In this document: piece after piece, positions 1-64,000 of the stretch | How positions within the stretch are numbered: position 1 is the first letter of the stretch | How the letters are laid out: each line of letters begins with the position of its first letter | Assembly: GCA_041746105.1 (NCBI GenBank) | Contig: JBGTHP010000039.1 | Coordinates: 34,201 to 98,200, forward strand | Origin: Acidimicrobiia bacterium | GTDB lineage: Bacteria; Actinomycetota; Acidimicrobiia; Spongiisociales; ZC4RG35 | Direction of reading: 5' to 3' | Length of the DNA stretch: 64,000 nt | The notes under the pieces: generated by a model | Database searches by the model: none | What the model was told of the DNA's origin: nothing | The model's input: the letters and a program-made list of their open reading frames with translations, nothing else | Position numbers and translations under genes: made by a program

Positions 1-1799
1 AGTCGTGACACCGTGTGCTTCTCCATGTACTCGGACATGTCGAGCTGTATCAACGCGTCCTCGTCGCCAAAGAGGAAAGCGGTCAACGCCTTGGCGGTCT
101 CGGTCTTGCCGACACCGGATGGTCCAAGAAAAATGAACGAGCCTGAGGGGCGCTTCGGATCCTTGAGTCCGGCCCTGGTCCGACGAATCGCCTTCGAGAC
201 GGCCACGATGGCGTCGTGCTGGCCGATTATCCGCTCGTGCAGTTCCTCCTCCATCTTGACCAGGCGGGCGGTCTCTTCCTCGGTTAGGCGATGAACCGGG
301 ATACCGGTCCATTGCGCGAGAACCTGGGCGATCTCTTCCTCGTCTATGACCCAAGTCGAGTCCCCACCTTCTTCGATGAGCCTTCTCTCGACAAGTGAGC
401 GGTCAGCTGTCAGGGTCTTTTCTTTGTCCCGCAGCTGGGCGGCCCGCTCGAACTGCTGGGCCTGGACCGCGTCCTGCTTCTGCTGTCGGACGTCGGTCAG
501 TTGCCGATCGATCTCGACAAACTCGGGATTGTTGCCGGAGCGGCTGATCCGCATGCGGCTGCCTGCCTCATCGATGAGGTCGATCGCCTTGTCGGGCAGG
601 AAACGGTCAGACAGGTAGCGGTCGGCGAGATTGGCGGCAGAAACGATGGCCTGTTCCGTGAAACGGACAGAGTGATGCGACTCGTAGCGGTCCTTGAGTC
701 CCAACAAGATCTGAATGGTGTCTGCAATGGACGGTTCCTCGACCTTGACCGGCTGAAAACGCCTCTCGAGGGCAGAGTCCTTTTCGAGATACTTGCGGTA
801 CTCCTCGAGTGTCGTCGCCCCGATCGTCTGCAGCTCGCCGCGAGCCAGCATCGGCTTGAGGATCGAAGCGGCGTCGATCGCACCCTCGGCGGCGCCGGCA
901 CCGACCAAGGTGTGAATCTCATCGATGAAGATGATGACGTCGCCGCGAGTTTTGATCTCCTTCAAGACCTTCTTCAATCGCTCCTCGAAGTCGCCTCGGT
1001 AGCGCGAACCTGCCACGAGGGCACCGAGATCGAGGGTGTAAAGCTTCTTGTTGGTGAGCGTCTCGGGAACATCGCCTGCGACGATGCGCTGGGCAAGACC
1101 TTCTGCGATGGCAGTCTTGCCGACACCGGGCTCGCCGATCAGCACAGGGTTGTTCTTGGTGCGCCGAGAAAGAACCTGCATGACTCGTTCTATCTCACGG
1201 GTGCGGCCGATCACAGGATCGAGCTTGCGCTCACGCGCCGCCTGCGTCAGGTTGCGTCCGAACTGATCGAGGACGGTCGAGCCCTGCCCGCCTGAAGACG
1301 AAGACTCCCTGCCGGAGGATGACGAGGAGGACGAGGACTGCGGGTCGTCGCTCGAGCCACTGCTGGGACTCGAAAGAAGCTGGATGACCGTTTGTCGTAC
1401 TTTTTGCAGCTCCGCGCCCAACTTTTGGAGAACCTGCGCGGCGACACCTTCCCCCTCACGAATGAGGCCGAGAAGGATGTGTTCTGTCCCGATGTAGTTA
1501 TGCCCAAGTTGGAGTGCTTCTCGCAGCGACAGTTCGAGGACCTTCTTCGCCCTGGGGGTGAAAGGAATGTGGCCCGTCGGAGCGGTCTGGCCTTGACCGA
1601 TGATCTCGACGACCTGCTCACGCACTCCGCTGAGACTTATCCCGAGACTCTCGAGCGCCTTGGCGGCCAAACCTTCGCCCTCGTTGAGGAGACCGAGGAG
1701 TATGTGCTCGGTTCCGATGTAGTTGTGGTTGAGAAGTCGGGCTTCTTCTTGGGCGAGCACTACGACTCGTCGGGCCCGATCGGTGAACCGTTCAAACAA
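1..1799 (-). CDS. clpC: ATP-dependent Clp protease ATP-binding subunit ClpC, N-terminal ~600 aa. The C-terminus runs off the left edge. Probable TTG start at 1799 giving [21 protein letters not shown].
   Basis: The reverse complement of 1741-1800 translates to [19 protein letters not shown] (ClpC N-domain). The reverse complement of ~900-945 gives [15 protein letters not shown] (Walker B). The + strand ORFs 13..294 and 501..1295 are antisense images of Walker A/B. No stop lies inside the window, so the gene is absent from the ORF track. Confidence 0.85.
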
Positions 1800-1963
1800 G
1801 GCCAACGCCTCCTCGTGGGAAAAACTCGCTCGGTAAGAACTATACCGAACCGTGGGTTCAACCATTCGAACCCCCTCACCTTCCTCACATCGGCACAGGA
1901 ACGGGCTCGCTGAAGTGGTTGGATCGAGTTCGCGCATTCCCTTCCTGCGGGTAGCCTTGGATC

Positions 1964-2953
1964 ATGGCCGATCTGGCGGAACTGGTACCCATCCCCCGAG
2001 TGTGGGAACGAATGGAGCGCGTCGAACAGCGCCTGTTCGAGGCGACCACGTCAGGCGACGAACGGCTGACCGAGATCTCACAACATCTTCTCAACGCGGG
2101 CGGAAAGAGATACCGGCCGGTGCTTGCCCTCCTCGCCGCCGAGCTGGGCCCGAGTCCGGAACACCACCCGGTCGAAGCGGCAGTAGCGGTGGAACTGATC
2201 CATGTCGGGAGCCTCTATCACGACGACGTGATCGACGAGGCGGACACCCGTCGCGGTGCGGCCAGCGCCAACATCAACTGGACCAACACGGTCGCGATCC
2301 TGGCCGGTGACTTCCTCATGGCTCGCGCCTCGGAGACGGCGGCAACCCACCTCAGCCAAGAATCGGTCAGGCTTCTGGCAGCAACCTATGCCGAGTTGGT
2401 CGAAGGCCAGACCCGCGAACTCGGACTCGACTACGACCTCGACCACTCGGTGGGCGCCTACGAACACGTCATCTATCAAAAAACCGCCAGCCTGATTCGG
2501 ACCTCCGCCCGGCTGGGGGCGATTGCGGCCGGGGCTTCCGATCCAACGGTCGAAGCCGTGAGTACCTGGGCGGCAGAGGTGGGGATGGTGTTCCAACTCG
2601 CCGACGATGTCCTCGACCTCATCGCAACCTCGGACGTGCTCGGGAAACCCGCTGGATCGGACATCAGGGAAGGCAAATTCACCCTGCCCGTCCTGCTGGC
2701 GCTGGCAGGCCCGGAAAGCGAACGCGTGAGAAAGCTCCTCAAAGAGCCCATCCCCTACCGCGACGCCGCGGTCGATGAGGTCATCGAGATCGTACGCGGC
2801 GGCGGGTATTCGGGTGGCGCCTTGGCCGCCGCCCGTCAGCGGCTCGAAGTGGCTCGAAGCGCGATCGCCGGATTGGGAACACCCGAGGTGAGAGCCGTTT
2901 TTGAGCGAGTTGGATCGTATCTGGTTGACCGAGTCGAAGCGCTCGAATCCTGA
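1964..2953 (+). CDS. trans-polyprenyl diphosphate synthase (GGPP/heptaprenyl-type, IdsA family)
   Basis: 329 aa. First aspartate-rich motif is LYHDDVIDEADTRRG and second is FQLADDVLD. KRYRP and GKPAGSDIREGKFTLP are conserved. Confidence 0.85.
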   Translation: MADLAELVPIPRVWERMERVEQRLFEATTSGDERLTEISQHLLNAGGKRYRPVLALLAAELGPSPEHHPVEAAVAVELIHVGSLYHDDVIDEADTRRGAASANINWTNTVAILAGDFLMARASETAATHLSQESVRLLAATYAELVEGQTRELGLDYDLDHSVGAYEHVIYQKTASLIRTSARLGAIAAGASDPTVEAVSTWAAEVGMVFQLADDVLDLIATSDVLGKPAGSDIREGKFTLPVLLALAGPESERVRKLLKEPIPYRDAAVDEVIEIVRGGGYSGGALAAARQRLEVARSAIAGLGTPEVRAVFERVGSYLVDRVEALES

Positions 2954-2996
2954 GAAACAACTCCAGTCAGAGGGTTGAGGGGCCGAAACCCTCAGC

Positions 2997-4439
2997 ATGG
3001 ACCTTCAGTCCTTCTTCAGAGATGCAGTAGCCGCACAAATCAAGGAACTCGAGGTCGCGATCGACCTTCCTCCCGATGCTCCCGAGGTTGCCAACGCCCG
3101 GCGCGTAGCGCATTCGCTCAAAGGTTCCGGCACCACGTATGGATACCCGGAGATATCGCAGGCGGCCGCCGTCACCGAACAAGCCTCAGATGCCAGTTTC
3201 AGCAAGTCGGTGGAGTCGCTGATCGAGGTGTTGACCAAAGCGATCGAAACGGACTCCAAGGTGGCGGTGCTCGTGGTCGACGACGATCCGGTTTTCGGCG
3301 AGATGCTGGTGGCCAAGTTGTCGAGTCCCCTCCTCAGGGTTGAACACGTCGGCTCGCGGGCCGAGGCCGAATCCCATCTGGACAATTCCCAGCCACAGGT
3401 GATCGTGCTGGACCTCTTCCTTCCCGACGGAGATGGCCGCGATCTCCTCGCCCAACTGGTCCAATCCCGTCCCGGTCTCACTGTCATCGCCACCAGTGCC
3501 ACGGACTCGAACGAGCTCCGGGATGCGGTCATGGCCGCCGGCGCCACTGCGTTTCTCACCAAACCGGTGAACATCAGGGCCCTCACCGATCTCGTCGAAC
3601 AGCTTCTCCGCCAGCGGGCAGAGGGACGCCACACCCGCGACCCGCTCATCGAGGTCTATGACGACCTTCGACGGACCGCTCCGACCGTGACCGTCGCATC
3701 AATCGTCCCCGAATTGCACGGGCCGGGCGGGCTCGATCGGCGCAACGACTCCAGTGTTCTCGACGACATGGTCAACGCCCTCGACGAACTGTTGCCGCCC
3801 GACATCGCAATCGGAAGGTGGTCGCCCACCGAACTGATCGGATTCACCGATGGAACGTCCCAAGAACTCCTCGAGACTCTCGATCGGGCTCGGCTCCGGC
3901 TGAGGAACCGGCTACAGCAGCCGGACGGTTCCGTCGCAACCTTCTCCGCCGGGGTTGCGCCCGGCAGCTCGAGCCTGCTCGATTCGTACGGACACGCCCG
4001 GGAGGCCGCCAGTGCGGCCGCGGCCGGCGGCGGCGACAGAGTTGTTCTCGCCAGCTCCACGGGCAGGGCCAACACCGTCCTCCTCGCGGAAGACGATCCA
4101 CTGACCGCGGCACTGGTGGTCCACCGTCTCGAGCGAGAAAGCCTCGACGTCACACACTGCACCGATGGCCTCACCGCCATCGAAATCGCATCCCAGCGAG
4201 AGTTCGGACTGATCATTCTCGACATCCAAATGCCGGGTCTCGACGGTTTCGGGGTGCTGGCGGAGCTCAGACAACGACCGGCCTATTTGGAGACTCCCAT
4301 CATCATCCTGACGGCGGTCGGCAGCGAACGTGATGTCGTGCGCGGTTTCGAACTCGGGTGTGACGACTATGTGCTCAAGCCTTTCAGCCCGGCCGAACTG
4401 ACGGCCAGGCTCAGGCGATTCACCAGGAAGGCCGTATGA
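2997..4439 (+). CDS. hybrid signalling protein: HPt - REC - degenerate GGDEF - REC
   Basis: 480 aa. N-terminal HPt motif AHSLKGSGTTYG. REC1 has VLVVDDDP...VLDLFLPDGDG...TKP. The middle domain aligns to GGDEF but carries RWSPTELIGF where RYGGEEF is expected, and keeps the C-terminal VATFSAGVA...GGGDRVV signature. REC2 has VLLAEDDP...ILDIQMPGLDG...KPF. Confidence 0.7.
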   Translation: MDLQSFFRDAVAAQIKELEVAIDLPPDAPEVANARRVAHSLKGSGTTYGYPEISQAAAVTEQASDASFSKSVESLIEVLTKAIETDSKVAVLVVDDDPVFGEMLVAKLSSPLLRVEHVGSRAEAESHLDNSQPQVIVLDLFLPDGDGRDLLAQLVQSRPGLTVIATSATDSNELRDAVMAAGATAFLTKPVNIRALTDLVEQLLRQRAEGRHTRDPLIEVYDDLRRTAPTVTVASIVPELHGPGGLDRRNDSSVLDDMVNALDELLPPDIAIGRWSPTELIGFTDGTSQELLETLDRARLRLRNRLQQPDGSVATFSAGVAPGSSSLLDSYGHAREAASAAAAGGGDRVVLASSTGRANTVLLAEDDPLTAALVVHRLERESLDVTHCTDGLTAIEIASQREFGLIILDIQMPGLDGFGVLAELRQRPAYLETPIIILTAVGSERDVVRGFELGCDDYVLKPFSPAELTARLRRFTRKAV

Positions 4440-4813
4440 AGTTCCTCTTCTGCGACGACGACCCCGTGATTCGGTACCTCCTCGAAATCCTTCTGGCAAA
4501 GCGGGGAGGCCACGAGGTAGTCCCGGTAGCCGACCCGTTCAAAGTTGTCGCCAATGCGATCGCCAGCGAACCCGACATGATCCTCCTCGATTACGTGATG
4601 CCTGGCATGACAGGACTGCAGGTCGTAGAGAGCCTGAGGGCGCACGATGAGACATCCAACACACCGGTTGTGTTTCTCACCGGCCGCTCCGACATCGCCG
4701 ATGGGCCGTCGCTCGATGCTTTGGGAGTCATGGGCGTCATCGAAAAACCCTTTGACACCGCCACCTTCATCGACCGCCTGATCGCCATGGCCGGTCGCGC
4801 CGCCACTCGCTGA
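4436..4813 (+). CDS. single-domain response regulator (CheY-like receiver)
   Basis: 125 aa. FLFCDDDP, LLDYVMPGMTG and EKPF motifs. Start overlaps the upstream stop (ATGA). Confidence 0.8.
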   Translation: MKFLFCDDDPVIRYLLEILLAKRGGHEVVPVADPFKVVANAIASEPDMILLDYVMPGMTGLQVVESLRAHDETSNTPVVFLTGRSDIADGPSLDALGVMGVIEKPFDTATFIDRLIAMAGRAATR

Positions 4814-4872
4814 TCTCCTTCATCCGAAGCGGATTACGCCGACAGGGTTGGTGACCACCAACTGGAGCACAT

Positions 4873-5520
4873 GTGGCAGGGTCCGCCCTGGTTGAAGCCA
4901 AGACGAGTCGCAACGGGAGCTACCATGCCGGTTCTGCGCGTGCGAGCTCGCTCAGTCGCCACGACTATCGGACTCCGTCGAAATTCACGGCGGCATTCGT
5001 CAGGGAATTCGACGACTTCCACAAAGAATTCATGGCAGTGCTGTCACAGCGCTACACCCGCGAACTCAAATCGCAGATAACTATCGAGCACCTCAGCACC
5101 GAGCAGCTCACGTATGACGCCTACGTCCGCTCCATGCCCAATCCAAGCCTTCTCAACATCTTCGAGTTGGCCCCGCTTCCAGGTCGCGTCGTCTTCGAGA
5201 TGAGCCCCCAACTCGGGTTGGTTCTGGTCGATCGCCTCTTGGGTGGCCGCCCTGGCCGACCGGTCTCGCCGCGACCGCCGACCGTTCTCGAACAGACTCT
5301 GCTGACCACTCTCACCACCCACCCGATGGCAGCTTTCCAGGCCGCCCTCAGCCTGTTGGTCGACGTCGACCCACAGTTGGTACACACCGAGTTGAATCCT
5401 CAGTTCGCCCACGCCGCCATTGGCGGCCCTGGCACGTTTTCCGGGAGCCGTGTCATCTGTCTCCTCAACGCCCTCGTATTGGGTGCCGAAGAAGCCACGC
5501 ATCGCCATGAGCGCCTCTGA
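4873..5520 (+). CDS. fliM: flagellar motor switch protein FliM, N-terminal and middle (CheC-like) domains only. The C-terminal FliN/SpoA domain is missing.
   Basis: YDAYVRSMPNPSLLNIFELAPLPGRVVFEMSPQLGLVLVDRLLGG aligns with the E. coli FliM segment YHEFARNLPVPTNLNLIHLKPLRGTGLVVFSPSLVFIAVDNLFGG. The ORF stops at 5520 where a complete FliM would carry ~90 more residues. The 3' end overlaps the fliA region 4 on the opposite strand. Confidence 0.65.
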   Translation: MAGSALVEAKTSRNGSYHAGSARASSLSRHDYRTPSKFTAAFVREFDDFHKEFMAVLSQRYTRELKSQITIEHLSTEQLTYDAYVRSMPNPSLLNIFELAPLPGRVVFEMSPQLGLVLVDRLLGGRPGRPVSPRPPTVLEQTLLTTLTTHPMAAFQAALSLLVDVDPQLVHTELNPQFAHAAIGGPGTFSGSRVICLLNALVLGAEEATHRHERL

Positions 5521-6184
5521 ACGGATCTGGGAGACCCTGGCCTCGGTGAGTCCGAGATCGCCCGCAATGTCTTGAAGGAGTTCCCCTTCGAGGTAGTACC
5601 GAGAGATGACTTCGGCCTGGACCGCCGGCAGATTGCGAATCGCCTCTACCAATGTGCCTCGCATCTCGCGCTGCTCAAGGGCGAACTCCGCAAGAAAATC
5701 CGCACGCTGCTCTTCGACCCGGTCGACGAGAGGGGAATCCTCGCCCTCGCTCTGCTGGTCCAGATGAAGCAGGGTCGAAGTAGTTGCCTGAGCCTGACGC
5801 CTGCTCAGTTCGGCGATGCTGATTCCGAGGAAAGATGCAAAGTTCTTCTGCAACCGGGGTCTTGCCATGCTGCTCTTCCAGACCGGACTGGGCCTGCTGG
5901 ATGTCACGAATATTGCGCCGGACCGAACGGCTCGCCCAATCTCGGGTCCTCGTGCTGTCGATGATGGCGCCGCGAATACGAATTGCGGCGTGCCGTGCAA
6001 AAGGGATGCCGGACTCCGGATCAAAGCGACGGCTGGCCTCGACCAAGCCGAGAGCGCCTGCGTTCCACAACTCGGCTCGGTCCACGTGACGTGGATAACG
6101 GGCCGAGACCTCGGCGACAATGTGGCCGACGAGATCCATGTTGTCGGTCACAAGCTGATTCTGTTGGTGGCTTGTGAGGCTCAT
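5461..6184 (-). pseudogene. fliA: flagellar sigma factor FliA/WhiG (sigma-28 class). A 1-nt indel at ~5838-5840 splits regions 2 and 3-4, and there is no in-frame stop after region 4.
   Basis: Frame A (ORF 5675..6184) carries region 2, LVGHIVAEVSARYP...ELWNAGALGLVEASRRFDPESGIPFARHAAIRIRGAIIDSTRTRDW. The frame of ORF 5044..6120 carries regions 3-4, LGISIAELS...LPAVQAEVISRYYLEGELLQDIAGDLGLTEARVSQIRSEALMAMRG. The join occurs at GAAGAACTT-T-GCATC, where one extra T in a T3 run breaks EEL/ASFLGI. The region-4 frame then stays open to 5044, fully antisense to fliM. Confidence 0.7.
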
Positions 6185-6389
6185 GTTTCCCTACTCCTAC
6201 GATGCGGTTTCGATTCGCTGTGGTAATCGGGAAACCGGCGATCAATCCTTGAGGACCATTTAGAAATAGTCATTGGGTTGTCGGGGGAAACGCTTAACCA
6301 CCCTTTCGACGGGCCGACCACGCCGGCCGCGGTGCACGATCTACCAATTCACGACTTGACCGAAGCCGATTGGGGCGGACAGGAGAATC

Positions 6390-6833
6390 GTGACCATCAC
6401 ACACAATGCTCTCGCCGCACCCACGATCGACAAGCTGGTGGCTTTGCTCAACGGCGAAAGAAAAGTCCTCGAGCAACTGCTTTTCAGGATCACCGAATTC
6501 GAGTTGTTGCTGGCCGGCGCAGAACACCGGTTTGTCGCGAAGTCGCTCGACGAAATCGACCACGCCGAGAACGATCTCGCCATGTATGAGTTGAGCAGGG
6601 CGATTGTGGTCGAGACGCTGTTGCCACCCAACGTCCCACCAACGGCTACATCCCTCTTGGACATCTGTGCCGATCACCCCCAGTTGATCCGGGCGCTCGA
6701 TGACCTCAAAAGACTCGTTGCCGCCATCGAGCACGGACGCGAGCGGTGTCGCCGGCTCTCGCAGGAAAGAGTGGAAAAAGTCGGCACGGCCGAGCGCCGC
6801 CTCCAGCATCAGGGATTCGGCCCCTACGGCTGA
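6390..6833 (+). CDS. FlgN-like flagellar export chaperone family protein, paralog of the gene at 11193..11705
   Basis: 147 aa with GTG start and an AGGAGA Shine-Dalgarno. Shares the [12 protein letters not shown] motif (compare ERRLLEQLLFKL in the second copy). Helical and acidic. Divergently placed from fliA. Confidence 0.4.
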
Positions 6834-7072
6834 TTGGCGTCACGACGTCTGAGGACCATCCCTCTGATCGCCTCCGCCCCGTCCACCGCATCTACCACCG
6901 CGGCCTGGTTTTCAGCAGTCACCTGTCGATAAATCTCGGCGCGATGAACCGCCAGAGAACGCGGTGCATCGATCCCAATTCGGATCTGACCACCACGAAC
7001 CTCGAGCACCGTGACCACGACGTCGTTACCGATGACGATGGCCTCGCCGACCTTCCGTGTCAATACGAGCAT
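6824..7072 (-). CDS. csrA: carbon storage regulator / translational repressor CsrA
   Basis: [54 protein letters not shown] start at 7070-7072, internal to the longer ORF 6824..7279. Confidence 0.9.
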
Positions 7073-7161
7073 CCGGCAACGATACATGGAGGACAGGGCC
7101 CCCCGGCGGATAACGTTGGACCGATCAAACCGGCAACGGTTACGCGAGAGTTGGCGAACAG

Positions 7162-8301
7162 CTACATATCGGTTTCGGTGACAGTGGATGCGACTCGGGG
7201 GTCGATGCCGAAAATGTGGACGAGGTCGGCCGGTTCTCGGATCGGGCCCGTTGGAAGATGTCGCGAGTCCCAGGCGCATGCCGCCGCAATCAGCTGCGCC
7301 TCAGGAGTGCTGGCCCGGCCCATGTAGCCGGATTCGCGCAGTAGCGGACTGTCGGCGATGCCGCGTTGCCTCGGCAGAGTGGCCACCATCCTGACGAGTT
7401 CATCGTTGTGATTCACTCCGCTGCACCGGAACTCGGTACCGCCGAAAGTGAGCGAATGCAACCACGACGCGGCCTCAAGGCGCGACCGGTCCTTTTCCGG
7501 GAGGTGAATCGAGTGTTGACGCACGATCTCCACCATCCGTTCGGTGTGACCGGGGTTTCGCCCATCTCGCTCGGCCGAGATGATCCTGGCCTGCGCTTCG
7601 AGTTGGAGGGCGGCCCCGTGTTCCCGAAACCACGACCTGATCGCTTCTGTGTAGAGCGCTGCTGCCGCTATCGCTGGCAGGAGAGCCCACGAGGTGGTTG
7701 CGGGCACTGCCCATGCGAATGCAACCGCACCAGCGGATACGCCGATATCGCGGACCTGAGCCTTCCAGTAGTCGGCGCCTCCGGGCCAACGGTCATAGAG
7801 CAACCTCACGGAGATGGCGGCGAGCGGATAGTTGACCAGGACGCCGATCGCAGTCACTGCGGCCGCTCCCATCAGAACCAGCACCAGGTTTTTTGCGACC
7901 ACATCGACGGTCGGGGCGGCAGATATCAGTGCACCAACCACCAGCCATCGCGTCGACAGAATCCCATCGTTGAGAGCACAGAGCCTCCAGCCCTGCCGCC
8001 TGACCGCGGCCCACGCGATCAGTTTGGCCTGTATGACCAGCACGATCGGCGCCAACGGTCCGGCGACGAAACCGGTCGCCATCATGATCGGCGTGGAAGG
8101 GTCCAAAACAAATCGGTTCGGCTCCCTGACCATCAACAGCGACGACCCGACAGCCACCAACGTCAATCCGATGATTGCAAAAAACGTCGCAGGAGAAGGG
8201 ACCACAACCGAGATCGATCCGCCAATACCAGCGGCGACACCGCTGAATAACACGCCCAAAAGCGCGAACACAACGGGCCGCCGCTCAGTCGATGCGGTCA
8301 T
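7162..8301 (-). CDS. polytopic membrane protein (~7 TM) with a C-terminal degenerate HD/HD-GYP-like domain (7TMR-HD-like)
   Basis: 379 aa. Hydrophobic N-terminal ~270 aa. The C-terminal segment [35 protein letters not shown] resembles H-x-ERV...AALLHDIGK of HD domains but has HS instead of HD. Lies between fliW and csrA. Confidence 0.5.
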
Positions 8302-8464
8302 ATGACCGATTCATCGGCATTTTCGTCCCGGATACTTGAGTCGGGCGATCGTTCATCCGACGCGGGTGTTGCGCACGATGACTCCCTTCTCACGATCGTC
8401 TGCCGCCCAGGACATCCCGCCTTGGGGTCATCAGACTGTAAGACGCATCGGCGTGCACGCGCGG

Positions 8465-8488
8465 GAAATCCGATTGCCGGATTTCGCA
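8465..8488. repeat. perfect 8-bp inverted repeat GAAATCCG-ATTGC-CGGATTTC in the fliW / 7TM-HD intergenic region
   Basis: Read directly from the sequence. Followed by the palindromic CGGCCGGCC and GGCCTGgtctcAGGCC. Confidence 0.3.
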
Positions 8489-8517
8489 CTCACGGCCGGC
8501 CTGGTCTCAGGCCGACG

Positions 8518-8934
8518 TCAACCGACGGGAATCTCTGCTCTGAGAGGGTATTCCTGGTTCGTGAGAACGATCTGGCGGCCCTTGCGAGTATGGGCGTTGA
8601 CTATGAACGGACCGAGCAAGTTCATGAAAGGGGTTGCGCCCTCAAACGAGATCGAACAGAACACCAAAGCATCTTCTGCGGCGGTGAGCTCCAGGCCCGC
8701 TTGTTCCAGGTCGGACAATTCCGGGGCGTAGTCCGGAAAAAACAGCCAGGGCACTGCAACGACCATGGCCACGTCGGGGTCGTCCATATCATGGAAGATC
8801 TGAAACTCGCCGGTCTCCACCAGATCGGTGAGTGCAAAATTGCGTGCATCAGGAAAGCCGGGAACGCCTTCGTCAAAAATCAGCACATCGCTCATTGGAG
8901 CGGCCAGGCTAGCGTCCGCTTCTGCTTCGATCAT
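8518..8934 (-). CDS. fliW: flagellar assembly factor FliW (CsrA antagonist)
   Basis: MIEAEAD...MSDVLIFDEGVPGFPDARNFAL...QIFHDMDDPDVAMVVAVPWLFFPDYAPELSDLEQAGLELTAAEDALVFCSISF...LTNQEYPLRAEI match FliW. The ATG at 8932-8934 overlaps the flgL stop. Confidence 0.85.
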   Translation of the reverse strand: MIEAEADASLAAPMSDVLIFDEGVPGFPDARNFALTDLVETGEFQIFHDMDDPDVAMVVAVPWLFFPDYAPELSDLEQAGLELTAAEDALVFCSISFEGATPFMNLLGPFIVNAHTRKGRQIVLTNQEYPLRAEIPVG

Positions 8935-9822
8935 CGCAGGAACTGGGCGAGGGAAGGCTGAAGTGATCGGGCGAGGGCCCCCTGCCCCGCCTGGTCGGCG
9001 GTTTCCTGCATCTGGAGTTCCATGATCGCCGCCGCGAGATCGGTGTCTTCTGTCTCTGACAACACAGTCCGCAGATTCACATCGTCGGCCTGGGCTCTGA
9101 ACAACGCCTGTTCGATGCGATTGAAGTGGCGCCAAGCTTGGCGCGCCCTACGAGCAGACGGTCGAGTCCGGTATGGAGATCTGCGATGGACTGGCCCAAA
9201 CCGGCCGAATCCTGGCTCTGGACCTGGGTCAGAACCGTCTCGAGAAGAGTGAACAGGTCCTGGCCGGCGTTGAACCCAAAAACCTCGCCTGCGGTGACGT
9301 TGACCTGGACCTTCTCGTTTTCGCCGATTCGCCCGGTCACCGCACCCGCGTCGCCTTGATAGGTCCAGGTACCGGCAACTTTCGCCACCGCATCACCAGA
9401 ACTGAAGCCTCCGAACAGTGGCCGGCCGCCGGTCTTGGCGTTTGCCATCGACGTGATGGAACTGAGGCGTTCCCCGACCTCGGCTGCGATGGCGATGGCG
9501 CCGTCGGGTCCACTTGTGCCGTTGCGCGCAGAGATCACCAACTCGCGTACTCGCTGGATTGCGTCACCGATGCTTCCGAGACGGGCGTCGGCGAGTTCGG
9601 CCCATTGGCGTCCGTCATCCGCGTTCTTTTTTGCCTGGGCATTGGCGGCGAGAGCGGTACGATCCGGAGCGAGCGGCTCATGCCTGCCGGGTCATCTGAG
9701 GCGACTCTGATCCTTTTGCCGGTAGTCAGATCGGTTTGGGCGCGCTCGAAGTCGTTCAGCCGATCGTTCATCCGGCGCACACCGAGATCGGTCATCATTC
9801 GATTGGTGATTCGGTTGGTCAT
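8931..9822 (-). pseudogene. flgL: flagellar hook-associated protein 3 FlgL, disrupted by two frameshifts at ~9657-9664 and ~9118-9126
   Basis: The N-terminus MTNRITNRMMTDLGVRRMNDRLNDFERAQTDLTTGKRIRVASDDPAG (ORF 9535..9822) shifts by -1 into the frame holding TALAANAQAKKNADDGRQWAELADARLGSIGDAIQRVRELVISARNGTSGPDGAIAIAAEV...RPLFGG (ORF 9077..9541). After ...VGRAKLGATS a second shift is needed to reach the conserved C-terminus NRIEQALFRAQADDVNLRTVLSETEDTDLAAAIMELQMQETADQAGQGALARSLQPSLAQFLR, which ends at the stop at 8931. Confidence 0.75.
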
Positions 9823-9827
9823 TCAGA

Positions 9828-11193
9828 TCACCTTCCCACTATCCCTGTGCGATTGATCAGGACATCCAGCATCTGGTCGACGGTTGTTATCACGCGGCCC
9901 GCAGACTCGTACATCCGCTGGTATTCCATGAGCGAGACCATCTCTTCGTCGACCGATACCCCATGGACCGACATGCGTGACCTTTCAGCGGCCTCGGCCA
10001 GACCCTGATGGGTGGCCGATGCCATGAGCAACGACGAAACGTCGCGCCCGAGGCCGGTGACGATCGATGAGAAGAAGTCGGGAAGCGACGTTGTCCCACC
10101 GGAGGCCGAAAGGCTGTTCCTGAGGTCCGCGAGTTGGGCTGCGATTCCGCCGTCAAAGTCGGGAAATGGTGGCCCCGCAGACGTGGCGGCAGCCAATTGC
10201 GCCGGATCGGTGATGGCGACGGTCATCGTCTTCGCCGGCGAGCCAGGATTGAAGGAGAACAATGGACCCCCCGGTCCGCCGGTGTGGTAGCCGCCGGCAT
10301 GGATGCCGTTCATGGCGTTGGCGAGATCCACCACGAAGGAATCCAACTTGGAGGTGAGATTGGGGAGATCGGTTGTGAAAGACTGCTGCAGTCCGCGTAG
10401 TTCGCCGCCCGGTGTCACGGCGATGCCGGATGGATGCAGGATCTGACCGGTGGACGGATCAGCGGTCAACGCCCGAGAACTCGAGCCTGAAACCAACGAG
10501 ATTCCGCCCAACAAGACCTGGACTCCGCCGAACTCGTCTCGGATCGTTCGAACTCCGATGATCGACGAAAGACGGTCCACCAACATGTCGCGCTGATCCA
10601 TCAGGTCGTTAGGTGTGCCGCGGGCGGCGCCGCTCTCGAGAATGGCACCGTTCAGATTGGCGACCTCCGCCAAGAGCTTGTTGACGTCGTCGACCTTGCC
10701 CAGGATCGAACTCTTGACCTCGGTCCGCAACGCGTCGAGTTCGCCGGCAACCTGTTGAATTCGGGAAGCCACGGCGTTGAGTTGACCGATTACACCCATC
10801 CGGGTGGCGCTGTCGTTTGGTGACAAGCTCAGTTCCTCGAACGAATTCGAAGAGTCGGTTGACTTCGACCAGGATTCCCCGGTCGGGTTCACCGAGGGCG
10901 GCCTCGGCCCTCGTGAGGAAGTTCGCCCTGATTCCGGTCTCTGATGCCCCCGAAATCGAAGCTCTCACCCTGGAATCGAGAAACTGGTCCCTCGAGCGAG
11001 AAATGCCAACAACATCGACGCCGGTGCCCACCTGACCAGAAGGCGTACTCCGGGGCATGCGGGCTCGAAGATCGACTCGCTGCCTGGTGTATCCATCGGT
11101 CGATGCGTTCGAGATGTTGTGCGAAGTTGTATCGAGCCCACGTTGCGCGGCCCGCAGACCGCTCAAAGCCACGTGTAGTGCTGTGAAATCCAT
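9828..11193 (-). pseudogene. flgK: flagellar hook-associated protein 1 FlgK, disrupted by a frameshift in the CCCC run at 10877-10880
   Basis: N-terminal frame (ORF 10609..11193) is MDFTALHVALSGLRAAQRGLDTTSHNISNASTDGYTRQRVD...EAALGEPDRG. C-terminal frame (ORF 9828..10892) is ESWSKSTDSSNSFEEL...EMVSLMEYQRMYESAGRVITTVDQMLDVLINRTG. The frames join only if one G is restored in CGGGG-GAATCC. Confidence 0.75.
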
Positions 11194-11705
11194 CAGAACA
11201 CCTCATCGATCTTGGTCGGACCTGAATAGACACTCTCGTGCCGGGTGCCGCGAGCGTCATAGACCTCGATCGGGTGCTGGCCGAGAAGCACGCCGAGAGA
11301 CTCTGCGACGTTTCCGAGGGCCAAAGACGCCAGCCTGCGGTTGTCAAGGGTCGCGTGTTCGATCTCGGTGGTTAGGCGCTGGAACTGGTCACGGTGGTCT
11401 TCGAACATGGTTCGGTACGGCTCCGGCGCCCACGACGACAAAAACCCGAGGGTGACCTTGGCCGGAGGCTGACCGATGGCGTCGGCGAGAGCATTGGCTG
11501 CAGAGCCGCGGTGAGCCTCGCCTGCACGAATCCTGGCGATGGCCGAGTCGACCTCACTCATGGCCTGGGGGACAAAACGTGCCTCGTCGGCTGCCAGCAC
11601 GAGACGCGCCGCGACCAACTTGAACAGGAGCTGTTCGAGTAGACGTCGCTCGGCCGAAAGGGTGTCGGCCAGCTCAACCAACTGGCGCCGATTCGGAATG
11701 CTCAT
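11193..11705 (-). CDS. flgN: FlgN-like flagellar chaperone, placed upstream of flgK as in flgN-flgK-flgL operons
   Basis: MSIPNRRQLVELADTLSAERRLLEQLLFKLVAARLVLAADEARF. Position and shared motif with 6390..6833. The ORF extends to 11816, but the ATG at 11705 is preferred. Confidence 0.5.
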   Translation of the reverse strand: MSIPNRRQLVELADTLSAERRLLEQLLFKLVAARLVLAADEARFVPQAMSEVDSAIARIRAGEAHRGSAANALADAIGQPPAKVTLGFLSSWAPEPYRTMFEDHRDQFQRLTTEIEHATLDNRRLASLALGNVAESLGVLLGQHPIEVYDARGTRHESVYSGPTKIDEVF

Positions 11706-11796
11706 AGCAATGCCTGTCGACCACCCGCGCCGGGGCAAAAGGTGTCGTTTTCGAAGGGCGGTCAGGGCACCGTTGTCCACTACCGTGCTGTCCACA

Positions 11797-12351
11797 ATGG
11801 ACATGGACGAGCTCAAGCAGAAACTCGAAGAAGCCGAGACCTCGCTGGCTCAACTCCGGCTCGTCATGGACGGGGTCGGCACCGTCGACCTGTCTACCGG
11901 AATCAACAATCGCAACGGGGTGCTGGAAGCAATCGAGCGCGGGCGCCGGTGGATGAATCGACGCGGTGACATGTTCGGCGTCATCGTGGTCCGCTTCATG
12001 AACATGCCGGTCATCGATCTCGACATCCCCGACCATGTTGAGTTGGTCAAACACCTTGCCGCCACAATTGGCGCAGGCGTCAGGGAAGTCGACGACGTGG
12101 GCCGGCTCGACGACATGTCGTTCGCGATTGTGCTGGCCGACGTCAAACCCGGGGCAATCAGCGTGGTGGTGGATCGTGTCATGGCACAGATCGAAGCCTC
12201 CGGCGAAACCCTTGAGCGCGCCGGCGGGGTGTTCCGGCTGGCAGCAATCGAGTTGCTCAGCAGCAGCCACTCCTCTGATGTGATCCTCGATGCCACCGAG
12301 CGCCTGCTGGCCAAGTCCGCCGACAACGGTTGGGCCGGCGCCCAGCTCTGA
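11797..12351 (+). CDS. degenerate GGDEF-domain protein (DDMSF replaces GGDEF) with a short N-terminal coiled coil
   Basis: TGINNRNGVLEAIERG...GVIVVRFMNMPVIDLDIPDHVELVKHLAATIGAGVREVDDVGRLDDMSFAIVLADV...ERAGGVFRLAAIELLSSSHSSDVILDATERLLAKSADNGWAG aligns along a full GGDEF fold. The active-site GG(D/E)EF reads DDMSF. Confidence 0.6.
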   Translation: MDMDELKQKLEEAETSLAQLRLVMDGVGTVDLSTGINNRNGVLEAIERGRRWMNRRGDMFGVIVVRFMNMPVIDLDIPDHVELVKHLAATIGAGVREVDDVGRLDDMSFAIVLADVKPGAISVVVDRVMAQIEASGETLERAGGVFRLAAIELLSSSHSSDVILDATERLLAKSADNGWAGAQL

Positions 12352-12429
12352 GCCGCCGACACCAGTCGGCCGGTGCCGACGGTTCGCGAAAAGCATTTAT
12401 TACGCACCAGACGAGCCGACAGGTTCGAA

Positions 12430-12690
12430 ATGATCCGGCTGCACCGCATTCGCGGCGAAGAGATGTTTCTCAATGCCGACCTCATCGAATCGATGGAGGT
12501 CACTCCCGACACCGTGCTCACGCTCATCGATGGGCGGAAAATGGTGATCGCCGATGACCCCAATGTCGTTGTCGATGAGATCGCGCGGTTCAGGGCTCGA
12601 GTTTTGTGCGCCGCAGATGAGATGCGCAGCGGCGGCGGGACGGCCGCCGAAGTGGTGCGTTTGGTCCGGTCGGAACCCGAGTCGGACTAG
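12430..12690 (+). CDS. flbD: flagellar protein FlbD
   Basis: MIRLHRIRGEEMFLNADLIESMEVTPDTVLTLIDGRKMVIADDPNVVVDEI matches the FlbD consensus MIKLTRLNGSEFYLNPDLIEFIEATPDTVITL.NGKK. Start taken at the internal ATG at 12430. Confidence 0.7.
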   Translation: MIRLHRIRGEEMFLNADLIESMEVTPDTVLTLIDGRKMVIADDPNVVVDEIARFRARVLCAADEMRSGGGTAAEVVRLVRSEPESD

Positions 12691-14189
12691 GCCTCCGGAC
12701 GGAGCGTCGGAAACAGAATCACCTCGCGGATATGGGTCTGATCGGCCAGGAGCATCACGATGCGATCGACCCCGATCCCAAGCCCTCCTGTCGGAGGCAT
12801 CCCGTGCTCCAGGGCCAGGAGAAAATCCTCATCCACCGGGTGGGCATCGTGGTCGCCAACGGATTTCGAATGAGCCTGCGATTCGAAGCGTGCTCTCTGG
12901 TCCACTGGATCGTTCAACTCCGAGAATGCATTGGCGTATTCGGCTCCAGCGATGAACAGTTCGAACCGCTCCGTCAGCTCTGGATCGTCTCGGTGGCGTC
13001 GGGCGAGTGGAGAGATCTCGACCGGATGATCGATGACAAAAACGGGTTCCCAGAGTGTGTGTTCCACCAACTCGTCGAACAACGCCTCGATCAATTGACC
13101 GGTGGTCCACTCCGGCTTCCAGTCCACGCCAGTGCGGTCGGCAATCAACCTGAGGTTCTCGACCTGCGGCGCCGGCCACACCGATTCGCCAACCACGTCC
13201 TCCACCAGGTCGACCATGCGGGCCCGCCGGAATGGAGGGTTGAGATCGAGGACCTTTCCCCGGTATTCGATGACGGTCCGACCAATGACGGTCTCGGCCA
13301 GATCGGCCACCATCACCTCGAGCATTTCCATGATGTCGCCATAGTCGGCCAGGGTCTCGTAGGACTCGAGAGTTGTGAACTCCGGGTTGTGGGTGGCGTC
13401 GACGCCTTCATTGCGAAAGACGCGCCCGATCTCGAACACCCGATCGATACCTCCGACTATCAGCCTCTTCAGGTGCAACTCTGTGGCGATCCGCAGAAAC
13501 ATGGACTGGTCGAGCGCGTTGTGATGGGTGACAAAAGGTCTCGCCAGTGCGCCGCCGGCCTCGAGTTGGAGTATGGGTGTTTCTACCTCGACGTATCCGC
13601 GGTCCTCGAACAAAGCCCGCAGCCTCGATATCACTTTCGCCCGAACGAGCGCAACCCGCCGGGCCTCCGGATTCATCATCAAATCGAGATAGCGGCGCCG
13701 CGATCGAGCCTCGACGTCTTGAAGGCCATGCCATTTGTCGGGCAGCGGTTGCAGCGCCTTGGCAAGCAACTGAAAGGTCTGGACCTTGACCGAGAGTTCC
13801 CCTTTCTTGGTTGTGACGATCTCTCCGGTGGCACCCAACCAGTCACCGAGATCGAGATCTTCGAAACGTTCGAACTCTGCTTCTCCGATTTCGGCTTTCG
13901 AGCACATCAGCTGGATCCGACCGGATCCGTCGTCGACGGTCGCAAACACCAGTTTTCCAAAACTCCGGTGAAGCATCAGACGTCCGGCGACGGAAACGAT
14001 CTCACCGGTGGCGGCCCCCGGTCCCAAATCGGGGAAGCGGTCGTGCAACTCACCGGCACGGCCGTCCCGTGCAAAACGCGGTGGATACGGATCCACCCCG
14101 CTCGCCCGCAACCGCTCGAGCTTTGCCATCCGAGCCGCGACCAGTCGATGCTCGCCGGCTTCTTCCTGATCTGGGGGTTGGGGTTCCAT
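12687..14189 (-). CDS. lysS: lysine--tRNA ligase (class II)
   Basis: 500 aa. N-terminal OB-fold anticodon-binding domain and class II catalytic motifs. GLGIGVDRIVMLL near the C-terminus. Confidence 0.95.
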   Translation of the reverse strand: MEPQPPDQEEAGEHRLVAARMAKLERLRASGVDPYPPRFARDGRAGELHDRFPDLGPGAATGEIVSVAGRLMLHRSFGKLVFATVDDGSGRIQLMCSKAEIGEAEFERFEDLDLGDWLGATGEIVTTKKGELSVKVQTFQLLAKALQPLPDKWHGLQDVEARSRRRYLDLMMNPEARRVALVRAKVISRLRALFEDRGYVEVETPILQLEAGGALARPFVTHHNALDQSMFLRIATELHLKRLIVGGIDRVFEIGRVFRNEGVDATHNPEFTTLESYETLADYGDIMEMLEVMVADLAETVIGRTVIEYRGKVLDLNPPFRRARMVDLVEDVVGESVWPAPQVENLRLIADRTGVDWKPEWTTGQLIEALFDELVEHTLWEPVFVIDHPVEISPLARRHRDDPELTERFELFIAGAEYANAFSELNDPVDQRARFESQAHSKSVGDHDAHPVDEDFLLALEHGMPPTGGLGIGVDRIVMLLADQTHIREVILFPTLRPEA

Positions 14190-14223
14190 TGGGGGGCAAC
14201 TTTCGACGTTAGGGCCGGCAGGT

Positions 14224-14976
14224 TCAAATCGGATTGCGCTCGCCGATGATGCGGAGACCCTTGAGGGTCAGATCGTCGTCCACCAGGTCGATCCGCTCGC
14301 TCGCCGCAGCCACGGTCGCGGCGTGGCGCCCGGTTGCCACCACCGTGACGCCGGTCAGGTGCAACTCGGTCTCGATCCGCTGGACGATTCCGTCGACCAT
14401 CGCGGCCGCTCCGAGAACGATCCCGGATTGGATCGCTTCCACGGTCCCCCGGCCGACGGCGTGAGCCGGCAGAGTCAACTCAACGTGACGCAAGGCGGCC
14501 GCCGACCCGGCAAGAGCTGCCGCCGAGACCTCGAGTCCTGCCGCGATGACGCCTCCCTTGAACACTCCCTCGGCATCGACGACGTCGACGGTTGTGGCCG
14601 TGCGGAAGTCGACCACCAAAACCGGGCATCCATATAGGGCGGACGCCGCCACCGCCCCCACAACCCGGTCTGAACCGACGTCTCGCGGGTTGTCGACCGC
14701 GAGCGCTAGCCCGGTTTTGACGCCCGGTCCGACAGTTGTCACGGTTTCGACGATGTGTGTCAGAGCAAGGCGAAGATCATTCGTGACAGAAGGCACAACA
14801 CTCGACAAGATGGCTCGGCGTGGCACCGAATCGCCCAAGAGCCCCGCCAGCATCAACCCGTTCTCGTCTGCGGTCCTGGCCAGGGTCCCGAGCGACCACC
14901 TCGCGACGAGTTCGGCACCCTCGAATAACCCGAGACCGGTGTAGCGATTCTCAACGTCGAGCACGAGCAGGCTCAT
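14224..14976 (-). CDS. coaX: type III pantothenate kinase
   Basis: MSLLVLDVENRYTGLGLF N-terminus and Gly-rich acetate/sugar-kinase fold. Synteny with panC. Confidence 0.85.
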   Translation of the reverse strand: MSLLVLDVENRYTGLGLFEGAELVARWSLGTLARTADENGLMLAGLLGDSVPRRAILSSVVPSVTNDLRLALTHIVETVTTVGPGVKTGLALAVDNPRDVGSDRVVGAVAASALYGCPVLVVDFRTATTVDVVDAEGVFKGGVIAAGLEVSAAALAGSAAALRHVELTLPAHAVGRGTVEAIQSGIVLGAAAMVDGIVQRIETELHLTGVTVVATGRHAATVAAASERIDLVDDDLTLKGLRIIGERNPI

Positions 14977-15836
14977 GGGTTCGAACCGCCCAATGCAATC
15001 CCCACGTCGATCACAAGCGGATCGATCGAGTCGATGGCGATGTTGTCGATCAGGCGGACCCCGCCTATCTTGGCCGCGACGGCCAGAAACGCAGGCCGGT
15101 CGAGTCCTGTCATGAGCGAAGCCCGATCCTGACTTGCAAGCTCCGCGTACTCGACGTCGGGGATCTCGGTCCTTATGGCGGCGGTCAAGACGGTTGCAGA
15201 ACGCTCGCCTCCCTCTATCAGAGCAGCTGCTCGAAACAGCCCGGTCGAGATTCGGCGAGCATCGCTGCGGGCGGCGACGTCGAGGAACGTATTCCGACTC
15301 GAGAGCGCCACACCGTCGGCTTCCCGGATGGTCGAGCCGGCAATGACCTCGAGCGGAAAACTCAGATCACGGACAAGGGTCCTCACGACGGCGAGCTGTT
15401 GTGCGTCCTTCTTTCCGAACACGGCGGCGTCCGGTTGGATTCCCGCGAACAACTTTGCGACCACGGTGGCGACACCCTCGAAATGGCCAGGGCGGAACCG
15501 ACCCTCCATTTCGGCCGCAACGGGTCCGAGATCGAGCCTGGTGACGGGATCTTCCGAAAACATCTCATCGAGTTCCGGCGCGAACAGCACATCGACCCCG
15601 GCCCTTTCACAGATCTCCGCATCTGCGTCGAGATCGCGCGGATAACGCGAGAGATCAGCGCCGTCATTGAACTGAAGTGGATTGACGAACACGGAAGCTA
15701 CGACGGCACCACCCTGGGCGACGGCGGTCTCGAACAGAGAGACGTGGCCGGCATGGAGCGCTCCCATCGTCGGGACCAACACCCGCGGGCGCCCGAATTG
15801 GGATCTCGTCTCGGCGAAAGTCGTGGTGATCTTCAC
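14973..15836 (-). CDS. panC: pantoate--beta-alanine ligase
   Basis: VLVPTMGALHAGHVSL HIGH-type motif. 287 aa. Confidence 0.9.
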   Translation of the reverse strand: MKITTTFAETRSQFGRPRVLVPTMGALHAGHVSLFETAVAQGGAVVASVFVNPLQFNDGADLSRYPRDLDADAEICERAGVDVLFAPELDEMFSEDPVTRLDLGPVAAEMEGRFRPGHFEGVATVVAKLFAGIQPDAAVFGKKDAQQLAVVRTLVRDLSFPLEVIAGSTIREADGVALSSRNTFLDVAARSDARRISTGLFRAAALIEGGERSATVLTAAIRTEIPDVEYAELASQDRASLMTGLDRPAFLAVAAKIGGVRLIDNIAIDSIDPLVIDVGIALGGSNP

Positions 15837-16615
15837 GAGACGAGATCTCCTTTACCAAGCCGTGTGGCCAAAGCCGAAACCAGGAGCCGGTATTCGGTTC
15901 CCAGATCAGGGCTCACCGCCGCCGCCGCCTCGATCTGACCCTGCACTGTCTTGTGATCCCCTCTGGCCACCGGGCCGGTCAGCGACGGTTGCCACCCCCT
16001 GGAGTAGATGTTGGAGATGACCGCTTGAACCAGCGGCCTGGTGACAACAATCGACGAGCCCACCGACCTCAGAAGGTCATCTGCCACGGCCAGGGTCTCG
16101 GTCAGGAGATTCGCAGCTGCCGACGCCGCTGCGTGGTAGGCAGGTTTGTGGTGATCATCGAGCGGGAACGGGTGCAAACCGATCGTCGACGCGAAGTCGC
16201 TCAGCAGGGCAGAGGCGGATCCGGTCACGGCGGCAAATGAACCGGAAAGAGATTTGGCACCGATCTCGGCGTTTGGCAGCGTCTGAAGCGGGTGCAGAGA
16301 TCCAGTCGCTACACCAAGATCGAAGACGTCGTCCAATACGTCGACCGACGTGAAACCGGACAAGTGGGCCACGGCCGAGACGCCGGTAAGGCGGCCGGCC
16401 AATTCCTCTGCGGCCGAACGAATCTGGGAATCTCGCGCTGCGACCACCGCCAAATCGGCTTCAGGGAGGACACCCTCGTAGCGAAAGGGCTCGAGTGGCG
16501 CAGGGATCGGAACCCCAGGGCGGGCTACGAGACCCACGAGTTCGTGTCCTGCCGTCTTTGCAGCCAACGCGAGCGCCCCGCCCGCCCGGCCGATGCCGAG
16601 CACGATCAGGCGCAT
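15833..16615 (-). CDS. Rossmann-fold NAD(P)-binding protein (DUF2520-like / putative ketopantoate reductase-related)
   Basis: MRLIVLGIGRAGGALA dinucleotide-binding N-terminus. Conserved position upstream of panC in actinobacteria. Confidence 0.5.
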   Translation of the reverse strand: MRLIVLGIGRAGGALALAAKTAGHELVGLVARPGVPIPAPLEPFRYEGVLPEADLAVVAARDSQIRSAAEELAGRLTGVSAVAHLSGFTSVDVLDDVFDLGVATGSLHPLQTLPNAEIGAKSLSGSFAAVTGSASALLSDFASTIGLHPFPLDDHHKPAYHAAASAAANLLTETLAVADDLLRSVGSSIVVTRPLVQAVISNIYSRGWQPSLTGPVARGDHKTVQGQIEAAAAVSPDLGTEYRLLVSALATRLGKGDLVS

Positions 16616-16708
16616 TTTTTCTCAGCCATCGATCCCACCGGTTCTCGTCCACCTCGGGTACCAGACCAGTGGGCAGGCTAGCCGACGTCAACGGCGTGGC
16701 TTCCGGAT

Positions 16709-17038
16709 CTACCACACCTCCTCTGGCTCGGCGGTCACCTCTTCCCAGCGGGCGTCAAGGCTTTCCTTCATCTCCCGATATCCGTCACGTCGCTTCCAGA
16801 ACTTCGTTTTCCAAACCCGAAATCGACGCCGTTCGATCTCTGAACCTAGATCTGGGGCTTCGTGCGCCCGGTTCCGACGAACCTCGGGGAGAGAGATTTC
16901 GTCGGGATCTTCGACGGTTGTCAAGAGTTGGTGGGCGGCGTGGCGCACCTGGCGATGCTGCCTCTGCCGATCCTCACGCGAAGGTCGCTCGTCGTAACCT
17001 GGGATGGACTTGCGGTTCGTGCGGGAGCGTTTTGCCAT
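16709..17038 (-). CDS. conserved hypothetical basic protein
   Basis: 109 aa ORF beginning MAKRSRTNRKSIPGYDERPSRE. No recognisable motif. Confidence 0.3.
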   Translation of the reverse strand: MAKRSRTNRKSIPGYDERPSREDRQRQHRQVRHAAHQLLTTVEDPDEISLPEVRRNRAHEAPDLGSEIERRRFRVWKTKFWKRRDGYREMKESLDARWEEVTAEPEEVW

Positions 17039-17188
17039 GTAAGCCTCCTACTGACAGGCGAGAAACAGTGATCTGATTTCTTCCGTCTTGTGGAGGAGCC
17101 CGCTCCTGCATCTACCAAAGAACATAGTCGCAATGGCGCGCCAAGCCATTGGTTTGTCCAGAAAATACCTTGCGGACGGTTCGATGTT

Positions 17189-18142
17189 TTAGAAGAGGAA
17201 AGGCAGAAAACGGCGTCGGACTCGCTCGCGATACTCGAAATACCCCGGAAACATCAGGGTCAGGGCTCGTTCCTCGAGCAGGGACTTTCTGTAAAGAACA
17301 AGGACCAGGGCCCCGAGTGGAACGGCCGGCCAAACACTTCCGGCCAGCACAGTCATCGCCAAGCTGCCCAATATCACACCCCCGTAGATCGGATGGCGAA
17401 CCAGGCGGAAAGGGCCACGGACAACCATCGCCGCACCCGATCTCGGTTCAGGCAGGGCCGACAGGTTGCTGCCGAGGACGATCACGGCACCTATGACGAG
17501 GGCGGAGCCAAACGCCGCCACCGCCACACCAATACCGCTTCGGATCGGAGTCAATGGCCTTTCGAGAAGCAGGAATGCAGTGACCGCAACTGCGCCGATC
17601 AGCACCAGCTGAGCCATGACCAGGATCGGCCCTAGCGCACCGATCGATGGAGGCCGAACCTCCCAGTCGCCAATGAAACGGAACACCCCACCCGAAGGAA
17701 CCTCTTGGATGGCGGCCTCGGCGGTCGTCCCATCACCCACAGGGGCAGTTGGCCACACTTCGATCAGTGGCTCGAGCACAAATCGTCGCCTGCTCGCACG
17801 GGGATGGGGAATCTGAACCGTGGCCGTTTCTACCGGGTCCCCTCGATGGGCGATGATATCCAGATCGAGGGTGCGGGGACCCCACTTCTCGTTGCGCACC
17901 CGACCGTGCTCGATCTCGATTTCGATGAGTTCTTCGAGCAGGGACTCGGCATCCAGATCCGTTTCGAGGACCGCGACCGCGTTCAAGTAGGGCCCTTGAT
18001 CCGGGCCGCCAACCGGGTCGGTCTCAAACAAAGAAGAGACCCCCACCACCGGGGATATTCGTCGCAGATGAGCGAGGCCGGAGCGCATGTACTCCAGGCG
18101 GTCGCCGAGGTTTGATCCGAGACCGATCGCGACCCGAGTCAT
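17189..18142 (-). CDS. folK: HPPK (FolK) fused to a C-terminal ICMT/PEMT-like membrane methyltransferase domain
   Basis: N-terminal ~155 aa is FolK: MTRVAIGLGSNLGDR...SSLFETDPVGGPDQGPYLNAVAVLETDL...WGPRTLDLDII. The C-terminal ~150 aa holds 4 TM segments and the motif RGPFRLVRHPIYGGVILG...LLEERALTLMFPGYFEYRERVRRRF, typical of isoprenylcysteine carboxyl / phospholipid methyltransferases. ATG at 18140-18142 overlaps the folB stop. Confidence 0.75.
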   Translation of the reverse strand: MTRVAIGLGSNLGDRLEYMRSGLAHLRRISPVVGVSSLFETDPVGGPDQGPYLNAVAVLETDLDAESLLEELIEIEIEHGRVRNEKWGPRTLDLDIIAHRGDPVETATVQIPHPRASRRRFVLEPLIEVWPTAPVGDGTTAEAAIQEVPSGGVFRFIGDWEVRPPSIGALGPILVMAQLVLIGAVAVTAFLLLERPLTPIRSGIGVAVAAFGSALVIGAVIVLGSNLSALPEPRSGAAMVVRGPFRLVRHPIYGGVILGSLAMTVLAGSVWPAVPLGALVLVLYRKSLLEERALTLMFPGYFEYRERVRRRFLPFLF

Positions 18143-18498
18143 CGCCGGCGGTGTATTGAGACCGATACGTCCCCGAAGGCGACCGGAATGGGTGCTGATG
18201 GTTTGTGCACGGTCACTTCGACTGCCTCGATCCGGCGATCGGCCAAAACCAGGTCGGCGACACGACCGGCAACTCGTTCGATCAACGACCATTGCTCGCC
18301 GGCCACGAGATCGTGAATCGATTGCGCCAGGGCTCCATAGTCGACGGTGTCGGTGAGCGTATCGGAAGCGCCGGCCTTGGACAGGTCCAGGGCGACCTCG
18401 ACATCCACCAGGAACAGCTGCCCTGCGGTTCGCTCTTCCGGGAGCACTCCGTGACGAGCAAAAACCTCGATTCGCTCGATCCTGATCCGATCGGTCAC
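18139..18498 (-). CDS. folB: dihydroneopterin aldolase
   Basis: MTDRIRIERIEVFARHGVLPEERTAGQLFLVDVEV. 119 aa. Confidence 0.9.
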   Translation of the reverse strand: MTDRIRIERIEVFARHGVLPEERTAGQLFLVDVEVALDLSKAGASDTLTDTVDYGALAQSIHDLVAGEQWSLIERVAGRVADLVLADRRIEAVEVTVHKPSAPIPVAFGDVSVSIHRRR

Positions 18499-18977
18499 TG
18501 GGGTGGTTTGGACAGCAGTGCTCTCGCCTTCGGTCCGAGCGGTCGTCCCAGGATCTCTTGGATAACCGCCGACGCCAAGATCTGGTCCTCGACCAAACCA
18601 GAGGCGATCAGGTATCCGCCCAAAAGTCCGGCCAAGTCGTCGTCGATGATCTCACGATGCAATAGCACCCTGGCCGTTTCGTCCGCAAGAGCCCGGTCCA
18701 GCACCTCGTAGAGTTGTTTGGCGTCCTTGGATGTGACGCTCGGGCCCATGGGCACCGCAAAACAACTGAGCCCGGCCGTTCTGTATGCCTGCAGGTTCTG
18801 GTTGCCGGCGAGAAGGGTGATGACCGTGGTGATCTTGGCTTCTCTCGTCAACCAGTTGATCTCCTCTTCGCGCCGAACCCGTCGGTGTTGGAATCCGTAT
18901 CCCCCGATTCTTTCGGACACGGCCAGTCGATTTGCGATGACCCATGTGAATTCGCGTGGTTTTAGACCTGTGATCAT
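18495..18977 (-). CDS. hypothetical protein between folP and folB
   Basis: ORF starting [20 protein letters not shown]. No catalytic motif identified. Start chosen at the ATG that abuts the folP stop. Confidence 0.4.
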   Translation of the reverse strand: MITGLKPREFTWVIANRLAVSERIGGYGFQHRRVRREEEINWLTREAKITTVITLLAGNQNLQAYRTAGLSCFAVPMGPSVTSKDAKQLYEVLDRALADETARVLLHREIIDDDLAGLLGGYLIASGLVEDQILASAVIQEILGRPLGPKARALLSKPPQ

Positions 18978-19804
18978 GTTCTTCCTTGCACGATAGCCCA
19001 CGCCAGACGGACGGCTTCCAGGGTGGCGCGTACATCGTGGGCCCTCACCAGGCGTACCCCACGCTCGACCGCCAAAGCGGCCAAGGTGGCAGAGGCACGA
19101 TCGCGGTCTCCGGGATCGGGAAGATCGAGGATCCGACCCAAAAACCCCTTCCGCGAAACACCGATCATCAGCGGCCTGCCGCTCCCCAGCTCGCCGAGGC
19201 GGTCCAATAGCTCGAGGTTGTGCTCGATCGTTTTCCCGAAGCCGATCCCGGGATCTACAACGATCGAGTGTTCGGAAAGCCCTTCATCGACCAGTCGCTG
19301 GGCACTCTGGTCCAGGTAGTCGCGCACCTCGGTCACGACATCGCCGTACACGGGATTGTCCTGCATGGTCTGTGGATCGCCTTTTTTGTGCATGACGACA
19401 ACACCGGCACCGTGCTCGATCGCGATCGAGCGCATCGCCGGATCAGCCATCCCGGAGATGTCGTTGATGACGACCGCACCCTCTTGACACGCGGCTTGCG
19501 CAACTTCCGGCTTGGTCGTATCCACCGACACCAACACGCCGGCATCGACCAAGCCCACGACCACCGGCAAGATGCGACCGAGCTCGTCGGCGACATCGAC
19601 CCCACGAGCGCCCGGTCGGCTCGATTCACCGCCAACATCCACAATCGCGGCTCCGGCCTCGACCAATGCGAGCCCGTGACCGATCGCGGCGGATGCCGAC
19701 GCCAGCATTCCACCGTCGGAGAAAGAGTCTGGTGTCATATTGATGATCCCCATGATCCGGGGGATGTCCAGCGAGAGCTCCGCGGATCGGAGCCTCCAGA
19801 TCAC
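18974..19804 (-). CDS. folP: dihydropteroate synthase
   Basis: [16 protein letters not shown]. 276 aa. Confidence 0.9.
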
Positions 19805-20376
19805 TTCGTGCCCTGGAGGAGCCGCATGGCCTCATTTCGTGTTGCCGGATTTCGCCGAATGATGCCCCGCACGGCAGAAGTCACGGTTGTCGCACCCGGT
19901 TTGCGCACTCCCCGCATCGACATGCACAGGTGCTCCGCCTCGATCACGACGATCGCCCCTTTGGGGGCGAGCACTCTTTCGAGCTCATCGGCGATCTGGG
20001 TCGTCAGCCTTTCCTGGACCTGGAGCCGCCTGGCGAAGGTGTCAACCAGCCTCGCCACCTTGGACAAACCGGTGATCGCACCCTCGTCGTTGGGGATATA
20101 TCCGACATGGGCTCGACCCAGAAAGGGCACGAGGTGATGTTCGCACAACGAGTACAGGGGGATGTCTCGAACCATCACCAACTCGTCATAACTCGACTCG
20201 AACTGGACCTGGAGATGCTGGTCGGCGTCTTCTGACATCCCAGAAAGCACTTCGGCATAAAAACGGGCAACCCGATCAGGAGTATCGGCAAGCCCGTCGC
20301 GGTCGGGATCCTCTCCAACCGCGATCAGAATCTGACGCACGGCAGCAGCGATGGCATCGTGATCGATCGTCGACAT
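19801..20376 (-). CDS. folE: GTP cyclohydrolase I
   Basis: [17 protein letters not shown] motif. Confidence 0.9.
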
Positions 20377-20391
20377 TGAACGGAACGCTAC

Positions 20392-22314
20392 TCAGTGACG
20401 GGACGGCTCGGTCTGCTCAGCAGCAGCAATTCCACCGTTGCTCTGGGCAGATTCACCGGGCAGTTGAATCCGCAAGGAGCCGCTGTTGACATGCTCCCAT
20501 TTCGGGACGTCAAAGAGCAGCTCGGCCAGTTCGTGGCGATCGATCGTCTCGCGTTCGAGCAGCGCTTCGGCCAGTCGGTCGAGCGAGCCGCGGTGGGTGC
20601 TCAGGATCTGACGGGCCTCTTCGTGAGCTGCCGTAATCAACGCCCTGACCTCTTCGTCGATCTTCGAGGCGACATCGTCCGAATAGTCGGCCTGGCGGTT
20701 GTAGTCACGTCCAAGGAAGACCTCGCCACTGGATTGACCATATTTCATCGGTCCCAGCAGGTCGCTCATCCCGTACTCCATCACCATTCTGCGAGCAGTA
20801 CGTGTTGCCTTTTCGATGTCATTGGAGGCCCCGGTCGAAGGATCCGAGAACACGATCTCCTCTGCAGTACGTCCGCCGAGCGCATAGGCAAGTTCATCGA
20901 CCATCTCGCTTCGACGCTTGTAATACCGGTCTTGAGTCGGCAGGGCCAGCGTGTACCCGCCGGCTCGCCCGCGAGGAATGATGGTGACCTTGTGGATGGG
21001 ATCGACGTTGGGCAGGGCAAACCCCACCAGAGCGTGACCGCCCTCGTGATAAGCGGTGATACGGCGCTCTTCCTCGGTGACGATTCGTGATCTTCTTTCA
21101 GGTCCTGCGATCACTCTGTCGATCGCCTCGTTGAGTTCATCCATCCCGATCTGCGTCTTGCGGCGGCGCACCGTCAACAACGCAGCCTCGTTGATGAGGT
21201 TGGCCAGATCGGCACCGGTGAATCCTGGAGTCCCTCGCGCCACCGACTCGAGATCGATGTCGTTGCCAAGAGGTTTTCCCTTGGCATGGACATCGAGAAT
21301 TGCGTGACGTCCCTTGATGTCGGGGCCGTCGATGGTGATCTGGCGATCGAAACGTCCTGGTCTCAAAAGAGCTGGATCGAGAATGTCTGGTCGGTTGGTG
21401 GCAGCCATGACGATGACACCCACATTTGCCTCGAAGCCATCGAGCTCGACCAATAGCTGGTTGAGCGTCTGCTCTCGTTCGTCATGCCCTCCGCCCAGGC
21501 CGGCGCCACGGTGACGGCCAACCGCGTCGATTTCGTCGATGAAAATAATGGCCGGAGCCGATGCCTTCGCCTGTTCGAACAAATCTCGAACACGAGACGC
21601 TCCGACACCTACGAACATCTCGACAAAATCCGATCCGGAGATCGAGTAGAAGGGAACACCGGCCTCGCCGGCAACCGCCTTCGCCAACAGGGTCTTGCCG
21701 GTTCCGGGGGGACCAAACAGCAACACACCCTTGGGAATCTTGGCTCCCATCGCCCGGTACTTGTCGGGGTGCTTGAGAAAATCTCTGATCTCTTCTAGCT
21801 CTTCGATTGCCTCTTCGAGACCCGCCACTTCCTTGAACGTGACTTTGGGTTGGTCCTTTGACACCGTCTTGGCCTTGGCTTTGCCGAACTGCATCACCCG
21901 GTTTCCAGAACCCTGCATCTGGGTGAAAAAGAACACCATCAGACCGATCAAGATCAGCCACGGGAGAAGCTGCAACAAATAGTCGGCAAAACCCGGCGGC
22001 TGGTTGTCGACTCGATATTCCACGCCTGCGGCATCGAGGCGATCTTCGACGGATTCGCCAAAACGGTCACCGATCTCCACGAAGAAATCGACTCCATCGG
22101 CCGCCGCCGACGAATCGACGTAACGGCCCTCAACTCGTTCCGAGCGGTTCAGAATTGTGACCGACTCGACCTTGTCAGCCTCGATTTGTTCGTAGAACTG
22201 GTTCAGTGTCAGCTCTTCTGGACCCGCAACCTGACCAAGCCATTGTGAAGCGGACACCACGAGCACACTGATGACAAGGCCATACACGAGCAACGTTCTA
22301 AGAGATCGATTCAC
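20392..22314 (-). CDS. ftsH: ATP-dependent zinc metalloprotease FtsH (copy 1, syntenic with folE/hpt)
   Basis: 640 aa. [45 protein letters not shown] zinc site. Confidence 0.95.
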
Positions 22315-22407
22315 GGATTCCTCAAGAAATGGCGAGGTGGCGCGCCGTTTAGGGCCCGCCTTTCGTCCTTCATGCTACGAGCCGCGAGCGCCTATGGAAA
22401 CCCATGA

Positions 22408-22833
22408 TCATTCGATCGTGCCCTCGACCACACCGACGAATGGCAGGTTGCGGTACTTGCCGGCGTAGTCCAACCCATATCCCACGACGAACTCGGGTCC
22501 GATATTGAACGCCGCATATTTGACATCGATCGGAACGCGTTGGATTCCCTCCTTGACGAGCAGCGCAGCGATCTCGAGCGACGCAGGTTTTCTCACCTTG
22601 AGGCTCTTCATCAGATAGTTGAGGGTGAGGCCGGAGTCGATGATGTCTTCGACGATGAGGACATCTCTGCCGGCGATTTCCTGATCGAGGTCTTTGAGAA
22701 TCCGAACCACGCCAGATGTCTGGGTTGACGCCCCATAAGACGAGACCGCCATGAAATCGAATTCCATCGGGATGTCTATCTTGCGGGCGAGGTCAGCCAT
22801 GACCATGAACGCGCCCTTGAGGACGCCGACCAC
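22408..22833 (-). CDS. hpt: hypoxanthine-guanine phosphoribosyltransferase. The annotated GTG start truncates the conserved N-terminus. The frame stays open upstream to ~22940 without a canonical start.
   Basis: VVGVLKGAFMVMADLAR...VLIVEDIIDSGLTL. The upstream in-frame translation (22834-22935) reads SLISAREIDEKLTEVGAQISADYRGKDLL, the normal Hpt N-terminus. No ATG/GTG/TTG occurs there, only CTG/ATC. Confidence 0.85.
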   Translation of the reverse strand: MVGVLKGAFMVMADLARKIDIPMEFDFMAVSSYGASTQTSGVVRILKDLDQEIAGRDVLIVEDIIDSGLTLNYLMKSLKVRKPASLEIAALLVKEGIQRVPIDVKYAAFNIGPEFVVGYGLDYAGKYRNLPFVGVVEGTIE

Positions 22834-22913
22834 CAGCAGATCCTTACCTCGATAGTCGGCGCTGATCTGAGCACCGACCTCAGTCAGCTTCTCGTCGATC
22901 TCTCGAGCCGAAA

Positions 22914-24290
22914 TCAGCGAATTGATTGTTGCCAGGGAATCTCCTCCACCGCGACGACGGAAAGGTAGCGGGTTTGGTCCGGTTCTTCCCAGCCGAGTCG
23001 GCCGACCCCAACAACCCAGACCACGCGACCTTCACTCTCCATCACTGGCCAGCCTTCGCCAGGGCTCCGCTCGAGTGCCGCATTTCCGAGCAGTCCATCA
23101 ACCGTCTCGCCGCCAAGGCGGTCGCCGGGCGCGGCCCAACGAATGCGCGCCGGCTTGTCGAGCGGGAGTACCGCGGCCCAAGGTGAAATGGGAAACGTTC
23201 CCGCAAGCGGCAGAGTTGTGAAACGAAAGGAGCCGAGTGCGACCTCACCTTCGGCGAGTACATCGACATAGTCGACGCGCCCTGATTCCATCGACAGCAT
23301 CAGAGAGCCGGAAGAGACGGCCGCCACGACGCCGCCACCAAGCTGGGCAGACTTGCCGCCACCGCGAGCAACCTCGAGGGCGCGATCGACTGCTGCGGTG
23401 CCGAGGGTGTGCTCGAAGCCCATCATTCTCCACATTCGGCGAACCAATCGCCGGGCCAGGATGGTTTCCAGGAGTTCGAGATCGTCGATCGAGACGGCAG
23501 GAGACCCACCTACGAGCCGGACCGGCGTGTCATCTACGAGACGTTCCAGGACCTCGCGTTCCTCCTGGGCGATGAATGAGGACTGAGCGAGGGAGGGAGA
23601 AGGATCCCGGCCGAAGACCTCGGCCAAGGCCGGGATCAGCGTCGAACGTACGCGATTGCGGAGGATCTCCGACACCTCGTTGGCGGGGTCGTCCAACCAG
23701 GGCAGGCCCATCAGACTGGCGAGTTCCCTCGTTTCGGCTCTCCGCAGCCGCAGTAGGGGTCGGTGATAAGGCGCTCGCGATCGCGCAATCGACGAGAGCC
23801 CGTCGAGACCGGATCCGCGAGCCATGTTCATGAGGACGGTTTCGGCAACATCGTCGAGCGTATGCCCGGTCAACATCCATTCCGAGGGCCGTAAACCAAC
23901 CACATACTGGTGGTACCGAGCCGAGCGGGCACGGGCTTCGAGGTTGGCGCCCTGCCTTAGATCTACTCGGCGGACGTCGAGATCGATGCCGAGGGCGGCT
24001 GCGGCTTGGTTTGCCGATCGGCAGAGCGAGGGAGACGCCGGCAATCCGTGGTCCACGTGAAGGGCCCGAACGGGTGCACCGGAACGAACGGCCAGGCCTG
24101 CCATTGCCGCCGAGTCGGCTCCACCTGACAGCCCGATCACCAGAGATCCAGCGGGCCATTCGATCCTTGGGTCAACCTCTTTGAGGAGGGCTCTCAGGCG
24201 ACGCGTTTCAGCCAACTGTGCGGATCCTTGATCTCGGCGAGTGTGGGTAGCGATGACGGCTCGGCCCAGGCGAGGTCCAACGTCTTCCAA
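22914..24290 (-). CDS. tilS: tRNA(Ile)-lysidine synthetase
   Basis: LVIGLSGGADSAAMAGL PP-loop motif. 458 aa (true start probably further downstream). Confidence 0.85.
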   Translation of the reverse strand: MEDVGPRLGRAVIATHTRRDQGSAQLAETRRLRALLKEVDPRIEWPAGSLVIGLSGGADSAAMAGLAVRSGAPVRALHVDHGLPASPSLCRSANQAAAALGIDLDVRRVDLRQGANLEARARSARYHQYVVGLRPSEWMLTGHTLDDVAETVLMNMARGSGLDGLSSIARSRAPYHRPLLRLRRAETRELASLMGLPWLDDPANEVSEILRNRVRSTLIPALAEVFGRDPSPSLAQSSFIAQEEREVLERLVDDTPVRLVGGSPAVSIDDLELLETILARRLVRRMWRMMGFEHTLGTAAVDRALEVARGGGKSAQLGGGVVAAVSSGSLMLSMESGRVDYVDVLAEGEVALGSFRFTTLPLAGTFPISPWAAVLPLDKPARIRWAAPGDRLGGETVDGLLGNAALERSPGEGWPVMESEGRVVWVVGVGRLGWEEPDQTRYLSVVAVEEIPWQQSIR

Positions 24291-25348
24291 CCGGCTGCGC
24301 GCTCGACCGCCAGGACGAATTTTTCACCCTCTTCATACTGGCGCAGCTTCAACTCGATGCCCGTCAGACGGAAGAAGGCGGCCGTCTTCGGGTCCGAGCG
24401 CCGGGCTTTGAGAAGAAAATCCATCCGCGAAGGTGAGACCAACAGCTGATGCCCCAATCGATTCATGACGGCGTGTCCGTGACCCTCCAGCAGACTCATC
24501 AGCGCTTGGATTCGATCCAGATTGTGACGCTGCGCCGGAGCAGCGAGGAACCCGAACAGTCCTCGTTCGTCGATGATTGGCTCGCCGCTACGCCTTGCCT
24601 TGCGCATCTCCGAGATCAAACGAGCAACACGACCCTCATCAGGATCGACGGTGCCGACCATGTCGGCGACCAGACTGTGGAAATATCCCCTCATCCATCC
24701 GACGCCAACGAACTGGGCCCGATGGGCGGCTTCATGAAGCGCCACCCACGTCCGGAACTCTGATGGTCGAAGCTGATGGGCCCGCTCGAGGTGGAGGACG
24801 TTGGCACCAACGAACGCAATCGAATCACCATCTTCTCCGCCCGGCACCACCAACTCGTACTGACCCAAAACCCTTCTCGAGAGAAACCCGAGCAACGCAC
24901 CCGTCTGGCCGGCAACCAATCTCTTTGCCAGGGTCGGTCCGTCTGCCCCTGATCGGCTGATCTGATCTGAGAGCTTTTGTTCTACAGGGGAGAGCAACGC
25001 CGAGAAAACCTCAACGTTGCGCTCGACCCACTGGCGCCTTGTCACGACCGTCACCTCGGGTTGACCCGGGACCGAGAGACGGGTCTCCTCTGAGACGGCT
25101 TCGTTGGCGATCTCGACGATCCTCGGAAAATCCTGCGAGAGGTGTTCCACCAGATAGGACTCGGCCAGCGGATGGCTTCCGGCCACCAACCCCCCGACAC
25201 GTCTCGCAAACGGCCAAGGGATCGTTTCGGTCACTCGACGGCCTTGTACCGATTTCTGACAACCTTCAAGAAGTACTGGATCACCGTGGCGAAGATGGCC
25301 ACCGCCGCCAGGGCGATGCCAGTCGGCACAAGGAACTTCGTCGTCCAA
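24194..25348 (-). CDS. putative zinc-dependent metalloprotease (DUF2342-like, HExxH)
   Basis: ALHEAAHRAQF HExxH motif. Conserved actinobacterial neighbour of tilS. The N-terminal ~35 aa of the ORF are probably not translated. Confidence 0.6.
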   Translation of the reverse strand: MDDEVPCADWHRPGGGGHLRHGDPVLLEGCQKSVQGRRVTETIPWPFARRVGGLVAGSHPLAESYLVEHLSQDFPRIVEIANEAVSEETRLSVPGQPEVTVVTRRQWVERNVEVFSALLSPVEQKLSDQISRSGADGPTLAKRLVAGQTGALLGFLSRRVLGQYELVVPGGEDGDSIAFVGANVLHLERAHQLRPSEFRTWVALHEAAHRAQFVGVGWMRGYFHSLVADMVGTVDPDEGRVARLISEMRKARRSGEPIIDERGLFGFLAAPAQRHNLDRIQALMSLLEGHGHAVMNRLGHQLLVSPSRMDFLLKARRSDPKTAAFFRLTGIELKLRQYEEGEKFVLAVERAAGWKTLDLAWAEPSSLPTLAEIKDPHSWLKRVA

Positions 25349-25560
25349 GGTGCGGCCTCTGGTTGGGCGGTGAGATCAGGAATAGACACCGCGGGAACCT
25401 TGAATGTGTTCTCGGTCGTGGCGGCGGTGGTGGCGGTGGAAGTTTCCGTTTCCTGGGCCAATGTCTCCTGGGCCGATGTTTCCTGGGCCGATGCCGGGAG
25501 AACACCGGCGATCACAATCATGGCAACGAGCAGGAGAGATCGGATTTGGCGGAACATCAC
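25231..25560 (-). CDS. small secreted/anchored repeat protein
   Basis: 109 aa. N-terminal signal-like helix MMFRQIRSLLLVAMIVIAGVLPASA, AQETSAQETLAQETETSTATTAATTE repeats, C-terminal TM helix plus basic tail KVVRNRYKAVE. Tandem ~15-nt repeat at 25440-25500. Confidence 0.45.
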   Translation of the reverse strand: MMFRQIRSLLLVAMIVIAGVLPASAQETSAQETLAQETETSTATTAATTENTFKVPAVSIPDLTAQPEAAPWTTKFLVPTGIALAAVAIFATVIQYFLKVVRNRYKAVE

Positions 25561-25600
25561 GCGGGCAAGACTACAACCCCACCCGACGAGCGGCGAACCA

Positions 25601-25843
25601 CTAAGAGCTAGACGGTCCAGCGTGACGCAGAGCAGCCCTGAAGCGATCGATCACGTCCGGTGGGACTTCTTCGGCGAGGCGCTCTCGCACAACCCTCTTC
25701 AAACGAGACTCGAACTCGAAGTGCCCAACGCAGGGCGGACAGTCTGCGAGATGTTGGCGGATGCGCACGGTCTCAGCCTCCGGCATCTCCTCATCGAGAA
25801 AGAGATACAAGCTCGTCAGGGCATCGTCACAAGGCTCGCTCAC
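25601..25843 (-). CDS. rshA: zinc-binding anti-sigma factor (RsrA/RshA, ZAS family)
   Basis: GTG start overlapping the sigH stop (GTGA). [13 protein letters not shown] and HLADCPPC HxxxCxxC motifs. Confidence 0.75.
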
Positions 25844-26436
25844 GAAGAACTCACTGGGTCGTCGTCGATCAGGTGCTCTGGTATGAGTCCACGTTTCATT
25901 GCATAGTCCCACAACGCACGTTGGAGCGCTTTTCTTCCTCGATGCAGTCTCGACATCACAGTACCGATGGGGACATCCAAGATGTCGGCGATCTCCTTGT
26001 AGGACAGTCCCTCTAGATCGGCCAGCAGTACGGGGATCCGAAACGTCTCCGGCAACTCTTCGACCGCTGTCTTGACATCGGCGGCCACCAATCCGTCGAG
26101 GACCAAGTCCTCGGTCGATCGTGACGCCGCCGCGGTGTGCTCGGAACCGATCTTCCGGTACAAGAAAAAATCCTCGACGTCGCCAAGGTCGACCTCGTTG
26201 GGGCGGCGCGCATCGCGGCGATATTTGTTGATGAACGTGTTGGTCAGAATCCGAAAAAGCCAGGCTCGCAGGTTGGTTCCGGCCTCGAAAGAGTCATATG
26301 CGCGGTACCCCTTGAGTAGCGTTTCTTGAACCAGGTCCTCGGCGTCGGCGTGGTTGCGAGTCATCCGCCTGGCCGCGCTCAACAGCTGTGGAACGAGTTC
26401 CATCGCATCGTTTTCGAAGTCGACTTGTTCTGCCAT
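25840..26436 (-). CDS. sigH: ECF RNA polymerase sigma factor (SigH/SigR-like)
   Basis: 198 aa. Region 2 [16 protein letters not shown] and region 4 [28 protein letters not shown]. Confidence 0.85.
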
Positions 26437-26521
26437 GAAGGGCTGAACGCTAGCGCAGGCCGCCCAGGGCTCTACATCCGGTCGGGGGATCCTCGAGGTT
26501 TCACTATCATGCCCTCCCCAC

Positions 26522-26597
26522 GCCGGGGTAGCTCAGTCGGTAGAGCAACGCACTCGTAATGCGTAGGTCAGGGGTTCAATTCCCCTCTCCGGCTCCA
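26522..26597 (+). tRNA. tRNA-Thr (anticodon CGT), with encoded CCA
   Basis: GCCGGGGTAGCTCAGTCGGTAGAGCAACGCACTCGTAATGCGTAGGTCAGGGGTTCAATTCCCCTCTCCGGCTCCA. Acceptor GCCGGGG/CTCCGGC, anticodon loop CTCGTAA, T-loop TTCAATT. Confidence 0.85.
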
Positions 26598-26686
26598 ACG
26601 ATCGCCGGCAGGCTTCGGCTGCGACGCCTGCCCATCCGGCATTTCTTGCAGCCCGAGTAGGGTCGGAAGGTCGGTCAAGACGAAAC

Positions 26687-26727
26687 CGGTCAGGGGTTCA
26701 ATTCCCCTCCCCGGCTCCAACCATCGC
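26687..26727 (+). repeat. 41-nt imperfect direct repeat of the tRNA-Thr 3' half plus downstream flank (tRNA remnant / att-like scar)
   Basis: GGTCAGGGGTTCAATTCCCCTCCCCGGCTCCAACCATCGCC versus GGTCAGGGGTTCAATTCCCCTCTCCGGCTCCAACGATCGCC at 26563-26603. No matching 5' half upstream. The spacer carries the hairpin GGCAGGC-N11-GCCTGCC. Confidence 0.5.
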
Positions 26728-26756
26728 CAAACAGGCTCCGGCCACAACGGCGACAA

Positions 26757-27785
26757 TCAGGCTTCTTCACTACCGAGCTTGGTGAGCAGATTGGTCAAGA
26801 GCAGCTGTGGCCTCAGATTGGCCTGCAGGTCGGTGGTGGCGTCGAGACACAGCTCGGCATTGCGAATGGCACGGCGTGGCGAAACTGCAGTGAGGGCGGC
26901 AAGCGGCACATCGGCGTTGCGTACCGACCCGCCGAGCTGGATCGCGGCACAGTCGGTGTAGAACGATGCCAGCATCTCCAGCCCACTTACCAGCAGCGCC
27001 TGTCGTGCTCGACGTTTGGCGCGGTCCGCCTTGTCCTTCTCGTCGTCCTCGACGAGTTCGGGGATCAAAGGGTCGGCCGCCTCCAGCATCCGCGCAGCGA
27101 GAGTGAAAGATTCGCCAGGACGATCGCTCACCTGCTCTGGAATCGCGAGCCAACGCGCGCGAAAGTCCACGACGTCAGGGTTTGATGCAAGTGTCAAAGC
27201 CAGGCCGGGCCGTCCACCTGCCATTCGAGACACCCCAACTGCCTGGTCGCCGTCGATCCCTCTGGCGATGAGCCCTTCGCGCAACTCCTCCTCGGAAAGT
27301 CGTCCGAAATGCACGGAACGGCAACGGCTGGCGACGGTTGCAGGCAGGAGATCCTCCGACTCCAGCGCCAGGATGAAAACCGTCGTGGGAGTGGGCTCTT
27401 CGAGTGTCTTGAGCAGGGCATTCGACGCCTGTTCTGTCATGGATTCCGCCTCCTCCATGACAAAGACCTTGCGGTCGCCCTCGTACGGTCGAAGCGTGGC
27501 CTGCTGAATCAGCGTCCGTGCCTGATCAACACCGACGCTGGTTTTCCCCTCCGGTTCGGCCATGACCAGATCGGGATGATTGCCGGATTCGACCCGCCGG
27601 CACGAACTGCAGTCTTCTTCGTGGTCTCCGGAAGAAGGACACAGCAGTGCCTTGGCAAAGAGGCGAGCGACGGTCGCCTTCCCAGTACCGGCGACGCCGA
27701 CAAACAGGTAGGAATTGGCAGGCGACGCCACCTCGCGAATGAGTTGGTCGAGCACGTGCCGGTGTCCAATGACTCCATCAAACAT
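26757..27785 (-). CDS. holB: DNA polymerase III subunit delta'
   Basis: GHRHVLDQL...YLFVGVAGTGKATVARLFAKALLC. 342 aa. Confidence 0.85.
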   Translation of the reverse strand: MFDGVIGHRHVLDQLIREVASPANSYLFVGVAGTGKATVARLFAKALLCPSSGDHEEDCSSCRRVESGNHPDLVMAEPEGKTSVGVDQARTLIQQATLRPYEGDRKVFVMEEAESMTEQASNALLKTLEEPTPTTVFILALESEDLLPATVASRCRSVHFGRLSEEELREGLIARGIDGDQAVGVSRMAGGRPGLALTLASNPDVVDFRARWLAIPEQVSDRPGESFTLAARMLEAADPLIPELVEDDEKDKADRAKRRARQALLVSGLEMLASFYTDCAAIQLGGSVRNADVPLAALTAVSPRRAIRNAELCLDATTDLQANLRPQLLLTNLLTKLGSEEA

Positions 27786-28389
27786 GGCGCCACCGAGCGT
27801 CGATCAAGGCGACCAATTCTCCAACGATCTCCGCCGGTTCCCGGTCGGCCGACAACAGGATCACTTTCTCCGGTTCCTCGGCGGAGAGCTTGTGGTAGCC
27901 CTCGGCGACCATGCGTTGAAAACCGCTACCGGCGGCCCCTATGCGATCAGGGTCCAACTGTCGCCCCAATGCCAGATCGGGGTCGAGGTCTAGGACTGCC
28001 ACGAGATCAGGGACCGCGCCAGCAAGCACGGCTTCGTTCAGTTGTCTGACCGCCTCGACGCCTAGACCACGGGCATGTCCTTGATACGCAAGCGATGAGT
28101 AGTAGGTGCGATCCGAGATCACGAGTGCGTCTTCCGCCAAAGCAGGAGCCACCACCTCTGCGACCAATTGGGCCCGAGAAGCAGCAAACAGTGCTGCTTC
28201 TGACCACGGTGTCATATCACCAGAGTGAAGCAACAGTCGCCGGACTTCCTCTCCGAGATCGGTTCCCCCCGGCTCTCGAACCAAAACCACAGACAAGCCG
28301 CGACGCTCCATGTGCTCGACCAGGAGGTGACCGATGGTGCTCTTGCCGGCACCTTCGACACCCTCGAGGGCGAGATAATAACCGCTCAT
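27778..28389 (-). CDS. tmk: thymidylate kinase
   Basis: MSGYYLALEGVEGAGKST P-loop. 203 aa. Confidence 0.9.
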   Translation of the reverse strand: MSGYYLALEGVEGAGKSTIGHLLVEHMERRGLSVVLVREPGGTDLGEEVRRLLLHSGDMTPWSEAALFAASRAQLVAEVVAPALAEDALVISDRTYYSSLAYQGHARGLGVEAVRQLNEAVLAGAVPDLVAVLDLDPDLALGRQLDPDRIGAAGSGFQRMVAEGYHKLSAEEPEKVILLSADREPAEIVGELVALIDARWRHV

Positions 28390-28394
28390 GCTTC

Positions 28395-29795
28395 TCAGTT
28401 TCGCCCGTCGCGGCGGTCGCCGCGCATCCAGGTAATGGCATCTCCTGCATCACGCAGGGCCCGATACGACTCCTCGTCCATCGGGTCTCCGAATAGCTGG
28501 TGGCGTACGGCCCAGACGACGGTGACGCCCGACGCACAGATGATCGATGCGCTGAACAGCATCACTGCCCGCACCCCGCTTCCCATCTTGCCGGAGAGGA
28601 CACCATCGAACGCCGCGGCGCCCACTCCGGCGAGGCCGAATGAGATCAGGAGCGCGCCACGTGCCGAGGCGTATAACGCGGCGAATGTGCGCCCGCGAAT
28701 GTCATCGGTCACCACCACATGGAGATGGGTGAATCCCGAGACGTAGGCCACACCCGATGCGGCTCCTGCCACGAATACCCACCCGGCGGCACCGGCAACG
28801 GTGTCGGTGACCGAAGCAAAACCGATGGAGATGCCGGTCGCCAGCAGGGCAGATCCGAAAACCAATTCGTGGCGCTCGATCCTTTTGCCTCCAAGAGTCA
28901 TGAACAACATCCCGAGCCCGGCGCCCAAACCCAGAGCGGTCACGACGACGCCAAAACCGGAGTCGGAGCCCTTGAGGACTTGATCGCTGAACGGCTGTCC
29001 GAGCACGAAGAGTCCACCCGCGCCGAACAACGCGAGGGCCACGCCGAGCACAGTACGGCGAGCGGCGGGGAAGGTGGCCACAAAACGGAACCCATCCAAC
29101 ATGTCCCGGAACGGTGCTTTTACGTCGAGTGCGCCCCGGCCTTGTCTCTCCTCTTGAATCTGCAGTTTTGGAATGGCGGTGAAGACCACGATCACGCCCG
29201 AAACAAGAAAAGTGAGGGAGTCGAACACAAAAGCGGCAACCACTCCGGTGCTTGCGGTAACCCCGAGATCTACACCCTTCCCGAACGACGTGAAGAGGGC
29301 GAACAAGGCCGATCCGATGGGAGCGGTGCCATAGGCCGCGAAAAGATTGAGGCCATTGGCCGCCATGAGGTGCCGCTTTGGAATCAGCTGTGGAGTCACC
29401 GCCTCCCTCGCCGGCTGCCGGAGCAGCGACAGAACCTCGATCGCAAAAGTGAGGAGAAAGAGGGTCTGATAGGACCCCACCAAAATCAGGCATCCGACCA
29501 ACCCGGCGCGCCCGAAGTCGGAGACAACCATCATCTTTTTGCGATCGAACCGGTCGGCGAGAACGCCTCCAACGATCCCGATCAGCAGGCCCGGCAAGAT
29601 TCGGGCGACCAACGGCACCAGGATCGCCACCGAGGCGGCACGGCCACCCCCGGAAATCTTGGCGGCAAGCGAGAATGTGGCGAAGAGGGTGACCCAATCG
29701 CCGAGGCTGGAGATGAACTGAGACCAAAACATCCTGGCATAGGGACCGCGGCGGATGAGCTCTCTGCCCCGGATACGTTCGATCATCGAGTCCAT
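28395..29795 (-). CDS. MFS transporter
   Basis: 12 predicted TM helices. Start taken at MDSMIERIRG (ATG 29793-29795), because the longer ORF would overlap the topA start. Confidence 0.8.
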   Translation of the reverse strand: MDSMIERIRGRELIRRGPYARMFWSQFISSLGDWVTLFATFSLAAKISGGGRAASVAILVPLVARILPGLLIGIVGGVLADRFDRKKMMVVSDFGRAGLVGCLILVGSYQTLFLLTFAIEVLSLLRQPAREAVTPQLIPKRHLMAANGLNLFAAYGTAPIGSALFALFTSFGKGVDLGVTASTGVVAAFVFDSLTFLVSGVIVVFTAIPKLQIQEERQGRGALDVKAPFRDMLDGFRFVATFPAARRTVLGVALALFGAGGLFVLGQPFSDQVLKGSDSGFGVVVTALGLGAGLGMLFMTLGGKRIERHELVFGSALLATGISIGFASVTDTVAGAAGWVFVAGAASGVAYVSGFTHLHVVVTDDIRGRTFAALYASARGALLISFGLAGVGAAAFDGVLSGKMGSGVRAVMLFSASIICASGVTVVWAVRHQLFGDPMDEESYRALRDAGDAITWMRGDRRDGRN

Positions 29796-29914
29796 GTGGG
29801 GTCGAAGGCTATCCGTCCGAAGAGAAAAGGTCGTCCGAAAACGAGCCCCCCAGTCGACGGCAGACATCGTCGGTTCTTGACACTTTTCCCGAACTTCCCG
29901 TAGCTTGGTCCCTT

Positions 29915-32488
29915 GTGCCCACTTCACTAGTCATCGTCGAGTCCCCCACCAAGGCCAAATCCATCGGCCAATTCCTCCGCGGAGTCGTGGGCGACGGTGT
30001 CGTGGTCGAGGCCTCGATGGGTCACGTTCGAGACCTTCCCGGTGGATCCAAAGAACTCCCGGAGAAGTACAAGAAGGAACCGTGGGCGTATCTGGCCGTG
30101 GACTACGAACACGACTTCGACCCGGTGTACGTCGTATCCAAACGAGCCAAGGACCGAATCAAGAAGCTCAAAGAATTGATGGCGGACGCAGACACGCTCT
30201 ACCTCGCGACCGACGAGGACCGCGAGGGGGAAGCCATTGCGTGGCATCTGACCGAGATCCTCAAGCCGAAGATTCCCGTAAAACGAATGGTGTTTCACGA
30301 GATCACCGAGGCCGCAATCCGTGAGGCCTTCGCCAATCCTCGAGACATCGACCTGCAGTTGGTCGACGCCCAGGAGGCCCGTCGGATCCTCGACCGGTTG
30401 GTTGGTTATGACGTTTCTCGAGTCCTGTGGATGAAGGTGGCTCCGCGCCTCTCCGCCGGCAGGGTCCAATCGGTTGCAGTGCGGATCGTCGTCGAGCGCG
30501 AACGAGAGCGCATGGCGTTTCGCTCGGCCTCCTACTGGGACCTCACCGCCACCCTGGAAAAGCCACACGAGACACCGCAGTTCCAGGCAACCCTGGTCTC
30601 GGTGGACGGTCGAAAACTTGCCACCGGTCGGGACTTCTCCTCGATTGGAGCGACCGATCCAGACGTCGTGGTCCTGGGCGAGGAGGAAGCAGCCGACCTT
30701 GGCCAGGCTCTGGCCGGGGCCTCTTTCGCCGTCACCGCGACCGATACGAAACCGTATACGCGGCGCCCCTATCCCCCATTTCGCACCAGCACACTCCAAC
30801 AGGAGGGTTCTCGCAAACTCAGGTACTCGTCCAGTCGCACCATGTCGGTAGCGCAGAGGTTGTATGAAAACGGGTTCATCACGTATATGAGAACCGACTC
30901 GGTGAACCTGTCGGAGGCGGCCATCGCCACCGCCCGCGACGCCATCCAGAAACAATTCGGTGCCGATTACGTCCCTGACATGCCGCGGACCTTCACCTCC
31001 AAGGCGAAGAACGCGCAAGAGGCACACGAGGCGATCAGACCCGCTGGTGACGAATGGAAGACGCCGGCCCAGGTAGCACGCGAGCTTGGTAGTGACGAAG
31101 CCAACCTCTACGAGTTGATCTGGAAGCGAACTCTGGCTTCGCAGATGCCCGATGCCAAGGGTGAACAAATGTCGGTCAAACTGGCCGCCGAGGCATCAGA
31201 CGGCCGCTCGTGCGATTTTTCCGCCTCCGGGAGGGTGATAACTTTCCCCGGTTTCCTCAAGATCTATGTCGAGTCGATCGACGATCCCGATGCCGACACC
31301 GACGACTCGGAGAGACCCCTGCCTCCCCTGGAAGAGGGAGACTCCGTCTTGCTGATCGCCCTCGACGCGGCTGGTCACGACACCCAGCCTCCCCGCCGCT
31401 ACAACGAGGCCTCCCTGGTGCAACGACTCGAAGAGCTCGGCGTCGGACGCCCGTCGACCTATGCCTCGATCATCCTCCGCATCCAGGATGCCGGCTACGT
31501 TTTCAAGAAGGGCCAGGCTCTCGTGCCCACCTTCACCGCGTTTGCCGTTGTCACGTTGCTCGAACAGAACTTCCCGAAGCTGGTCGACTACGAGTTCACG
31601 GCCCGCATGGAGGACGATCTCGACCGGATCGCCACCGGCGACGAAAGCCGGGTTCCGTGGTTGACACGTTTTTATCTAGGGGAGGAGGGCCTCAAGAACA
31701 CGATCGAAGAGCGACTCGCTTCCATTGATGCCAGAGCCGTCAACTCGATTCCCCTCGGACAGGACGAGGCCGGACGCGAGATCGTCGCAAGGGTCGGCAA
31801 ATTCGGACCCTACGTGGAAAGGGGCGAGGATCGCGGATCGATCCCAGATGACGTTGCTCCCGACGAGTTGACCATCGAACGTGCCACCGAGCTGATCGAG
31901 ACCCAGGGCCAGGGCGACAAGATCCTTGGGACCGACCCGGACAGTGGCCTGGTGGTGCTCGCTCGCACCGGGCGCTTTGGACCCTATGTTCAGCTTGGAG
32001 AGCAAGAAGAGGGATCGAAGCAGAAACCGAAAAGAGCGAGCCTGCTCAAGAGTATGGAACTCGATGCCCTTTCGCTCGATGATGGGCTGAAACTGCTTTC
32101 CTTGCCACGCACCATTGGCATCGACGAGAACGACGTCCCGATCGAGGTCTACAACGGACGCTACGGACCCTATGTGCAAAGGGGCGAGGACCGGCGAAGC
32201 CTCGAATCCGAGGACGAGTTGTTCACGGTCGGCGTCGAACACGCACTCAAACTCTTGGCAGAGCCACCACGGCGTCGTGGTCAGAGCAGGGCGGCCGCCG
32301 GACCGCTGCGAGAAATCGGTGAAGATCCAGTGTCAAAGAAGCCTGTGACAGTCAGAAACGGCCGATTCGGTCCTTACGTCACAGATGGAATCGTCAACGC
32401 CAGCCTGCGCAAGGCCGACACGCCGGAATCGATCACGATCGAGCGAGCCGCCGAACTGCTCCAGGCCCGCCGCGACCGAATGGCCTGA
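29915..32488 (+). CDS. topA: DNA topoisomerase I
   Basis: 857 aa. Toprim N-terminus LVIVESPTKAKSIG, active-site region and C-terminal repeats. Confidence 0.95.
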   Translation: MPTSLVIVESPTKAKSIGQFLRGVVGDGVVVEASMGHVRDLPGGSKELPEKYKKEPWAYLAVDYEHDFDPVYVVSKRAKDRIKKLKELMADADTLYLATDEDREGEAIAWHLTEILKPKIPVKRMVFHEITEAAIREAFANPRDIDLQLVDAQEARRILDRLVGYDVSRVLWMKVAPRLSAGRVQSVAVRIVVERERERMAFRSASYWDLTATLEKPHETPQFQATLVSVDGRKLATGRDFSSIGATDPDVVVLGEEEAADLGQALAGASFAVTATDTKPYTRRPYPPFRTSTLQQEGSRKLRYSSSRTMSVAQRLYENGFITYMRTDSVNLSEAAIATARDAIQKQFGADYVPDMPRTFTSKAKNAQEAHEAIRPAGDEWKTPAQVARELGSDEANLYELIWKRTLASQMPDAKGEQMSVKLAAEASDGRSCDFSASGRVITFPGFLKIYVESIDDPDADTDDSERPLPPLEEGDSVLLIALDAAGHDTQPPRRYNEASLVQRLEELGVGRPSTYASIILRIQDAGYVFKKGQALVPTFTAFAVVTLLEQNFPKLVDYEFTARMEDDLDRIATGDESRVPWLTRFYLGEEGLKNTIEERLASIDARAVNSIPLGQDEAGREIVARVGKFGPYVERGEDRGSIPDDVAPDELTIERATELIETQGQGDKILGTDPDSGLVVLARTGRFGPYVQLGEQEEGSKQKPKRASLLKSMELDALSLDDGLKLLSLPRTIGIDENDVPIEVYNGRYGPYVQRGEDRRSLESEDELFTVGVEHALKLLAEPPRRRGQSRAAAGPLREIGEDPVSKKPVTVRNGRFGPYVTDGIVNASLRKADTPESITIERAAELLQARRDRMA

Positions 32489-32505
32489 ACTCCCGCACAC
32501 CATCT

Positions 32506-32958
32506 CTACACGGGTCGGTCACCATCAATCGGGGTCCGTTTAACCAGGGCTTGGAAGCGTTCGGTGAGACGTCCCAGAACTGCCAGCGAATAGGCCATGT
32601 CGCCCGCCAATTCGAAGTCGATGCCTACCCGGGAGAGCTGGAGTACTTCGACACTCCGCAGTCGTGCGGCGTCGGCCGGACTCCAGTCGGGACTCTCTGC
32701 CACGCCGACCACCAAACGGGGGTGATCGTTCCGATTCATAATCTCGACGATTTCGCCGCCGGAGAGGGGCGGGGCCAGAAAGATTCCGCCACGGGTTGCC
32801 GACTCGAAGCAAGCCGACCCATGGGAGACAACCGCGTCCGCCGCGGTCAAGTCATCGGTCTCGGTCCATCCCCCGTCGACAAACGCTCTCCTGGCGCACC
32901 ACAAAACGGGCCCAGAATCGGGGTATTCGCCGCTCGCCACAAAAAAGCGGCCGCTCAT
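32506..32958 (-). CDS. short protein resembling only the C-terminal half of GT1 glycosyltransferases (possible gene fragment)
   Basis: VVSHGSACFESATRGGIFLAPPLSGGEIVEIMN resembles the UDP-sugar-binding segment V(V/I)THGG.G(T/S)..EAL..G.P....P...DQ..NA. No N-terminal GT-B half. Confidence 0.3.
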   Translation of the reverse strand: MSGRFFVASGEYPDSGPVLWCARRAFVDGGWTETDDLTAADAVVSHGSACFESATRGGIFLAPPLSGGEIVEIMNRNDHPRLVVGVAESPDWSPADAARLRSVEVLQLSRVGIDFELAGDMAYSLAVLGRLTERFQALVKRTPIDGDRPV

Positions 32959-33039
32959 GGCCTGGCTTCCCGGAGGTGTCGCTGGTCGAGGCCCGCCGTG
33001 CCGGGCGGCCACGCAACGGTTGCGACCAGCCGCATCGCG

Positions 33040-34068
33040 TCAGCCCATCACGGTTTCGGCCACGACCTCGAGCAGCTCGGGGGGACCTTCGATCAGCATC
33101 GTTGTGAGGACCGTTTTCTCCCAGCGTTTCAGGTCCTCTTTGATTTTGTCGACCGGCCCCAACAATGCGACATCCTCGACCATCTCGAGCGGAATCGCCG
33201 CGAGAGCCTCCTCCTTGCGCCCGGCCAGATATAGATCCTGGACTTTGACGCAGACGTCCTCCCAGCCCATCCGCACGAAGACCTCGTAATGGAAGTTCAC
33301 GTCCTTGGCTCCCATACCCCCCACATAGAGGCCGATGGCAGGACGCACCAGCGAAGCTGCCACTTCAGGGTCGGGATGGACCACAAACGGTACAAAACCC
33401 GGCACATCGAAGTCTTCGATTGAGTGCCGGGCGCCAGGGCGGGCAAAACCCTCTGCCAGGGCGGCGCGATAGAAGCCGTCCAATTTGGGTGAAAACCAGG
33501 CAGGCAACCAGCCGTCGGCAATCTCGGCAGCCAGTGCGACGTTCTTGGGGCCCTCTGCCGCCAGATAGATTGGCAAATCGGCGCGCAGGGGGTGAACCGT
33601 GGACTTGAGCGCCTTGCCCAGTCCCGCGCCCCCAGGGTACGGGAGCCGGTAGTGGTCACCTTCAAAAACCAATGGACCTTCGCGTGCGATGATCTTTCGC
33701 ACGATCTCAACGAACTCCCTGGTTCGGGCGAGCGGTTTGGGGAAAGGCTGACCGTACCAACCCTCTACCACTTGGGGCCCCGACACTCCGAGGCCGAGAA
33801 CAAACCGACCGCCGGTGAGATGATCCATGGTGATCGCCGCCATGGCGGCGGCCGCCGGGGTCCGCGCCGACATCTGCATGATGTTGGTTCCGAGCCGTAC
33901 TCGAGAAGTGCCGGCACCCCACCATGCCAAGGGAGTGAGAGCGTCGGAGCCATACGCCTCGGCAGTCCACACGGAGTCGAAACCGAGGCGGTCGGCCAGG
34001 TTGACCTGGTCCTGCATGCCAAACGGGGGCCCCGCCGACCAGTATCCGGTCATCAGTCCGAGTTTCAT
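33040..34068 (-). CDS. LLM-class (luciferase-like) F420-dependent oxidoreductase
   Basis: 342 aa. DSVWTAEAY...TGGRFVLGLGVSGPQVVEGWYG. Confidence 0.8.
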   Translation of the reverse strand: MKLGLMTGYWSAGPPFGMQDQVNLADRLGFDSVWTAEAYGSDALTPLAWWGAGTSRVRLGTNIMQMSARTPAAAAMAAITMDHLTGGRFVLGLGVSGPQVVEGWYGQPFPKPLARTREFVEIVRKIIAREGPLVFEGDHYRLPYPGGAGLGKALKSTVHPLRADLPIYLAAEGPKNVALAAEIADGWLPAWFSPKLDGFYRAALAEGFARPGARHSIEDFDVPGFVPFVVHPDPEVAASLVRPAIGLYVGGMGAKDVNFHYEVFVRMGWEDVCVKVQDLYLAGRKEEALAAIPLEMVEDVALLGPVDKIKEDLKRWEKTVLTTMLIEGPPELLEVVAETVMG

Positions 34069-34193
34069 CGCGCTCCCGAGTGTCGTTTCCGTGACCTTAA
34101 TGAGCCAGGGAGTACCGGGTCCTTCGTCATGCGACCCGGCGATCTCCCATCGCCGTTGTCTCGTCGGTAGCGTGGGCAGTCGGCGACAGATGG

Positions 34194-35435
34194 GTGACCA
34201 GTATGACTCGAGTTCTTTTTGCTGGTGGGTCTGTTTTTGACGGAAGCGGAAGCGACCCGTTGCCTGCAGACCTGGTGGTCGAGGGCAGCTTGATCACCGA
34301 GGTCGGCTCCGGCCTCGATGGCGATGAGAAGATCGACCTGACCGGAAAGGTCATCCTTCCCGGTTTTATCGACTGCCACGTCCATTCTGGATTCGCCAAC
34401 ATCGACTTCGACGCCATGCGAAAGCAGGCCTTTGCCTTGCGGTATTACCAGGCGGCACATTCCCTAGCGACCACCCTTGACACCGGGATCACCACGATAC
34501 GCGACGCGGGCGGGGCCAGCCTCGGGATCAAACAAGCCGTCGAGCAGGGCCTGATTCGGGGGCCCCGGATGCTGATTTCGATCGTCATGTTGAGCCAGAC
34601 AGGTGGGCACGGTGACGGCTGGCTTTCGAGCGGTCTGGATTTGCCGATCTTTTGGGGCGATCCGTCGATGCCGTCAAACGTCGTCGATGGTCCAGACGAG
34701 ATGAGAAGGAAAGTCAGAGAGTTGGTGCGGGCCGGTGCCGACTGCGTCAAGGTCGCGACGTCGGGAGGGGTTCTCTCTCCCAATGACGATCCGCGCCATG
34801 CCCACTTCCGCCCCGATGAGTTGGCGATTCTCGTCGCCGAGGCAGAAGCCGCCGGGATTCATGTGCTGGCCCACGCCCAGGCCACCGATGGCATTCGCAA
34901 CGCGGTGGAGAGCGGCATTCGTTCGATCGAGCACGGGATCTATCTCGACGAAGTGGTCATCGAACGAATGTTGGACAAGGGCACATGGCTGGTCCCGACG
35001 CTGCTGGCGCCAACGGGCGTGGTGCGAGCCGCCGAACGGGGAATTCCCGTCCCTCCGAGTTCGCTGGCAAAAGCCAAGGAAGTGATCGAGATCCACAAAC
35101 AATCGGTTGCGGCCGCGATCGCGGCCGGGGTCAAGATCGCCTTCGGCACCGATTGCCCGGTGTCTCCTCACGGAACAAACCTCGACGAATTCGTTCTGTT
35201 GCGGGAGTTGGGGATGACCCCGGCGCAGGTTCTGGTGGCGGCCACCGCCGAATCCGCCCGGCTCTGCCAGATCGACGACACGGTCGGCACGCTGGAATCG
35301 GGCAAGAAGGCCGATCTGGTGGTAGTCGACCGGGATCCCTACCAATTCGAAGGTCTACGGGACTCGATCACCGCCGTCTATCAGTCGGGCCGACTCGTCG
35401 GCGGGCCCCAATTTGCAGGTCGACTGACCGCTTAG
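34194..35435 (+). CDS. metal-dependent amidohydrolase
   Basis: 413 aa. GFIDCHVHSGF metal-binding HxH and amidohydrolase-fold conservation. Confidence 0.8.
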   Translation: MTSMTRVLFAGGSVFDGSGSDPLPADLVVEGSLITEVGSGLDGDEKIDLTGKVILPGFIDCHVHSGFANIDFDAMRKQAFALRYYQAAHSLATTLDTGITTIRDAGGASLGIKQAVEQGLIRGPRMLISIVMLSQTGGHGDGWLSSGLDLPIFWGDPSMPSNVVDGPDEMRRKVRELVRAGADCVKVATSGGVLSPNDDPRHAHFRPDELAILVAEAEAAGIHVLAHAQATDGIRNAVESGIRSIEHGIYLDEVVIERMLDKGTWLVPTLLAPTGVVRAAERGIPVPPSSLAKAKEVIEIHKQSVAAAIAAGVKIAFGTDCPVSPHGTNLDEFVLLRELGMTPAQVLVAATAESARLCQIDDTVGTLESGKKADLVVVDRDPYQFEGLRDSITAVYQSGRLVGGPQFAGRLTA

Positions 35436-35444
35436 ACCCTTGCG

Positions 35445-36791
35445 CTAGAGAACCCGCGCCGCCATCTCGGCCAGCGGGCTTCTGACCGATTTCTCGAGGA
35501 TCACATGACCAAACAGCGTTGAACCGCGGAACTTCTCGATCAATGCAGCCATACCCCCGTATGGAGAGATGTAGGGATTGTCGACTTGGGTCAGGTCCCC
35601 ACAAAAAACAACCTTGGAGTCTTTGCCGAGTCGGGTGAGAATGACTTTGAGGGTGGACAACTCCAGGTTCTGGGCTTCGTCGATTATCACGAACTCTCCG
35701 GTGATGGACCGGCCCCTGAGATAGGTCACCGCCGCCATCTCCAACTCACCGCGCTCTACCAACTCGTTGATTGCGTGTTTGGCCCCTTCCGAACCGGCAT
35801 CCTGGAACAGGGCATGGAGGTTGTCGTGGACCGCGGCCATCCAGGGCGCCAGTTTTTCGTCGAGGTCACCGGGGAGGTATCCCACTTCTTGGCGTCCCAC
35901 CGCCACCAAAGGCCGGTAGACGGACACTTTCCGATAACGACCCAACTCGAGGACTTGTTCGAGACCGGCCGCCAGCGCCAGAAAGGTTTTTCCCGATCCG
36001 GCCATGCCCATGAGTGACACCGCCGGGATGTCAGGGTCGAGAAGATGGTGAAGCGCCACCGACTGCCGAAGGTTTTTGGGCTCGACCCCGAACGCCCGGA
36101 CCGAACTCGCGACCCGTTCGACCACCGCCTGCTCGCCATCCTCAACGACCCTTGCCACCGCCGAACGGGACACGCCAGACTTCAGGACGACAAAGTCGTT
36201 GATAACTGCGCCGATCGAACCGATCTCCAGCTTGCCGTGATCGAACAACTGATCGATGGTTTCGCCAGACGTCTGGACTTCGATAACACCGGTTGCCAGT
36301 TCGTCGACCGGAACCGTGTCGCCCCGATAGTCCTCGACCTCGATGCCGAGTTGAGCCCCCTTGATCCGGAGCGCGGCATCTTTGGTCACCAACACGGGGT
36401 CGTCACCCGCCTCCGACAGATTTAGACACGCGGCAAGGATGCGATGGTCAGGCGTTGTCGGGTCGAGCACTCTCGGCAACCGCTCGGAAGCGACTCCGTT
36501 CAATTCGATCCGAAGGTTGCCCCCGGACGGCAACGACGCAGGACTCTTGAGCCCACCCGCACGTGATGCACCTAGTTCTTCCAGCAGACGGATCGCCATG
36601 CGAGCGTTCGACCCGACCTCGTCCATTCGAGTTTTTTTCCGGTCGAGTTCCTCGACAACCACCAGGGGGAGAACCAAGCGGTGTTCGTCGAAGCGGAGGA
36701 GGGAGTTGGGGTCGGCCAGCAGAACACAAGTGTCCAAAACGTAGGTTCGAGCCACCGAGTCCACTCCTGGTCGTTGATCAGCGTGGAACAA
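35445..36791 (-). CDS. PhoH-like ATPase with N-terminal PIN domain (PhoH2)
   Basis: N-terminal YVLDTCVLLADPN (PIN) and GMAGSGKTFLALAAG Walker A in the PhoH domain. 448 aa. Confidence 0.85.
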   Translation of the reverse strand: MFHADQRPGVDSVARTYVLDTCVLLADPNSLLRFDEHRLVLPLVVVEELDRKKTRMDEVGSNARMAIRLLEELGASRAGGLKSPASLPSGGNLRIELNGVASERLPRVLDPTTPDHRILAACLNLSEAGDDPVLVTKDAALRIKGAQLGIEVEDYRGDTVPVDELATGVIEVQTSGETIDQLFDHGKLEIGSIGAVINDFVVLKSGVSRSAVARVVEDGEQAVVERVASSVRAFGVEPKNLRQSVALHHLLDPDIPAVSLMGMAGSGKTFLALAAGLEQVLELGRYRKVSVYRPLVAVGRQEVGYLPGDLDEKLAPWMAAVHDNLHALFQDAGSEGAKHAINELVERGELEMAAVTYLRGRSITGEFVIIDEAQNLELSTLKVILTRLGKDSKVVFCGDLTQVDNPYISPYGGMAALIEKFRGSTLFGHVILEKSVRSPLAEMAARVL

Positions 36792-36851
36792 TCGTTGCCA
36801 ATCATTTCGTGAAAACCAAGGATCAACGAGATCGACCCCGTCGATCCGACC

Positions 36852-37433
36852 TCAGGAGGGTTTCTCGACCACCGTGTAGAACTGCGGACTCGACAGAAGG
36901 CTGAATTCCGAATTGGCGTGGACGAGACCGACATCTTCTGAAAGCCGGCGCAACTTTTTGGGCCACAGCCACTGACAGTGGACTTGGCGAGCCTTGAGCG
37001 GGTTCCGGTGGAGGATCACTGCGGTGGGTACGGCCCAAATCCCCTGAATCGGTTCTGCCGGGTAGATGAAAAGCGCCTTGCCTCCCGGCTTGAGGACCCG
37101 CGCCATCTCCTCGAATGCACCCTCGATATCCGGGATGTGCTCGATCGCATGCACGGAGACGACCTTGTCGAAAGTTTGATCGGCGAAATCGAGTGACTCC
37201 GCGTACATGTGGACGACACCGTCGGTCACGGCTAGATCGGCCGCCTGCGGGTTGGCGTCGATCCCGGTCGCATCCACTCCCCAGTCGAGCAGGCGTTTGG
37301 TCAGATGTCCGCGCCCGCACCCGACCTCGAGCACTCGTTCACCCGGTTGGGGGTCGAGCAGACGGCGCACAGTCGTCTCGTGCCTCTTGTCCCATCGGTT
37401 GACCATCGCGTACCGCCGCGAGTCGTAGGTCAT
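36852..37433 (-). CDS. class I SAM-dependent methyltransferase
   Basis: VLEVGCGRGHL SAM-binding motif. Start at the ATG overlapping the upstream stop (ATGA). Confidence 0.75.
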   Translation of the reverse strand: MTYDSRRYAMVNRWDKRHETTVRRLLDPQPGERVLEVGCGRGHLTKRLLDWGVDATGIDANPQAADLAVTDGVVHMYAESLDFADQTFDKVVSVHAIEHIPDIEGAFEEMARVLKPGGKALFIYPAEPIQGIWAVPTAVILHRNPLKARQVHCQWLWPKKLRRLSEDVGLVHANSEFSLLSSPQFYTVVEKPS

Positions 37434-38668
37434 TTGCGCTCCAGATGCGGCGCCAGCGAATAGTCGATCAGCATCGGACCCCACTCGGTCAATGCCACGT
37501 GGCTGACCCCGGTGTTGAGTGAGACCCCGAGGTGGTCGGGGATCTCAGTCCCGCGGCCCGTGACCGACCCGATCAAGCCGCGAATGGCGGCGCCGTGCGA
37601 GACCACCAGGCTCCGGCCCTGAGGCTGGAAGCGATCGAGGAATCCGCTCATCCGTTCGATCACCTGGGCGAACGTCTCGCCGGTTTCTCCCCTCGGCAGG
37701 TCTTCTCCATCGCGGTAGACCGCCAACAGTTGATCGTCTGCGTCCTCGACAAGGTCGGCGAAGAGTTTTCCCTCCCAGTTACCGAAGGACATCTCTGCCA
37801 AGGTGTCATCTGTATCGAACAATTCGCGGATGGCGGTCGCCGTCTCGGCTGCCCGTTGCAGGGGCGAACTGACGAGGCTGTCGACCGGGCCATACCACTC
37901 GGCGAACCTGGCAGCCTGATCGTGACCCTCGTCGTCGAGGCCCCAACATGAAGAACCCTGGACCCGGCCCTGTTTGTTGGCAGCGGTGACACCATGCCGG
38001 ACCAGACCGATCACCGGCACTCCGTCGTCCCGCAGACGCCCAAGGAACCCGACATCGTGGCCGAGATGGGAGGCATCGTTGAAAGAGGCCAGACGCAGTG
38101 TCTCCTGGTTCATGCGCAGACCTCCGGTCTCGAGGGTGGTGAGCGAGGTGTTGGTGACGATCGGGAACGTGCGGCGCCCTTGAATCCGACCCAGATATCG
38201 CCCGCCGACCGCATCGATGGCTCCGCCGTGGGTTGCAATCAGCACCCGCCCCTCACCGACCCGGTCGATCAGACGATCGAGCGCCCCCAGAATCCGGTCT
38301 TCGAATTCCTGAATTGTCTCACCGGTCTCGCCGAACGCGACCGCCTCCCCTCGGCGAATCGATTCGAGTAGATCACCATGAAGTGCCGCCACCTCGGCGA
38401 AGGTGCGGCCTTCCCAGGCACCCAGATCCATCTCCCGCCATTCGGGATCGATCTCCACCGGGATCCCGAGCACCTCTGCGGTCTCCCGGGCGCGCTGGAG
38501 GTCGGAAGAGACGACGAGATCGAACTGCCGTCCGTCGAGTCGTTCCCCGAGTAGCCGAACCTGGCGCCGACCCTCGGCGGACAACGGCGCATCGCCTTGG
38601 CCCTGCCAGATATCGGCTTCGTTGGCCTCCGAGCGCCCATGCCGGACAAAGGTGATGGAAAGGGACAT
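37430..38668 (-). CDS. tandem histidine phosphatase (phosphoglycerate-mutase family) protein
   Basis: Two RHG-type domains, ITFVRHGRSEAN and IGLVRHGVTAAN. 412 aa. Confidence 0.75.
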   Translation of the reverse strand: MSLSITFVRHGRSEANEADIWQGQGDAPLSAEGRRQVRLLGERLDGRQFDLVVSSDLQRARETAEVLGIPVEIDPEWREMDLGAWEGRTFAEVAALHGDLLESIRRGEAVAFGETGETIQEFEDRILGALDRLIDRVGEGRVLIATHGGAIDAVGGRYLGRIQGRRTFPIVTNTSLTTLETGGLRMNQETLRLASFNDASHLGHDVGFLGRLRDDGVPVIGLVRHGVTAANKQGRVQGSSCWGLDDEGHDQAARFAEWYGPVDSLVSSPLQRAAETATAIRELFDTDDTLAEMSFGNWEGKLFADLVEDADDQLLAVYRDGEDLPRGETGETFAQVIERMSGFLDRFQPQGRSLVVSHGAAIRGLIGSVTGRGTEIPDHLGVSLNTGVSHVALTEWGPMLIDYSLAPHLERK

Positions 38669-38755
38669 AACGGTGCGAAAGAGTACGTGATCAACCGTCC
38701 TACGTCACCTTGAGGGGCAGCCAGAAACCCTGCTGATTCCCACCCCGGGGGCGAC

Positions 38756-40849
<2,094 letters not shown>

Positions 40850-40998
40850 TGCAGAACTACCTCTCGAGAACGAAATGAATCGGCGGAAGTATATGCAGAT
40901 CGACCCTGGGCCCTACCAAACGACTCATGTGCCGGCCCCGTCGACTTGCCTTGGTTGTGGCCGCCCCTATCGTTCCGCCGTTCCCTCTCAGGGTCTTC

Positions 40999-42147
40999 AT
41001 GCCACGCCGATCACTCGCAATTGTCCTGCTCGTCGCGACCGCTTGTAGCCAAGCGGAGCCTGCGACACCGACGCTATCGACCTCACCGGCTACGACCGTG
41101 GTCGACGCCGTTGCCCCTTCCACCACCTTGGCCGCCCCAGACCTGAGTGATGTGGCTCCCGACCTGGCGTTTTTCATCGAAACCACCTTCGACGGTTCCC
41201 AGTTTGCCGGTGACCCACAGCTTCTCGACGCCCTCCGTAGCGAAGTCGGATTGCCGTACTCCCCAACCAGGATCGACGTCGGAGCGGGTGTCGTCGGCGA
41301 GACGAGGATCGCAGTCGTCGTGACGGATTCGGTGGCTGTCGCGGGAATCAACGACGGTTCCGGATGGCGCTGGATCGCCGGCAGCATCGGGGACATCGAC
41401 ATCTACCCCGGGTTGCCAGGCGTTTTTGCCATCGTCGGCTCAGATGCCCGCCCCGGGGAGAATGTGGCCCGTTCGCGAGCGGATTCGATCCATTTGGTGT
41501 CGATGGACGGCAGGGGTGGCGCCACGATCATCGGCGTCCCCCGTGACTCCAACGTAGCCCGCAAAGGGGGGGGCATGGCCAAGATCAACGGAGCCCTTTC
41601 CAATGGGGGCATCGAGGGGCTGATGTGGAGCCTGGAGCAGTTGAGCGGATTCCCCATCGACGGATACGTCCTGACCGGCTTCGAGGGATTCCAAGAGATC
41701 GTCGGTTCGGTGCTGGGGGCAGTGGCGATCACTCTGGAAGAACCGATGAACGACGGAGCCTCCGGGGCCGATTTTCCTGCCGGCGAAGTCCACATGAACG
41801 GCGTCGAGGCGCTGGCCTTCACTCGAAATCGAAAAGGGCTTCTCACCGGGGACTTCGGCAGGCAACTCAACGGCGGCGTGATGTTGATCGCGGGCGCAAT
41901 CGCAGCAAAAAACCGGGGTCCGGTTTCCATCCCCAGCATGATCGAGGGTACGGAGCCCTGGCTCCTGACCGACATCCCTGCCGATCGCCTGTTGACCCTT
42001 GCCCTCGCCGTGCACCGGCTCAACCCCCTCGAGATTCGCAACCAGGTTCTTCCCGGCACTCCGGGCACCGTCAACGGCAGCAGTGTGGTGGTCCTCTCTG
42101 AGGAGGCGGCGGCCATCCTCGCCGCCATTGATCCCTCGCAAGGCTGA
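40999..42147 (+). CDS. LCP family (LytR-CpsA-Psr) cell-envelope phosphotransferase, lipoprotein
   Basis: Lipobox LVATAC after MPRRSLAIVLL. FAIVGSDARPGE...RADSIHLVSMD LCP core. Confidence 0.8.
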   Translation: MPRRSLAIVLLVATACSQAEPATPTLSTSPATTVVDAVAPSTTLAAPDLSDVAPDLAFFIETTFDGSQFAGDPQLLDALRSEVGLPYSPTRIDVGAGVVGETRIAVVVTDSVAVAGINDGSGWRWIAGSIGDIDIYPGLPGVFAIVGSDARPGENVARSRADSIHLVSMDGRGGATIIGVPRDSNVARKGGGMAKINGALSNGGIEGLMWSLEQLSGFPIDGYVLTGFEGFQEIVGSVLGAVAITLEEPMNDGASGADFPAGEVHMNGVEALAFTRNRKGLLTGDFGRQLNGGVMLIAGAIAAKNRGPVSIPSMIEGTEPWLLTDIPADRLLTLALAVHRLNPLEIRNQVLPGTPGTVNGSSVVVLSEEAAAILAAIDPSQG

Positions 42148-42816
42148 TCAGAGCCCGATGTCTGAGCGCTCTTCTCGCCGGATCCAAAACACAAGGCCGA
42201 CCACGGGCAGAAATGCCAGCAACTCGGGAAACACCCGGAGCCAGGCAAAAAAACGATCGGGAAAACCGACTTCGTAGGTGACCACTCCACCAAATTCGGC
42301 GCTCCACACCTGCGTTTCGCCGGCCCCGACCGCTTCCACGCTCTCTAGGTAACGGAGATACGGGGGTGTCAGGCCCCCCCTGACTTCGAAGTCATAGGAG
42401 AATGAGCCAACCCCACGGTGAGTGTCGAAGGTGCAGTCGGCGGACTTCCGCTTTGAAACATGCCAGCGCTCGACTTTGCGATCACCCCAGACCCTGGTGA
42501 CCACCGCCACGGAACTCCCCCATGGCAGGGGACTGGCCGCGATCACTTCTCTTTCGGCCACTGCCACCACCGTGCGATCGGTGGACGCATCCTCTATCGA
42601 CGGCCGGTATCCGAGATCGCAGCCTTCCTCTGTGCCGTCGGGAAGCAGAAGAAAAACCAACGCCCCCACCAGCACCAATGCTCCGATCGGAGCCCACCAT
42701 GACCTGCGGTTGCGCCGAGGACGCATCCGGGGGGTGGTTACCGGAACCCGGCGGGGCGGGAGTCGAAGCCTGCGCCGACGCCTGAAACTTGGCCGGCTGA
42801 CCTTATCCCTGCGCAC
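42148..42816 (-). CDS. hypothetical membrane protein
   Basis: Arg-rich N-terminus, TM helix near residue 45 and a C-terminal TM helix. No motif. Confidence 0.4.
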   Translation of the reverse strand: MRRDKVSRPSFRRRRRLRLPPRRVPVTTPRMRPRRNRRSWWAPIGALVLVGALVFLLLPDGTEEGCDLGYRPSIEDASTDRTVVAVAEREVIAASPLPWGSSVAVVTRVWGDRKVERWHVSKRKSADCTFDTHRGVGSFSYDFEVRGGLTPPYLRYLESVEAVGAGETQVWSAEFGGVVTYEVGFPDRFFAWLRVFPELLAFLPVVGLVFWIRREERSDIGL

Positions 42817-42819
42817 GAC

Positions 42820-43362
42820 TCATCCCCCACACATGAGGTGGAGCCCTCTCACAGAATCGCCACATCGGACAATTTGAAACGGTGCCGTGTTCTGAAAGCG
42901 GCGGAGCCCGACCCGGTAATGCACCGTCAAACCGTCAACGATTCCCCCACCCGCGCCGAACTCGAGACCTACGGCAACCTCGTCGGGTTCGCCCTCGCAG
43001 GGTTCGGTGAACGCGAAGCTCCCCACCGGTTCCCAAACTGCACCCTCGACATCGGGGGGGAAACCCTCCAACGCCCCTACACCGACCGAGCCGGCCGGTC
43101 GCCTGCGCTGGACCACACCGACCACGACAACTTCCCCGCTGGAATCCTCGATTTCTACGGCGGATACATGAACGGACTCTCCGTCGACCGTGCACGGTTG
43201 GAAACCAACCGAGTAGACGCCGGGATCGGCGAGCGCATATCCGTCGCCTCCCACCAACAACGGCCCGGCTCCTTCCATGTGTGAAACCGGAAGCATGAAG
43301 TACGAGGCGAGTGCGGCCGCCACCAGCAGCGGGAGCGCAACCTTCACGGACCGTTTCACCAT
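42820..43362 (-). CDS. hypothetical secreted protein
   Basis: Signal peptide MVKRSVKVALPLLVAAALASYF. No motif. Confidence 0.4.
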   Translation of the reverse strand: MVKRSVKVALPLLVAAALASYFMLPVSHMEGAGPLLVGGDGYALADPGVYSVGFQPCTVDGESVHVSAVEIEDSSGEVVVVGVVQRRRPAGSVGVGALEGFPPDVEGAVWEPVGSFAFTEPCEGEPDEVAVGLEFGAGGGIVDGLTVHYRVGLRRFQNTAPFQIVRCGDSVRGLHLMCGG

Positions 43363-45083
43363 CGCTCCTCGAGACGTGCCAGAAAGGTGCCGGCGGGCTG
43401 GGTGTTCAAGACCGATTCCTTCGGTGCCCAGCCCTTCTGCGCGTTCAACACCCCGTATCTCATTCGCCCGAGCTCCGAAATGTGATGCGAGTCAGTCGAG
43501 ATCACCAGCTTCACTCCCTCACTGACAGCCATCCGAATCACCTCGGCCGAAGCGTCGAGGCGGTCGAGCGCGCCATTGACCTCGAGAGCGGTGTCGAAAG
43601 AACGCAGGGCATCAAAAACCACCGAAAGGTCCAGTTCGATCCCGGGACGGCGGCCGATGTAGCGGCCGGTGAGATGTCCGATGGCCGTCACAGCCGGATC
43701 CGCCGCCGCCCGAATGACCCTCTCTGTCTGTTTGGACTGCGAGAGGTCGAAATGGGAGTGGACGGACGCGACCGCCCAATCGAAGTGCCGCCGAAAGTCT
43801 TCGTCGTAATCGAGGCCACCATCTGCGCCGATGTTGAGTTCACAACCGAAAAGGAGCCGCATGTCGGGATATTCATTTTGGAGCCCGGCAATGGCATCAC
43901 GGTGCTCCAACAGCTCCGCGCGACTCGAACCGTTGATAGCCAGATCCTCACCGTGGTCGGTGATTGCGAGATACTCGTATCCGCGGGCAGCCGCAACCTC
44001 GACCATCTCACGCAGACTCGAGCGCCCGTCGCCAGAACGTTCGGTGTGATAGTGAAGGTCACCCCGGATGTCTTCCACCACAACCAGGTCGGGAAGCACT
44101 CCTGCGGCCGCGGCCTCGATTTCACCGGTGTTCTCTCGCAACGGGGGAGGGATGAACGGCAGGCCGAGGGCGGCATAGACCTCCTCCTCTGTGGCCGAGG
44201 CGATCCGGTTTTCACCGTCGAACAACCCGTATTCGTTGAGAAGCCAGCCTCGCTCGATGGCCCGCTGACGGAGCACGATGTTGTGCGCCTTGGATCCGGT
44301 GAAATAGAGGATCGCCGCCCCGAATTGATCGGGCTCTACCACCCGCACATCTACCTGGAGCCCTGACCGACTGATCACCGACGTCTTGGTGGTGCCGTGA
44401 CCAACCACCTCGGTCGTCGCAGCGTGGGAGGCCACCGAGTCCATCACAGGCTGCGCCGCATTCGACGAGACGGTGATATCGATGTCTCCGATCGTCTCGG
44501 AATGGCGACGAAGGCTCCCGCAGAAAACCACAGCCTCGACACCTTCGATTCGTTTCAACTCCTCGGTGAACTGAAGAGCCAGCGGCATCGCCTCGGCAAT
44601 CGGCGTTCTGTGATCTTTGCCGTGGAGACCGAGTCGTTCGATCGCCTTGCCGATCTTCTCTTCCTTGGTGGCGCCGAGACCGGGCAGTGTGCGGAGACGC
44701 TCTTCTGCGATTGCGGTCTTGAGGTCGGCCAACGTTTCGATGTTGAGCTCCCGCCGAATCAGCTTCAAGGTCTTCGGACCCAGGCCGGGGATCTTTGTCA
44801 TTTGCACAAACGCCGGCGGGTATTTCGAGCGCAACTCCTCTAGTTTTCGCACGCTACCCGAATCGATGAACTCCCTGACCTTGTCCGCCGTCGACTTGCC
44901 GACACCCTTGATCGACGTGAGCTGACCGGCTGTCATGCCGGTGATCTCCGATCCATGACCCCGAATTCCAAGCAGCGCGTTCTCGTATGCGCGGACCTTG
45001 AACGATTGCGGACTCTCCTCCTCGAGAGAGGTCAATTCGATCAGTTCCTGCAGCATTGCCATCACATCACGATTGGTTGCCAT
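43356..45083 (-). CDS. polX: DNA polymerase X family protein with C-terminal PHP phosphoesterase domain
   Basis: 575 aa. Pol-beta-like N-terminus with HhH (GVGKSTADKV) and a PHP domain with HTERSGDG. Confidence 0.85.
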   Translation of the reverse strand: MATNRDVMAMLQELIELTSLEEESPQSFKVRAYENALLGIRGHGSEITGMTAGQLTSIKGVGKSTADKVREFIDSGSVRKLEELRSKYPPAFVQMTKIPGLGPKTLKLIRRELNIETLADLKTAIAEERLRTLPGLGATKEEKIGKAIERLGLHGKDHRTPIAEAMPLALQFTEELKRIEGVEAVVFCGSLRRHSETIGDIDITVSSNAAQPVMDSVASHAATTEVVGHGTTKTSVISRSGLQVDVRVVEPDQFGAAILYFTGSKAHNIVLRQRAIERGWLLNEYGLFDGENRIASATEEEVYAALGLPFIPPPLRENTGEIEAAAAGVLPDLVVVEDIRGDLHYHTERSGDGRSSLREMVEVAAARGYEYLAITDHGEDLAINGSSRAELLEHRDAIAGLQNEYPDMRLLFGCELNIGADGGLDYDEDFRRHFDWAVASVHSHFDLSQSKQTERVIRAAADPAVTAIGHLTGRYIGRRPGIELDLSVVFDALRSFDTALEVNGALDRLDASAEVIRMAVSEGVKLVISTDSHHISELGRMRYGVLNAQKGWAPKESVLNTQPAGTFLARLEERW

Positions 45084-45196
45084 GGACGTTCAGAGTACGC
45101 ACGTCCCGTCCGCGCTGTACTGTCCTTGCGCCGATTCACCCTCGGAAACTCTCGGGTGGTCTCATTCCCCGCTGCCGTCGGTAGAGTTTTACTGGA

Positions 45197-47146
45197 ATGA
45201 CAACGCGCAATCCGTCCAAAGATTCAAAAGACTCACCGCCCGGATGGCGTGTCGAGGGCATGCCCAAAGACAGGCCGAATCAAGACAAAAAGCCACAAGG
45301 CCTGTTTCCCACTCCTCCCAATAAGTGGATCTGGGTGGTGATGGCCGGCCTGCTGCTGTTCAACGTGGTTCTGTCCAACACCTTCCTCAAAGGTGAAGAA
45401 GAAATCACCATCAGCTACGACGAGTTTTTGACCCAAGTCGACGTCGGCAATGTCGACTCCGTCACTTCGACCGGGCAGACGATCGCCGGTGTCCTCAACG
45501 AATCGATCTCCGATCCGACCGACGAGTCGGTTACGAGCACACGGTTCACGACCGTCCGGCCGACGTTCGCCGACGATGAACTCTTCGCCACGCTCCGCGA
45601 CAAAGGCGTCACGTTGAGTGCTGTCGATCCCGACGCGCCTACACCGTTCTGGCAGGCCGCTCTGTTCAATCTCCTCCCGTGGGTCATATTCATCTGGTTG
45701 ATAGTCGCGCTCAACCGGCGCGCCGCCGGCATGATGGGAGGCCTGACCGGGATCGGACGTTCTAAGGCAAAACGCTACGACGAAACCGGCAAACGCACCA
45801 CGTTCGCCGACGTGGCCGGGATCGAAGACGCAGAAGAAGAACTCGTCGAAATCGTCGACTTCCTCAAGAACCCCCAGAAGTACACCGCTCTCGGGGGACG
45901 CATCCCCAAAGGTGTTCTCCTTTCCGGTCTTCCGGGCACCGGTAAAACACTCCTGGCGAAAGCGGTTGCGGGGGAAGCCGACGTCCCGTTCTTCTCGATG
46001 TCGGCGTCCGAATTCGTCGAGATGGTCGTCGGCGTCGGGGCGAGCCGCGTGAGAGACCTGTTCGCCCAGGCCAAACAGGTGGCCCCCGCGATCATCTTCA
46101 TCGACGAACTCGACGCGATTGGTCGTCAGAGGGGCGGCTCTATGAGTATGGGCGGACACGACGAAAGAGAGCAGACTCTCAACCAGATTCTGACCGAGAT
46201 GGACGGGTTCACCGGCTCGGAGGGCGTAATCGTCATTGCCGCCACGAACCGTCCCGAAATCCTCGACGCCGCGTTGTTACGGCCTGGCCGCTTTGATCGC
46301 CAGGTTCCAGTCAGCCCTCCCGACCAGCGCGGGCGCAAGGAGATCCTCGACGTCCATTCGCGCAAGGTGCCCCTAGGCGTGGACGTCGACCTTGATGCGA
46401 TCGCATCGACGACACCGGGGATGGTTGGTGCCGACCTTGCCAACCTCGTGAACGAGGCGGCGCTGATGGCGGCAAGAAGGGGCCACGAAAAAGTGATGCT
46501 CGGTGACTTCACCGATGCGCTCGAGAAGGTTGTCCTTGGCACGGAGCGCCGCATCATGATGAGCCAGGAGGAGAAAGAACGCACCGCCTATCACGAGTCC
46601 GGCCACGCACTGTTGGGGATGCTCCAGCCGGGCGCAGACCCGGTGCGCAAGATCTCGATCATCCCCCGCGGCCGAGCCCTTGGGGTGACCTTCCAGTCGC
46701 CTGACTCCGACAAATACAGCTATTCGGAGGAGTATCTGCGAGGTCGCATAATTGGAATGTTGGGGGGTCGCGCCGCCGAGGACGTGGTGTTCGGTGCGGT
46801 CTCGACCGGAGCCGAAAACGACATGGTGCAGGCCACGAGCCTTGCCCGCAACATGGTCGCCCGTTGGGGGATGTCGCCGGAGATCGGCCCCGTCACCCTT
46901 CTCGACGATCGGATGGTCGACGGGTTGGGACGCCCGATCGTGGCCGAGGCGACACTCAAATTGGTCGATACCGAGGTTCGGCGGATCATCGACACCTGTT
47001 ACGCCGCTGCGGTAGAACAGCTCAAAGCCGAACGCGACAAACTCGACTCTTTGACAGAGGCTCTTCTCGCCAAGGAGACGCTGGAAGAAGCCGAGGCTTA
47101 TCAGGCGGCCGGGATTCCTCGACCGCAAAAACCACAGCTCGCCTGA
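45197..47146 (+). CDS. ATP-dependent zinc metalloprotease FtsH (second paralog)
   Basis: 649 aa. N-terminal [47 protein letters not shown]. Confidence 0.9.
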
Positions 47147-47180
47147 GACGTCCCTCGCACTGCGCTCGTCGAACCTCGGT

Positions 47181-48035
47181 GTGAAGCTACAACTTCGGCA
47201 TACGATGGCCGTTATGTACAGGGCCTTGGGATGGAGTGAGATCGCCGACCGGGTTTGGGTGGGCCGTTATCAGTCGCTCGACCAGACAATTGGAGTCATA
47301 GCCGGAGATGATGGCCTTGCCGTCATCGACACCCTGGCATCACACCACCAGGCCGACGGGCTCAAACAAGAGGTCCGTAATCTGAGCCCTCTCTCGATCG
47401 CGGCCGTGATCAACACCCACGGGCACTGGGACCATTGTTTTGGCAATGCCCGGTTCTTGCCTGCTCCGATTTGGGGCCATGTGCTGTGCGGACGGATGGT
47501 CACAGAGACCGGAGACGAACAACGCAGAATGGTCGTGGAGCGGTGGATGCCAGAGGCATCCGAGGAACTGGCCGAGGTGGAGTTGACCCCACCAACCCAC
47601 CAATTCGAAGCCGAGGCCTCGATCCAATTGGGAAACCGGTTGGTCCAGATGAGTTATCTGGGTCGGGGACACAGCGACAACGACATTGTGACCTCAGTCG
47701 TCGGCGCCGACATCTTGTTCGTCGGTGACCTCCTCGAGAATGCGCCGGCACCTGTCTTCAGCGACTCGTTTCCGCTCGAGTGGGGGGAAACCGCCCGACT
47801 ACTCCTCGACCGGGTCGAAGGACAAGTGGTACCGGGCCATGGCGACCCTTTCGGCATCGAGTTCGCAACCCACCAGGCGCATCAACTCAGCCGTGTCGCC
47901 GCGTTGTGCAAGAGCGCTCTTGCGGGCGAGACGACTTGGGACGAGGTGGCGACGCGATCGCCGTTTTCACACGAGGCAACGACCGAGGCGATCGAACGGA
48001 CCCGAATGACCGGCATCGCCGCCGCGTCAGAATGA
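47181..48035 (+). CDS. MBL-fold metallo-hydrolase
   Basis: VINTHGHWDHCFGN HxHxDH motif. Confidence 0.8.
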   Translation: MKLQLRHTMAVMYRALGWSEIADRVWVGRYQSLDQTIGVIAGDDGLAVIDTLASHHQADGLKQEVRNLSPLSIAAVINTHGHWDHCFGNARFLPAPIWGHVLCGRMVTETGDEQRRMVVERWMPEASEELAEVELTPPTHQFEAEASIQLGNRLVQMSYLGRGHSDNDIVTSVVGADILFVGDLLENAPAPVFSDSFPLEWGETARLLLDRVEGQVVPGHGDPFGIEFATHQAHQLSRVAALCKSALAGETTWDEVATRSPFSHEATTEAIERTRMTGIAAASE

Positions 48036-48039
48036 CCTA

Positions 48040-50286
48040 GTGGATTTCGCAGACTTGATCGTTGCCTGGGAATCCGACGAGGACCTCGAAGGCGAACTGG
48101 TTCATGTGGAGAACATCCCAGAACGCGGTGCAATTCATGCAACGCTGGAACCGCCGCTACCTCCTCTTCTCGTCGCCCGCCTCGAGGAGGCCGGCATCGA
48201 TCGCTTATACCGGCACCAGGTGAAGATGATCCGCCAGATCCGGAGTCGCACAGACACCGTGATTCTGGCGGGCACATCGGCCGGCAAGACCCTCGGATAC
48301 CAGGTGCCGATCGTCGAGAGCATCCTGGAGGATCCACTCAACACATCCCTCCTGATCTACCCGACCAAAGCCCTCGCCCAGGACCAGCTGCGCTCGTTCA
48401 GAGATCTGAGGCTGCCCGAGGTGGTCGCCGGAACATACGACGGCGATACCGCAAACGATGACCGTCTTCGGATACGGCGCAAGGCGAACGTGGTTCTCAC
48501 CAACCCCGACATGCTCCATGTGGGGATTCTTCCCAGCCATGACCAATGGGGAGATTTTCTTCACCGCCTGCGCTTTGTGGTTGTCGACGAGATGCACACC
48601 CTACGAGGCGTTTTTGGAACCCACGTGGCTCTGATCCTGCGGCGGCTACGAAGATTGTGTGCGCACTACGGCTCGGATCCGGTGTTTGTGCTCGGATCCG
48701 CCACCATCGGCAACGCCGCTCAATTGGCTGAGGCACTCACCGGTAAAAACCCGGTGGTCATCGACGAAGACACTTCGCCGCGAGGCGCCCAGAAAGTGGT
48801 GCTGTGGAATCCCCCGATTACCGACCTCGACCTCAACCGGCGTCGATCGGCATTGGCCGAATCGACAGACCTGTTTTGCGACCTCGTAAGGCGCAATCAC
48901 AACACCATTGCCTTCACGAGGAGCCGCAAGGGCGTCGAGTTGATGTACCGCTGGGCCGCCGACCGTCTGGGCGACCGCGACTCGGTGTCTCCATACCGCG
49001 CCGGCTACCTGCCGCAACAACGCAGGGAGATCGAGGAGCGTTTGTTCTCTGGTCGGTTGAAGGGCGTGATCGCCACGAACGCCCTCGAGTTGGGAATCGA
49101 TGTCGGGGGTCTCGACGCCGCCGTCCTCACCACGTTCCCCGGAACGATCTCATCGTTTCGCCAGCAGGCCGGACGAGCGGGGAGACGTCAGAGTGAATCC
49201 CTGGTGGCGCTGGTGGGCGGCGAGGACGCCCTCGACCAATACTTCATGACCCATCCGAGAGACCTCTTCGAACGGCGCCCGGAGGCCGTGATGATCAATC
49301 CGGACAATCCGCTCATTCTCGAAGCCCACGTCGCCTGCGCCGCCCACGAACTCCCGCTCACGGTCGAGGATTCACTCTGGTTTGGAGAAAAGACCGAAGA
49401 GGCGGCCGCCCGTTTGGTGGAGCAAGGGTTACTCAAGGTCAAGGACGGATCGCTCTACTGGGCGGGGCGCAGAAGACCCGCCTCGATGATCAACATCCGG
49501 GCGAGTGGTGGGTCGAGCTTTGTCATCCTCGCCGACGGCGAGGCGCTGGGAACGCTCGACCAGGACCGAGCCTTTCGCGACGGCCACGTCGGCGCCGTCT
49601 ACCTTCACCAGGGGGACACCTTTGTGGTGGAGGATCTCGACCTCGAGCGACGCGAGGTGCGAGTCATCCCGGCGAGGGTCGACTATTACACCCAGCCCAA
49701 GACAGAAAAATATCTTCAGATCCTGGACGAACGTTCTGGCCGCCGGATCGGTGGCGTTGGTCACCAACTGGGCTCGGTCGAGGTCGAAGCCCACGTACTT
49801 GCCTACCAGAAACGCAAACTCGGCTCACGCGAAGTGATGGACACCATCCCTCTGGATCTTCCCCCGTCGACCTTTGAGACCGATGCGATCTGGCTTACGA
49901 TCCCGGAGTCGGTGCTCGAGGAGGCGGTGCTCGATCCGATCACGATCCCCGCAGCACTCCACGCCGCCGAACACGCCGGGATCGGGATGTTGCCGCTGCT
50001 GGCGGTGTGTGACCGCTGGGACATCGGCGGTCTATCCACCAACTGGCACCCGCAAACCGGGACCGCGACCATCTTCATCTACGAGGGCTACCCGGGAGGG
50101 GCCGGTATCTCTTCGGTTGCCTACGAGAGGGGTGTGGAGCATCTCGAGGCCACTCTCGAAGCCATCCGCGCCTGTCCATGCCTCAGCGGTTGTCCGAGTT
50201 GTGTGCAATCACCGAAGTGCGGTAATTTCAACGAGCCGCTGGACAAGTCGGGAGCGATCAGGTTGCTAGAGGTCATACTGAGCTGA
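48040..50286 (+). CDS. DEAD/DEAH-box helicase with C-terminal DUF1998 four-Cys domain (MrfA/YprA-like; Rv3649-like)
   Basis: 748 aa. AGTSAGKT Walker A, DEMH box, and C-terminal CPCLSGCPSCVQSPKCGN. Confidence 0.85.
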   Translation: MDFADLIVAWESDEDLEGELVHVENIPERGAIHATLEPPLPPLLVARLEEAGIDRLYRHQVKMIRQIRSRTDTVILAGTSAGKTLGYQVPIVESILEDPLNTSLLIYPTKALAQDQLRSFRDLRLPEVVAGTYDGDTANDDRLRIRRKANVVLTNPDMLHVGILPSHDQWGDFLHRLRFVVVDEMHTLRGVFGTHVALILRRLRRLCAHYGSDPVFVLGSATIGNAAQLAEALTGKNPVVIDEDTSPRGAQKVVLWNPPITDLDLNRRRSALAESTDLFCDLVRRNHNTIAFTRSRKGVELMYRWAADRLGDRDSVSPYRAGYLPQQRREIEERLFSGRLKGVIATNALELGIDVGGLDAAVLTTFPGTISSFRQQAGRAGRRQSESLVALVGGEDALDQYFMTHPRDLFERRPEAVMINPDNPLILEAHVACAAHELPLTVEDSLWFGEKTEEAAARLVEQGLLKVKDGSLYWAGRRRPASMINIRASGGSSFVILADGEALGTLDQDRAFRDGHVGAVYLHQGDTFVVEDLDLERREVRVIPARVDYYTQPKTEKYLQILDERSGRRIGGVGHQLGSVEVEAHVLAYQKRKLGSREVMDTIPLDLPPSTFETDAIWLTIPESVLEEAVLDPITIPAALHAAEHAGIGMLPLLAVCDRWDIGGLSTNWHPQTGTATIFIYEGYPGGAGISSVAYERGVEHLEATLEAIRACPCLSGCPSCVQSPKCGNFNEPLDKSGAIRLLEVILS

Positions 50287-50302
50287 CGGGAAAGGAGGCG
50301 GT

Positions 50303-50737
50303 TTGGTCCGGTTGTTACTGGTGCTCCATATAACTGCCGCCGCTGTTTGGCTTGGGCACAAGGCACTCATCCCGTTTGACCTGAAGAAATCGTTGAGTCC
50401 CCAACCAGCGGTGTTTATCGGTCTGTTGGACAGACTCAAAGTGGCCGAACAACTCGCCCAAGGTTCCGCAGTCTTGACCCTCGTGAGCGGCCTTCTGCTG
50501 GTCTGGCTGCGAGGTGGTTTCGCGGCAGTCTCGGGCGGCGTCCAGATCGACCTAGGAATCGTGGTTCTGATGTTCGTTTTGGGAGCGCTGTTCGGGCGGC
50601 CGGTGTCAATCCGTTTGCGGGTGGCGCTGGCCGGTCAAGATGCTGAGGCAGCTCGAAACGAAGGTCGTAGTCTTTCCGAACTGCTGACTGTCGAATCGGC
50701 ATTGTGGGTGGCGGCACTCGCCACCATGGTCTGGTGA
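50303..50737 (+). CDS. hypothetical membrane protein
   Basis: 144 aa, 4 predicted TM helices. Confidence 0.4.
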   Translation: MVRLLLVLHITAAAVWLGHKALIPFDLKKSLSPQPAVFIGLLDRLKVAEQLAQGSAVLTLVSGLLLVWLRGGFAAVSGGVQIDLGIVVLMFVLGALFGRPVSIRLRVALAGQDAEAARNEGRSLSELLTVESALWVAALATMVW

Positions 50738-50851
50738 ACCGGGTCCAGTTATCCGGGCGTCGGCCGAGAGCGGGCGGGCGGGCCCTATTTCGCTGTTCGA
50801 CAACACATCGAGCGCATTCCTGCCTAACAACTCGGCAGTCGATAGGGTCAC

Positions 50852-51469
50852 ATGATGCGCATAGGAATTCTCTTGTTTGACGATGTGGATCTCCTCGACG
50901 TCGGAGGGCCCTATGAAGTTTTTCTCACGGCCAACCGGCTGACGGAACGACTGGGCGATGTAGCTCCTTTCGAGGTCTTGACCATCGGCGACGAAACGGT
51001 GACCGCATACGGTGGACTCGGCCTCGTCCCTCAATCTTCGGTTGTAGGCGCCGGCTCGATCGACGTATTGGTAGTACCCGGCGCAATCGCCATCGATGAT
51101 GTAATCGAAAGATCGGACGTTGTGACAACCCTCCGCCGGTTGCTGGCGCAATCCGAAATCGTCGCCAGTGTTTGCACCGGTGCATTCTTGATCGGTGACC
51201 AGGGGCTGCTCGACGGCCGAAACTGGACAACCCATTGGGAGGATGTTGGTTTCCTCGCCGAGAGGATCGGATCCAATGGCGGCCGCCCGTGGGAGGAATG
51301 GGTCGACACCGGAAAGATCGTGACTGCGGGCGGTCTCAGCGCCGGGATTTCGATGTCGTTACATCTGGTCGACCGCCTCGTCGGCCGAGACGTCGCGGTC
51401 GCGACCGCCCGCCAGCTTCAATATGACTGGAACCCAGACGGCGGAATCGACGAACCGCTCATCGCATGA
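50852..51469 (+). CDS. DJ-1/PfpI family protein
   Basis: MRIGILLFDDVDLLDVGGPYEVF and the Cys nucleophile elbow SVCTGAF. Confidence 0.8.
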   Translation: MMRIGILLFDDVDLLDVGGPYEVFLTANRLTERLGDVAPFEVLTIGDETVTAYGGLGLVPQSSVVGAGSIDVLVVPGAIAIDDVIERSDVVTTLRRLLAQSEIVASVCTGAFLIGDQGLLDGRNWTTHWEDVGFLAERIGSNGGRPWEEWVDTGKIVTAGGLSAGISMSLHLVDRLVGRDVAVATARQLQYDWNPDGGIDEPLIA

Positions 51470-52056
51470 TCGAAATTCTGACCCCGCCCGAAGCCAGGGT
51501 GCTCGGGTGTCTGATCGAAAAGCAGATGACTACACCCGAGTACTACCCCATGACGGTCAACGCGTTGGTGTCCGCATGCAATCAGAAGAACAATCGGGAC
51601 CCGGTCGTGACCTATGACGACGAGATCGTCGAACACGCGCTGCGTTCACTGAACGACCGTAATGGGCTCACCAAGTTCACACGGAGCCCTGGCGCACGTG
51701 CACTCAAGTACGTGCACAAAGGGGGCGACGTTCTCCAGGTCGACGATCACCAGTTGGCACTGATTTCGGTCATGTTGCTCCGTGGGCCGCAGACGGCTGG
51801 AGAACTCCGCACCAGGACCGAGCGGTATATCGACTTTGAAGGCGTGCCGGCGGTCGAGGCGGTCCTCAACGATCTCATTCACCGAGACGAACCCCTCGTC
51901 GAGAAGATCCACCGTGAATCCGGGCAGCGGGAAGAACGTTTTCGCTCGCTCCTGGCAGACTGGGACCCCGCCACCGTCGGACGCCCGCAACCATCCGATC
52001 GCCTCGAGCAGATCGAAGCCCGGCTGGCCCGCATCGAGGAAGCGCTCGGACTGTGA
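51466..52056 (+). CDS. DUF480 (YceH-like) protein
   Basis: LTPPEARVLGCLIEKQMTTPEYYPMTVNAL winged-helix N-terminus typical of the family. Confidence 0.7.
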   Translation: MIEILTPPEARVLGCLIEKQMTTPEYYPMTVNALVSACNQKNNRDPVVTYDDEIVEHALRSLNDRNGLTKFTRSPGARALKYVHKGGDVLQVDDHQLALISVMLLRGPQTAGELRTRTERYIDFEGVPAVEAVLNDLIHRDEPLVEKIHRESGQREERFRSLLADWDPATVGRPQPSDRLEQIEARLARIEEALGL

Positions 52057-52501
52057 AATCAGGCCTCAGGCGTTCAGCCGGCTGGAACCTCGTATTCGGG
52101 GGCGTTCTCTACGCGGCATTCCTCGGAGGTGCAATATGACCCGATTCCGGGAGTGACGGTCCGTGGGTGCTCGGATTGGCGACACATGCACGGACGCTGG
52201 TTTTGGTGGGTTTGGTCGCGGCGCGTCGCAGGCTCCAGCTCAGGGGTGGGTCTCCAGGGTATGGAATGGATCCACCGTCATGGCGTTCCTCGGGCTCACC
52301 GTAGGCCGTCCATTGTGGTCGGTGGCGATGTTCGGGTTTGTGTTGTCAATTGCGGTGGCGACCGGTCGCAGGGCGCGCAAACTGGCTGGCGTGGAGCCCT
52401 TGGTGGCATTGGCCTCATTGCTCATCATGGGTTCCGGACTGGTGTGGCTCGGCCTGATCGTCGCCCACGAACCAGAGCCGAGCGGCTGGGCTTGAGATTC
52501 T

Positions 52502-52539
52502 GTAACACGATGTTCACAATCGCGACACGACACGGAAAC
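52502..52539 (+). promoter_or_regulatory. putative GlnR-type binding site: four pentameric half-sites spaced by 6 nt, upstream of glnII
   Basis: GTAAC-acgatg-TTCAC-aatcgc-GACAC-gacacg-GAAAC resembles the actinobacterial GlnR box gTnAc-n6-GaAAc-n6-GtnAC-n6-GaAAc. Located ~70 nt before the glnII start. Confidence 0.45.
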
Positions 52540-52609
52540 CGGCTGGTGAGACCGTTGTCGCCGAAGATAGACCAGGCGCAGGCGCGCCCCGATACGCCGA
52601 GGAGATGAA

Positions 52610-53617
52610 GTGGCATACAGAGCCGAGTACATCTGGATCGATGGCAGCGAGCCAACCAAAAAGCTGCGCTCGAAGACAAAGGTGGTTCCCGACGGTGAGG
52701 AGGCGCCGATCTGGGGTTTTGATGGCTCTTCGACCAACCAGGCTCCAGGCAACAGCTCGGACTGCGTATTGCGGCCGGTCAAGATCGTTCCCGACCCGAT
52801 CCGAGGCGGCGACGACGTGCTCGTTTTATGCGACGTCCTGACCGTTGAGATGGAACCACACCCGTCCAACACGCGGGCACCGTGCAAAGAAATCGCCGAC
52901 AAGTACGCCCATCACGATTCTTGGTTCGGGATCGAACAGGAGTACACCTTCTTCAGAGACGGACGCCCTTTTGGTTTCCCCCAAGGCGGTTACCCGGCAC
53001 CGCAGGGTGGCTACTACTGCGGCATCGGTTCCGACGAGATCTTTGGCCGGCCAGTGGTCGAGGCGCACACGACAAATTGCCTCAATGCAGGTCTCAACAT
53101 TTCTGGAACCAATGCGGAAGTCATGATCGGACAGTGGGAGTTTCAGATCGGTCCGTCAAGCCCCGTGGACTGCGCCGACGATGTTTGGTTGGCCCGGTGG
53201 CTCCTATACCGGACCGCCGAGGACTTCGACGTCTCCGCACATCTCGACCCCAAACCGGTCAAAGGCGATTGGAACGGCGCCGGAGCCCATACCAATTTCT
53301 CGACCAAGGACATGCGGGAGTCCTACGAGCCTTGTGTTGCTGCCGCCGAGGCCCTCGGTAAACGCCATGACCTGCATGTGGCCAATTACGGCGCCGAAAT
53401 CGAACATCGGCTCACCGGTCTCCACGAGACCGCCCCCTGGACGCACTACAGCTACGGCGTTTCTGACCGCGGTTCGTCGGTCCGGATTCCATGGCAGGTC
53501 GCCAAAGAAGGCAAGGGCTACATCGAGGATCGACGGCCGAACGCCAACATGGACCCCTACGTTGTCACCCGTCTGATCACCGAAACCGTGTGTGGCACGG
53601 CCGACGGCGATCTCTGA
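52610..53617 (+). CDS. glnII: glutamine synthetase type II (eukaryote-like GSII)
   Basis: 335 aa. EYIWIDG, CDV, NAEVMIGQWEFQIGP, GAGAHTNFS, SVRIP signatures of GSII. Confidence 0.9.
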   Translation: MAYRAEYIWIDGSEPTKKLRSKTKVVPDGEEAPIWGFDGSSTNQAPGNSSDCVLRPVKIVPDPIRGGDDVLVLCDVLTVEMEPHPSNTRAPCKEIADKYAHHDSWFGIEQEYTFFRDGRPFGFPQGGYPAPQGGYYCGIGSDEIFGRPVVEAHTTNCLNAGLNISGTNAEVMIGQWEFQIGPSSPVDCADDVWLARWLLYRTAEDFDVSAHLDPKPVKGDWNGAGAHTNFSTKDMRESYEPCVAAAEALGKRHDLHVANYGAEIEHRLTGLHETAPWTHYSYGVSDRGSSVRIPWQVAKEGKGYIEDRRPNANMDPYVVTRLITETVCGTADGDL

Positions 53618-53634
53618 ACCAAACAGTCAAGTAA

Positions 53635-53663
53635 GGGAGGGCGGGGCATTGTCCCGCCCTCCC
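53635..53663. terminator. bidirectional intrinsic terminator hairpin between glnII and ybaK
   Basis: GGGAGGGCGGGG-cattgt-CCCGCCCTCCC, an 11-bp GC stem immediately after the glnII stop and before the convergent ybaK stop. Confidence 0.55.
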
Positions 53664-54155
53664 TCATTCTGTGAGGTCGGCCACCGTCGCCTCCAGCAAG
53701 TCGATCAGATCTCGCGGCGCCACCTCGACCTGCAGACCGCGGCGGCCGGCGCTGGCCAGAACCGATTCGAACAGTTCGATCGACTCGTCGACAAAAACCG
53801 CAAGCCGGCGCCTTTGTCCGAACGGGCTGATGCCACCGGTCACGTAGCCGGTCCAGCGCTCGGCGTCGGAGGGCGACGCCATCTCTGCCTTTTTCGCCCC
53901 GGCCGCCCGAGCCAAACCCTTCAAGAAGAGACGAGCACTCACTGGCACTATCGCGACTACCGGCTCCCCGTCGACGGCGGCGACCAACGTTTTGAACAGG
54001 CGCTCTGCCGACACGCCGAGGCTCTTGGCTACCGCCTCGCCGTAGGTATCGCCGCCAACGTCGGAGGTGATTTGGTACTCGTGGATTGAAAAAGGTACGC
54101 CTGCGGCTCGCAAGGCGACCAGAGCCGGCGTGCTGTCTGCAGTGGGTCGGGACAC
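53664..54155 (-). CDS. ybaK: Cys-tRNA(Pro)/Cys-tRNA(Cys) deacylase YbaK
   Basis: TPALVALRAAGVPFSIHEY...GGISPFGQRRRLAVFVDESI. GTG start at 54153-54155 preferred over the longer ORF to 54245. Confidence 0.75.
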   Translation of the reverse strand: MSRPTADSTPALVALRAAGVPFSIHEYQITSDVGGDTYGEAVAKSLGVSAERLFKTLVAAVDGEPVVAIVPVSARLFLKGLARAAGAKKAEMASPSDAERWTGYVTGGISPFGQRRRLAVFVDESIELFESVLASAGRRGLQVEVAPRDLIDLLEATVADLTE

Positions 54156-54232
54156 GCCATGATCGTAAAGCCCGCTGCTCGGATCGTTCGATACAGGGAC
54201 CGGAAACGATGGCTGTTGCGACGATTTACTCG

Positions 54233-54592
54233 CTATGGCGTCCATTCAGCCCGAGCCGAAGCTCGAACCTCGCTCGCCGGGATCAGCCAGCGCTCCACTC
54301 TTATTGCCACTTCCACGACAACAATCCTGGGCGTGGGCGAGGGGTCGACGTCGCACTCGCAGCGCACCAGGTGGGCGCCGTTGGCCTCGGCATATCGAGA
54401 GGCCTCGAGGTGGGGGTCACTAGAAGGATCAACCGTTGCGGCCGCAGCCGCCAGAGCAGCCGCGTCGGCGGCAACGCCCGCTTGAAAATAGGTGTCGGTC
54501 AACCGGGCCATGTCCGCTGCAGCAAACCCGACTGCCAGCACCAGCGGCAGAAGGGAGGCAGCCAGCACGGACGCCGATCCGCGCTGCGTCAT
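54233..54592 (-). CDS. TadE/TadG-like pilus assembly protein
   Basis: ASVLAASLLPLVLAVGFAAADMAR N-terminal pseudopilin-like helix. Position in the Tad locus. Confidence 0.6.
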   Translation of the reverse strand: MTQRGSASVLAASLLPLVLAVGFAAADMARLTDTYFQAGVAADAAALAAAAATVDPSSDPHLEASRYAEANGAHLVRCECDVDPSPTPRIVVVEVAIRVERWLIPASEVRASARAEWTP

Positions 54593-54951
54593 AGCTCAAC
54601 TCTCATGACCGCCCTCGCCCTCATCGCCACGCTGAACACATCCAGAAGAGGGGTGACCAGCGGCTTTTCGAGATTGAGAACAACCTCGGCAGGCTCTCCT
54701 ACGACCGAAGGACGGCGGACCGTTATCCCGACCAAAGCAGCCAATGATGTAGGAAGGGCCTCTCGAACTGCCGCGGCGGCGGCCGAAGGGTCGGGAACGG
54801 TGGCTGCGACCCGCGCTCCTTCCCGGGCCGCAGCCACCAGATCCAGATGGGTCATCACCGCCGAAGTCACCTCTAGCGCAGCGACGGCCACCAAAAGCAC
54901 CACCGGAATAACCAATGCCGCTTCGACGGTGAATGACCCGCGCTCTGTCAT
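54589..54951 (-). CDS. TadE-like pilus assembly protein
   Basis: ERGSFTVEAALVIPVVLLVAVAALE TadE motif. Confidence 0.65.
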   Translation of the reverse strand: MTERGSFTVEAALVIPVVLLVAVAALEVTSAVMTHLDLVAAAREGARVAATVPDPSAAAAAVREALPTSLAALVGITVRRPSVVGEPAEVVLNLEKPLVTPLLDVFSVAMRARAVMRVEL

Positions 54952-55154
54952 TTCCGGACGAACTGGCTGACGACGGAGACCACCGAATCAAACAGAGACG
55001 AAAGAGTCGACTTTCCAGATCCGGACTTGGCCCATGCGATCAGAACGACGGCGATCGCCGCCACCGCCACCATCACCAGGACATACTCCACCGTGCCCTG
55101 GCCCCGTTCTCCTGCGGCTCCTCTGCTCATCAACCATGCAAACACGCGCGTCAT
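54948..55154 (-). CDS. flp: Flp-family type IVb pilin
   Basis: MTRVFAWLMSRGAAGERGQGTVEYVLVMVAVAAIAVVLI, a prepilin with G/E-Y motif then hydrophobic helix. Confidence 0.55.
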   Translation of the reverse strand: MTRVFAWLMSRGAAGERGQGTVEYVLVMVAVAAIAVVLIAWAKSGSGKSTLSSLFDSVVSVVSQFVRK

Positions 55155-55210
55155 CAACGCTCCTTTCTCATTCCGGCGTCCGGCCGGAGACGGGGGGAAG
55201 CAAGATCGAA

Positions 55211-55747
55211 TCACGGGACCACGAAACCGAGGAGATCAGAGGCTCCGTCGACCATGGCCGGACCCATCACGACCAGAACAAACCCGGGCAGGAGGAGCAG
55301 CGACACTGCAGGCACCAGCCGAATTGGCAGCGTGCGTGCCCGCCGCAACATGTCGTTACGTTGCTCGCTCGACACCGAATCAACGAAACTGCGAAGAGTC
55401 GGAACCAGTGCAGCCCCAGTCATCTGGGCGCGTGCGAGGCAAAGCCAGAGATTCGCCAGTGAACCCTCGTTCGTGGCCGCCAGCGCCGCCCCCAGACCAC
55501 TCGGCCGGGCACGTCGCAACAACGCCTCGATCTGAATCCGATCGGCAGTTTGTGCCGATCGGGCTGCGAGCTGGAGGGCACCGGTGAGATTGAGACCGCC
55601 GGCACACCCAATGAGAAGAGCCCGCGCGATCTGGCCGCTGCTGGTCTGTTTCGACACACGGGGGCGTCGCCTGAGCGGCGAACGGAGGTGTACGTCGGTG
55701 ACGATCATCCAACCCGCCAGCGCCATCAGTGGTGCCGCCCAACTCAC
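55211..55747 (-). CDS. tadC: type II secretion system F-domain protein (TadC-like)
   Basis: 178 aa. T2SSF-like helical protein. Locus position. Confidence 0.7.
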   Translation of the reverse strand: MSWAAPLMALAGWMIVTDVHLRSPLRRRPRVSKQTSSGQIARALLIGCAGGLNLTGALQLAARSAQTADRIQIEALLRRARPSGLGAALAATNEGSLANLWLCLARAQMTGAALVPTLRSFVDSVSSEQRNDMLRRARTLPIRLVPAVSLLLLPGFVLVVMGPAMVDGASDLLGFVVP

Positions 55748-56403
55748 CTCGACGCCCTTTTGATGACGACGCCGACTACCGCAATCCCGCCGGCAACAAA
55801 AGCGGCACCGGCGGCAACCAACATGGCAGACAGGCCGCCCGATTCGAGGGTTCGGCCGAGCGAACCAGACACGAACATCGACAGCAGCACCAGCAGTGGA
55901 ACTCCCCCGACGATGACACCCTGGAGAATGACCGGGGCCGCGGCCGCCTGCTGTTCTCGCCGGAGGTCGTCGAGCGACAAGGCCTGAGAAGCAAGTTCCT
56001 CGAACACGGCAGCAGAAGTCGCACCCGTCACCCCGGCAACCTGAAAGACCGCCTCAACCAGCGATGGGTCGGGGCTGGTTTCGACGGCAACCGCCCGTGC
56101 CACGTCGGCGATAGGCGCACCGGACAAAGCCAGGCGACGGGCCGCCGGCATGTGCTCGTTCGAGGCCGACGCCGCCACCGCCATTCGCAGGCTCTGACCG
56201 GCGTTCAGCTCAGAAGCAATCGAAACCAGGGTGAGTATCCCCTGACTGGTGTCCGAAAACCGCAACCGGCTCCACCTCCAAGCGAGGACGCAGATGGCGC
56301 CGAACGCCGGCCACGGGGCAAGGCCGGCAAGTACGAACGAGCCAACCACCGGCAGTGGGACTCCCGAGGCGATCGCCAGCCCCGCGACCATGGCCCCGAT
56401 CAC
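55744..56403 (-). CDS. tadB: type II secretion system F-domain protein (TadB-like)
   Basis: 219 aa. Membrane helices flanking the T2SSF domain. Confidence 0.7.
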   Translation of the reverse strand: MIGAMVAGLAIASGVPLPVVGSFVLAGLAPWPAFGAICVLAWRWSRLRFSDTSQGILTLVSIASELNAGQSLRMAVAASASNEHMPAARRLALSGAPIADVARAVAVETSPDPSLVEAVFQVAGVTGATSAAVFEELASQALSLDDLRREQQAAAAPVILQGVIVGGVPLLVLLSMFVSGSLGRTLESGGLSAMLVAAGAAFVAGGIAVVGVVIKRASR

Positions 56404-57401
56404 CCTCGTACCTCGATCGCCGCGATCCGGCGGGCCCCGTCATCCGCCCGTTCGAGTTGGACGATGGCGTGAACGGCGGCGTCGATCTGACGGCGCACCA
56501 CCTCGGGGTCGAGCCGAACCGAACCGGAAAGAGCCAGGGTCTCGAGCCTCCAGACCGCCTCACTTGGACTATTGGCATGGAGCGTCGCCATCGAACCGTT
56601 GTGGCCCGTGTTGAGGGCCGAAACCAGATCGAGAGCCTCAGGCCCCCGAACTTCGCCCACGACCAATCGGTCAGGCCGTAGTCGCAATGCCGATCGAACC
56701 AACCGGGTCATCGTGATCTCACCCTGACCTTCGCTGTTGGACGGACGCGCCTCGAGCCGGACGACGTGGCCCTCGAGCCGGAGCTCGGCCGCATCCTCGA
56801 TGACCACAACCCTTTGCGTGGTAGGAATCAGCTTCGACAACAGGTTGAGCAAGGTCGTCTTTCCTGTCCCCGTGCCGCCAGAAACCAGGATGTTCGCTCT
56901 GCGCTCAACCAGTTCCTCCAGCAACCCGACCTGCTCGGGCGTGGCTCCACCCTGTTCCACCATGGCCATGAAGTCGGGCACAGCTTGGGTGAAACGCCTT
57001 ATCGCAACCAAAGGAGAGCCAACCGAAGCAGGCGGAATGATCGCATGGAGCCTCGAGCCGTCCGGGAGGCGCGCATCGACGAACGGCGAAGAACGGTCGA
57101 GACGCAACCCCAACGGTGCGATCACCCGCTCGACGGCGGCGATGACCGCTGTTTGAGACGTGAACTCGACCGCGCTGCGTTGGAGACGTCCGCCGATCTC
57201 GACATAGACCTCGCTCGGACCATTGACCAAAACGTCGCTGATCGATTCGTCTCTGAGCAGCGCCTCGACCGGACCGAGGCCAACCAGTTCATCGACGACA
57301 CCGGCCAATTCGCGCGGATTGGCCAGCGGCGCCTCTTCTGGTGCGATCCGCCGGAGCTCTTTGACCACGTGTTCGCGGTCGAGTGGAACATCCGAACTCA
57401 T
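56400..57401 (-). CDS. tadA: Tad/Flp pilus assembly ATPase (CpaF/TadA)
   Basis: ILVSGGTGTGKTTLLN Walker A and secretion-ATPase His box. Start chosen at MSSDVPL to avoid overlap with the upstream gene. Confidence 0.85.
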   Translation of the reverse strand: MSSDVPLDREHVVKELRRIAPEEAPLANPRELAGVVDELVGLGPVEALLRDESISDVLVNGPSEVYVEIGGRLQRSAVEFTSQTAVIAAVERVIAPLGLRLDRSSPFVDARLPDGSRLHAIIPPASVGSPLVAIRRFTQAVPDFMAMVEQGGATPEQVGLLEELVERRANILVSGGTGTGKTTLLNLLSKLIPTTQRVVVIEDAAELRLEGHVVRLEARPSNSEGQGEITMTRLVRSALRLRPDRLVVGEVRGPEALDLVSALNTGHNGSMATLHANSPSEAVWRLETLALSGSVRLDPEVVRRQIDAAVHAIVQLERADDGARRIAAIEVRG

Positions 57402-57424
57402 GACCAGCGACACCAGGCGGTCGG

Positions 57425-57985
57425 TCAGTGCCACGGCAGGTCCCAAACACGACGGAACGCCTTTACCCAGCGCCAGCGTGGATTGATCCGCGACGACATC
57501 ATCGCCACCAACTGGGAACGGCTGAGCGGGGGCAACATGATTCCTCCATCGATCGACCCGCTCGAACGGCCAATTCGCTGCGCCAGACAAGGACCGTCGA
57601 CCTTTGGTGTCAACGGATCGGGCAGGAGCACAATCGCCGGAATCACGGGGACTCCTGGCGGATCAAACACCCCGGCCCGAAGCACGATCGACGGCCAGCC
57701 CCGCCTCAGGTGGCCGACGATGTCCATCACAGAGTCGAGGTCGAGCCCACCGTTCCCCAGCACCGCCACTCCCCGCCGCGCAGGTAGAAGATCGACACGG
57801 CGCAGACCGAGATCCGCCAACTCGGCCACGTTGCGGCCCGGGTAGGTAGGCGCCTGCGCATCACAATCCACCACCAAAGCCGTACCAACCGACGCCGCCA
57901 AACCCAACGGCGCCACATGGTGCAGAAGAGGTTCACCAACCCCACGAATCGCGAGAATCGAGTGACGATCTGTCATGTCCGACAA
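57425..57985 (-). CDS. degenerate ParA/CpaE-like protein of the Tad locus (Rv3660c/SsdA-like), lacking the Walker A lysine box
   Basis: 186 aa. ILAIRGVGEP...ALVVDCD in place of a KGGVGKT P-loop. Position upstream of tadA. Confidence 0.5.
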   Translation of the reverse strand: MSDMTDRHSILAIRGVGEPLLHHVAPLGLAASVGTALVVDCDAQAPTYPGRNVAELADLGLRRVDLLPARRGVAVLGNGGLDLDSVMDIVGHLRRGWPSIVLRAGVFDPPGVPVIPAIVLLPDPLTPKVDGPCLAQRIGRSSGSIDGGIMLPPLSRSQLVAMMSSRINPRWRWVKAFRRVWDLPWH

Positions 57986-58868
57986 CGTAAACTATCGCCA
58001 TCAGGCGTTCAAGGGTGTCGTGACGCCAGATCGAAACGATTCCCTATCCCCTGACCCGACATACAATGCCTTCATGGCCAGCGCTGCATTTTTCGACCTC
58101 GACAAGACGATCATCGCAAAGTCGTCGACACTGGCGTTCGCCCGGCCCCTCTCCAAGGCGGGAATGCTGTCGAAGCGGGCACTTCTCAAGGCCGGCATCG
58201 GGCAGGCCTATTATTCGATGTTCGGGGCAGATCACGACCAACTCGAGAAGGTGCGTGAAGAACTTGGCCAACTCACCAAAGGTTGGGATCAGGTAGAAGT
58301 TCAACAACTCGTCGCCGAAACCGTCGACGAAGTCGTATCACCGCTGGTCTACGCCGAGGCCCTCGCCATCATCGACGAACACCGGAGGGCCGGACGCAAG
58401 GTGGTCGTGATTTCATCGAGCCCTCAGGAGATTGTCGCTCCGTTTGGGGCCTATCTAGGGGTCGACGAGGTCATCGGAACCAGACCCGAGGTGGATGCGG
58501 ACGGGAAGTACACCGGCGAGGTCGAGTTCTACGCCTACGCCGAGGGCAAGGCGACCGCAATTCGGGAAATGGCCGAGGTCGAAGGGCTGGATTTGTCGGC
58601 ATGTTATGCCTACTCGGACTCGGCGACCGACCTTCCCATGATGGAGGCAGTCGGACATCCAGTGGTGGTCAATCCCGACAAGGAGCTGCGGGCGATCGCC
58701 GAGCAGCGGGACTGGCTGGTCATGGAATTCGAGCGGCCGGTGACGATTAGAACCCGTCTCGACAGCATGCCAAAAACGGTTCCGGTCATCTCGGGCGCGG
58801 CCGTTGCGAGCGGTGTGGCGGTGGCAGTCACCCTGTGGGCGCTCAAAGGCAAGCGCCGTATCGGCTAG
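57975..58868 (+). CDS. HAD-IB family hydrolase (SerB-like phosphatase)
   Basis: AAFFDLDKTII DxDxT motif, HAD-IB cap, C-terminal TM helix. Confidence 0.8.
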   Translation: MSDNVNYRHQAFKGVVTPDRNDSLSPDPTYNAFMASAAFFDLDKTIIAKSSTLAFARPLSKAGMLSKRALLKAGIGQAYYSMFGADHDQLEKVREELGQLTKGWDQVEVQQLVAETVDEVVSPLVYAEALAIIDEHRRAGRKVVVISSSPQEIVAPFGAYLGVDEVIGTRPEVDADGKYTGEVEFYAYAEGKATAIREMAEVEGLDLSACYAYSDSATDLPMMEAVGHPVVVNPDKELRAIAEQRDWLVMEFERPVTIRTRLDSMPKTVPVISGAAVASGVAVAVTLWALKGKRRIG

Positions 58869-59398
58869 CGGCCGGCGGCGCTTCGCTGACCGGAATAGAG
58901 AGCAACCTCAAACCCGCTCTCGACGAGAATCGCCGTCGGGTTGACCCAGATCCGCTCCCCGACAGCGGATGCAGACGCAACCAAGGCAGAACGTCGGAGG
59001 AGCTCGGGACTCCGTACCGAGACGAGTCCGGAGCGGTCGACTCCCGAAACGACCGTCCCAGCTTCAACCCGCTTGACCGCTTCTGTCGCTTCCCGGAACT
59101 GTACGAGGCCATCCTCCGAGCGGTTCTCCATCGCGGCCAACATGTCGTCTACCACCGCCAGCGTGGCTCCGTCCGGAACCAGCGAGTCCACGAATGCGAT
59201 CCACTCCACGACCTTGGAAAGATCCTCTAGTCGCCGTAGCAAGGTGGGGGCGTGGACCTCGAGCGTCGATCCCGACATCCTGCCAGTCCCCATGACGACG
59301 ACATCGTCTCCTCCCTCGACCAGGCTCAGCTGGCGCGCGCCATACTGTCTGAGCAGGTGAGAGGACATCATTACGCGCCAGGTTATACCGCTCTCCAT
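58865..59398 (-). CDS. hypothetical protein, divergent from ispD
   Basis: Start chosen at MESGITW. The longer ORF to 59770 is Arg-rich low-complexity and overlaps ispD. Confidence 0.3.
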   Translation of the reverse strand: MESGITWRVMMSSHLLRQYGARQLSLVEGGDDVVVMGTGRMSGSTLEVHAPTLLRRLEDLSKVVEWIAFVDSLVPDGATLAVVDDMLAAMENRSEDGLVQFREATEAVKRVEAGTVVSGVDRSGLVSVRSPELLRRSALVASASAVGERIWVNPTAILVESGFEVALYSGQRSAAGR

Positions 59399-59427
59399 CC
59401 GATCCCGGAAACCCCCGCGGTGACGAG

Positions 59428-60141
59428 TTGAACGCCGCCGCCATCGTGCTCGCCGGCGGATCGGGTTCTCGTGTGGGCAGGGACACCAACAAGGTATACC
59501 TCCCGCTCCGGTCTCGTTTGGTGCTCGAGCACTCTTTGCAGACCTTCCATGGCTCCGGGCTGTTTCAGAGACTCGTGATCGTCGTGCGACAGATCGACCG
59601 CCTTCTCGCCGACGAGCTGACCGGATCGCTCGATCCGCCACCGTTGACCGTGGTGGGCGGTGCCACCCGCCAGCAATCCGAGGCGGCCGGTCTCGAGGCG
59701 ATAGCCGCCGAGATCGAGGGCGGCACACTGGACCTCGTGGCAATTCATGATGGTGCCCGTCCTTTCGCAACCATCGCTCTCCTCCGGGATCTGCTCGATG
59801 CCGCCTCCGACGGCGGCGGCGCCATCCCTACGCTCCCGTTGAACGAACCGTTGTTCGCTGCGGCCTCGGGTCGGCTCACCACCCAAGCCGAACCCGGGCT
59901 GCGCAGGGTGCAGACTCCCCAGGTGTTCTCGGCGCCGGCCTTGCTCAACGCCTACCGACGAGCGACCGAAGCCGGGTTTTCTGGTGTGGACACCGCCGAG
60001 ACGATGGAACGTTTCAGCGACATCACAATCCGTTCCGTCCCGGGAGACGCCCGCAACATCAAGTTGACCGTGGTCGAGGATTTCTTCGAGGCCGAGGAGC
60101 TGGCGCTGCGTTGGCAAGATGGAACTTGGAGCGATCTATGA
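59428..60141 (+). CDS. ispD: 2-C-methyl-D-erythritol 4-phosphate cytidylyltransferase
   Basis: AAIVLAGGSGSRVGRDTNKVYLPL nucleotide-binding motif. 237 aa. Confidence 0.8.
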   Translation: MNAAAIVLAGGSGSRVGRDTNKVYLPLRSRLVLEHSLQTFHGSGLFQRLVIVVRQIDRLLADELTGSLDPPPLTVVGGATRQQSEAAGLEAIAAEIEGGTLDLVAIHDGARPFATIALLRDLLDAASDGGGAIPTLPLNEPLFAAASGRLTTQAEPGLRRVQTPQVFSAPALLNAYRRATEAGFSGVDTAETMERFSDITIRSVPGDARNIKLTVVEDFFEAEELALRWQDGTWSDL

Positions 60142-60177
60142 GTCAACGGTAAGACAATCGAAGCTCGGTTGGCCGGA

Positions 60178-61569
60178 TCACGTCGTGACGGCGGGGTCCG
60201 GTTTTGCCACCGTCAGACTCTTCTCGAACCAGCGCCCACGGCGATACCGCATGCCCAGCATGATGATTCGAGAAGACTCTTCTCCCAACAGCCGTGCGCC
60301 GAAAACCCCCCAGAGTCCAAAACCGAGCGTTATGCCGAAGAAGTAGCTGAGTGGCAGCCCGATGACAGCCACAGTCACCAGGTCGGACCACAACAGAAAT
60401 CGTGTGTCGCCACCGCTGGCCAGAGTGCCAAACAGGAATATGTTCGAGGCCTTGACCGGAAGAAACAGGGCGTTGACGCCGATCCCGATGGCCGTCCAGG
60501 TTCGAACCTGGGATGTTGTGTTCGGGTAAAACACCTCGAGAAACGGAATGGTCGCGAGATAGATCAACCCCAATCCCACTGAGGCCTTGAGGGCAAGCCT
60601 CCAGATCGAACCGGCCCAAGCCCACACCTGTTCAGTATCACCGCTGCCGACAGCACGGGCGACGAGGACAGTCGATGCCGTATGGAACCCGAGTACGCCC
60701 ACCACAAAGATTCCCTCGATCGCGGCCACGATCTGAAAAACCGCCAGTTCGTCTGTTCCGATTCGCCCGAACAGAACCGCGTACAAGAAGACGCCTCCGC
60801 TGAAGACGATTTCGGTGATGAAAAGAGGCATGACCAACGGGATCATCCTGGCTGTGACATCACGCCCTTCGCTCACGGTCGGCATTCGAAATCCGATGCC
60901 TCTCCGGCGTCCGGCGAGGAGTCCGATCATCACGACGGCCTTCAAGGCCTGAGCGACCAGCAACCCGATCCCTGCTCCCACCTCGCCCAGTCCCTCCACA
61001 TGAACCAGCCACCACGAGAGCGGTGGGGCGAGGAGTCCAGTGCCGATCGCCACCACCATCGGGAGTCGTTGTCGCCCGATCGAGCGGAACACCATCGTCG
61101 CCACGGCCGACCCCGCGATGAACGGCAACGACAAAGCGACCAATGCCAGATAATCCTTGGCCGACTCGACAACCTCGGGGGCGGTACCGATCGCTGTCAG
61201 GAATCCGTCAGCCGAGATCAGGAACGGGGCCGCCGCCAGCAGCCCGATCCCCATCGCCAACACCATGCCGACCCAAGTCAGCCGGCTGATCGCCTCCCGA
61301 TCTGAACGACCCCAGGCTTGCGAGGCGAGGATGGCCGTCCCCGAGCCAATCGCGGACAAACACAACACGCCGATGAACAGAAGGTTGTTGGCGAGCCCAA
61401 CCGCGGCGATCGCCACCGTTCCGAGTACGCCGATGATCACCTGGTTGACGAAACCGAGGAACACCTGGAAGCTCGATTCGATGCTGACCGGAATGGCGAT
61501 CTCGAGGATCTGACTGCGGCTGACCTTGGACACGAACCGTGCATTGTCGCAGCCCCGACGACAAACCAT
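60178..61569 (-). CDS. MATE family efflux transporter
   Basis: 463 aa, 12 TM, two-fold internal repeat typical of MATE/NorM. Confidence 0.8.
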   Translation of the reverse strand: MVCRRGCDNARFVSKVSRSQILEIAIPVSIESSFQVFLGFVNQVIIGVLGTVAIAAVGLANNLLFIGVLCLSAIGSGTAILASQAWGRSDREAISRLTWVGMVLAMGIGLLAAAPFLISADGFLTAIGTAPEVVESAKDYLALVALSLPFIAGSAVATMVFRSIGRQRLPMVVAIGTGLLAPPLSWWLVHVEGLGEVGAGIGLLVAQALKAVVMIGLLAGRRRGIGFRMPTVSEGRDVTARMIPLVMPLFITEIVFSGGVFLYAVLFGRIGTDELAVFQIVAAIEGIFVVGVLGFHTASTVLVARAVGSGDTEQVWAWAGSIWRLALKASVGLGLIYLATIPFLEVFYPNTTSQVRTWTAIGIGVNALFLPVKASNIFLFGTLASGGDTRFLLWSDLVTVAVIGLPLSYFFGITLGFGLWGVFGARLLGEESSRIIMLGMRYRRGRWFEKSLTVAKPDPAVTT

Positions 61570-61698
61570 TTGCGATTAGGGCGTGACGCCCACTTGTCTC
61601 TGCGCCCTCCGGGCAGCCCCCCTTCACTCGCTCCGCTCCCAACGCCATCGTATGGCGATTGGTTGGAAGAAACGCAAGGGCGAAAGACTGACCAGTAG

Positions 61699-62718
61699 CT
61701 AGATGTTTGGCGCTACCTCTTCCGCGAGGCGTTGCATCAGTTCGACCTGCGGGGCCAGGTCCAACGTGGCGAAATAGCTACGAGCCACAAACTCGACAGG
61801 GAGCGCGGCTTGTTGGCGAATGCTCAGGAGTTCTTCAACCACCTGGCTGCTGGAGCCGGCAATGGTGGACCGCCCGAAGAGTCGTTTGTCGCGTTCGCCT
61901 TCTCCGATCGGAGGCGCCGACGGAGGCGTTCCAGGACGAGCAGTCGAAGCTTCCATGTCGGAGTACTTCCACATCATGTGCCAAAGGTGTTCGGTGTAGT
62001 TGTCCCAGGCGGACGCTTCCGATTCGTCGGGCAGCATAACCGAGTAGTGAATGATGCGAAGATCCGACAGGTCGCGACCAATCCGATCGCACTCCTCCCG
62101 CAACCAGGCGATTTGTTGCAGAAACTCGACCGCAGGCGCATTGGAGAAGATACCGTCCGCCAGACGGGCCGCCCGCTTGATCGCCGCTTCCGCTCCTCCT
62201 CCGATCAGCAGCGGGATCTTCACCGAGGGAACCGGGCGCACCGCCAGTTTCATCAGGTCATAGACCTTGCCTTGATGGTGAAAGACCTCACCGGACCAGG
62301 CCTGTCGCAGAATCTCCAGGATCTCGCTCATGGCGACACCGCGTTGTCGCATATCCGCCCGCAATCCAGCGAACTCGGTAGTGCTCCATCCCAGGCCAAG
62401 CCCCAGCGTGAAGCGGCCGCCGCTCAGCAAGCTCACGGTTGCAGCGTCCTCTGCCAGACGTAGGGGGTCGTGAAGAGGGGCGAGTATGACGCCCGTCCCG
62501 ATTTCGATCGTGGAAGTCGCCGCGGCGATGGCAGCGCTCACCACGGCCAGGGAAGGCATGTAACCGTCGTCGATGAAATGGTGTTCCGTGGTCCAGACGG
62601 AAGCCAATCCCATCCGCTCCGCCTCAACCGCCACTGCAATTGTTTCGTCGTATGCCCGGGTCCAATCGGATTCGCCTGGACGCAACTGGGCGCTGAGTAG
62701 ACCGAATCCGAGACTCAA
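61699..62718 (-). CDS. LLM-class F420-dependent oxidoreductase
   Basis: 339 aa. ASVWTTEHHF...SGGRFTLGLGLGW. Confidence 0.8.
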   Translation of the reverse strand: MSLGFGLLSAQLRPGESDWTRAYDETIAVAVEAERMGLASVWTTEHHFIDDGYMPSLAVVSAAIAAATSTIEIGTGVILAPLHDPLRLAEDAATVSLLSGGRFTLGLGLGWSTTEFAGLRADMRQRGVAMSEILEILRQAWSGEVFHHQGKVYDLMKLAVRPVPSVKIPLLIGGGAEAAIKRAARLADGIFSNAPAVEFLQQIAWLREECDRIGRDLSDLRIIHYSVMLPDESEASAWDNYTEHLWHMMWKYSDMEASTARPGTPPSAPPIGEGERDKRLFGRSTIAGSSSQVVEELLSIRQQAALPVEFVARSYFATLDLAPQVELMQRLAEEVAPNI

Positions 62719-62836
62719 TGTTTCCTCCAGCTAGCTTGGTTCGAATCTAGGCGGCGCATCATCGCTACAGCCACGTAATTGCGGAGGCGCTAATTCGCTT
62801 GTCCGAAAGTCCGCCGGCACGCCACAATGGCGCACC

Positions 62837-64000
62837 GTGTCCGATGATCAGCCCAACACCAAGATCCGTCTCGGCGCCGACTACTGGCGTCTGTGGACTG
62901 CTTCGGTCATCTCCAACCTGGGCGACGGTTTGTCCGCCATCGCCTATCCGTGGCTGACCTCGGCGGTCACCAGGAACCCACTGGCCATTGCCGGAATCGC
63001 CCTGCTCCGGTTCCTGCCCTGGCTCGTCTTCTCGCTGCCGGCGGGGGTGATCACCGATCGCTACGACCGTAGGCGCCTGGTGGCATGGATGGACACGCTT
63101 CGATTCGTGATGACGTTGCTGGTCGGAATCGCCATCCTCCCATACCAAGCAAGCCTCTCCACGCCTGTTGAGATCGCGGCCGGGACCGCCGACCCACCGC
63201 AAGGCGCCGGCTTCCTGCTGGTGGTGCTCTACGCGTCGGCTCTGATCTTCGGTTTGGCCGAGGTCCTCCGCGACAACTCGGCCCAGACGTTGCTGCCATC
63301 GCTGGTGGAGAAATCCCAACTGGAGCGAGCCAACGGGCGCATGTGGAGCGCCGAGATGGTCATGAACACATTCATCGGCCCGCCATTGGCAGGGCCGCTT
63401 CTGGCGATTGCTTTTGCCCTCCCCTTCTTCGTGGACGCCGGCAGCTTCGCGGTGGCGGCAGGGCTGATCTTCACCATCGGCGGCAAGGCGATGAAGAAAC
63501 CGGCGGCCGCGAAGGCCACGACCACCATGCGGGCAGAGTTGAAGGAGGGGTTTGGGTGGCTTTGGTCGAATCTGTTTTTGAGGCGCCTGGCCATTTGTCT
63601 TGGTCTCACCAACGGGCTCAACATGCTGGCTACGGCAACTTTCGTGCTGTTTGTGCAGGAGATCCTCCAACTCGACGCGGTTGGTTTCGGACTGCTCGGG
63701 ACCGGCTTCGCCATCGGCGGCATCCTGGGAGGAGTTGGTGGGGCGCGCATCAGTGAGAAGCTAGGCCCTGGCAGCGCCATTCTCGGCACCCTGGCGGTGA
63801 TGGCGGTTTCGATGACCATTACCGGCCTGACGTCGAGTGCCATTCTGGTTTGGGCCCTCGGGATCATTCAAGGCTTCTCTTCCACGGTTTGGAACGTGGT
63901 CACGGTGTCGCTCCGCCAATCGATCATTCCGGACCATCTACTCGGCCGGGTCAATTCCGGTTATCGGTTCTTCGGATGGGGGATGATGCCGATCGGCACG
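62837..64000 (+). CDS. MFS transporter (EntS/YbdA-like). GTG start. The C-terminus runs off the right edge.
   Basis: Translation from 62837 reads VSDDQPNTKIRLGADYWRLWTASVISNLGDGLSAIAYPWLTSAV... No stop before the window end, so it is not in the ORF track. Confidence 0.7.
   Translation, partial: MSDDQPNTKIRLGADYWRLWTASVISNLGDGLSAIAYPWLTSAVTRNPLAIAGIALLRFLPWLVFSLPAGVITDRYDRRRLVAWMDTLRFVMTLLVGIAILPYQASLSTPVEIAAGTADPPQGAGFLLVVLYASALIFGLAEVLRDNSAQTLLPSLVEKSQLERANGRMWSAEMVMNTFIGPPLAGPLLAIAFALPFFVDAGSFAVAAGLIFTIGGKAMKKPAAAKATTTMRAELKEGFGWLWSNLFLRRLAICLGLTNGLNMLATATFVLFVQEILQLDAVGFGLLGTGFAIGGILGGVGGARISEKLGPGSAILGTLAVMAVSMTITGLTSSAILVWALGIIQGFSSTVWNVVTVSLRQSIIPDHLLGRVNSGYRFFGWGMMPIGT

Follow-up and report, generated by a model that had tools for sequence, protein, structure and literature searches.

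The block at 1964-12690 of the 64-kb stretch of DNA analysed here (the window) is very probably what survives of a flagellar and chemotaxis cluster, ancestral in this group of uncultured Acidimicrobiia and situated there between clpC with its neighbouring polyprenyl synthase gene on one side and lysS on the other, that was later hit by a deletion and by frameshifts. Pfam profiles confirm the presence of fliM, fliA, FlgN-like genes, csrA, fliW, flgL, flgK, flbD and HPt/REC genes in it, in agreement with the first-pass annotation of this DNA, which had already recognized flagellar and signalling genes here.

We propose a single deletion, with one end-point midway through fliM and the other shortly before the end of fliA. 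It would have removed at least ~16 kb as judged on a related MAG, a presumed size that, like the continuity of the cluster, comes from joining separate MAG contigs, with no single contig of a relative spanning clpC to lysS. The presumed content of the lost stretch is what relatives carry there, i.e., fliN, cheW, a gene for an HD-GYP-type protein, flagellin genes, flhB, flhA, a gene for an HDOD protein, and more, and what is left over would be the two ends of the cluster, on the clpC side and on the lysS side. Four single-base indels, presumably arising after or around the time of the deletion, have broken flgK, flgL (twice) and fliA. Since fliM, fliA, flgK and flgL are dead and the interior is gone, the locus can no longer support flagellum assembly, and from the 64-kb window we infer the loss of motility of the whole organism.

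Borders of the interval and rest of the window

The left border of the conserved interval is clpC (3-1790, minus strand), present with its 5' part, in an intact, uninterrupted frame that runs off the window start (Clp_N, AAA, AAA_lid_9, UVR and AAA_2 domains), and whose product shares 86-89% identity with the ClpC encoded beside the same genes in the related loci L011-L019. Next to it lies an intact polyprenyl synthase gene (1964-2953, plus strand; PF00348, E = 2.9e-64), a non-flagellar, conserved neighbour of clpC in the clade that is found in the same place in L008, L026 and L011-L019. The right border is an intact lysS (12687-14189, minus strand; tRNA-synt_2 and OB fold), in synteny with L001-L005, after which comes coaX.

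The whole window was checked by ORF tiling and by Pfam profile coverage of essentially every ORF. Outside the block, this revealed neither flagellar, chemotaxis or export genes nor split genes in the 64 kb, and all other genes look full length, as the first-pass annotation had also stated for the roughly 50 that it checked. The FliN, HD517, HDOD, aldehyde dehydrogenase and FlhA proteins of relatives gave no tblastn match anywhere in the window.

Lesions in fliM, fliA, flgL and flgK

The fliM remnant (codons 1 to ~181; 4873-5418, ORF 4873-5520, plus strand) matches positions 2-152 of the 192 of the Pfam FliM profile, and it lacks the FliN-like C-terminal domain, with no Pfam match to FliMN_C, as well as the last part of its middle domain. 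Its alignment with 14 full-length FliM proteins diverges past NPQFAHAA, placing the break at codon ~181 of 315, and its DNA homology with L008 ends at 5417. At the junction (5419-5422), where fliM homology ends at 5417/5418 and fliA homology at 5422/5423, codon ~181 of fliM is joined tail to tail to codon ~254 of fliA, the same deletion having cut off the stop codon of the latter gene and the ~35 codons before it. What remains of fliA is a pseudogene (5423-6184, ORFs in two frames 5044-6184, minus strand) with Sigma70_r2 and Sigma70_r4 in different frames; by tblastn, residues 1-136 and 115-254 of the L001 FliA are found in two frames and residues 255-289 are missing.

The frameshift sites were placed by mapping against intact orthologues. 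In fliA, an additional T at 5839 separates region 2 from regions 3-4. The flgL pseudogene (8928-9822, minus strand), whose N-terminus is recognized by Flagellin_N at 9535-9822, has lost one nucleotide at 9659/9660 and another at 9123/9124, and the L001 FlgL matches it in three pieces by tblastn. The flgK pseudogene (9828-11193, minus strand) carries one extra nucleotide at 10845-10848, where it reads GAAT and relatives encode Asp (e.g., GAT), and its domains are split over frames, Flg_bb_rod at the N-terminus (10609-11193) versus FlgK_D1 and Flg_bbr_C (9828-10892), with tblastn matches to residues 1-117 and 117-454. The three reconstructed genes contain zero further stop codons (for flgL by three-frame reading), the frames resume cleanly past each indel, and none of the indels lies in a long homopolymer. 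The first-pass annotation had located the fliA site (5838) and both flgL sites (9118-9126 and 9657-9664) correctly and had detected the flgK indel, which it put about 30 nt away, at 10877-10880. It had also confined all disruptions to flgK, flgL, fliA and fliM, which is right as to location, the lesion in fliM being the end-point of a deletion instead of an indel or frameshift.

Open genes and selection

The remaining genes of the block are open. The clpC side carries an intact gene (2997-4439, plus strand) for an HPt-REC-REC signalling protein with ~140 aa without assigned domain between the two REC domains (Pfam Hpt and two Response_reg), 81% identical to its 483-aa L008 orthologue and with a dN on the window branch that is not raised. 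It is followed by an intact gene for a single-domain, CheY-like response regulator (4436-4813, plus strand; Response_reg), which in most related loci has its orthologue immediately 5' of fliM. Beyond fliA, the intact gene of a 147-aa FlgN-like protein (6390-6833, plus strand; FlgN at a weak 26.5 bits, below cut-off) is, after comparison of start codons, the orthologue of the "184-aa" gene adjoining fliA in relatives, with 55% identity to the L001 copy. Both csrA (6824-7072, minus strand; E = 9e-25) and fliW (8518-8934, minus strand; E = 3.6e-28) are intact by their Pfam profiles; CsrA is 81% identical to that of L001, and FliW, over its full length, 81% to that of L005 and 64% to that of L001. 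Between them, only in the window lineage (L001-4 and L022 have fliW right beside csrA), lies a gene for a 379-aa membrane protein (7162-8301, minus strand) whose family is rare, counting 16 representatives among 1.84 billion proteins. The HD label previously given to this protein finds no Pfam match, although an HD-like motif appears in the family alignment.

On the lysS side, flgN (170 aa; 11193-11705, ORF 11193-11816, minus strand; Pfam FlgN, 39.3 bits) is intact and its product is 74% identical to the L001 FlgN across the full length. An intact gene for a 184-aa protein with a coiled coil and a truncated GGDEF-like region (11797-12351, ORF 11539-12351, plus strand; weak GGDEF matches below cut-offs) is kept beside flbD in relatives and is 74-85% identical to its L001 and L005 orthologues. 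Finally, flbD (86 aa; 12430-12690, ORF 12373-12690, plus strand; E = 1.9e-21) is intact and 82-88% identical to its counterparts in relatives, and its stop overlaps that of lysS by 4 nt, as in L005.

The pseudogenes give no signal of relaxed selection, either in dN ratio or at invariant sites. For FlgK and FlgL, dN on the window branch is 0.85-0.88 times that on the relative's branch, compared with 0.48-1.41 times for intact genes, and changes at invariant sites in the pseudogenes amount to 4/144 vs 3/143, 5/94 vs 1/90 and 1/56 vs 1/56. The absence of internal stops and of any excess of amino-acid change marks the decay as very recent; it has only just begun.

The first-pass annotation had gone further, reading the pattern as a selective retention of regulators. 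That motility was lost and that csrA, fliW, flgN, flbD, the HPt/REC pair, and the GGDEF-like and 379-aa genes are actively kept for some other regulation is possible but unlikely. All 8-9 ORFs are open with a window-branch dN as low as in the motile-type relative, a new signalling-type gene has appeared between fliW and csrA, and by our own arithmetic all 4.3 kb of these genes, the HPt/REC genes counted, would go unhit with a chance of about 0.02. However, the dN of the broken genes is equally low, with no excess change at invariant sites, so that a low dN is uninformative on present constraint, and the six small, strictly flagellar genes (2.4 kb, compared with 3.0 kb of broken genes) would escape four random indels with a chance of about 0.09, again by our own arithmetic. 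In Bacillus subtilis, FliW is an antagonist of CsrA except when flagellin-bound, and without flagellin the FliW-CsrA pair would have no obvious input. The decay being very recent, selective retention is therefore not demonstrated, and the HPt/REC pair and the small open genes (flgN, the FlgN-like gene, fliW, csrA, flbD and the GGDEF-like gene) could still be functional or could merely have been spared so far.

Gene order in related Acidimicrobiia

The block genes share 44-88% protein identity with those of related Acidimicrobiia MAGs, where the two halves adjoin clpC and lysS, respectively. In the nearest relative, ERR14788467, the clpC side reads clpC'-polyprenyl synthase-HPt/REC-REC-fliM(315 aa)-fliN, an order seen again in L011-L019, L026-L031 and L033, and L012 has cheW, an HD protein gene and two flagellin genes downstream of fliN. 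The lysS side of ERR14788467 reads coaX-lysS-flbD-184 aa-flgN-flgK-flgL-fliW, and the GCA_0415... MAGs extend it with csrA-fliA-HDOD-aldehyde dehydrogenase-...-flhA-flhB. Related MAGs conserve both borders and carry fliN, cheW, flagellins, flhA and flhB between them. In the nearest relatives the corresponding positions are occupied by intact copies of flgK (454 aa), flgL (297 aa), fliM (315 aa) and fliA (289 aa), in agreement with the earlier view that the lesions are lineage-specific.

These gene orders contradict the proposal of the first-pass annotation that the block replaces lsr2. In Mycobacterium tuberculosis H37Rv, clpC1, lsr2 and lysS are adjacent, and at this place 10.7 kb of other genes stand in the window. 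It is nevertheless very improbable that the block arrived as an island, by horizontal transfer or relocation, and displaced lsr2: both halves stand beside clpC or lysS in many related MAGs, the GC content is uniform (0.59-0.64) across block and flanks, searches for mobile-element genes, a flanking tRNA or repeats around the block came up empty, and in none of the relatives compared does an lsr2 separate clpC from the polyprenyl synthase gene. The window is thus special by deletion, not by insertion.

Authenticity of the lesions

Four single-base indels inside 5 kb of a MAG-type contig (122,030 bp) are suspicious at first sight, and the frameshifts and the fliM-fliA fusion might be sequencing or assembly errors in genes that are truly intact. 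Logan assemblies of SRR28170472 and SRR28170461, however, match the window at 100% identity over 4013-6275, 4331-5633 and 8819-10782, three contigs from two runs that add up to 5.5 kb and may share samples with the deposited MAG, so that they exclude assembler error and leave room for a minority-strain consensus. The junction is reproduced in L006 and L007, one from each run, the fliA frameshift in L006, and both flgL frameshifts in L032 (8819-10782). The junction, the fliA frameshift and the two in flgL are therefore not consensus errors, as the first-pass annotation had argued. For the flgK frameshift, beyond the end of L032 (10782), the backing is the Logan record of a 354-aa product; truncated products, this C-terminal FlgK and FliM, are on record at both NCBI and Logan. 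Moreover, the indels avoid long homopolymers, and all four fall in ~3.0 kb, while the remaining ~55 kb of coding sequence, where the local rate would predict dozens of split genes, is free of them; the random chance of this is about (3/57)^4 = 8e-6 (our own arithmetic). Error is hence a scarcely credible explanation. A role of the indels in programmed frameshifting or phase variation, with the genes still expressed, for which solely the clean frame resumption speaks, has a negligible probability, given the absence of slippery heptamers and repeat tracts (contexts GAAT, ATC|GT, ACT|TC|AAT and CTTT), the uninterrupted orthologues, and the additional deletion of the 3' ends of fliM and fliA.

Comparison with known systems

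The window follows the actinobacterial backbone of M. tuberculosis Rv3596c-Rv3625c (clpC1-lsr2-lysS-coaX-panC...folK-folB-folP-folE-ftsH-hpt-tilS) in its order clpC, lysS, coaX, panC, folK, folB, folP, folE, ftsH, hpt, tilS, but the window and related MAGs lack lsr2 at its place and have the flagellar cluster or its remnant in the clpC-lysS gap. The window hpt (22408-22833) has no canonical start codon, the sole oddity elsewhere in the window.

B. subtilis has the late operon flgM-flgN-flgK-flgL-fliW-csrA and the Hag-FliW-CsrA partner switch. The order flgN-flgK-flgL-fliW-csrA is shared by the relatives and, bar one inserted gene, by the window, in which, unlike in B. subtilis, flgK and flgL are broken, the 379-aa gene parts fliW from csrA, and there is no flagellin gene in the 64 kb.

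Flagellar pseudogenes are known from the recently non-motile lineages of Shigella, Yersinia pestis and Burkholderia mallei. As in these, frameshifts and deletions are concentrated in flagellar genes, the rest is intact and the remnants are recognisable. Those are host-restricted pathogens, whereas the host of the window is an uncultured environmental actinobacterium, and no insertion sequences are involved within the 64 kb.

For Actinobacteria, Zhu et al. (mBio 2023, PMC10746217) report that the flagellum is an ancestral trait, that it is common in basal classes, Acidimicrobiia among them, and that many lineages have lost it, repeatedly; their survey counts pseudogenes in its presence/absence matrix. 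A keyword search of PMC10746217 returns no mention of a clpC-lysS placement, which the window shows for the cluster of this clade. Within the same phylum-level pattern of flagellar loss, the window represents an early-stage case at base resolution, with one tail-to-tail fliM-fliA deletion and four indels. It is a clear case of a lineage that would have lost its flagellum only recently, and an ordinary one, of a kind already known.

Gene content of the clpC-lysS interval

The interval between clpC and lysS (window positions 1964-12690) is very probably what remains of an ancestral flagellar cluster that was inactivated recently, as judged from searches that covered the 64-kb window. The clpC gene, whose frame is uninterrupted, runs off the left window edge on the minus strand. 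Next to it, Pfam identified a polyprenyl synthase gene (1964-2953) and genes that encode a 480-aa protein with an HPt and two receiver domains (2997-4439) and a single receiver of 125 aa (4436-4813). The following ORF is a fliM stump (4873-5520) that matches positions 2-152 of the 192 positions of the Pfam FliM model and lacks the FliN-like C-terminal domain. In fliA (5044-6184, minus strand), sigma-70 region 2 and sigma-70 region 4 are in different frames. Further to the right there are an FlgN-like ORF (6390-6833, weak Pfam match), csrA, a gene for a 379-aa membrane protein without any Pfam match (7162-8301, minus strand), fliW, the FlgL pieces, the FlgK pieces, flgN (11193-11705), a 184-aa GGDEF-like ORF (weak Pfam match) and flbD, followed by lysS and coaX. 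The gene list of the first-pass annotation was thus correct; the GGDEF and HD labels that it assigned to two signaling proteins correspond to similarities below the thresholds.

The flgN, flgK, flgL, fliW, and csrA families are all present, in this order and on one strand, which is the order of L001 (a lysS-side locus of a relative with an intact fliA) plus one gene between fliW and csrA. The flgN, fliW, and csrA genes are full length, and flgK and flgL are split. The idea that the FlgN-like gene has lost its N-terminal part was discarded, since the longer call in a relative is an over-extension.

The 184-aa protein is composed of an N-terminal coiled coil and a truncated GGDEF-like domain that scored 20.5 bits (cut-off 23.8) and 19.6 bits (cut-off 37.4), i.e., below both thresholds. 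Its gene lies between flbD and flgN in the window (11797-12351, plus strand) and in the two nearest relative lineages (L001, 8832-9386; L005, the lysS-side contig of ERR14788467, 2910-3464), with 74-85% identity. It may be an unrecognized flagellar accessory gene of the clade.

The fliW and csrA genes are adjacent in five loci of relatives (L001-L004 and L022) and are parted in the window by the 379-aa gene, which is the one addition to a locus that has otherwise suffered losses. The family of this protein has 16 representatives among 1.84 billion proteins, two of them with an N-terminal receiver domain. In the family alignment, the members share GHTERV, AAWxHSLxxGGxPxRCxG, and AAACAWDSR, which look HD-like except that HD is replaced by HS. 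The nearest homologue is encoded in a 1.35-kb contig that provides no gene context. A relocated copy of the HD_5/HD protein encoded after fliN in relatives was considered as its origin and dropped, since the similarity is not significant (E = 0.33-4). Upstream of the 379-aa gene, a weak sigma-28-like motif, TCAA-N17-GCCGATGA (8311-8339, minus strand), ends 10 nt before the start. A scan of the window and the relatives with the sigma-28 promoter consensus yielded no conserved sites and nothing comparable upstream of the flagellar genes.

Lesions in fliM, fliA, flgL, and flgK

The lesions were mapped by alignment to intact orthologues from relatives, where FlgK has 454 aa, FlgL 289-297 aa, FliM 311-322 aa, and FliA 289 aa; compared with them, the window copies are all split or truncated. 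In flgK, one base has been added at 10845-10848, where GAAT takes the place of a codon for Asp in relatives, flgL has lost one base at 9659/9660 and another at 9123/9124, and fliA contains one extra T (5839). Once these four indels are removed, the translations of the three genes show no further stops. Of the indel coordinates proposed previously, those in fliA and flgL were right, and those in flgK were off by about 30 nt.

The fliM gene had been described as frame-disrupted as well, and this is not the case: it has been truncated by a deletion. Its similarity to 14 full-length FliM proteins stops after NPQFAHAA, at about codon 181 of 315, and the DNA match to the fliM gene of the nearest relative ends at 5417. 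Approached from the opposite side, the match to the fliA gene of a relative ends at 5422, and fliA is devoid of residues 255-289 and of its stop codon. The positions 5419-5422 are therefore a deletion junction, which fuses the convergent fliM and fliA genes tail to tail. The sequence at 5413-5428 is GCCGCC-ATT-GGCGGC, a perfect 6-nt inverted repeat whose arms are formed by Ala-Ala codons, those of fliM on one strand and those of fliA on the other. With the coordinates and the nature of the fliM lesion corrected, the observation of damaged flagellar genes as a whole was confirmed.

The lesions are reproducible in independent sequence data, the flgK indel indirectly. Three Logan contigs are 100% identical to the window, i.e., L006 (SRR28170472) over 4013-6275, and L007 and L032 (both SRR28170461) over 4331-5633 and 8819-10782, and together they reach across the junction, the two flgL indels, and the indel in fliA. 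In the Logan assemblies of these two sequencing runs, an FlgL fragment of 153 aa and the FliM stump (215 aa) are among the called products. The flgK indel is located 63 nt past the end of L032, and its sole support is a 354-aa C-terminal FlgK product on record from Logan and NCBI. Exact look-ups, which matched only proteins as called in the database, returned no record of LysS or of the FlgL and FlgK fragments as delimited by us.

The distribution of the frameshifts, four in about 3 kb vs. none in the other 55 kb or so, has a probability of about 8e-6 by chance (arithmetic based on the ORF tiling) and is incompatible with random error. None of the indel sites lies within a long homopolymer. 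A programmed frameshift or phase variation was rejected, since there is neither a slippery heptamer nor a simple-repeat tract at the indel sites, where the longest run is TTT.

The rest of the window

A GC3 frame plot for homology-free frameshift detection was too noisy at 60% GC, and codon-usage ORF tiling together with Pfam coverage was used instead. The remaining 50 kb or so are tiled by ORFs with short gaps; those with a Pfam match show near-complete profile coverage, and eight small ORFs have no match. They include panC, folK/B/P/E, two ftsH genes, tilS, topA, and genes for an H+-PPase, PolX, a helicase, a type II glutamine synthetase, and a Tad pilus. Pfam detected no flagellar, motor, export, or chemoreceptor family in this part of the window, and tblastn searches of the window with FliN, FlhA, HDOD, and other proteins of relatives gave no match.

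Outside the flagellar block, hpt (HPRT; 22408-23031, minus strand) is the sole irregular gene; its homology continues upstream of the first ATG/GTG/TTG (SLATINSLISAREIDEKLTEVGAQISADY...) for about 33 codons. This upstream stretch contains no canonical start codon; the start is either damaged or a rare codon. The glutamine synthetase gene at 52610-53617 had been considered truncated, but it encodes a type II enzyme of normal length. Two full-length FtsH paralogues are encoded at 20392-22314 (minus strand) and 45197-47146 (plus strand), one in the conserved folE-ftsH-hpt position and the second 25 kb away.

The Tad/Flp pilus genes (54233-57590, minus strand) are intact and encode a TadE-like protein, a Tad/TadG-like protein, a T2SSF-type membrane protein, and a CpaF-type ATPase; a 219-aa ORF without Pfam match adjoins the T2SSF-type gene. 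While the flagellar genes decay, another surface appendage thus appears to be kept.

The probable ancestral cluster in related genomes

The nearest relative is the Logan assembly of ERR14788467, with 73% identity in FlgK and 81% in FliM. One of its contigs shows the order coaX-lysS-flbD-184 aa-flgN-flgK(454)-flgL(297)-fliW, and another one the order clpC'-polyprenyl synthase-HPt/REC(483)-REC(125)-fliM(315)-fliN(283). A group of NCBI MAGs (GCA_041567715.1 and others), whose FlgK is 63% identical to that of the window, contains the stretch panC-coaX-lysS-flbD-184-flgN-flgK-flgL-fliW-csrA-184-fliA(289)-HDOD-aldehyde dehydrogenase-64-276-flhA-flhB and, on other contigs, clpC'-polyprenyl synthase-HPt/REC-REC-fliM-fliN-HD_5/HD protein-258 aa. 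Ten further Acidimicrobiia loci, which come from species-representative genomes and a JGI metagenome, show the clpC-polyprenyl synthase-HPt/REC-REC-fliM-fliN order as well. After fliN, one clpC-side locus (L012) has cheW, a gene for an HD protein, and two flagellin genes. Immediately 3' of the latter, this related MAG has a gene for a Stf0-type sulfotransferase (L012, 18038-19042, plus strand), which may hint at flagellin modification in this clade.

These conserved gene orders indicate that both halves of the block are ancestral neighbors of clpC and lysS in the clade, and the window differs from its relatives by the missing interior between them. In the two GCA_041567715.1 contigs, the sequence that is absent from the window amounts to about 11.9 kb past codon 254 of fliA and about 4 kb past codon 181 of fliM. 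Assuming that the two contigs do not overlap, we infer from this comparison that the deletion comprises at least 16 kb or so. A search of metagenome contigs with the FlhA proteins of the relatives for a bridge from fliN to flhB retrieved distant taxa only (identity of 53% or less), matched at universal FlhA motifs, and no bridge.

The backbone follows the order clpC1-lsr2-lysS-coaX-panC...ftsH-hpt-tilS of Mycobacterium tuberculosis, and the first-pass annotation had read the block as a replacement of lsr2. This proposal was abandoned because no relative has lsr2 at this site and there is neither a composition shift nor a mobility gene. The GC content is 0.59-0.64 throughout, with no break across the region, and the sole tRNA gene, at 26522, is 14 kb from the block. 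Scans for repeats, sigma-70 promoters, and terminators around the block gave nothing above chance; the repeat scan, which was confined to 6700-8700, detected no meaningful repeats. A horizontally acquired island was also rejected, since the same genes adjoin clpC and lysS in related MAGs.

Timing of the decay and fate of the regulators

Synonymous sites were saturated (dS 1-3) in codon alignments that compared the window (W), its nearest relative ERR14788467 (E), and the NCBI MAG group (G). The ratio of dN on the W branch to dN on the E branch was 0.85 for FlgK, 0.88 for FlgL, and 2.0 for the 174-codon FliM piece, and it ranged from 0.48 to 1.41 in intact genes. Private changes at sites invariant in about 10 other homologues were, for W vs. 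E, 4/144 vs. 3/143 in FlgK, 5/94 vs. 1/90 in FlgL, and 1/56 vs. 1/56 in FliM. By raised dN, changes at invariant sites, and extra stops, the pseudogenes did not qualify as being under relaxed selection. Thus, the broken genes look as if they had been under purifying selection until very recently, and we read their inactivation as very recent.

The lineage-specific decay of the flagellar genes proposed earlier was borne out, and the accompanying claim of a selective retention of regulators is unproven. Since dN is also low in the broken genes, the low dN of csrA, fliW, flgN, flbD, and the HPt/REC genes is uninformative about present constraint. Four random indels would all spare the six small flagellar ORFs (2.4 kb vs. 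3.0 kb hit) with a probability of about 0.09, which falls to about 0.02 when the HPt/REC genes are added. Selective retention is possible. A more elaborate version, in which FliW-CsrA, FlgN, FlbD, and the HPt/REC phosphorelay were kept after the loss of the flagellum as a rewired post-transcriptional and signaling module, including the REC-associated, HD-like 379-aa membrane protein between fliW and csrA and controlling, e.g., the intact Tad pilus genes or surface attachment, seems improbable to us.

Comparison with known systems

The likeness of the locus to the late operon of Bacillus subtilis is one of gene order (flgN-flgK-flgL-fliW-csrA). Flagellar pseudogenes are familiar from recently non-motile bacteria. 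Flagellar loss by pseudogenization is already well known, also in this phylum, and the locus opens no new question in this respect. It does offer a base-level snapshot of the first steps of such a loss in a free-living uncultured actinobacterium, where early loss consists of one large deletion and a handful of indels, ahead of detectable drift in protein sequence. It also places the flagellar genes of this Acidimicrobiia group inside an otherwise conserved clpC-lysS backbone. There is a warning for annotation as well: a gene caller reports fragments of FliM, FlgK, FlgL, and FliA, and this genome could be taken for a flagellated one in a presence/absence survey.

A common origin has been reported for actinobacterial flagella, with flagellar clusters in 41-91% of the species of basal classes, including Acidimicrobiia, and massive losses in later lineages (Zhu et al., mBio 2023; PMC10746217). 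In that study, a functional flagellar regulon was defined by the 24 core genes of Liu and Ochman being intact, with one or two pseudogenes allowed. The window falls short of this definition within its 64 kb, where fliM, fliA, flgK, and flgL are the only core genes and all four are disrupted. The locus fits into the picture of Zhu et al. as an early-stage example of flagellar loss.

Follow-up and report, generated by a model that had tools for sequence, protein, structure and literature searches.

Related signalling systems

PopA of Caulobacter is a response regulator with the domain order REC-REC-degenerate GGDEF, in which a GGDEF domain devoid of catalysis serves as a regulatory/adaptor module. 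PopA and PssE bind c-di-GMP through a retained I-site (RxxD in PopA). FimX, which controls type IV pili, senses c-di-GMP via a degenerate EAL domain; it has no Hpt domain and its receiver is not phosphorylatable. DgcR, PleD and WspR are active cyclases with I-sites, lacking both an Hpt domain and a C-terminal receiver. The HptB-HsbR-HsbA-HsbD pathway of Pseudomonas joins an Hpt-centred relay to a GGDEF protein and to FliA/FlgM control (PMC5085249), while CheY and Caulobacter Cle are CheY-like single-domain receivers acting as motor regulators (PMC5677366).

The 64-kb stretch of DNA analysed here (the window) encodes a hybrid protein, Hpt-REC1-pseudoGGDEF-REC2, and, adjoining it, a stand-alone receiver, REC3 (Table 1). 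Like PopA, the hybrid is a response regulator with a GGDEF domain predicted to be dead in catalysis, but the I-site that PopA retained is lost. FimX (3hva) resembles it in having a non-catalytic, structural GGDEF domain within a motility regulator bearing a receiver-like domain, whereas the other FimX features named above set the two apart. The HptB pathway differs in that it is built of separate proteins, includes an active cyclase (HsbD) and a partner-switching module, and is not homologous in architecture.

Table 1. Coordinates of the features discussed in the text (nt, numbered from the first letter of the window).
Feature	Position	Strand	Basis or remark
Hybrid gene Hpt-REC1-pseudoGGDEF-REC2, 480 aa	2997..4439	+	ORF; Pfam Hpt and two REC; AF2 model
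Hpt four-helix bundle, aa 3-87	3003..3257	+	Pfam PF01627
REC1, aa 89-208	3261..3620	+	Pfam Response_reg; acceptor Asp139 at nt 3411-3413
Degenerate GGDEF fold, aa 214-352	3636..4052	+	
Clade-specific loop P238-E-L-H-G-P-G-G245	3708..3731	+	in place of canonical DxFKxxND..GH
R274-W-S-P-T-E-L280 at the RxGG(D/E)EF position	3816..3836	+	alignments including hhalign
REC2, aa 360-477	4074..4427	+	Pfam Response_reg 361-472; acceptor Asp409 at nt 4221-4223
Stand-alone receiver REC3, 125 aa	4436..4813	+	Pfam Response_reg, 74 bits; acceptor Asp52 at nt 4589-4591
fliM remnant, codons 1-182 of ~315	4873..5418	+	ORF continues into unrelated sequence to 5520
Breakpoint, fliM codon 182 tail-to-tail with fliA codon ~255	5418..5422		
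fliA-type sigma factor remnant, 3'-truncated	5422..6184	-	one frameshift (extra T near 5838)
flgL	8931..9822	-	two frameshifts (near 9650, near 9110); lower bound approximate
flgK	9828..11193	-	one frameshift (near 10900)
Second, stand-alone GGDEF-like protein	11539..12351	+	PF00990 E 4e-4, below cut-off

Architecture of the hybrid protein

The Hpt-REC-GGDEF*-REC arrangement proposed in the preliminary description proved to be real, and both ORFs lie at the positions given there. Pfam detected an Hpt domain at residues 6-73 (PF01627, 34.7 bits, cut-off 24.6), whose helices span residues 3-21, 29-47, 51-61 and 68-87 in the AF2 model of the hybrid (pLDDT 91.5), as well as two Response_reg stretches (approximately 91-203 and 361-472; E 1.8e-49). 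The putative phospho-His is His39 in the motif AHSLKGSG (HxxKG; nt 3111-3113), kept in 76 of 79 homologs. When the Hpt profile was compared with solved natural Hpt domains, CheA P1 was the closest, with a weak match (E 1.6e-4). REC1 residues D96, D97, D139 and K189 are invariant (79/79), and among those of REC2 (E365/D366/D367, D409, T439, K461) the acceptor is present in 77, T439 in 76 and K461 in 77 of the homologs. All predicted phospho-sites are thereby conserved in at least 96% of the 79 proteins. The three REC copies of the locus, REC3 included, carry an acidic pair, an acceptor Asp and a Lys and are predicted to accept phosphoryl groups. The Pfam search of the hybrid revealed neither a HisKA nor a HATPase domain.

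In a Foldseek search of the PDB the best matches of the hybrid model were the REC-GGDEF proteins DgcR (6zxb), PleD (2v0n, 1w25) and WspR (3bre), which superimpose on its REC1-GGDEF part; in these proteins, as in the hybrid, the alpha-5 linker of the receiver runs into the GGDEF domain. A literature search on Hpt-REC-GGDEF, REC-GGDEF-REC and similar arrangements returned no relevant paper, and the earlier impression that this architecture had not been described agrees with our finding no description of it in the searchable literature.

Degeneration of the GGDEF domain

The middle region of the window protein had no match to PF00990 at the gathering threshold, and the sole Pfam signal in it was a sub-threshold one for GGDEF_GdpP (16-18 bits, cut-off 30). 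Other comparisons nevertheless proved the region GGDEF-like. A profile built from the degenerate clade alone matches solved GGDEF domains (best FimX 3hva, E 4.8e-5), PF00990 is matched individually by 10 of 30 clade members, and hhalign aligned the domain with GGEEF-bearing relatives over 150 columns (probability 99.8%, E 4e-28). The region has the palm-like alpha-beta-alpha-beta-beta-alpha-beta-alpha-beta fold with the signature hairpin between beta-2 and beta-3, and in a structural comparison of this domain alone DgcR, PleD and WspR were again the best matches. At the profile level its homology is clear, and residues ~214-352 are, by sequence, GGDEF-derived. The fold is not quite full length, as had been assumed, because, at ~140 aa, it is missing the DxLTGLxNR element of the N-terminus.

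RWSPTEL aligns exactly with the RxGGEEF of the relatives, which places S276-P-T-E-L280 where GG(D/E)EF would be expected. Both glycines are lost, and their positions vary across the 79 homologs, in agreement with the earlier reading of this signature as non-catalytic, while 78 of them have W275 and 71 have E279. In the clade-specific loop, E239 and H241 are each present in 76, G242 in 74 and G244 in 72 of the 79. Where strand beta-1 ends, the conserved Glu239 is aligned with the metal-binding Asp and takes its place. Among the substrate contacts, Asn is exchanged for Gly (in the loop), Lys for Ala and Arg for Gly; throughout the clade there is no GG pair, no Lys/Arg phosphate clamp in helix alpha-4 and no base-binding Asn. 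The idea that the protein has kept cyclase activity by means of an unorthodox active site could draw on the intact fold and on two retained glutamates, one at the metal position, the other fourth in the motif. However, the motif varies from one clade member to another and has lost both glycines and the acidic residue in third place, nor are the Lys/Arg pair and the N-terminal element for substrate binding present. Given the loss of signature and contact residues, we rejected this scarcely credible alternative.

The preliminary description also considered the domain a c-di-GMP or nucleotide sensor, which would gate the phosphorelay. Degenerate GGDEF domains can indeed be receptors, as PopA and PssE illustrate, acidic residues remain at three canonical positions (E239, D251, E279), the glycine-rich loop is conserved, and components of c-di-GMP signalling occur near the locus in relatives, e.g. 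HD-GYP genes in L001, L087 and L095. On the other hand, the canonical sites give no support to this proposal. The stretch where an I-site RxxD would be expected, five residues before the signature, reads L266-P-P-D269. In 74 of the 79 homologs a Leu, Val or Ile stands in for the Arg, just 30 have the Asp, and the nucleotide contacts listed above are gone. In addition, the best sequence match among solved structures, the GGDEF domain of FimX, is itself degenerate. A PopA-like I-site receptor was rejected on account of the lost I-site, and we regard sensing by this domain as quite improbable. The second GGDEF-like protein of the window, which retains RxxD (as R-E-V-D) while DDMSF replaces GGDEF, is by its sequence the better candidate for a c-di-GMP sensor. 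It is homologous to a 202-aa protein of L003 that adjoins fliA. An flbD gene follows it in the window (12430-12627).

Although its nucleotide sites are lost, the pseudo-GGDEF domain is, according to the substitution pattern, under purifying selection. In the comparison with L006 dN/dS was 0.094 for the hybrid and 0.109 for the pseudo-GGDEF, a ratio that averages over a long, saturated branch; the value for the hybrid is as low as that of the housekeeping gene pps. At positions conserved in at least 90% of the homologs the window protein has one private change (V436I), a count no higher than in relatives with intact fliM-fliN. PExHGPGG, W275, R299 and R303 are clade-invariant. Judging from the residues kept, the PE[TL]HGPGG loop together with E239, D251 and E279 could point to residual or new ligand binding rather than to a pure scaffold.

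The adjacent receiver REC3

REC3 contains the residues typical of a receiver (D7-D9, D52, T82, K104). The stop codon of the hybrid gene overlaps the REC3 start by ATGA, an arrangement indicating translational coupling, and of the ten Acidimicrobiia-type loci reaching beyond the hybrid, nine have REC3 next to it; at the tenth, L090, neither a REC3 match nor a flagellar gene follows. In P0078 of Fidelibacterota a REC3-type receiver is fused to the hybrid. The fusion and the ATGA coupling support a direct partnership of hybrid and REC3, and the functional pairing suggested previously is strengthened further by its preservation across phyla.

As to its designation as a CheY-like receiver, REC3 is a single receiver, but a generic one and not a CheY orthologue. 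The NCBIfam CheY model (NF007901) scored 41 bits against a cut-off of 189, the aromatic-switch position (equivalent to Tyr106) is occupied by Val, with the aromatic residue missing in every lineage, and the FliM encoded nearby has no docking peptide; orthology to CheY was rejected on these grounds. REC3 is comparable to CheY and Cle as a single-domain receiver tied to FliM-level control, yet in addition to these differences it has no conserved Arg-rich C-terminal tail.

Synteny with flagellar genes

The gene order in the Acidimicrobiia loci is clpC-pps-hybrid-REC3, followed by fliM-fliN(-cheW) or fliA. Flagellar synteny was found in nine of the ten Acidimicrobiia-type loci extending beyond the hybrid, L090 being the exception: fliM-fliN lie downstream in L001, L002, L006, L087, L091 and L095 (the last also with cheW), and a convergent fliA in L003, L088, L089 and L094. 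From this gene neighbourhood we infer a flagellar link of the module. The FliA-type sigma factor, which is the sole flagellar-type gene in L003 and L094, could nonetheless have a non-flagellar role. The CheY-docking peptide LSQxEIDxLL is missing from FliM of the window, L006, L087 and L091 and present in that of L095. Within the sub-lineage of the window the peptide is missing even from FliM proteins whose gene is intact, which, together with the missing aromatic residue of REC3, casts doubt on any CheY-like action at the switch.

The docking peptide of L095 FliM implies a separate, true CheY pathway, which the module could modulate. A different explanation is that the receivers and the Hpt form a phosphate sink or buffer, draining or storing phosphoryl groups of a chemotaxis-type or other kinase pathway, with the pseudo-GGDEF as an inert spacer. 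The module would then determine the kinetics of the signal without an output of its own. Such a role would fit three intact receivers and one Hpt accompanied by no output domain of recognisable activity, the missing switch residue of REC3, the weak CheA-P1 likeness of the Hpt and the presence of cheW in the L095 gene string. However, neither a dN/dS of 0.11 nor the clade-invariant residues of the pseudo-GGDEF would be expected of an inert spacer, and the module is also found in non-chemotactic polysaccharide clusters of other phyla (see below). Hence, we think a sink rather unlikely.

Decay of the flagellar genes in the window

The hybrid-REC3 pair had been placed directly upstream of fliM. 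It does adjoin this gene, but only the first 182 codons remain. The Pfam FliM profile is covered at positions 2-152 of 192 only and FliMN_C is absent, leaving an ORF that falls short of a FliM; homology to FliM of an 81%-identical relative ends at 5418 at the amino-acid and at 5417 at the nucleotide level. The rest of fliM and fliN are absent from the 64-kb window. In tblastn, the L003 sigma factor was split between frames -1 and -2 at 5831-5850 of the fliA remnant. The N-terminal (with Flagellin_N), middle and C-terminal parts of flgL lie in three different frames, as seen in a three-frame translation, and flgK is divided between ORF 10609-11193 (Flg_bb_rod) and an overlapping ORF 9828-10892 in another frame (FlgK_D1 and Flg_bbr_C). 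No intact flgK or flgL homologs were found in the loci of relatives.

About 45 other, non-flagellar genes of the window are intact, as judged by Pfam coverage only. With uniformly distributed errors, the chance that all four frameshifts fall within 5.5 of ~57 kb of coding sequence is ~8e-5, and random sequencing error was therefore considered an unlikely cause, the other genes having been judged by Pfam coverage only. In a metagenome-assembled genome, faulty assembly is a conceivable source of both the frameshifts and the fliM/fliA junction. Among Actinobacteria, flagella have often been lost (PMC10746217).

The preliminary description envisaged a self-contained phosphorelay feeding the switch protein. 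A relay to the switch cannot operate here, given the truncated fliM, the missing fliN and the frameshifts in fliA, flgK and flgL, and "self-contained" was wrong as well, since neither the hybrid nor the window holds a kinase. Likewise, no cheW or flagellin gene was found in the 64 kb, and tblastn with four kinases from related clusters gave no match in the window.

The gene pair itself may already be non-functional in this genome, an undisrupted leftover of a decaying flagellar regulon. The adjacent ~5.5 kb of flagellar genes have accumulated four frameshifts and one deletion, and at this density (0.73 per kb) chance alone would leave a 1.8-kb stretch undamaged with a probability of ~0.27. Against such a leftover stand the single private substitution of the hybrid at highly conserved positions, with no excess over relatives whose fliM-fliN is intact, and its pps-like dN/dS, though the latter is averaged over a long, saturated branch. 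We find this explanation quite unlikely.

A promoter/terminator scan of positions 1800-6400 yielded nothing exceeding shuffled expectation, and Rfam detected one tRNA only and no c-di-GMP riboswitch in the window. A gene at 52571-53617, considered as a truncated glutamine synthetase, reads in translation as a full-length enzyme of the GSII type (~340 aa), and truncation was rejected.

Distribution and origin of the family

The middle domain is shared by ~13 clusters (50% identity) among 1.84 billion (1.84e9) representatives, 11 of them at E<=1e-30 and two more (P0090 and P0077) near E 1e-20. In 12 of the 13 clusters it is located at approximately residues 180-370 of proteins of 441-495 aa; the thirteenth is a 113-aa fragment. 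By sequence, the clade is small, always has the same architecture and belongs to Acidimicrobiia. A metagenome search with a narrower middle-domain alignment gave seven loci, and in a genome-contig search with a full-length alignment L007 was the one true relative among the matches listed.

The search for homologous architectures suggested earlier thus led to this clade and, beyond it, to a multi-phylum family with GGEEF. These relatives (P0078-P0120), from Gemmatimonadota, Planctomycetota, Fidelibacterota and Marinimicrobia, are 33-40% identical to the hybrid over 99-100% coverage. Their domain order is identical, and a REC3-type receiver follows or is fused to each of them. Unlike the hybrid, they are matched by PF00990 and have both GGEEF and RxxD, and their genes lie not beside flagellar ones but with that of a histidine kinase and with a HEAT/GT2/TPR-YaiO exopolysaccharide cluster. 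This association of active-type relatives was found in three phyla, the kinase being a PAS or CHASE3 histidine kinase, and extra Hpt/REC proteins are encoded there too. The literature search revealed no published studies of proteins of this type. Instead of a rearranged PleD, as was first supposed, the hybrid is a degenerate offshoot of an existing Hpt-REC-GGDEF-REC cyclase family; the NCBIfam PleD model (NF007135) reached 122 bits (cut-off 474) and matched the receiver portion only, outside the range of PleD.

Proposed mechanism

The explanation we consider best, and hold as a whole with about as much confidence as doubt, is that of a kinase-less phosphorelay module with a pseudo-cyclase, tied to the flagellum in its lineage and with no intact switch target in this genome. 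The gene pair would constitute a multi-site His-Asp phosphorelay descended from the response-regulator diguanylate cyclases with GGEEF and RxxD. In Acidimicrobiia, the cyclase domain would have shed its substrate, catalytic and I-site residues and been retained as a compact structural domain, and the pair would have settled at its fixed site behind clpC-pps, directly upstream of flagellar genes.

Phosphoryl groups would probably be loaded by an unlinked kinase; a CheA-type kinase core is one candidate donor, because the Hpt is weakly CheA-P1-like. They may then shuttle among His39, Asp139, Asp409 and Asp52 of REC3, in a presumed order of transfer. Phosphorylation of REC1 might re-pack or dimerise the pseudo-GGDEF via the alpha-5 linker, as in DgcR, WspR and PleD, so that the domain would act as a dimerisation or scaffold element. 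The output would be a protein-protein interaction, with REC3 or the hybrid acting on a putative target in motility or flagellar gene control, and not c-di-GMP synthesis. As the flagellar partners are pseudogenes or deleted here, the intact module of this genome would be either a recent orphan or a component with a flagellum-independent role.

A bolder version of this proposal is that the pseudo-GGDEF is more than a scaffold and forms, from its PE[TL]HGPGG loop and the acidic residues E239, D251 and E279, a new ligand-binding or catalytic site, and that the CheA-P1-like Hpt and the three receivers exert control of the flagellar switch or of FliA independently of the CheY-FliM N-peptide contact. 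We regard it as a long shot. If true, a polysaccharide-controlling cyclase module would have been repurposed for motility control in Acidimicrobiia, a previously unrecognised route.

Significance

The hybrid family overturns nothing known, and its function is a prediction. The c-di-GMP proteins of Actinobacteria have been counted by means of PF00990 (PMC10746217). Surveys of this kind miss the pseudo-GGDEF, and the flagellar locus of Acidimicrobiia would therefore harbour a lineage-wide component of signalling that is hidden from such counts. The family seems to form an evolutionary series, which starts from an active cyclase connected with a kinase and with a polysaccharide synthase, proceeds through a dead, I-site-less pseudo-enzyme under selection next to fliM-fliN or fliA, and ends, in this genome, with an orphan beside decaying flagellar genes. 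These three stages might constitute a tractable case for studying the role of the GGDEF fold once its nucleotide sites are lost.

Architecture and descent of the hybrid protein

An ORF call confirmed the positions first assigned to the hybrid gene and to the gene of the single-receiver protein that follows it, REC3. The two ORFs share an ATGA overlap, and the REC3 start is preceded by a Shine-Dalgarno sequence, AGGAAGG, 7 nt upstream. The only purine-rich Shine-Dalgarno-like stretch of the hybrid gene falls within the loop and 5' arm of a hairpin (GAGGGTT-N10-AACCCTC) ending 3 nt before the ATG, which could serve translational control or be meaningless. Pfam identified an Hpt domain at hybrid residues 6-73 (34.7 bits versus a cut-off of 24.6) and two receivers, REC1 and REC2, at ~91-203 and ~361-472 (combined E 1.8e-49). 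PF00990 was not matched in the middle region, where only a sub-threshold GGDEF_GdpP match was found.

Comparison with relatives identifies this middle region as a GGDEF domain. In full-length homologs of ~500 aa from Gemmatimonadota, Planctomycetota, Fidelibacterota and Marinimicrobia (33-40% identity, 99-100% coverage), PF00990 recognises a GGDEF domain at the corresponding position, and the ARWGGEEF block of these homologs aligns with GRWSPTEL of the window protein. A profile built only from 30 sequences of the degenerate clade (Acidimicrobiia-type hybrids with a dead GGDEF) matches solved GGDEF domains, best FimX (3hva, E 4.8e-5), and 10 of these 30 members match PF00990 individually. Alignment of the degenerate domains with those of the GGEEF-bearing relatives, cyclases of other phyla, gave a probability of 99.8% (hhalign, E 4e-28, 150 columns).

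The observation made in the preliminary description, an Hpt and two receivers around a GGDEF-derived middle, is therefore confirmed by Pfam, homologs and profiles, and its interpretation is partly supported. The GGDEF fold had been called full-length, but it comprises ~140 aa and has lost the N-terminal DxLTGLxNR save Arg214. The multi-phylum homologs also led us to reject the idea of a rearranged PleD; judged from these alignments, the hybrid represents a degenerate form, confined to one lineage, of an Hpt-REC-GGDEF-REC family that spans several phyla and is uncharacterised.

Positions of the features discussed, in window coordinates unless a locus or hybrid residues are named
Feature	Position or residues	Strand	Remarks
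Hairpin	2970-2993		
Hybrid ORF	2997-4439	+	480 aa
REC3 ORF	4436-4813	+	125 aa
fliM remnant	4873-5418	+	FliM homology to codon 182
fliA remnant	5422-6184	-	Homology from 6184 down to 5422 (residue 255 of 279)
Single-base frameshifts	fliA 5831-5850; flgL ~9110, ~9650; flgK ~10900		fliA: extra T
First FlgN-like gene	6390-6833	+	Below Pfam cut-off
Second FlgN-like gene	11193-11816	-	
Predicted membrane protein	7162-8301	-	379 aa, between csrA and fliW
Stand-alone GGDEF-like protein	11539-12351	+	I-site R-E-V-D, DDMSF for GGDEF
Homologs of the stand-alone protein	L003 11022-11630; L089 7560-8108; L094 12883-13437		L003: SDETF for GGDEF
folK-methyltransferase ORF	17189-18292	-	
FtsH paralogues	20392-22314; 45185-47146	-; +	Full-length
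T2SSE-family ATPase	56400-57662	-	
GGEEF	S276-P-T-E-L280		Gly pair variable, Glu279 kept in 71/79 homologs
I-site RxxD	L266-P-P-D269		Arg position Leu, Val or Ile in 74/79 homologs
AK..GR phosphate clamp	AA..GG		Lost clade-wide (79 homologs)
Base-binding Asn	Within new loop		Lost clade-wide (79 homologs)
DxFKxxND..GH segment	PE[TL]HGPGG		Glu239 and His241 kept in 76/79 homologs
Clusters of GGEEF-bearing relatives	L004 5096-14089; L005 4319-12381; L096 5414-13437		

Lost nucleotide sites and retained constraint

Because the canonical positions are replaced in the hybrid and its clade, the canonical active site and I-site of the pseudo-GGDEF are gone. The signature was rightly called non-catalytic, as SPTEL replaces GGEEF and the clamp, the Asn and the substrate element are lost. 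The proposed sensing of c-di-GMP or a nucleotide finds no canonical site in this domain (the I-site reads LPPD, and Asn and clamp are missing); sensing of a non-canonical ligand is a rival reading. In the alignment Glu239 takes the metal-binding Asp position at the end of strand beta-1, and Trp275, Asp296, Arg299, Arg303 and Ser317 are almost invariant among the 79 homologs. Against L006, an 81%-identical relative, dN/dS was 0.109 for the pseudo-GGDEF, 0.094 for the whole hybrid and 0.106 for the neighbouring housekeeping gene pps, all rough ratios as dS is saturated. V436I is the sole private change of the window hybrid at positions at least 90% conserved in the family. These comparisons indicate a domain that is not drifting despite its lost sites.

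The stand-alone GGDEF-like protein of the window belongs to a type conserved beside a FliA-type sigma factor and flbD. From its motifs, it is a more plausible candidate c-di-GMP receptor than the pseudo-GGDEF of the hybrid and, speculatively, the sigma factor could be its target, as in RsiG-WhiG.

Phosphorelay sites

The phospho-sites of the Hpt and the three receivers are complete, and the module is predicted to be competent. His39 of the Hpt (AHSLKGSG) is kept in 76 of the 79 homologs; REC1 Asp96, Asp97, Asp139 and Lys189 are invariant (79/79); REC2 retains Asp409 (77/79), Thr439 (76/79) and Lys461 (77/79); and REC3 carries D7-D9, Asp52, Thr82 and Lys104. A pure phosphate sink is one rival explanation for such a module. 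The adjacent protein is indeed a single receiver (Pfam, 74 bits), but we rejected it as a CheY orthologue (41 bits versus a cut-off of 189), its solved-structure matches being generic receivers. Its aromatic-switch position is Val or Ile in all lineages examined, Gemmatimonadota included.

Pfam detected no kinase domain in the hybrid and the 64-kb window contains no kinase, cheW or flagellin gene, which contradicts the notion of a self-contained relay. Among solved natural Hpt domains, the Hpt profile is nearest, weakly, to CheA P1 (E 1.6e-4 to 3e-3; LuxU and BarA, E 0.01-0.04), a likeness that offers only a lead.

Flagellar genes and the switch protein

The ORF at 4873-5520 matches FliM at profile positions 2-152 of 192 only (Pfam). 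Nucleotide homology with L006 ends at 5417 and FliM amino-acid homology at codon 182; the FliM of L006 is 315 aa long and is followed by a 283-aa FliN, and fliN is absent from the window. The truncated fliM is joined tail-to-tail to fliA codon ~255 at 5418-5422 through a short palindrome (GCCGCC-ATT-GGCGGC). The junction reflects either a deletion that took out 3' fliM together with fliN and the fliA 3' end, or a join made during assembly. In addition, flgK is split over two overlapping frames (Flg_bb_rod in one, FlgK_D1 and Flg_bbr_C in the other), and the N-terminal, middle and C-terminal parts of flgL lie in three. Seemingly intact in the flagellar locus are csrA, fliW, flbD and two divergent genes for FlgN-like chaperones.

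We read this as probably genuine flagellar decay, because ~45 non-flagellar genes have full Pfam domain coverage (including clpC, pps, lysS, coaX, panC, folK/P/E, two ftsH, tilS, topA, holB, tmk, H+-pyrophosphatase and polX), and random-error indels would all four land in ~5.5 of ~57 kb of coding sequence with a chance of ~8e-5. The same contrast between frameshifted fliA, flgL and flgK and intact neighbours suggests that motility loss is ongoing in the organism. Selection on the fliM remnant is not relaxed (dN/dS 0.058 against L006), therefore the loss is recent. The hybrid of the window genome thus appears to lack an intact switch target and, in this genome only, might alternatively be a vestigial leftover.

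FliM of the lineage of homolog cluster P0063, with cheW in its gene string (locus L095, 12007-12963), starts MAGPTLSQGEIDRLL, the canonical CheY-docking peptide (LSQGEIDRLL). The motif is absent from FliM of the window (4873), L006 (3407), L087 (~9310) and L091 (~9266), with no upstream room either; REC3 is therefore unlikely to dock on FliM in the manner of CheY in this sub-lineage, even where fliM is intact. The proposed relay feeding the switch protein is thus opposed by the lack of the docking peptide as well as by the broken fliM and missing fliN.

Other genes of the window

The predicted membrane protein has no Pfam match; its C-terminal part, with a degenerate HD-like motif (beginning GHTERM), may mark a decayed 7TM-HD or HD-GYP-type protein. 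One ORF joins HPPK (folK) to a C-terminal PEMT/ICMT-type methyltransferase domain, a fusion also present in the relative's locus L094 (316 aa). Two FtsH paralogues lie within 25 kb. The T2SSE-family secretion ATPase, possibly of the Tad/CpaF pilus type, suggests that this organism, while losing its flagella, may have a system for surface attachment.

Distribution, origin and proposed function

When 1.84 billion 50%-identity representatives were searched exhaustively with an HMM of the degenerate domain, only 11 clusters scored E<=1e-30 and 15 scored E<=1e-10; weaker matches are ordinary GGDEF proteins. The best 13 clusters are those 11 plus P0090 and P0077 near 1e-20; in 12 of them the domain occupies ~180-370 of 441-495-aa proteins, and the other is a 113-aa fragment. 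At 90% identity there are ~80 clusters, and all source-named ones are labelled Acidimicrobiia.

The recovered Acidimicrobiia-type loci share the order clpC(-), polyprenyl synthase, hybrid, REC3, except L090, where tblastn found neither REC3 nor a flagellar gene 3' of the hybrid. REC3 is followed by fliM-fliN in L001, L002, L006, L087 and L091, by fliM-fliN-cheW, then HD-GYP and flagellins, in L095, and by a convergent FliA-type sigma factor in L003, L088, L089 and L094.

The GGEEF-bearing relatives lie in a different, conserved cluster of Hpt, REC, PAS or CHASE3 histidine kinase, hybrid, REC3, in some cases REC-Hpt-REC, and finally HEAT, GT2 glycosyltransferase and TPR/YaiO; the kinase/HEAT/GT2/TPR-YaiO cluster occurs in Gemmatimonadota, Fidelibacterota and Planctomycetota. 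The cluster resembles a polysaccharide system under c-di-GMP control, so far uncharacterised, and its GT2 and TPR/YaiO presumably resemble the Nfr system. As the pair recurs in these clusters, and REC3 is fused to the C-terminus of a 642-aa cyclase in Fidelibacterota, hybrid and REC3 form an old unit, which ancestrally most likely made c-di-GMP to act on a polysaccharide synthase. The module descends from an active cyclase module linked to a kinase.

Its present form combines a GGDEF fold under selection yet devoid of nucleotide sites, tight coupling to REC3 and lineage-wide linkage to flagellar genes. We propose that an unlinked kinase would supply phosphate, which may pass among His39, Asp139, Asp409 and REC3 Asp52. 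In the structure model Hpt helix 4 runs straight into REC1 strand beta-1 with no linker. Given general receiver topology, His39 and Asp139 of one chain would then lie apart, so phosphotransfer probably occurs between chains (in trans) or has REC2 or REC3 as its acceptor. REC1 phosphorylation might alter how the pseudo-GGDEF packs or dimerises, as in DgcR, WspR and PleD, and the output would be a protein-protein interaction acting on motility or FliA-dependent expression. The evolutionary series from active cyclase to pseudo-GGDEF, together with the conserved replacement loop, makes this family worth specialist attention.

Follow-up and report, generated by a model that had tools for sequence, protein, structure and literature searches.

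The fliA gene, which encodes the flagellar sigma factor (sigma-28), in a 64-kb stretch of DNA (hereafter the window) from an uncultured Acidimicrobiia bacterium is, with a probability of about 85%, a recently inactivated pseudogene with two independent lesions, in a flagellar gene cluster being lost from this lineage. The gene runs on the minus strand from position 6184 down to 5422, with one extra base inside it and a truncated 3′ end. Compared with the intact orthologues of relatives, the frame disruption and the truncation are reproduced in run-level assemblies and stand outside the general error background, and the lesions are restricted to flagellar genes. Judging from the sequence, neither a functional sigma-28 nor a FliM/FliN switch complex is predicted to be makeable from this locus.

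Materials and Methods

The window has a GC content of 61% and is part of a metagenome-derived 122-kb contig (122,030 bp). Genes in the window were predicted with a codon-usage model in combination with Pfam checks. A GC3 frame plot with greedy longest-ORF gene picking was also tried, but it was unreliable at 61% GC and was replaced. For the run-level sequence comparison, the Logan assemblies of the runs SRR28170472 and SRR28170461 were used (contigs L006, L007, and L017). The source MAG was probably built from the reads of these very runs. L017 was located via a 379-aa ORF of the window; an exact look-up of a 354-aa flgK fragment gave no match. The closest relative is represented by run ERR14788467, in which contig L005 carries the fliA-HDOD genes and contig L008 carries the fliM-fliN genes. 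As reference proteins, I used P0001, an intact FliA orthologue of 289 aa, and P0122, the closest FliM orthologue, of 315 aa. The FliA orthologue set consists of the best 120 homologues (P0001 to P0120), which are from Acidimicrobiia and mostly 279–310 aa in length.

Results

A Single-Base Insertion Splits fliA

The 5′ part of fliA (5842..6184 on the minus strand; codons 1 to 114/115) encodes sigma region 2 together with the beginning of region 3, and the Pfam domain Sigma70_r2 was found at its residues 12–83. In a tblastn search, residues 1–147 of the FliA of the closest relative (L005) were aligned with window positions 6184..5759. Inside sigma region 3, at 5839..5841, the minus strand carries one T too many in CTT-T, for which the plus strand reads AAA, and the sequence around the site is GTT GCA GAA GAA CTT T GCA TCT TTC CTC GGA ATC AGC. 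Translation in the upstream frame yields KTPVAEEL before running into junk (CIFPRNQ) and reaching a stop codon at 5675–5677, which makes an ORF of 169 aa (6184..5675). The other frame, an ORF of 358 aa (6120..5044), gives ASFLGISIAELSRRQ at the frameshift site. A comparison of three-frame translations revealed that the FliA orthologues are uninterrupted there, reading DLAKFLGIS or EIASFLGIS. Since the orthologues are unbroken where the two frames of the window split, the extra base in the T3 run is real. Such an insertion had been recognized in an earlier reading of this DNA made from the sequence alone (hereafter the sequence-only reading), although its position, 5838–5840, was off by one.

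The 3′ part of fliA lies in the shifted frame (5422..5838, minus strand; codons ~116–254) and encodes the remainder of region 3 along with the region 4 HTH and the first ~25 residues of the clade-specific C-terminal tail. Residues 114–254 of the L005 FliA were aligned with 5844..5422 at 86% identity, and Pfam Sigma70_r4 was found in the 6120..5044 ORF. When one T was deleted in silico, the resulting protein was 88% identical to the intact 289-aa orthologues (P0001), and a Sigma70_r3 match spanning the site (residues 91–150), which is absent from either fragment, was restored. The sigma-domain profiles, which the sequence-only reading had named as a check, thus agree with a split gene, with r2 and r4 in separate ORFs and r3 detectable only after the removal of one T. 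Regions 2 and 4 are on separate ORFs in different frames, and there is no single uninterrupted polypeptide. The upstream frame offers region 2 followed by junk and the downstream frame is devoid of region 2, in line with the earlier view that a functional sigma-28 is unlikely.

The repaired FliA has FliA_WhiG (TIGR02479) as its top NCBIfam family, with a score of 172.2 bits, below the curated cut-off of 189.6 bits. FliA_WhiG also ranks first for the intact orthologue P0001, with 170.6 bits. Thus, the score below the cut-off is a property of the clade and not an effect of the lesion. Among solved structures, the relatives of P0001 over residues ~8–235 are WhiG (6PFV/6PFJ, E-value of 6e-37) and FliA (6PMI, 5e-31; 1RP3, 1e-18), and the best of them is WhiG (6PFV), aligned over residues 8–230. 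Like members of the FliA/WhiG family, the repaired protein contains regions 2, 3, and 4 in this order, and the gene has flagellar neighbours. Unlike them, the window copy is frame-split and lacks the last 35 codons and the stop codon. Furthermore, in contrast to the solved sigma-28 and WhiG proteins, the clade carries a conserved C-terminal tail of ~55 aa (residues ~235–289) which is absent from all those structures. On these comparisons, the clade represents a divergent branch within FliA/WhiG whose members have an additional C-terminal tail. Since FlgM is absent from the classes lacking FlgFG, including this one (Zhu et al., mBio 2023, PMC10746217), the tail could be a candidate regulatory module.

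The enterobacterial sigma-28 consensus TAAA-N15-GCCGATAA has 23 matches in the window when 3 mismatches are allowed (16.1 ± 3.6 expected) and no match with fewer than 3 mismatches, although the consensus of the host class may differ. One of the 23 matches (6294–6320) lies in a sigma-28-like element, TTAACC-N13-GCCGAC, upstream of a 147-aa gene. L005 has the element at the corresponding place before its 147-aa gene, and L001 has a partial, weaker match. The sequence-only reading argued from a lack of recognizable sigma-28 promoters upstream of flgN or flgK, and no enrichment of the enterobacterial consensus was observed. Because the element recurs in relatives, the absence of the E. coli motif is weak evidence either way. 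The 147-aa gene itself (6390–6833, plus strand) is divergent from fliA, keeps its position in relatives, and shows a weak similarity to FlgN below the Pfam cut-off. In the leader of fliA (intergenic region 6185–6389), there is a conserved CTCAAGGATTGA stretch resembling the CsrA-binding GGA motif.

fliA and fliM Are Joined Tail to Tail

In the orthologues, the region 4 HTH is followed by the conserved ~55-aa tail, FFxTQYEGVE...APGKRARAAY-x-RM-x3-S-x-WR-x-RLDAE. The first part of this clade tail is present in the window at 5422–5495, and the orthologues extend 35 aa past the last matching fliA codon of the window, codon 254 of ~289 (5422). After RVSQIRSEALMAMRG, the fliA frame is open down to 5047, with a stop codon at 5044–5046, and it overlaps with the plus-strand fliM ORF (4873..5520). 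It was found that the ~25 codons past the HTH (FFGTQYEGVEETDDTAPGKRARAA) are genuine fliA and belong to the clade-conserved tail. The fliA tail of the window ends with APGKRARAA and is followed by NGGVGELRIQ, which is encoded by the reverse complement of fliM. In other words, where the orthologues continue as YMSRMEEKSDWRSRLDAE, the window reads NGGVGELRIQLGVYQLW. The read-through tail (5044..5421, minus strand), consisting of 125 codons and the stop codon, is antisense fliM and has no family match. Of the 45 genes of 200 codons or more that were predicted in the window, 40 have an antisense stretch of at least 126 codons without a stop. Thus, such a long open antisense tail is unremarkable.

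The fliM gene is also a 5′ fragment. It comprises codons 1–182 of ~315 (4873..5418, plus strand), lacking the FliMN_C domain altogether and also the end of the middle domain. The fragment covers positions 2–152 of the 192 positions of the Pfam FliM profile (PF02154), while P0122 covers 1–189. For NCBIfam TIGR01397, the corresponding ranges are 31–186 of 320 for the fragment versus 28–317 of 320 for the intact P0122. No Pfam match to FliMN_C (SpoA, PF01052) was found in the fliM ORF. The identity to P0122 is 81% over residues 1–181, with none further on; the match continues through NPQFAHAA (codon 182), after which the frame reads IGGPGTFSGS, translated from antisense fliA. This read-through tail (5419..5520, plus strand) has 34 codons including the stop codon at 5518–5520, and the ORF as encoded (4873..5520) is 215 aa in length. 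The fragment lacks the FliN-binding domain, and fliN is gone from the window.

The two stumps meet tail to tail at GCCGCC-ATT-GGCGGC (5413..5427), in which ATT (5419–5421) matches neither gene. DNA and protein comparisons with the fliM of L008 and the fliA of L005 placed the last matching base at 5418 for fliM and at 5422 for fliA, and the blastn match of L005 ends exactly at 5422. In its context (CAC GCC GCC, ATT, GGC GGC CCT), the junction has an inverted GCCGCC/GGCGGC microhomology on both sides. A repeat search around the junction detected no IS ends and no long repeats, and a terminator/promoter scan detected no terminators.

These results change how the 3′ end of fliA should be read. The sequence-only reading pointed out that there is no stop codon past region 4 and that a tail of ~150 codons is antisense to fliM. 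The frame is indeed open, but the cause is the truncation at codon 254 and not a lost stop codon. The antisense relation applies to the last 125 codons, while the first ~25 are fliA proper. The intact gene it took as standard, a ~250-aa ORF with a stop codon near 5480, assumed an E. coli-like length, whereas more than 100 orthologues of this clade are 279–310 aa long. It also took fliM for a well-conserved, full-length rival gene, which is at odds with the cut after codon 182 of ~315. Since neither fliA nor fliM is full length, the puzzle of two full-length genes sharing the same DNA disappears.

Gene Order in Relatives and Missing Genes

Five related loci have flbD, a 189-aa gene, flgN, flgK, flgL, fliW, csrA, a divergent gene of 147–151 aa, fliA, and HDOD genes, and four other loci have clpC, polyprenyl synthase, Hpt-REC-REC, (CheY), fliM, and fliN. 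In the window, the arrangement is flgN-flgK-flgL-fliW-(379-aa ORF)-csrA-(147-aa gene)-fliA, in the same order as in L001–L005. In ERR14788467, one contig has polyprenyl synthase, Hpt-REC, CheY, FliM (315 aa), and FliN (283 aa), and another has CsrA, the 147-aa gene, FliA (289 aa), and HDOD. Positions 3 to 5418 of the window are collinear with the fliM-fliN block, and those from 5422 to beyond 19.8 kb with the fliA block. The L008 and L005 contigs of the relative do not overlap with each other, and the P0005 lineage has no fliM within 9 kb downstream of fliA.

Directly upstream of the fliM stump, the genes for an Hpt-REC-REC protein (480 aa) and a CheY-like protein (125 aa) are intact (2997–4813, plus strand), with 80–82% identity to the relative, while the switch complex on which they would be expected to act is gone. 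Between fliW and csrA lies the 379-aa ORF (7162–8301, minus strand), which is membrane-protein-like and belongs to no Pfam family. In more distant relatives, fliW and csrA are adjacent, while L005 has a homologue of this ORF with 55% identity. Thus, the ORF characterizes this lineage and does not represent a disruption.

It was assessed whether the missing 3′ parts are present elsewhere. By tblastn, no FliN, FliM residues 183–315, HDOD, or FliA residues 255–289 were found within the 64-kb window. A search of 5.8 billion proteins with the FliM C-terminus and the FliN of the relative recovered that relative and otherwise nothing above 51% identity, although this collection includes other ORFs of the window's organism. 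Among the GTDB representative contigs, which do not include the source MAG, the FliM of the relative had only two distant matches.

The tail-to-tail arrangement could also have been produced by an inversion with breakpoints in fliM and fliA, in which case the 3′ parts, with fliN and HDOD, would survive head to head elsewhere in the genome. The microhomology at the junction is consistent with this, as GCCGCC is in the sense strand of both genes, and its inverted orientation fits a template switch or recombination in inverted orientation better than direct-repeat slippage. However, no FliM C-terminus or FliN with ~80% identity was found in a database that holds the other proteins of this organism. 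Because the FliM C-terminus and FliN are missing from both the window (64 kb of the 122-kb contig) and the protein collection, a deletion is favoured, and the inversion appears improbable.

Frameshifts Are Restricted to Flagellar Genes and Reproduced in Run-Level Assemblies

Two more flagellar genes are broken. The flgK gene (9831..11196, minus strand) has one frameshift near 10846–10847, and tblastn gave two HSPs in different frames, covering residues 1–117 and 117–457. The flgL gene (8934..9813, minus strand) has two frameshifts, at ~9667–9700 and ~9122, and tblastn gave three HSPs in three frames; in L017, flgL is called as pieces of 95, 153, and 49 aa. The flgN, fliW, csrA, and flbD genes appear intact. 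In contrast to the flagellar genes, 23 non-flagellar genes with ~21.4 kb of coding sequence have no frameshift. Ten of these genes were checked by tblastn and 13 more as Pfam-checked ORFs, and all showed single full-length HSPs or essentially complete coverage of the Pfam profile. This intact set includes ClpC, LysRS, FtsH, folate genes, PanC, TilS, HPRT, and Tmk. All four frameshifts are within 5.9 kb of coding sequence in the flagellar cluster, for which P is ~0.002 under a uniform rate.

Elsewhere in the window, a Tad/Flp pilus gene set (54236–57662, minus strand) appears intact, with TadE/TadG-like pilins, DUF4244, and a CpaF-type T2SSE ATPase. These genes might provide another means of surface motility or of adhesion. 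At a distance of ~20 kb from the broken fliA, there is an intact gene for an ECF-type sigma factor (Sigma70_r2 and r4_2; 25843–26532, minus strand).

The Logan contigs agree with the window without exception. L006 (SRR28170472; 2,263 bp) corresponds to 4013–6275 and contains the junction and the fliA frameshift, L007 (SRR28170461; 1,303 bp) corresponds to 4331–5633 and contains the junction, and L017 (SRR28170472; 12,054 bp shown of 14,967) corresponds to 6248–18301 and contains the flgK and flgL frameshifts. All three are 100% identical to the window. Thus, both runs show the junction, and one run shows the four frameshifts (one each in fliA and flgK and two in flgL). Read validation had been proposed in the sequence-only reading, and at the level of assemblies this point has been largely settled, as the junction is identical in SRR28170472 and SRR28170461 and the fliA frameshift is found in SRR28170472. 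This agreement rules out assembler chimeras, but it does not address a systematic chemistry error or which allele is the minority and which the majority. JGI metagenome contigs had no matches for either allele of the frameshift site. L006 and L017, both from SRR28170472, end and begin at 6248–6275 with an overlap of 28 bp, which suggests a branch in the assembly graph (strain variation or a repeat) upstream of fliA.

It is very improbable, slightly more so than the inversion, that the true fliA and fliM are intact and that the window combines a homopolymer T error with a chimeric fliM/fliA join. The source is a metagenome-derived contig, the indel sits in a short homopolymer (T3), and the Logan contig boundary at 6248–6275 is just upstream of fliA. 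Against these points, the run-level assemblies match the window with no mismatches over 2.3, 1.3, and 12.1 kb, and the only sequence shared at the junction is an inverted 6-mer, which is far too short for a de Bruijn mis-join. Moreover, no intact allele of this species' fliA exists among the 5.8 billion proteins. The contrast between no frameshifts in 21.4 kb and four in 5.9 kb makes a background of indel errors or an assembler chimera very unlikely.

Age of the Decay

Relative to the closest relative, dN/dS is 0.043 for fliA and 0.058 for fliM, while intact neighbouring genes have values of 0.04–0.22. The values for fliA and fliM are not raised above those of their neighbours, so that these genes do not show the relaxed selection by which a pseudogene might be recognized. 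This suggests that most of the divergence occurred under constraint and that the lesions are young on that scale. Since dS is saturated (1.2–2.2), the dN/dS argument for recency is a soft one.

Discussion

The preferred reading, inactivation of fliA by two independent lesions, may be described as follows. A 1-nt insertion in region 3 parts sigma region 2 from regions 3–4. A rearrangement, most likely a deletion, would account for the loss of the last 35 codons and the stop codon of fliA, the HDOD genes, fliN, and the 3′ 40% of fliM. The stumps of fliA and fliM are joined tail to tail at 5419–5421, and each reads into the antisense strand of the other until a chance stop codon, giving the long open tail. 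Additional frameshifts are present in flgK and flgL. The events are probably recent.

The gene might still be functional if ribosomes were programmed to shift frame at CTTTG, if transcription slipped there, or if the sigma factor acted in two pieces, with the extension as a novel fusion domain, but this possibility can practically be dismissed. In its favour, both halves are very well conserved (as the dN/dS of 0.043 indicates) and the region 4 HTH itself is intact. However, the frameshift occurs in none of more than 100 orthologues, and each of those inspected has one unbroken ORF with other codons at this position. The site contains no X XXY YYZ heptamer, three T residues do not suffice for slippage, and the extension is antisense fliM with no family match. 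Recoding is not credible given that neither a slippery motif nor a conserved frameshift in orthologues exists, and, with flgK, flgL, fliM, and fliN also broken or missing, a sigma-28 would be left without a working regulon at this locus.

A more specific scenario can be drawn, though it is an unlikely guess in its entirety. A single rearrangement at the inverted GCCGCC microhomology, by template switch or end-joining, might have removed fliM/fliN together with the end of sigma-28 in a free-living population. The locus might then represent the first generations after the loss of motility, with Hpt-REC-REC and CheY kept for another output such as the Tad pilus, whose genes are at ~54–58 kb.

Decay of this kind has precedents. 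The non-motile Yersinia pestis, Shigella, Bordetella pertussis, and Burkholderia mallei have pseudogenes in the flagellar regulon, with several independent frameshifts or deletions and intact housekeeping neighbours. The present locus is similar to theirs in having multiple lesions in both regulator and structural genes beside intact neighbours. In contrast, those pathogens are host-restricted and their lesions are often IS-mediated, whereas the present case is an environmental uncultured actinobacterium with no IS at the junction.

In Actinobacteria, the flagellum has been lost repeatedly, and 41–91% of species are flagellated across the basal classes including Acidimicrobiia (PMC10746217). 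The window conforms to the pattern of vertical inheritance with lineage-specific loss described there, in that relatives keep intact flagellar genes while the window lineage shows loss and pseudogenes. That study scored presence, absence, and pseudogenes across genomes, whereas the window locus is one intermediate stage with breakpoints resolved to 3 nt. Thus, the locus is a case of ordinary gene loss, a further and breakpoint-resolved instance of the known actinobacterial flagellar loss.

The main use of these results lies in annotation, where both fliA and fliM need a pseudogene label. Neither the sigma-factor ORF of 358 aa nor the FliM ORF of 215 aa should be counted as a protein, and the two should not be counted as overlapping genes. 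The locus raises no new question; it is a cleanly resolved snapshot of lineage-specific loss, and non-motility is the prediction for this organism, although it carries flagellar genes.

Follow-up and report, generated by a model that had tools for sequence, protein, structure and literature searches.

The gene at positions 11797-12351 of the plus strand encodes a stand-alone protein, here named X, in which a stalk helix is joined to a degenerate GGDEF domain, as indicated by its open reading frame (ORF), its homologs, an AlphaFold model and comparisons with Foldseek and hhalign. We read X as a c-di-GMP receptor that acts as a dimer and regulates some flagellar process, with a probability of roughly 0.6. 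Its sequence features predict that X joins the known degenerate-GGDEF I-site receptors as a new member, so far uncharacterised, and X is probably an undescribed sensor tying c-di-GMP to swimming in Acidimicrobiia, a little-studied group. The gene was analysed within a 64-kb stretch of DNA (the window).

In the window X forms an intact ORF of 184 amino acids, extending from an ATG at 11797 to a TGA at 12349-12351. The public annotation (P0001) places the start at 11710, resulting in a protein of 213 amino acids. The upstream start is unlikely, because just 4 bp would remain to the start of flgN at 11705, because nine close homologs have 184 amino acids and begin with MD[IML][DE], and because the similarity to the ortholog in locus L005 starts precisely at M1 of X. 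The close homologs (n = 18) are mostly 184-191 amino acids long. With a dN/dS of 0.11 against its closest relative, the gene is evidently under purifying selection. Some members of the family, X among them, escape annotation by Pfam and are shown as hypothetical proteins; the family is therefore invisible to surveys that count GGDEF domains.

The C-terminal part of X (residues 29-184, 11881-12348, plus strand) consists of a GGDEF-fold domain with a dead active site, as seen in the structural model and in the Foldseek and hhalign comparisons. The sequence-only reading had proposed a full-length GGDEF fold preceded by a coiled-coil N-terminus, and both elements were recovered. For its proposal that a profile search should recognise the domain the outcome is mixed: a match to PF00990 exists (21.7 bits, E = 1.8e-4), but it stays below the gathering threshold of 23.8 bits. 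The score for TIGR00254 is 19.6 bits against a cut-off of 37.4. Taken alone, the single-sequence Pfam match is marginal. At the level of the family, PF00990 is matched by 42 of 48 relatives at E <= 0.01 (best 4e-15), the family profile aligns to the GGDEF domain of PleD with an hhalign probability of 97.5%, and a profile search of the PDB returns GGDEF domains (3ezu at 3.9e-5). The AlphaFold model has a pLDDT of 87.2, and its best 50 Foldseek matches in the PDB are all GGDEF domains with a probability of 1.0. SiaD (7e6g) ranks first, the best matches also include GCN4-WspR (3i5c), WspR and DgcB (6ttr), and PleD is matched as well; the sequence identity to such structures is 12-20%. Since family profile, Pfam-passing relatives and predicted fold agree, we regard the homology to GGDEF domains as established and the fold as settled. 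A clean gap in scores, from 169 down to 85 bits, lies between the family and all other GGDEF proteins. Four long proteins that match in two stretches (P0115, P0120, P0111 and P0106) were considered as fusions that might name a partner of X; they are ordinary tandem-GGDEF proteins and uninformative in this respect.

The N-terminal stalk (residues 3-27, 11803-11877, plus strand) is helical in the AlphaFold model and is a predicted coiled coil. Hydrophobic residues occupy the heptad a/d positions with 3-4 spacing (L6, L10, A13, L17, L20, M24 and V27). Positions 6, 10, 20 and 24 are conserved in the family (79-91% Leu), and positions 13, 17 and 27 vary but hold hydrophobic residues in most cases. 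A stalk helix is also borne by SiaD, GCN4-WspR, WspR and DgcB. In Actinomycetota, RsiG is a c-di-GMP-dependent partner of the FliA-like sigma factor WhiG, and anti-sigma factors of this type bind c-di-GMP through coiled-coil motifs of the form E(x3)S(x2)R(x3)Q(x3)D. Such a motif was sought in helix 3-27 (DMDELKQKLEEAETSLAQLRLVMDG) and rejected: E12 and S16 fit, but Q19, V23 and V27 are found where R, Q and D are needed, and the family columns do not match the motif either. Searches of Pfam and NCBIfam found no PilZ or ComFB domain in X, with no PilZ family among the matches at E <= 1; a PADLOC search gave no match, and no DNA-binding or other output domain was found.

The signature GG(D/E)EF is replaced by DDMSF (residues D105-D106-M107-S108-F109, 12109-12123, plus strand), as the sequence-only reading had noted. 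These residues correspond to G368-G369-E370-E371-F372 of PleD, both in the hhalign alignment and in an hmmalign alignment to the family profile that includes 109 ordinary GGDEF proteins for comparison. Further residues of the active site are likewise replaced, with D327, K332, N335 and D344 of PleD corresponding to R66, P71, D74 and V81 of X, respectively, and all four columns are variable across the family. Among the 109 ordinary GGDEF proteins the same columns hold D in 103, K in 97, N in 104 and D in 99 cases, and the signature columns hold G in 97, G in 102, [DE] in 104, E in 103 and F in 108. None of the 112 relatives of X has GG[DE]EF, and the signature position shows 81 different variants. 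Together with the dN/dS of 0.11, the absence of a canonical signature from all relatives argues that the degenerate motif is not a sequencing artefact, a possibility that the sequence-only reading had raised itself. With the GG(D/E)EF loop gone, along with the metal-binding Asp and the residues that bind guanine and phosphate, X is predicted to be unable to make c-di-GMP, which bears out the earlier view of an enzymatically dead domain.

X keeps what appears to be the complete allosteric product-binding I-site, with R96, D99 and R127 as primary and R55 and W/R52 as secondary site. The RxxD motif R96-E-V-D99 (12082-12093, plus strand), whose presence had been suggested as a check, lies five residues upstream of DDMSF. 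R96 and D99 are kept in 112 of 112 relatives and correspond to R359/D362 of PleD (hhalign) and to R242/D245 of WspR (HMM alignment). The third primary residue, R127 (12175-12177, plus strand), corresponds to R390 of PleD (hhalign, PleD numbering checked against the PDB) and is kept in 107 of 112. The secondary site on helix alpha1 (11950-11961, plus strand) consists of W52, aligned with PleD R313, and R55, aligned with WspR R198, according to an HMM alignment to WspR (3bre) in which R242, D245 and R198 map onto X without gaps. R55 is kept in 110 of 112 relatives; at position 52, 75 of the 112 have Arg and 35 have Trp. An alignment of 48 family sequences has five invariant columns, four of which are I-site residues. 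By our own calculation, the chance that four named columns, drawn at random from 184, fall among the five invariant ones is about 1e-7. The role of R198 in the secondary I-site has been described for WspR, and the mutants R242A and R198A are free of c-di-GMP on purification (PMC2270323). From the conservation of these residues we infer that X binds c-di-GMP.

The fold and the layout of stalk plus GGDEF domain are shared with cyclases of the WspR/PleD/DgcB/SiaD type. The WspR/PleD-type enzymes also have RxxD five residues before the signature, as well as the columns of R198 and R390. They differ from X in having a sensory N-terminal domain, which X lacks, and in keeping the active-site determinants, whereas X has lost all of them (GG[DE]EF, the metal Asp, the guanine-binding Asn and Asp, and Lys). 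Because the 109 nearest ordinary GGDEF proteins share its I-site residues, X most likely descends from an enzyme of this type. The mechanism that we propose is modelled on product-inhibited WspR, PleD and DgcB. X, derived from such a diguanylate cyclase, would be soluble and would most likely form a parallel dimer through the N-terminal stalk helix. An intercalated dimer of c-di-GMP would link the primary site in one GGDEF domain to the secondary site in the second domain. Cross-linked in this way, the two domains would be held in a set arrangement, which would alter the surface presented to a partner. The output could be control of motor or stator together with FlbD/SwrD, or else late flagellar assembly or gene expression. 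A flagellar output is most likely, because the gene is embedded in flagellar clusters, typically leading X-flbD or X-flgE-flbD and divergent from the flgN block. We infer dimerisation, cross-linking and flagellar target alike.

As already noted in the sequence-only reading, X lies between flgN and flbD, and Pfam confirms both neighbours. The gene flgN (11193-11705, minus strand; PF05130, 39 bits), with 11705 as its true start, is the first gene of a divergent flgN-flgK-flgL-fliW-(7TM)-csrA block and is separated from X by 91 bp (11706-11796). The gene flbD of the SwrD family (12433-12690, plus strand; PF06289, 72 bits) follows X in the same orientation after 81 bp, and the two genes are likely co-transcribed. 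The gap between them contains no terminator-like site, the single site found being on the minus strand inside X. The region upstream of X, up to flgN, has neither a sigma-70-like consensus nor a Shine-Dalgarno sequence, and the X loci have no convincing sigma-28-type motif in common. A motif CACTACCGT is present 10-15 nt upstream of the ATG and recurs in L005 and L006, which with the locus of X make up the three closest loci. An Rfam search of the whole window for c-di-GMP riboswitches returned one tRNA only.

All 20 distinct X loci examined, labelled Acidimicrobiia or Acidimicrobiales where the classification reaches that far, sit among flagellar genes. X is directly followed by flbD in 11 distinct loci and forms X-flgE-flbD in 3 more; flbD is inverted in L013, and X stands alone in L015, L016 and L020. 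A divergent block of the flgN-flgK-flgL-fliW-csrA type is found in 17 of the 20. Several of these flagellar clusters also encode HD-GYP-type (PF13487) or HDOD proteins. The 64-kb window encodes no active diguanylate cyclase, and production of c-di-GMP by the host organism is assumed. The family is small, restricted to one clade and fixed in flagellar clusters, and its residues predict binding of c-di-GMP at the I-site without catalysis. Residue conservation and synteny together suggest that X couples c-di-GMP to motility as an effector or receptor, in line with the earlier proposal.

Degenerate-GGDEF receptors such as PelD, PopA, CdgA, YdaK, PssE and SgmT carry TM, GAF, REC or kinase modules and control exopolysaccharide, proteolysis, predation or matrix; PopA of Caulobacter, like PelD, is an I-site receptor. 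Compared with these proteins X is minimal, a soluble stalk plus GGDEF domain inside the flagellar clusters of Acidimicrobiia, and we found no specific sequence relationship between its family and any of the six. The logic is the same: a dead cyclase domain with RxxD serves as receptor site in PelD (P. aeruginosa, PMC2170427), SgmT (Myxococcus, PMC3509222), CdgA (Bdellovibrio, PMC3271064), YdaK (B. subtilis, PMC7064775) and PssE (Listeria, PMC4125290). CbrR of C. jejuni binds c-di-GMP at an autoinhibitory site and represses flagellin expression and motility (PMC8779298). It is a REC-REC-GGDEF protein that also binds GTP, whereas X has no receiver domains, and its NCBIfam model scores 16.9 bits on X against a cut-off of 600, a negligible similarity.

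How c-di-GMP controls flagella has been worked out well for Proteobacteria and Firmicutes, with PilZ brakes, FleQ, Cle proteins and ComFB as examples. The PilZ brakes and clutches YcgR, MotI/DgrA and FlgZ, as well as ComFB, are small motility receptors like the one proposed here, with folds unrelated to X. ComFB of B. subtilis inhibits swarming and swimming as a c-di-GMP receptor (bioRxiv 10.1101/2025.07.11.664319). According to a survey of actinobacterial flagella from 2023, work on c-di-GMP in the phylum was limited to the non-motile Streptomyces and Mycobacterium, and no c-di-GMP receptor is known for flagellated Actinomycetota (PMC10746217). X may play a role like that of PilZ proteins or ComFB in a phylum without a known flagellar receptor. 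The frequent pairing of X with flbD/swrD makes it a candidate partner for FlbD/SwrD, a motility protein of unsettled mechanism whose partner remains to be found (PMC13232269). A narrower version of our reading, which we put forward tentatively and regard as rather doubtful, holds that X is how c-di-GMP reaches the actinobacterial flagellum, a link so far missing: a minimal switch of stalk and dead GGDEF domain that, once a c-di-GMP dimer has cross-linked it through the primary and secondary I-sites, would engage or release FlbD/SwrD, or the co-encoded hook or stator machinery, and so tune motor power or late assembly. If true, X would be the first GGDEF-fold effector integral to a flagellar operon and would provide the first functional handle on FlbD/SwrD.

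The conserved residues could in principle be kept for structural or protein-contact reasons, with X acting as a nucleotide-independent flagellar adaptor or scaffold whose Arg and Asp serve folding or a protein-protein interface. Some degenerate GGDEF domains indeed work through protein contacts alone, and the narrow clade of X has an unusually Arg-rich helix (R48-x-R50-R51-W52-M53-x-R55-R56) as a possible interaction surface. We consider such an adaptor quite unlikely, as the near-invariant R96, D99, R127 and R55 coincide with the residues of WspR and PleD that contact c-di-GMP, whereas no such constraint shows on the rest of the surface, the former active site included. There is a similarly small, slightly lower chance that X senses another nucleotide, for example (p)ppGpp, GTP, cGAMP or c-di-AMP, in its I-site or in what is left of the active site. 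GTP-binding degenerate GGDEF domains exist, for example PdeA of C. crescentus, and the Foldseek list contains PleD with c-di-GMP plus ppGpp or pppGpp (PDB 9g85, 9g86). Yet conservation in the family bypasses the GTP-binding positions (N335, D344, K332, D327, K442 and R446 of PleD) and falls on the residues of the c-di-GMP I-site, and the HD-GYP-type genes in related clusters likewise point to c-di-GMP. That X might still work as a diguanylate cyclase by means of an unorthodox motif seems barely credible: rare non-canonical motifs of the AGDEF type can be active (PMC3974145), but DDMSF lacks both glycines and the catalytic Glu, Arg stands in place of the metal-binding Asp, the Asn and Asp that bind guanine are gone, and the motif takes 81 different forms within the family.

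A different concern is the state of the flagellar genes in this genome. Because the fliA-like sigma gene (one), flgK (one) and flgL (two) carry frameshifts relative to intact orthologs, the flagellar system that X would regulate may be defective here. The housekeeping ORFs are intact, and a multi-TM ORF is inserted between fliW and csrA. X could accordingly be a relic of a decaying regulon, intact but non-functional or re-used outside flagella. The probability that we give to a relic is low, since X, flbD, flgN, fliW and csrA are all intact and flgK and flgL are undisrupted in L018, the closest relative. Values of dN/dS range from 0.05 to 0.11, the C-terminal part of flgK included, and either the decay is therefore recent or the frameshifts are assembly errors.

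X had been described as one of three dead c-di-GMP-type domains in this block. The claim holds for X, but the other two are only weakly verifiable. In the HPt-REC-?-REC protein (2997-4439) the middle region has a sub-threshold Pfam match of 18 bits to a GdpP-type GGDEF domain. Its hhalign probability against the X family profile is 0.2% and its single-sequence model has a pLDDT of about 30; a search of the PDB gave nothing relevant, and a homolog search returned none. The multi-TM (7TM) ORF at 7162-8301 has no Pfam or PDB match and no pairwise match to the HD protein of L016. Its one pairwise similarity, a weak one (E = 2e-4), is with an HD/HD_5 (HD-GYP-type) protein of L017, a related flagellar cluster; in this match HD reads HS.

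The gene at window positions 11797-12351 (plus strand) encodes a stalk helix followed by a degenerate GGDEF domain with the signature DDMSF (DDMSF protein). With a probability of roughly 0.6 we read it from its residue pattern as a c-di-GMP receptor that would use the product-inhibition site (I-site) of GGDEF cyclases to act on a flagellar process. The gene is an intact open reading frame of 184 aa (ATG at 11797, TGA at 12349-12351) and has the neighbours named in the sequence-only reading, namely flgN (11193-11705, minus strand; PF05130, 39 bits) and flbD (12433-12690, plus strand; PF06289, 72 bits). The latter follows in frame after 81 nt, and the interval contains no terminator-like site. 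The public protein record (P0001, 213 aa) starts at 11710, 87 nt upstream of the homolog-supported start and only 4 bp from the start codon of flgN (11705) on the opposite strand. Because of this 4-bp gap, the length of nine close homologs (184 aa, N-terminus MD[IML][DE]) and the similarity to the ortholog of locus L005, which starts exactly at M1, we keep 11797 as the start; the annotated N-terminus is probably an over-extended gene call. The three closest loci (window 11770-11790, L005 and L006) share a conserved CACTACCGT motif 10-15 nt 5' of the ATG and have no Shine-Dalgarno sequence before the gene; the motif may be a -10-like element of a short-leader transcript. More distant relatives (L014-L017) carry a strong GAGGAGG in its place.

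The protein is a GGDEF protein, as settled by three independent lines of evidence: profile comparisons, the PF00990 matches of its relatives, and the predicted fold. Alone, it reaches 21.7 bits against PF00990 (E 1.8e-4), a marginal match below the gathering score of 23.8, and 19.6 bits against TIGR00254 (cut-off 37.4). A profile of 18 close homologs retrieves the solved GGDEF domains 3ezu (3.9e-5), 3ign, 5llw and WspR 3bre, and a second profile, from 48 diverse relatives, matches the GGDEF domain of PleD (sequence and numbering checked against the PDB) at an hhalign probability of 97.5%; 42 of these 48 relatives match PF00990 at E<=0.01, the best at 4e-15. In an AlphaFold2 model computed from the homolog alignment (mean pLDDT 87.2), a long N-terminal helix (residues 3-27) precedes a GGDEF alpha/beta core, and all 50 Foldseek matches listed against the PDB are GGDEF domains with probability 1.0. 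The top match is SiaD (7e6g), and constructs with a stalk or coiled coil are among the best (GCN4-WspR 3i5c, WspR 3bre, DgcB coiled-coil and GGDEF 6ttr). The previously proposed coiled-coil N-terminus agrees with this helix, whose hydrophobic residues at 6, 10, 13, 17, 20, 24 and 27 follow a 3-4 heptad spacing, with L6, L10, L20 and position 24 kept across the family; this pattern fits a dimerising stalk.

Residues were counted per position of the window protein in 112 family members (150-260 aa, at least 138 bits with the family HMM) and in the nearest outgroup, 109 ordinary multi-domain GGDEF proteins aligned to the same HMM. The position of the metal ligand D327 of PleD is R66, with D in 103 of 109 outgroup proteins versus R (59), S (11), E (8) or other residues in the 112 family members. 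P71, D74 and V81, corresponding to PleD K332, N335 and D344, are variable in the family, versus K in 97, N in 104 and D in 99 of the 109 outgroup proteins. At D105-F109 the outgroup keeps GG(D/E)EF (G 97, G 102, D or E 104, E 103, F 108, each of 109); the family has 81 different five-residue strings and the canonical motif in none of its 112 members. The window protein has the DDMSF noted earlier (nt 12109-12123), and the loss of the canonical motif is a family trait rather than a local error. PleD K442 and R446 align by hhalign to S175 and N178. Judged from these residues, the active site is dead.

The I-site, whose RxxD was raised in the sequence-only reading, is retained. R96 (PleD R359, WspR R242) and D99 (PleD D362, WspR D245) occur in 112 of 112 members, R127 (PleD R390) in 107, and R55, in the same column as WspR R198 in an ungapped alignment, in 110; W52, in the column of PleD R313, is R in 75 and W in 35. 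The 48-sequence alignment has only five invariant columns (G41, R55, R96, D99 and R127), four of them I-site residues; by our own calculation, the chance that four named columns out of 184 fall at random among the five is ~1e-7. In WspR, an intercalated c-di-GMP dimer is held by R242 together with R198 of a neighbouring GGDEF domain; replacing either arginine by alanine (R242A, R198A) yields protein that purifies without nucleotide (PMC2270323). The same residues are also present in the ordinary GGDEF outgroup, so that, most simply, the family would derive from a cyclase that had an I-site and selectively lost its catalytic function. A dN/dS of 0.11 to the closest relative (L018), similar to that of flbD, flgN and lysS, shows purifying selection on the gene.

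The family is narrow and tied to flagellar genes. Among 5.8 billion proteins, a word-indexed search returned only 19 close relatives; 1.84 billion cluster representatives, searched exhaustively with HMMER, yielded 77 at E<1e-10, nearly all stand-alone and of 170-230 aa, with ordinary multi-domain GGDEF proteins only past that cut. With a broader profile, family members score at least 169 bits and everything else at most 85 bits. All named sources are uncultured metagenome-assembled genomes, assigned to Acidimicrobiia, Acidimicrobiales or Ca. Poriferisodalaceae where classified that far and otherwise only to Actinomycetota, Actinomycetia or "uncultured bacterium"; annotations are generic ("GGDEF domain-containing protein", "PleD family response regulator") or missing. 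The gene lies among flagellar genes in 20 of 20 distinct loci examined. It is directly followed by flbD in 11 (window included), separated from it by flgE in three (L017, L021, L022), alone and convergent with fliH-fliG-fliF in three (L015, L016, L020), and rearranged in three (flbD inverted in L013, flbD 3 kb upstream in L014, a short contig in L007). A divergent flgN-flgK-flgL-fliW-csrA block is found in 17 of the 20.

As a receptor, the protein would form a parallel dimer. Its two domains would be tied together by an intercalated c-di-GMP dimer, held by R96/D99/R127 on one side and by R55/W52 on the other, in the manner of product-inhibited WspR, PleD and DgcB; the bridged domains would be locked, altering the surface open to a presumably flagellar partner. 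One plausible output is motor power, together with FlbD/SwrD: SwrD is reported to raise flagellar torque in B. subtilis and forms hexameric rings, with MotA as a predicted, unvalidated partner (PMC13232269). Another is late flagellar assembly or expression control, suggested by the divergent region shared with flgN-flgK-flgL-fliW-csrA and by the FliA-like sigma gene nearby. An RsiG-like anti-sigma mechanism finds no support at the motif level, as the stalk helix lacks the pattern E(x3)S(x2)R(x3)Q(x3)D, the c-di-GMP-binding motif of RsiG. A nucleotide-independent adaptor is unlikely, since conservation falls precisely on the residues that contact the ligand. That the protein senses a nucleotide other than c-di-GMP, for example GTP or (p)ppGpp, is quite unlikely: PleD has been solved with ppGpp, but the family does not conserve the residues of the GTP site. 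An active cyclase is extremely improbable.

Also quite improbable, though compatible with the receptor reading, is a relic in a decaying flagellar regulon of this genome, to which frameshifts in three genes would point. Judged against the intact orthologs of L005, L002 and L018, the FliA/WhiG-like sigma gene (5422-6190, minus strand) has one near 5831-5841, flgL (8934-9822, minus strand) two near 9664 and 9126, and flgK (9831-11202, minus strand) one near 10846. The sites have no long homopolymers; either late flagellar genes have recently become pseudogenes here or the assembly contains local errors. The DDMSF gene, flbD, flgN, fliW, csrA and all large housekeeping ORFs are intact. The identity of the protein is unaffected, but a working flagellum should not be taken for granted in this genome.

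The proposed I-site receptor mode is like that of the degenerate GGDEF proteins PelD, PopA, CdgA, YdaK, PssE and SgmT (PMC2170427, PMC3271064, PMC7064775, PMC4125290, PMC3509222). It also resembles, by prediction, C. jejuni CbrR, a GGDEF protein whose autoinhibitory site binds c-di-GMP and which represses flagella (PMC8779298). However, the DDMSF protein is no sequence-level member of any of these families, and its minimal architecture and its genomic setting differ from theirs. Our literature search found nothing joining a degenerate GGDEF domain with FlbD, or GGDEF and RxxD with a flagellar gene cluster, and a survey of flagella in actinobacteria gives counts of GGDEF enzymes and names no receptor (PMC10746217). 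The protein therefore appears to be an uncharacterised addition to a known receptor type.

Of the three dead c-di-GMP domains claimed for this block, the DDMSF domain stands, a second finds tentative support and a third was not confirmed. The last is the middle (~150 aa without domain assignment) of an HPt-REC-REC protein (2997-4439, plus strand): it gives 18 bits in Pfam (GdpP-type), an hhalign probability of 0.2% against the DDMSF family, no homologs in a search and a pLDDT of ~30 in a single-sequence model. By eye, "IGRWSPTELIGF ... FSAGVA ... GGGDRV" would fit a GGDEF domain's C-terminal half, and a GGDEF remnant is only a lead. A single-domain CheY-like receiver follows (4436-4813, plus strand); in locus L001 the same pair adjoins the sigma gene and the DDMSF gene. 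The other is a multi-TM ORF (7162-8301, minus strand, 379 aa) inserted between fliW and csrA, a position where related clusters lack it. Neither Pfam nor the PDB gives a match; the C-terminal part shows weak pairwise similarity (E 2e-4) to an HD/HD_5 protein of L017, with "LHDVGK" changed to "LHSLTF" (HD to HS) and the GYP region to LPTG, so that a degenerate HD-GYP is plausible, with weak support. No further GGDEF-like ORF is detected within the 64-kb window by the family HMM. Beside the FliA-like sigma gene, related clusters carry HD/HD_5 (HD-GYP-type) genes (L015, L016, L017) or two HDOD proteins (L002), and c-di-GMP-related domains thus appear to recur in Acidimicrobiia flagellar loci.

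Two further ORFs are related to flagellar proteins. A FliM-family ORF of 215 aa (4873-5520, plus strand; E 9e-25, profile positions 2-152 of 192), whose 3' end overlaps that of the convergent sigma gene, has no FliN-like C-terminal part; it may be a FliM middle domain that is truncated or stands alone. Next to csrA lies a second FlgN-like ORF, divergent in sequence (6390-6833, plus strand; PF05130, a sub-threshold 26.5 bits), which is kept in relatives (L002 6003-6458, L017 3940-4437, L021 716-1261, L020 685-1176).
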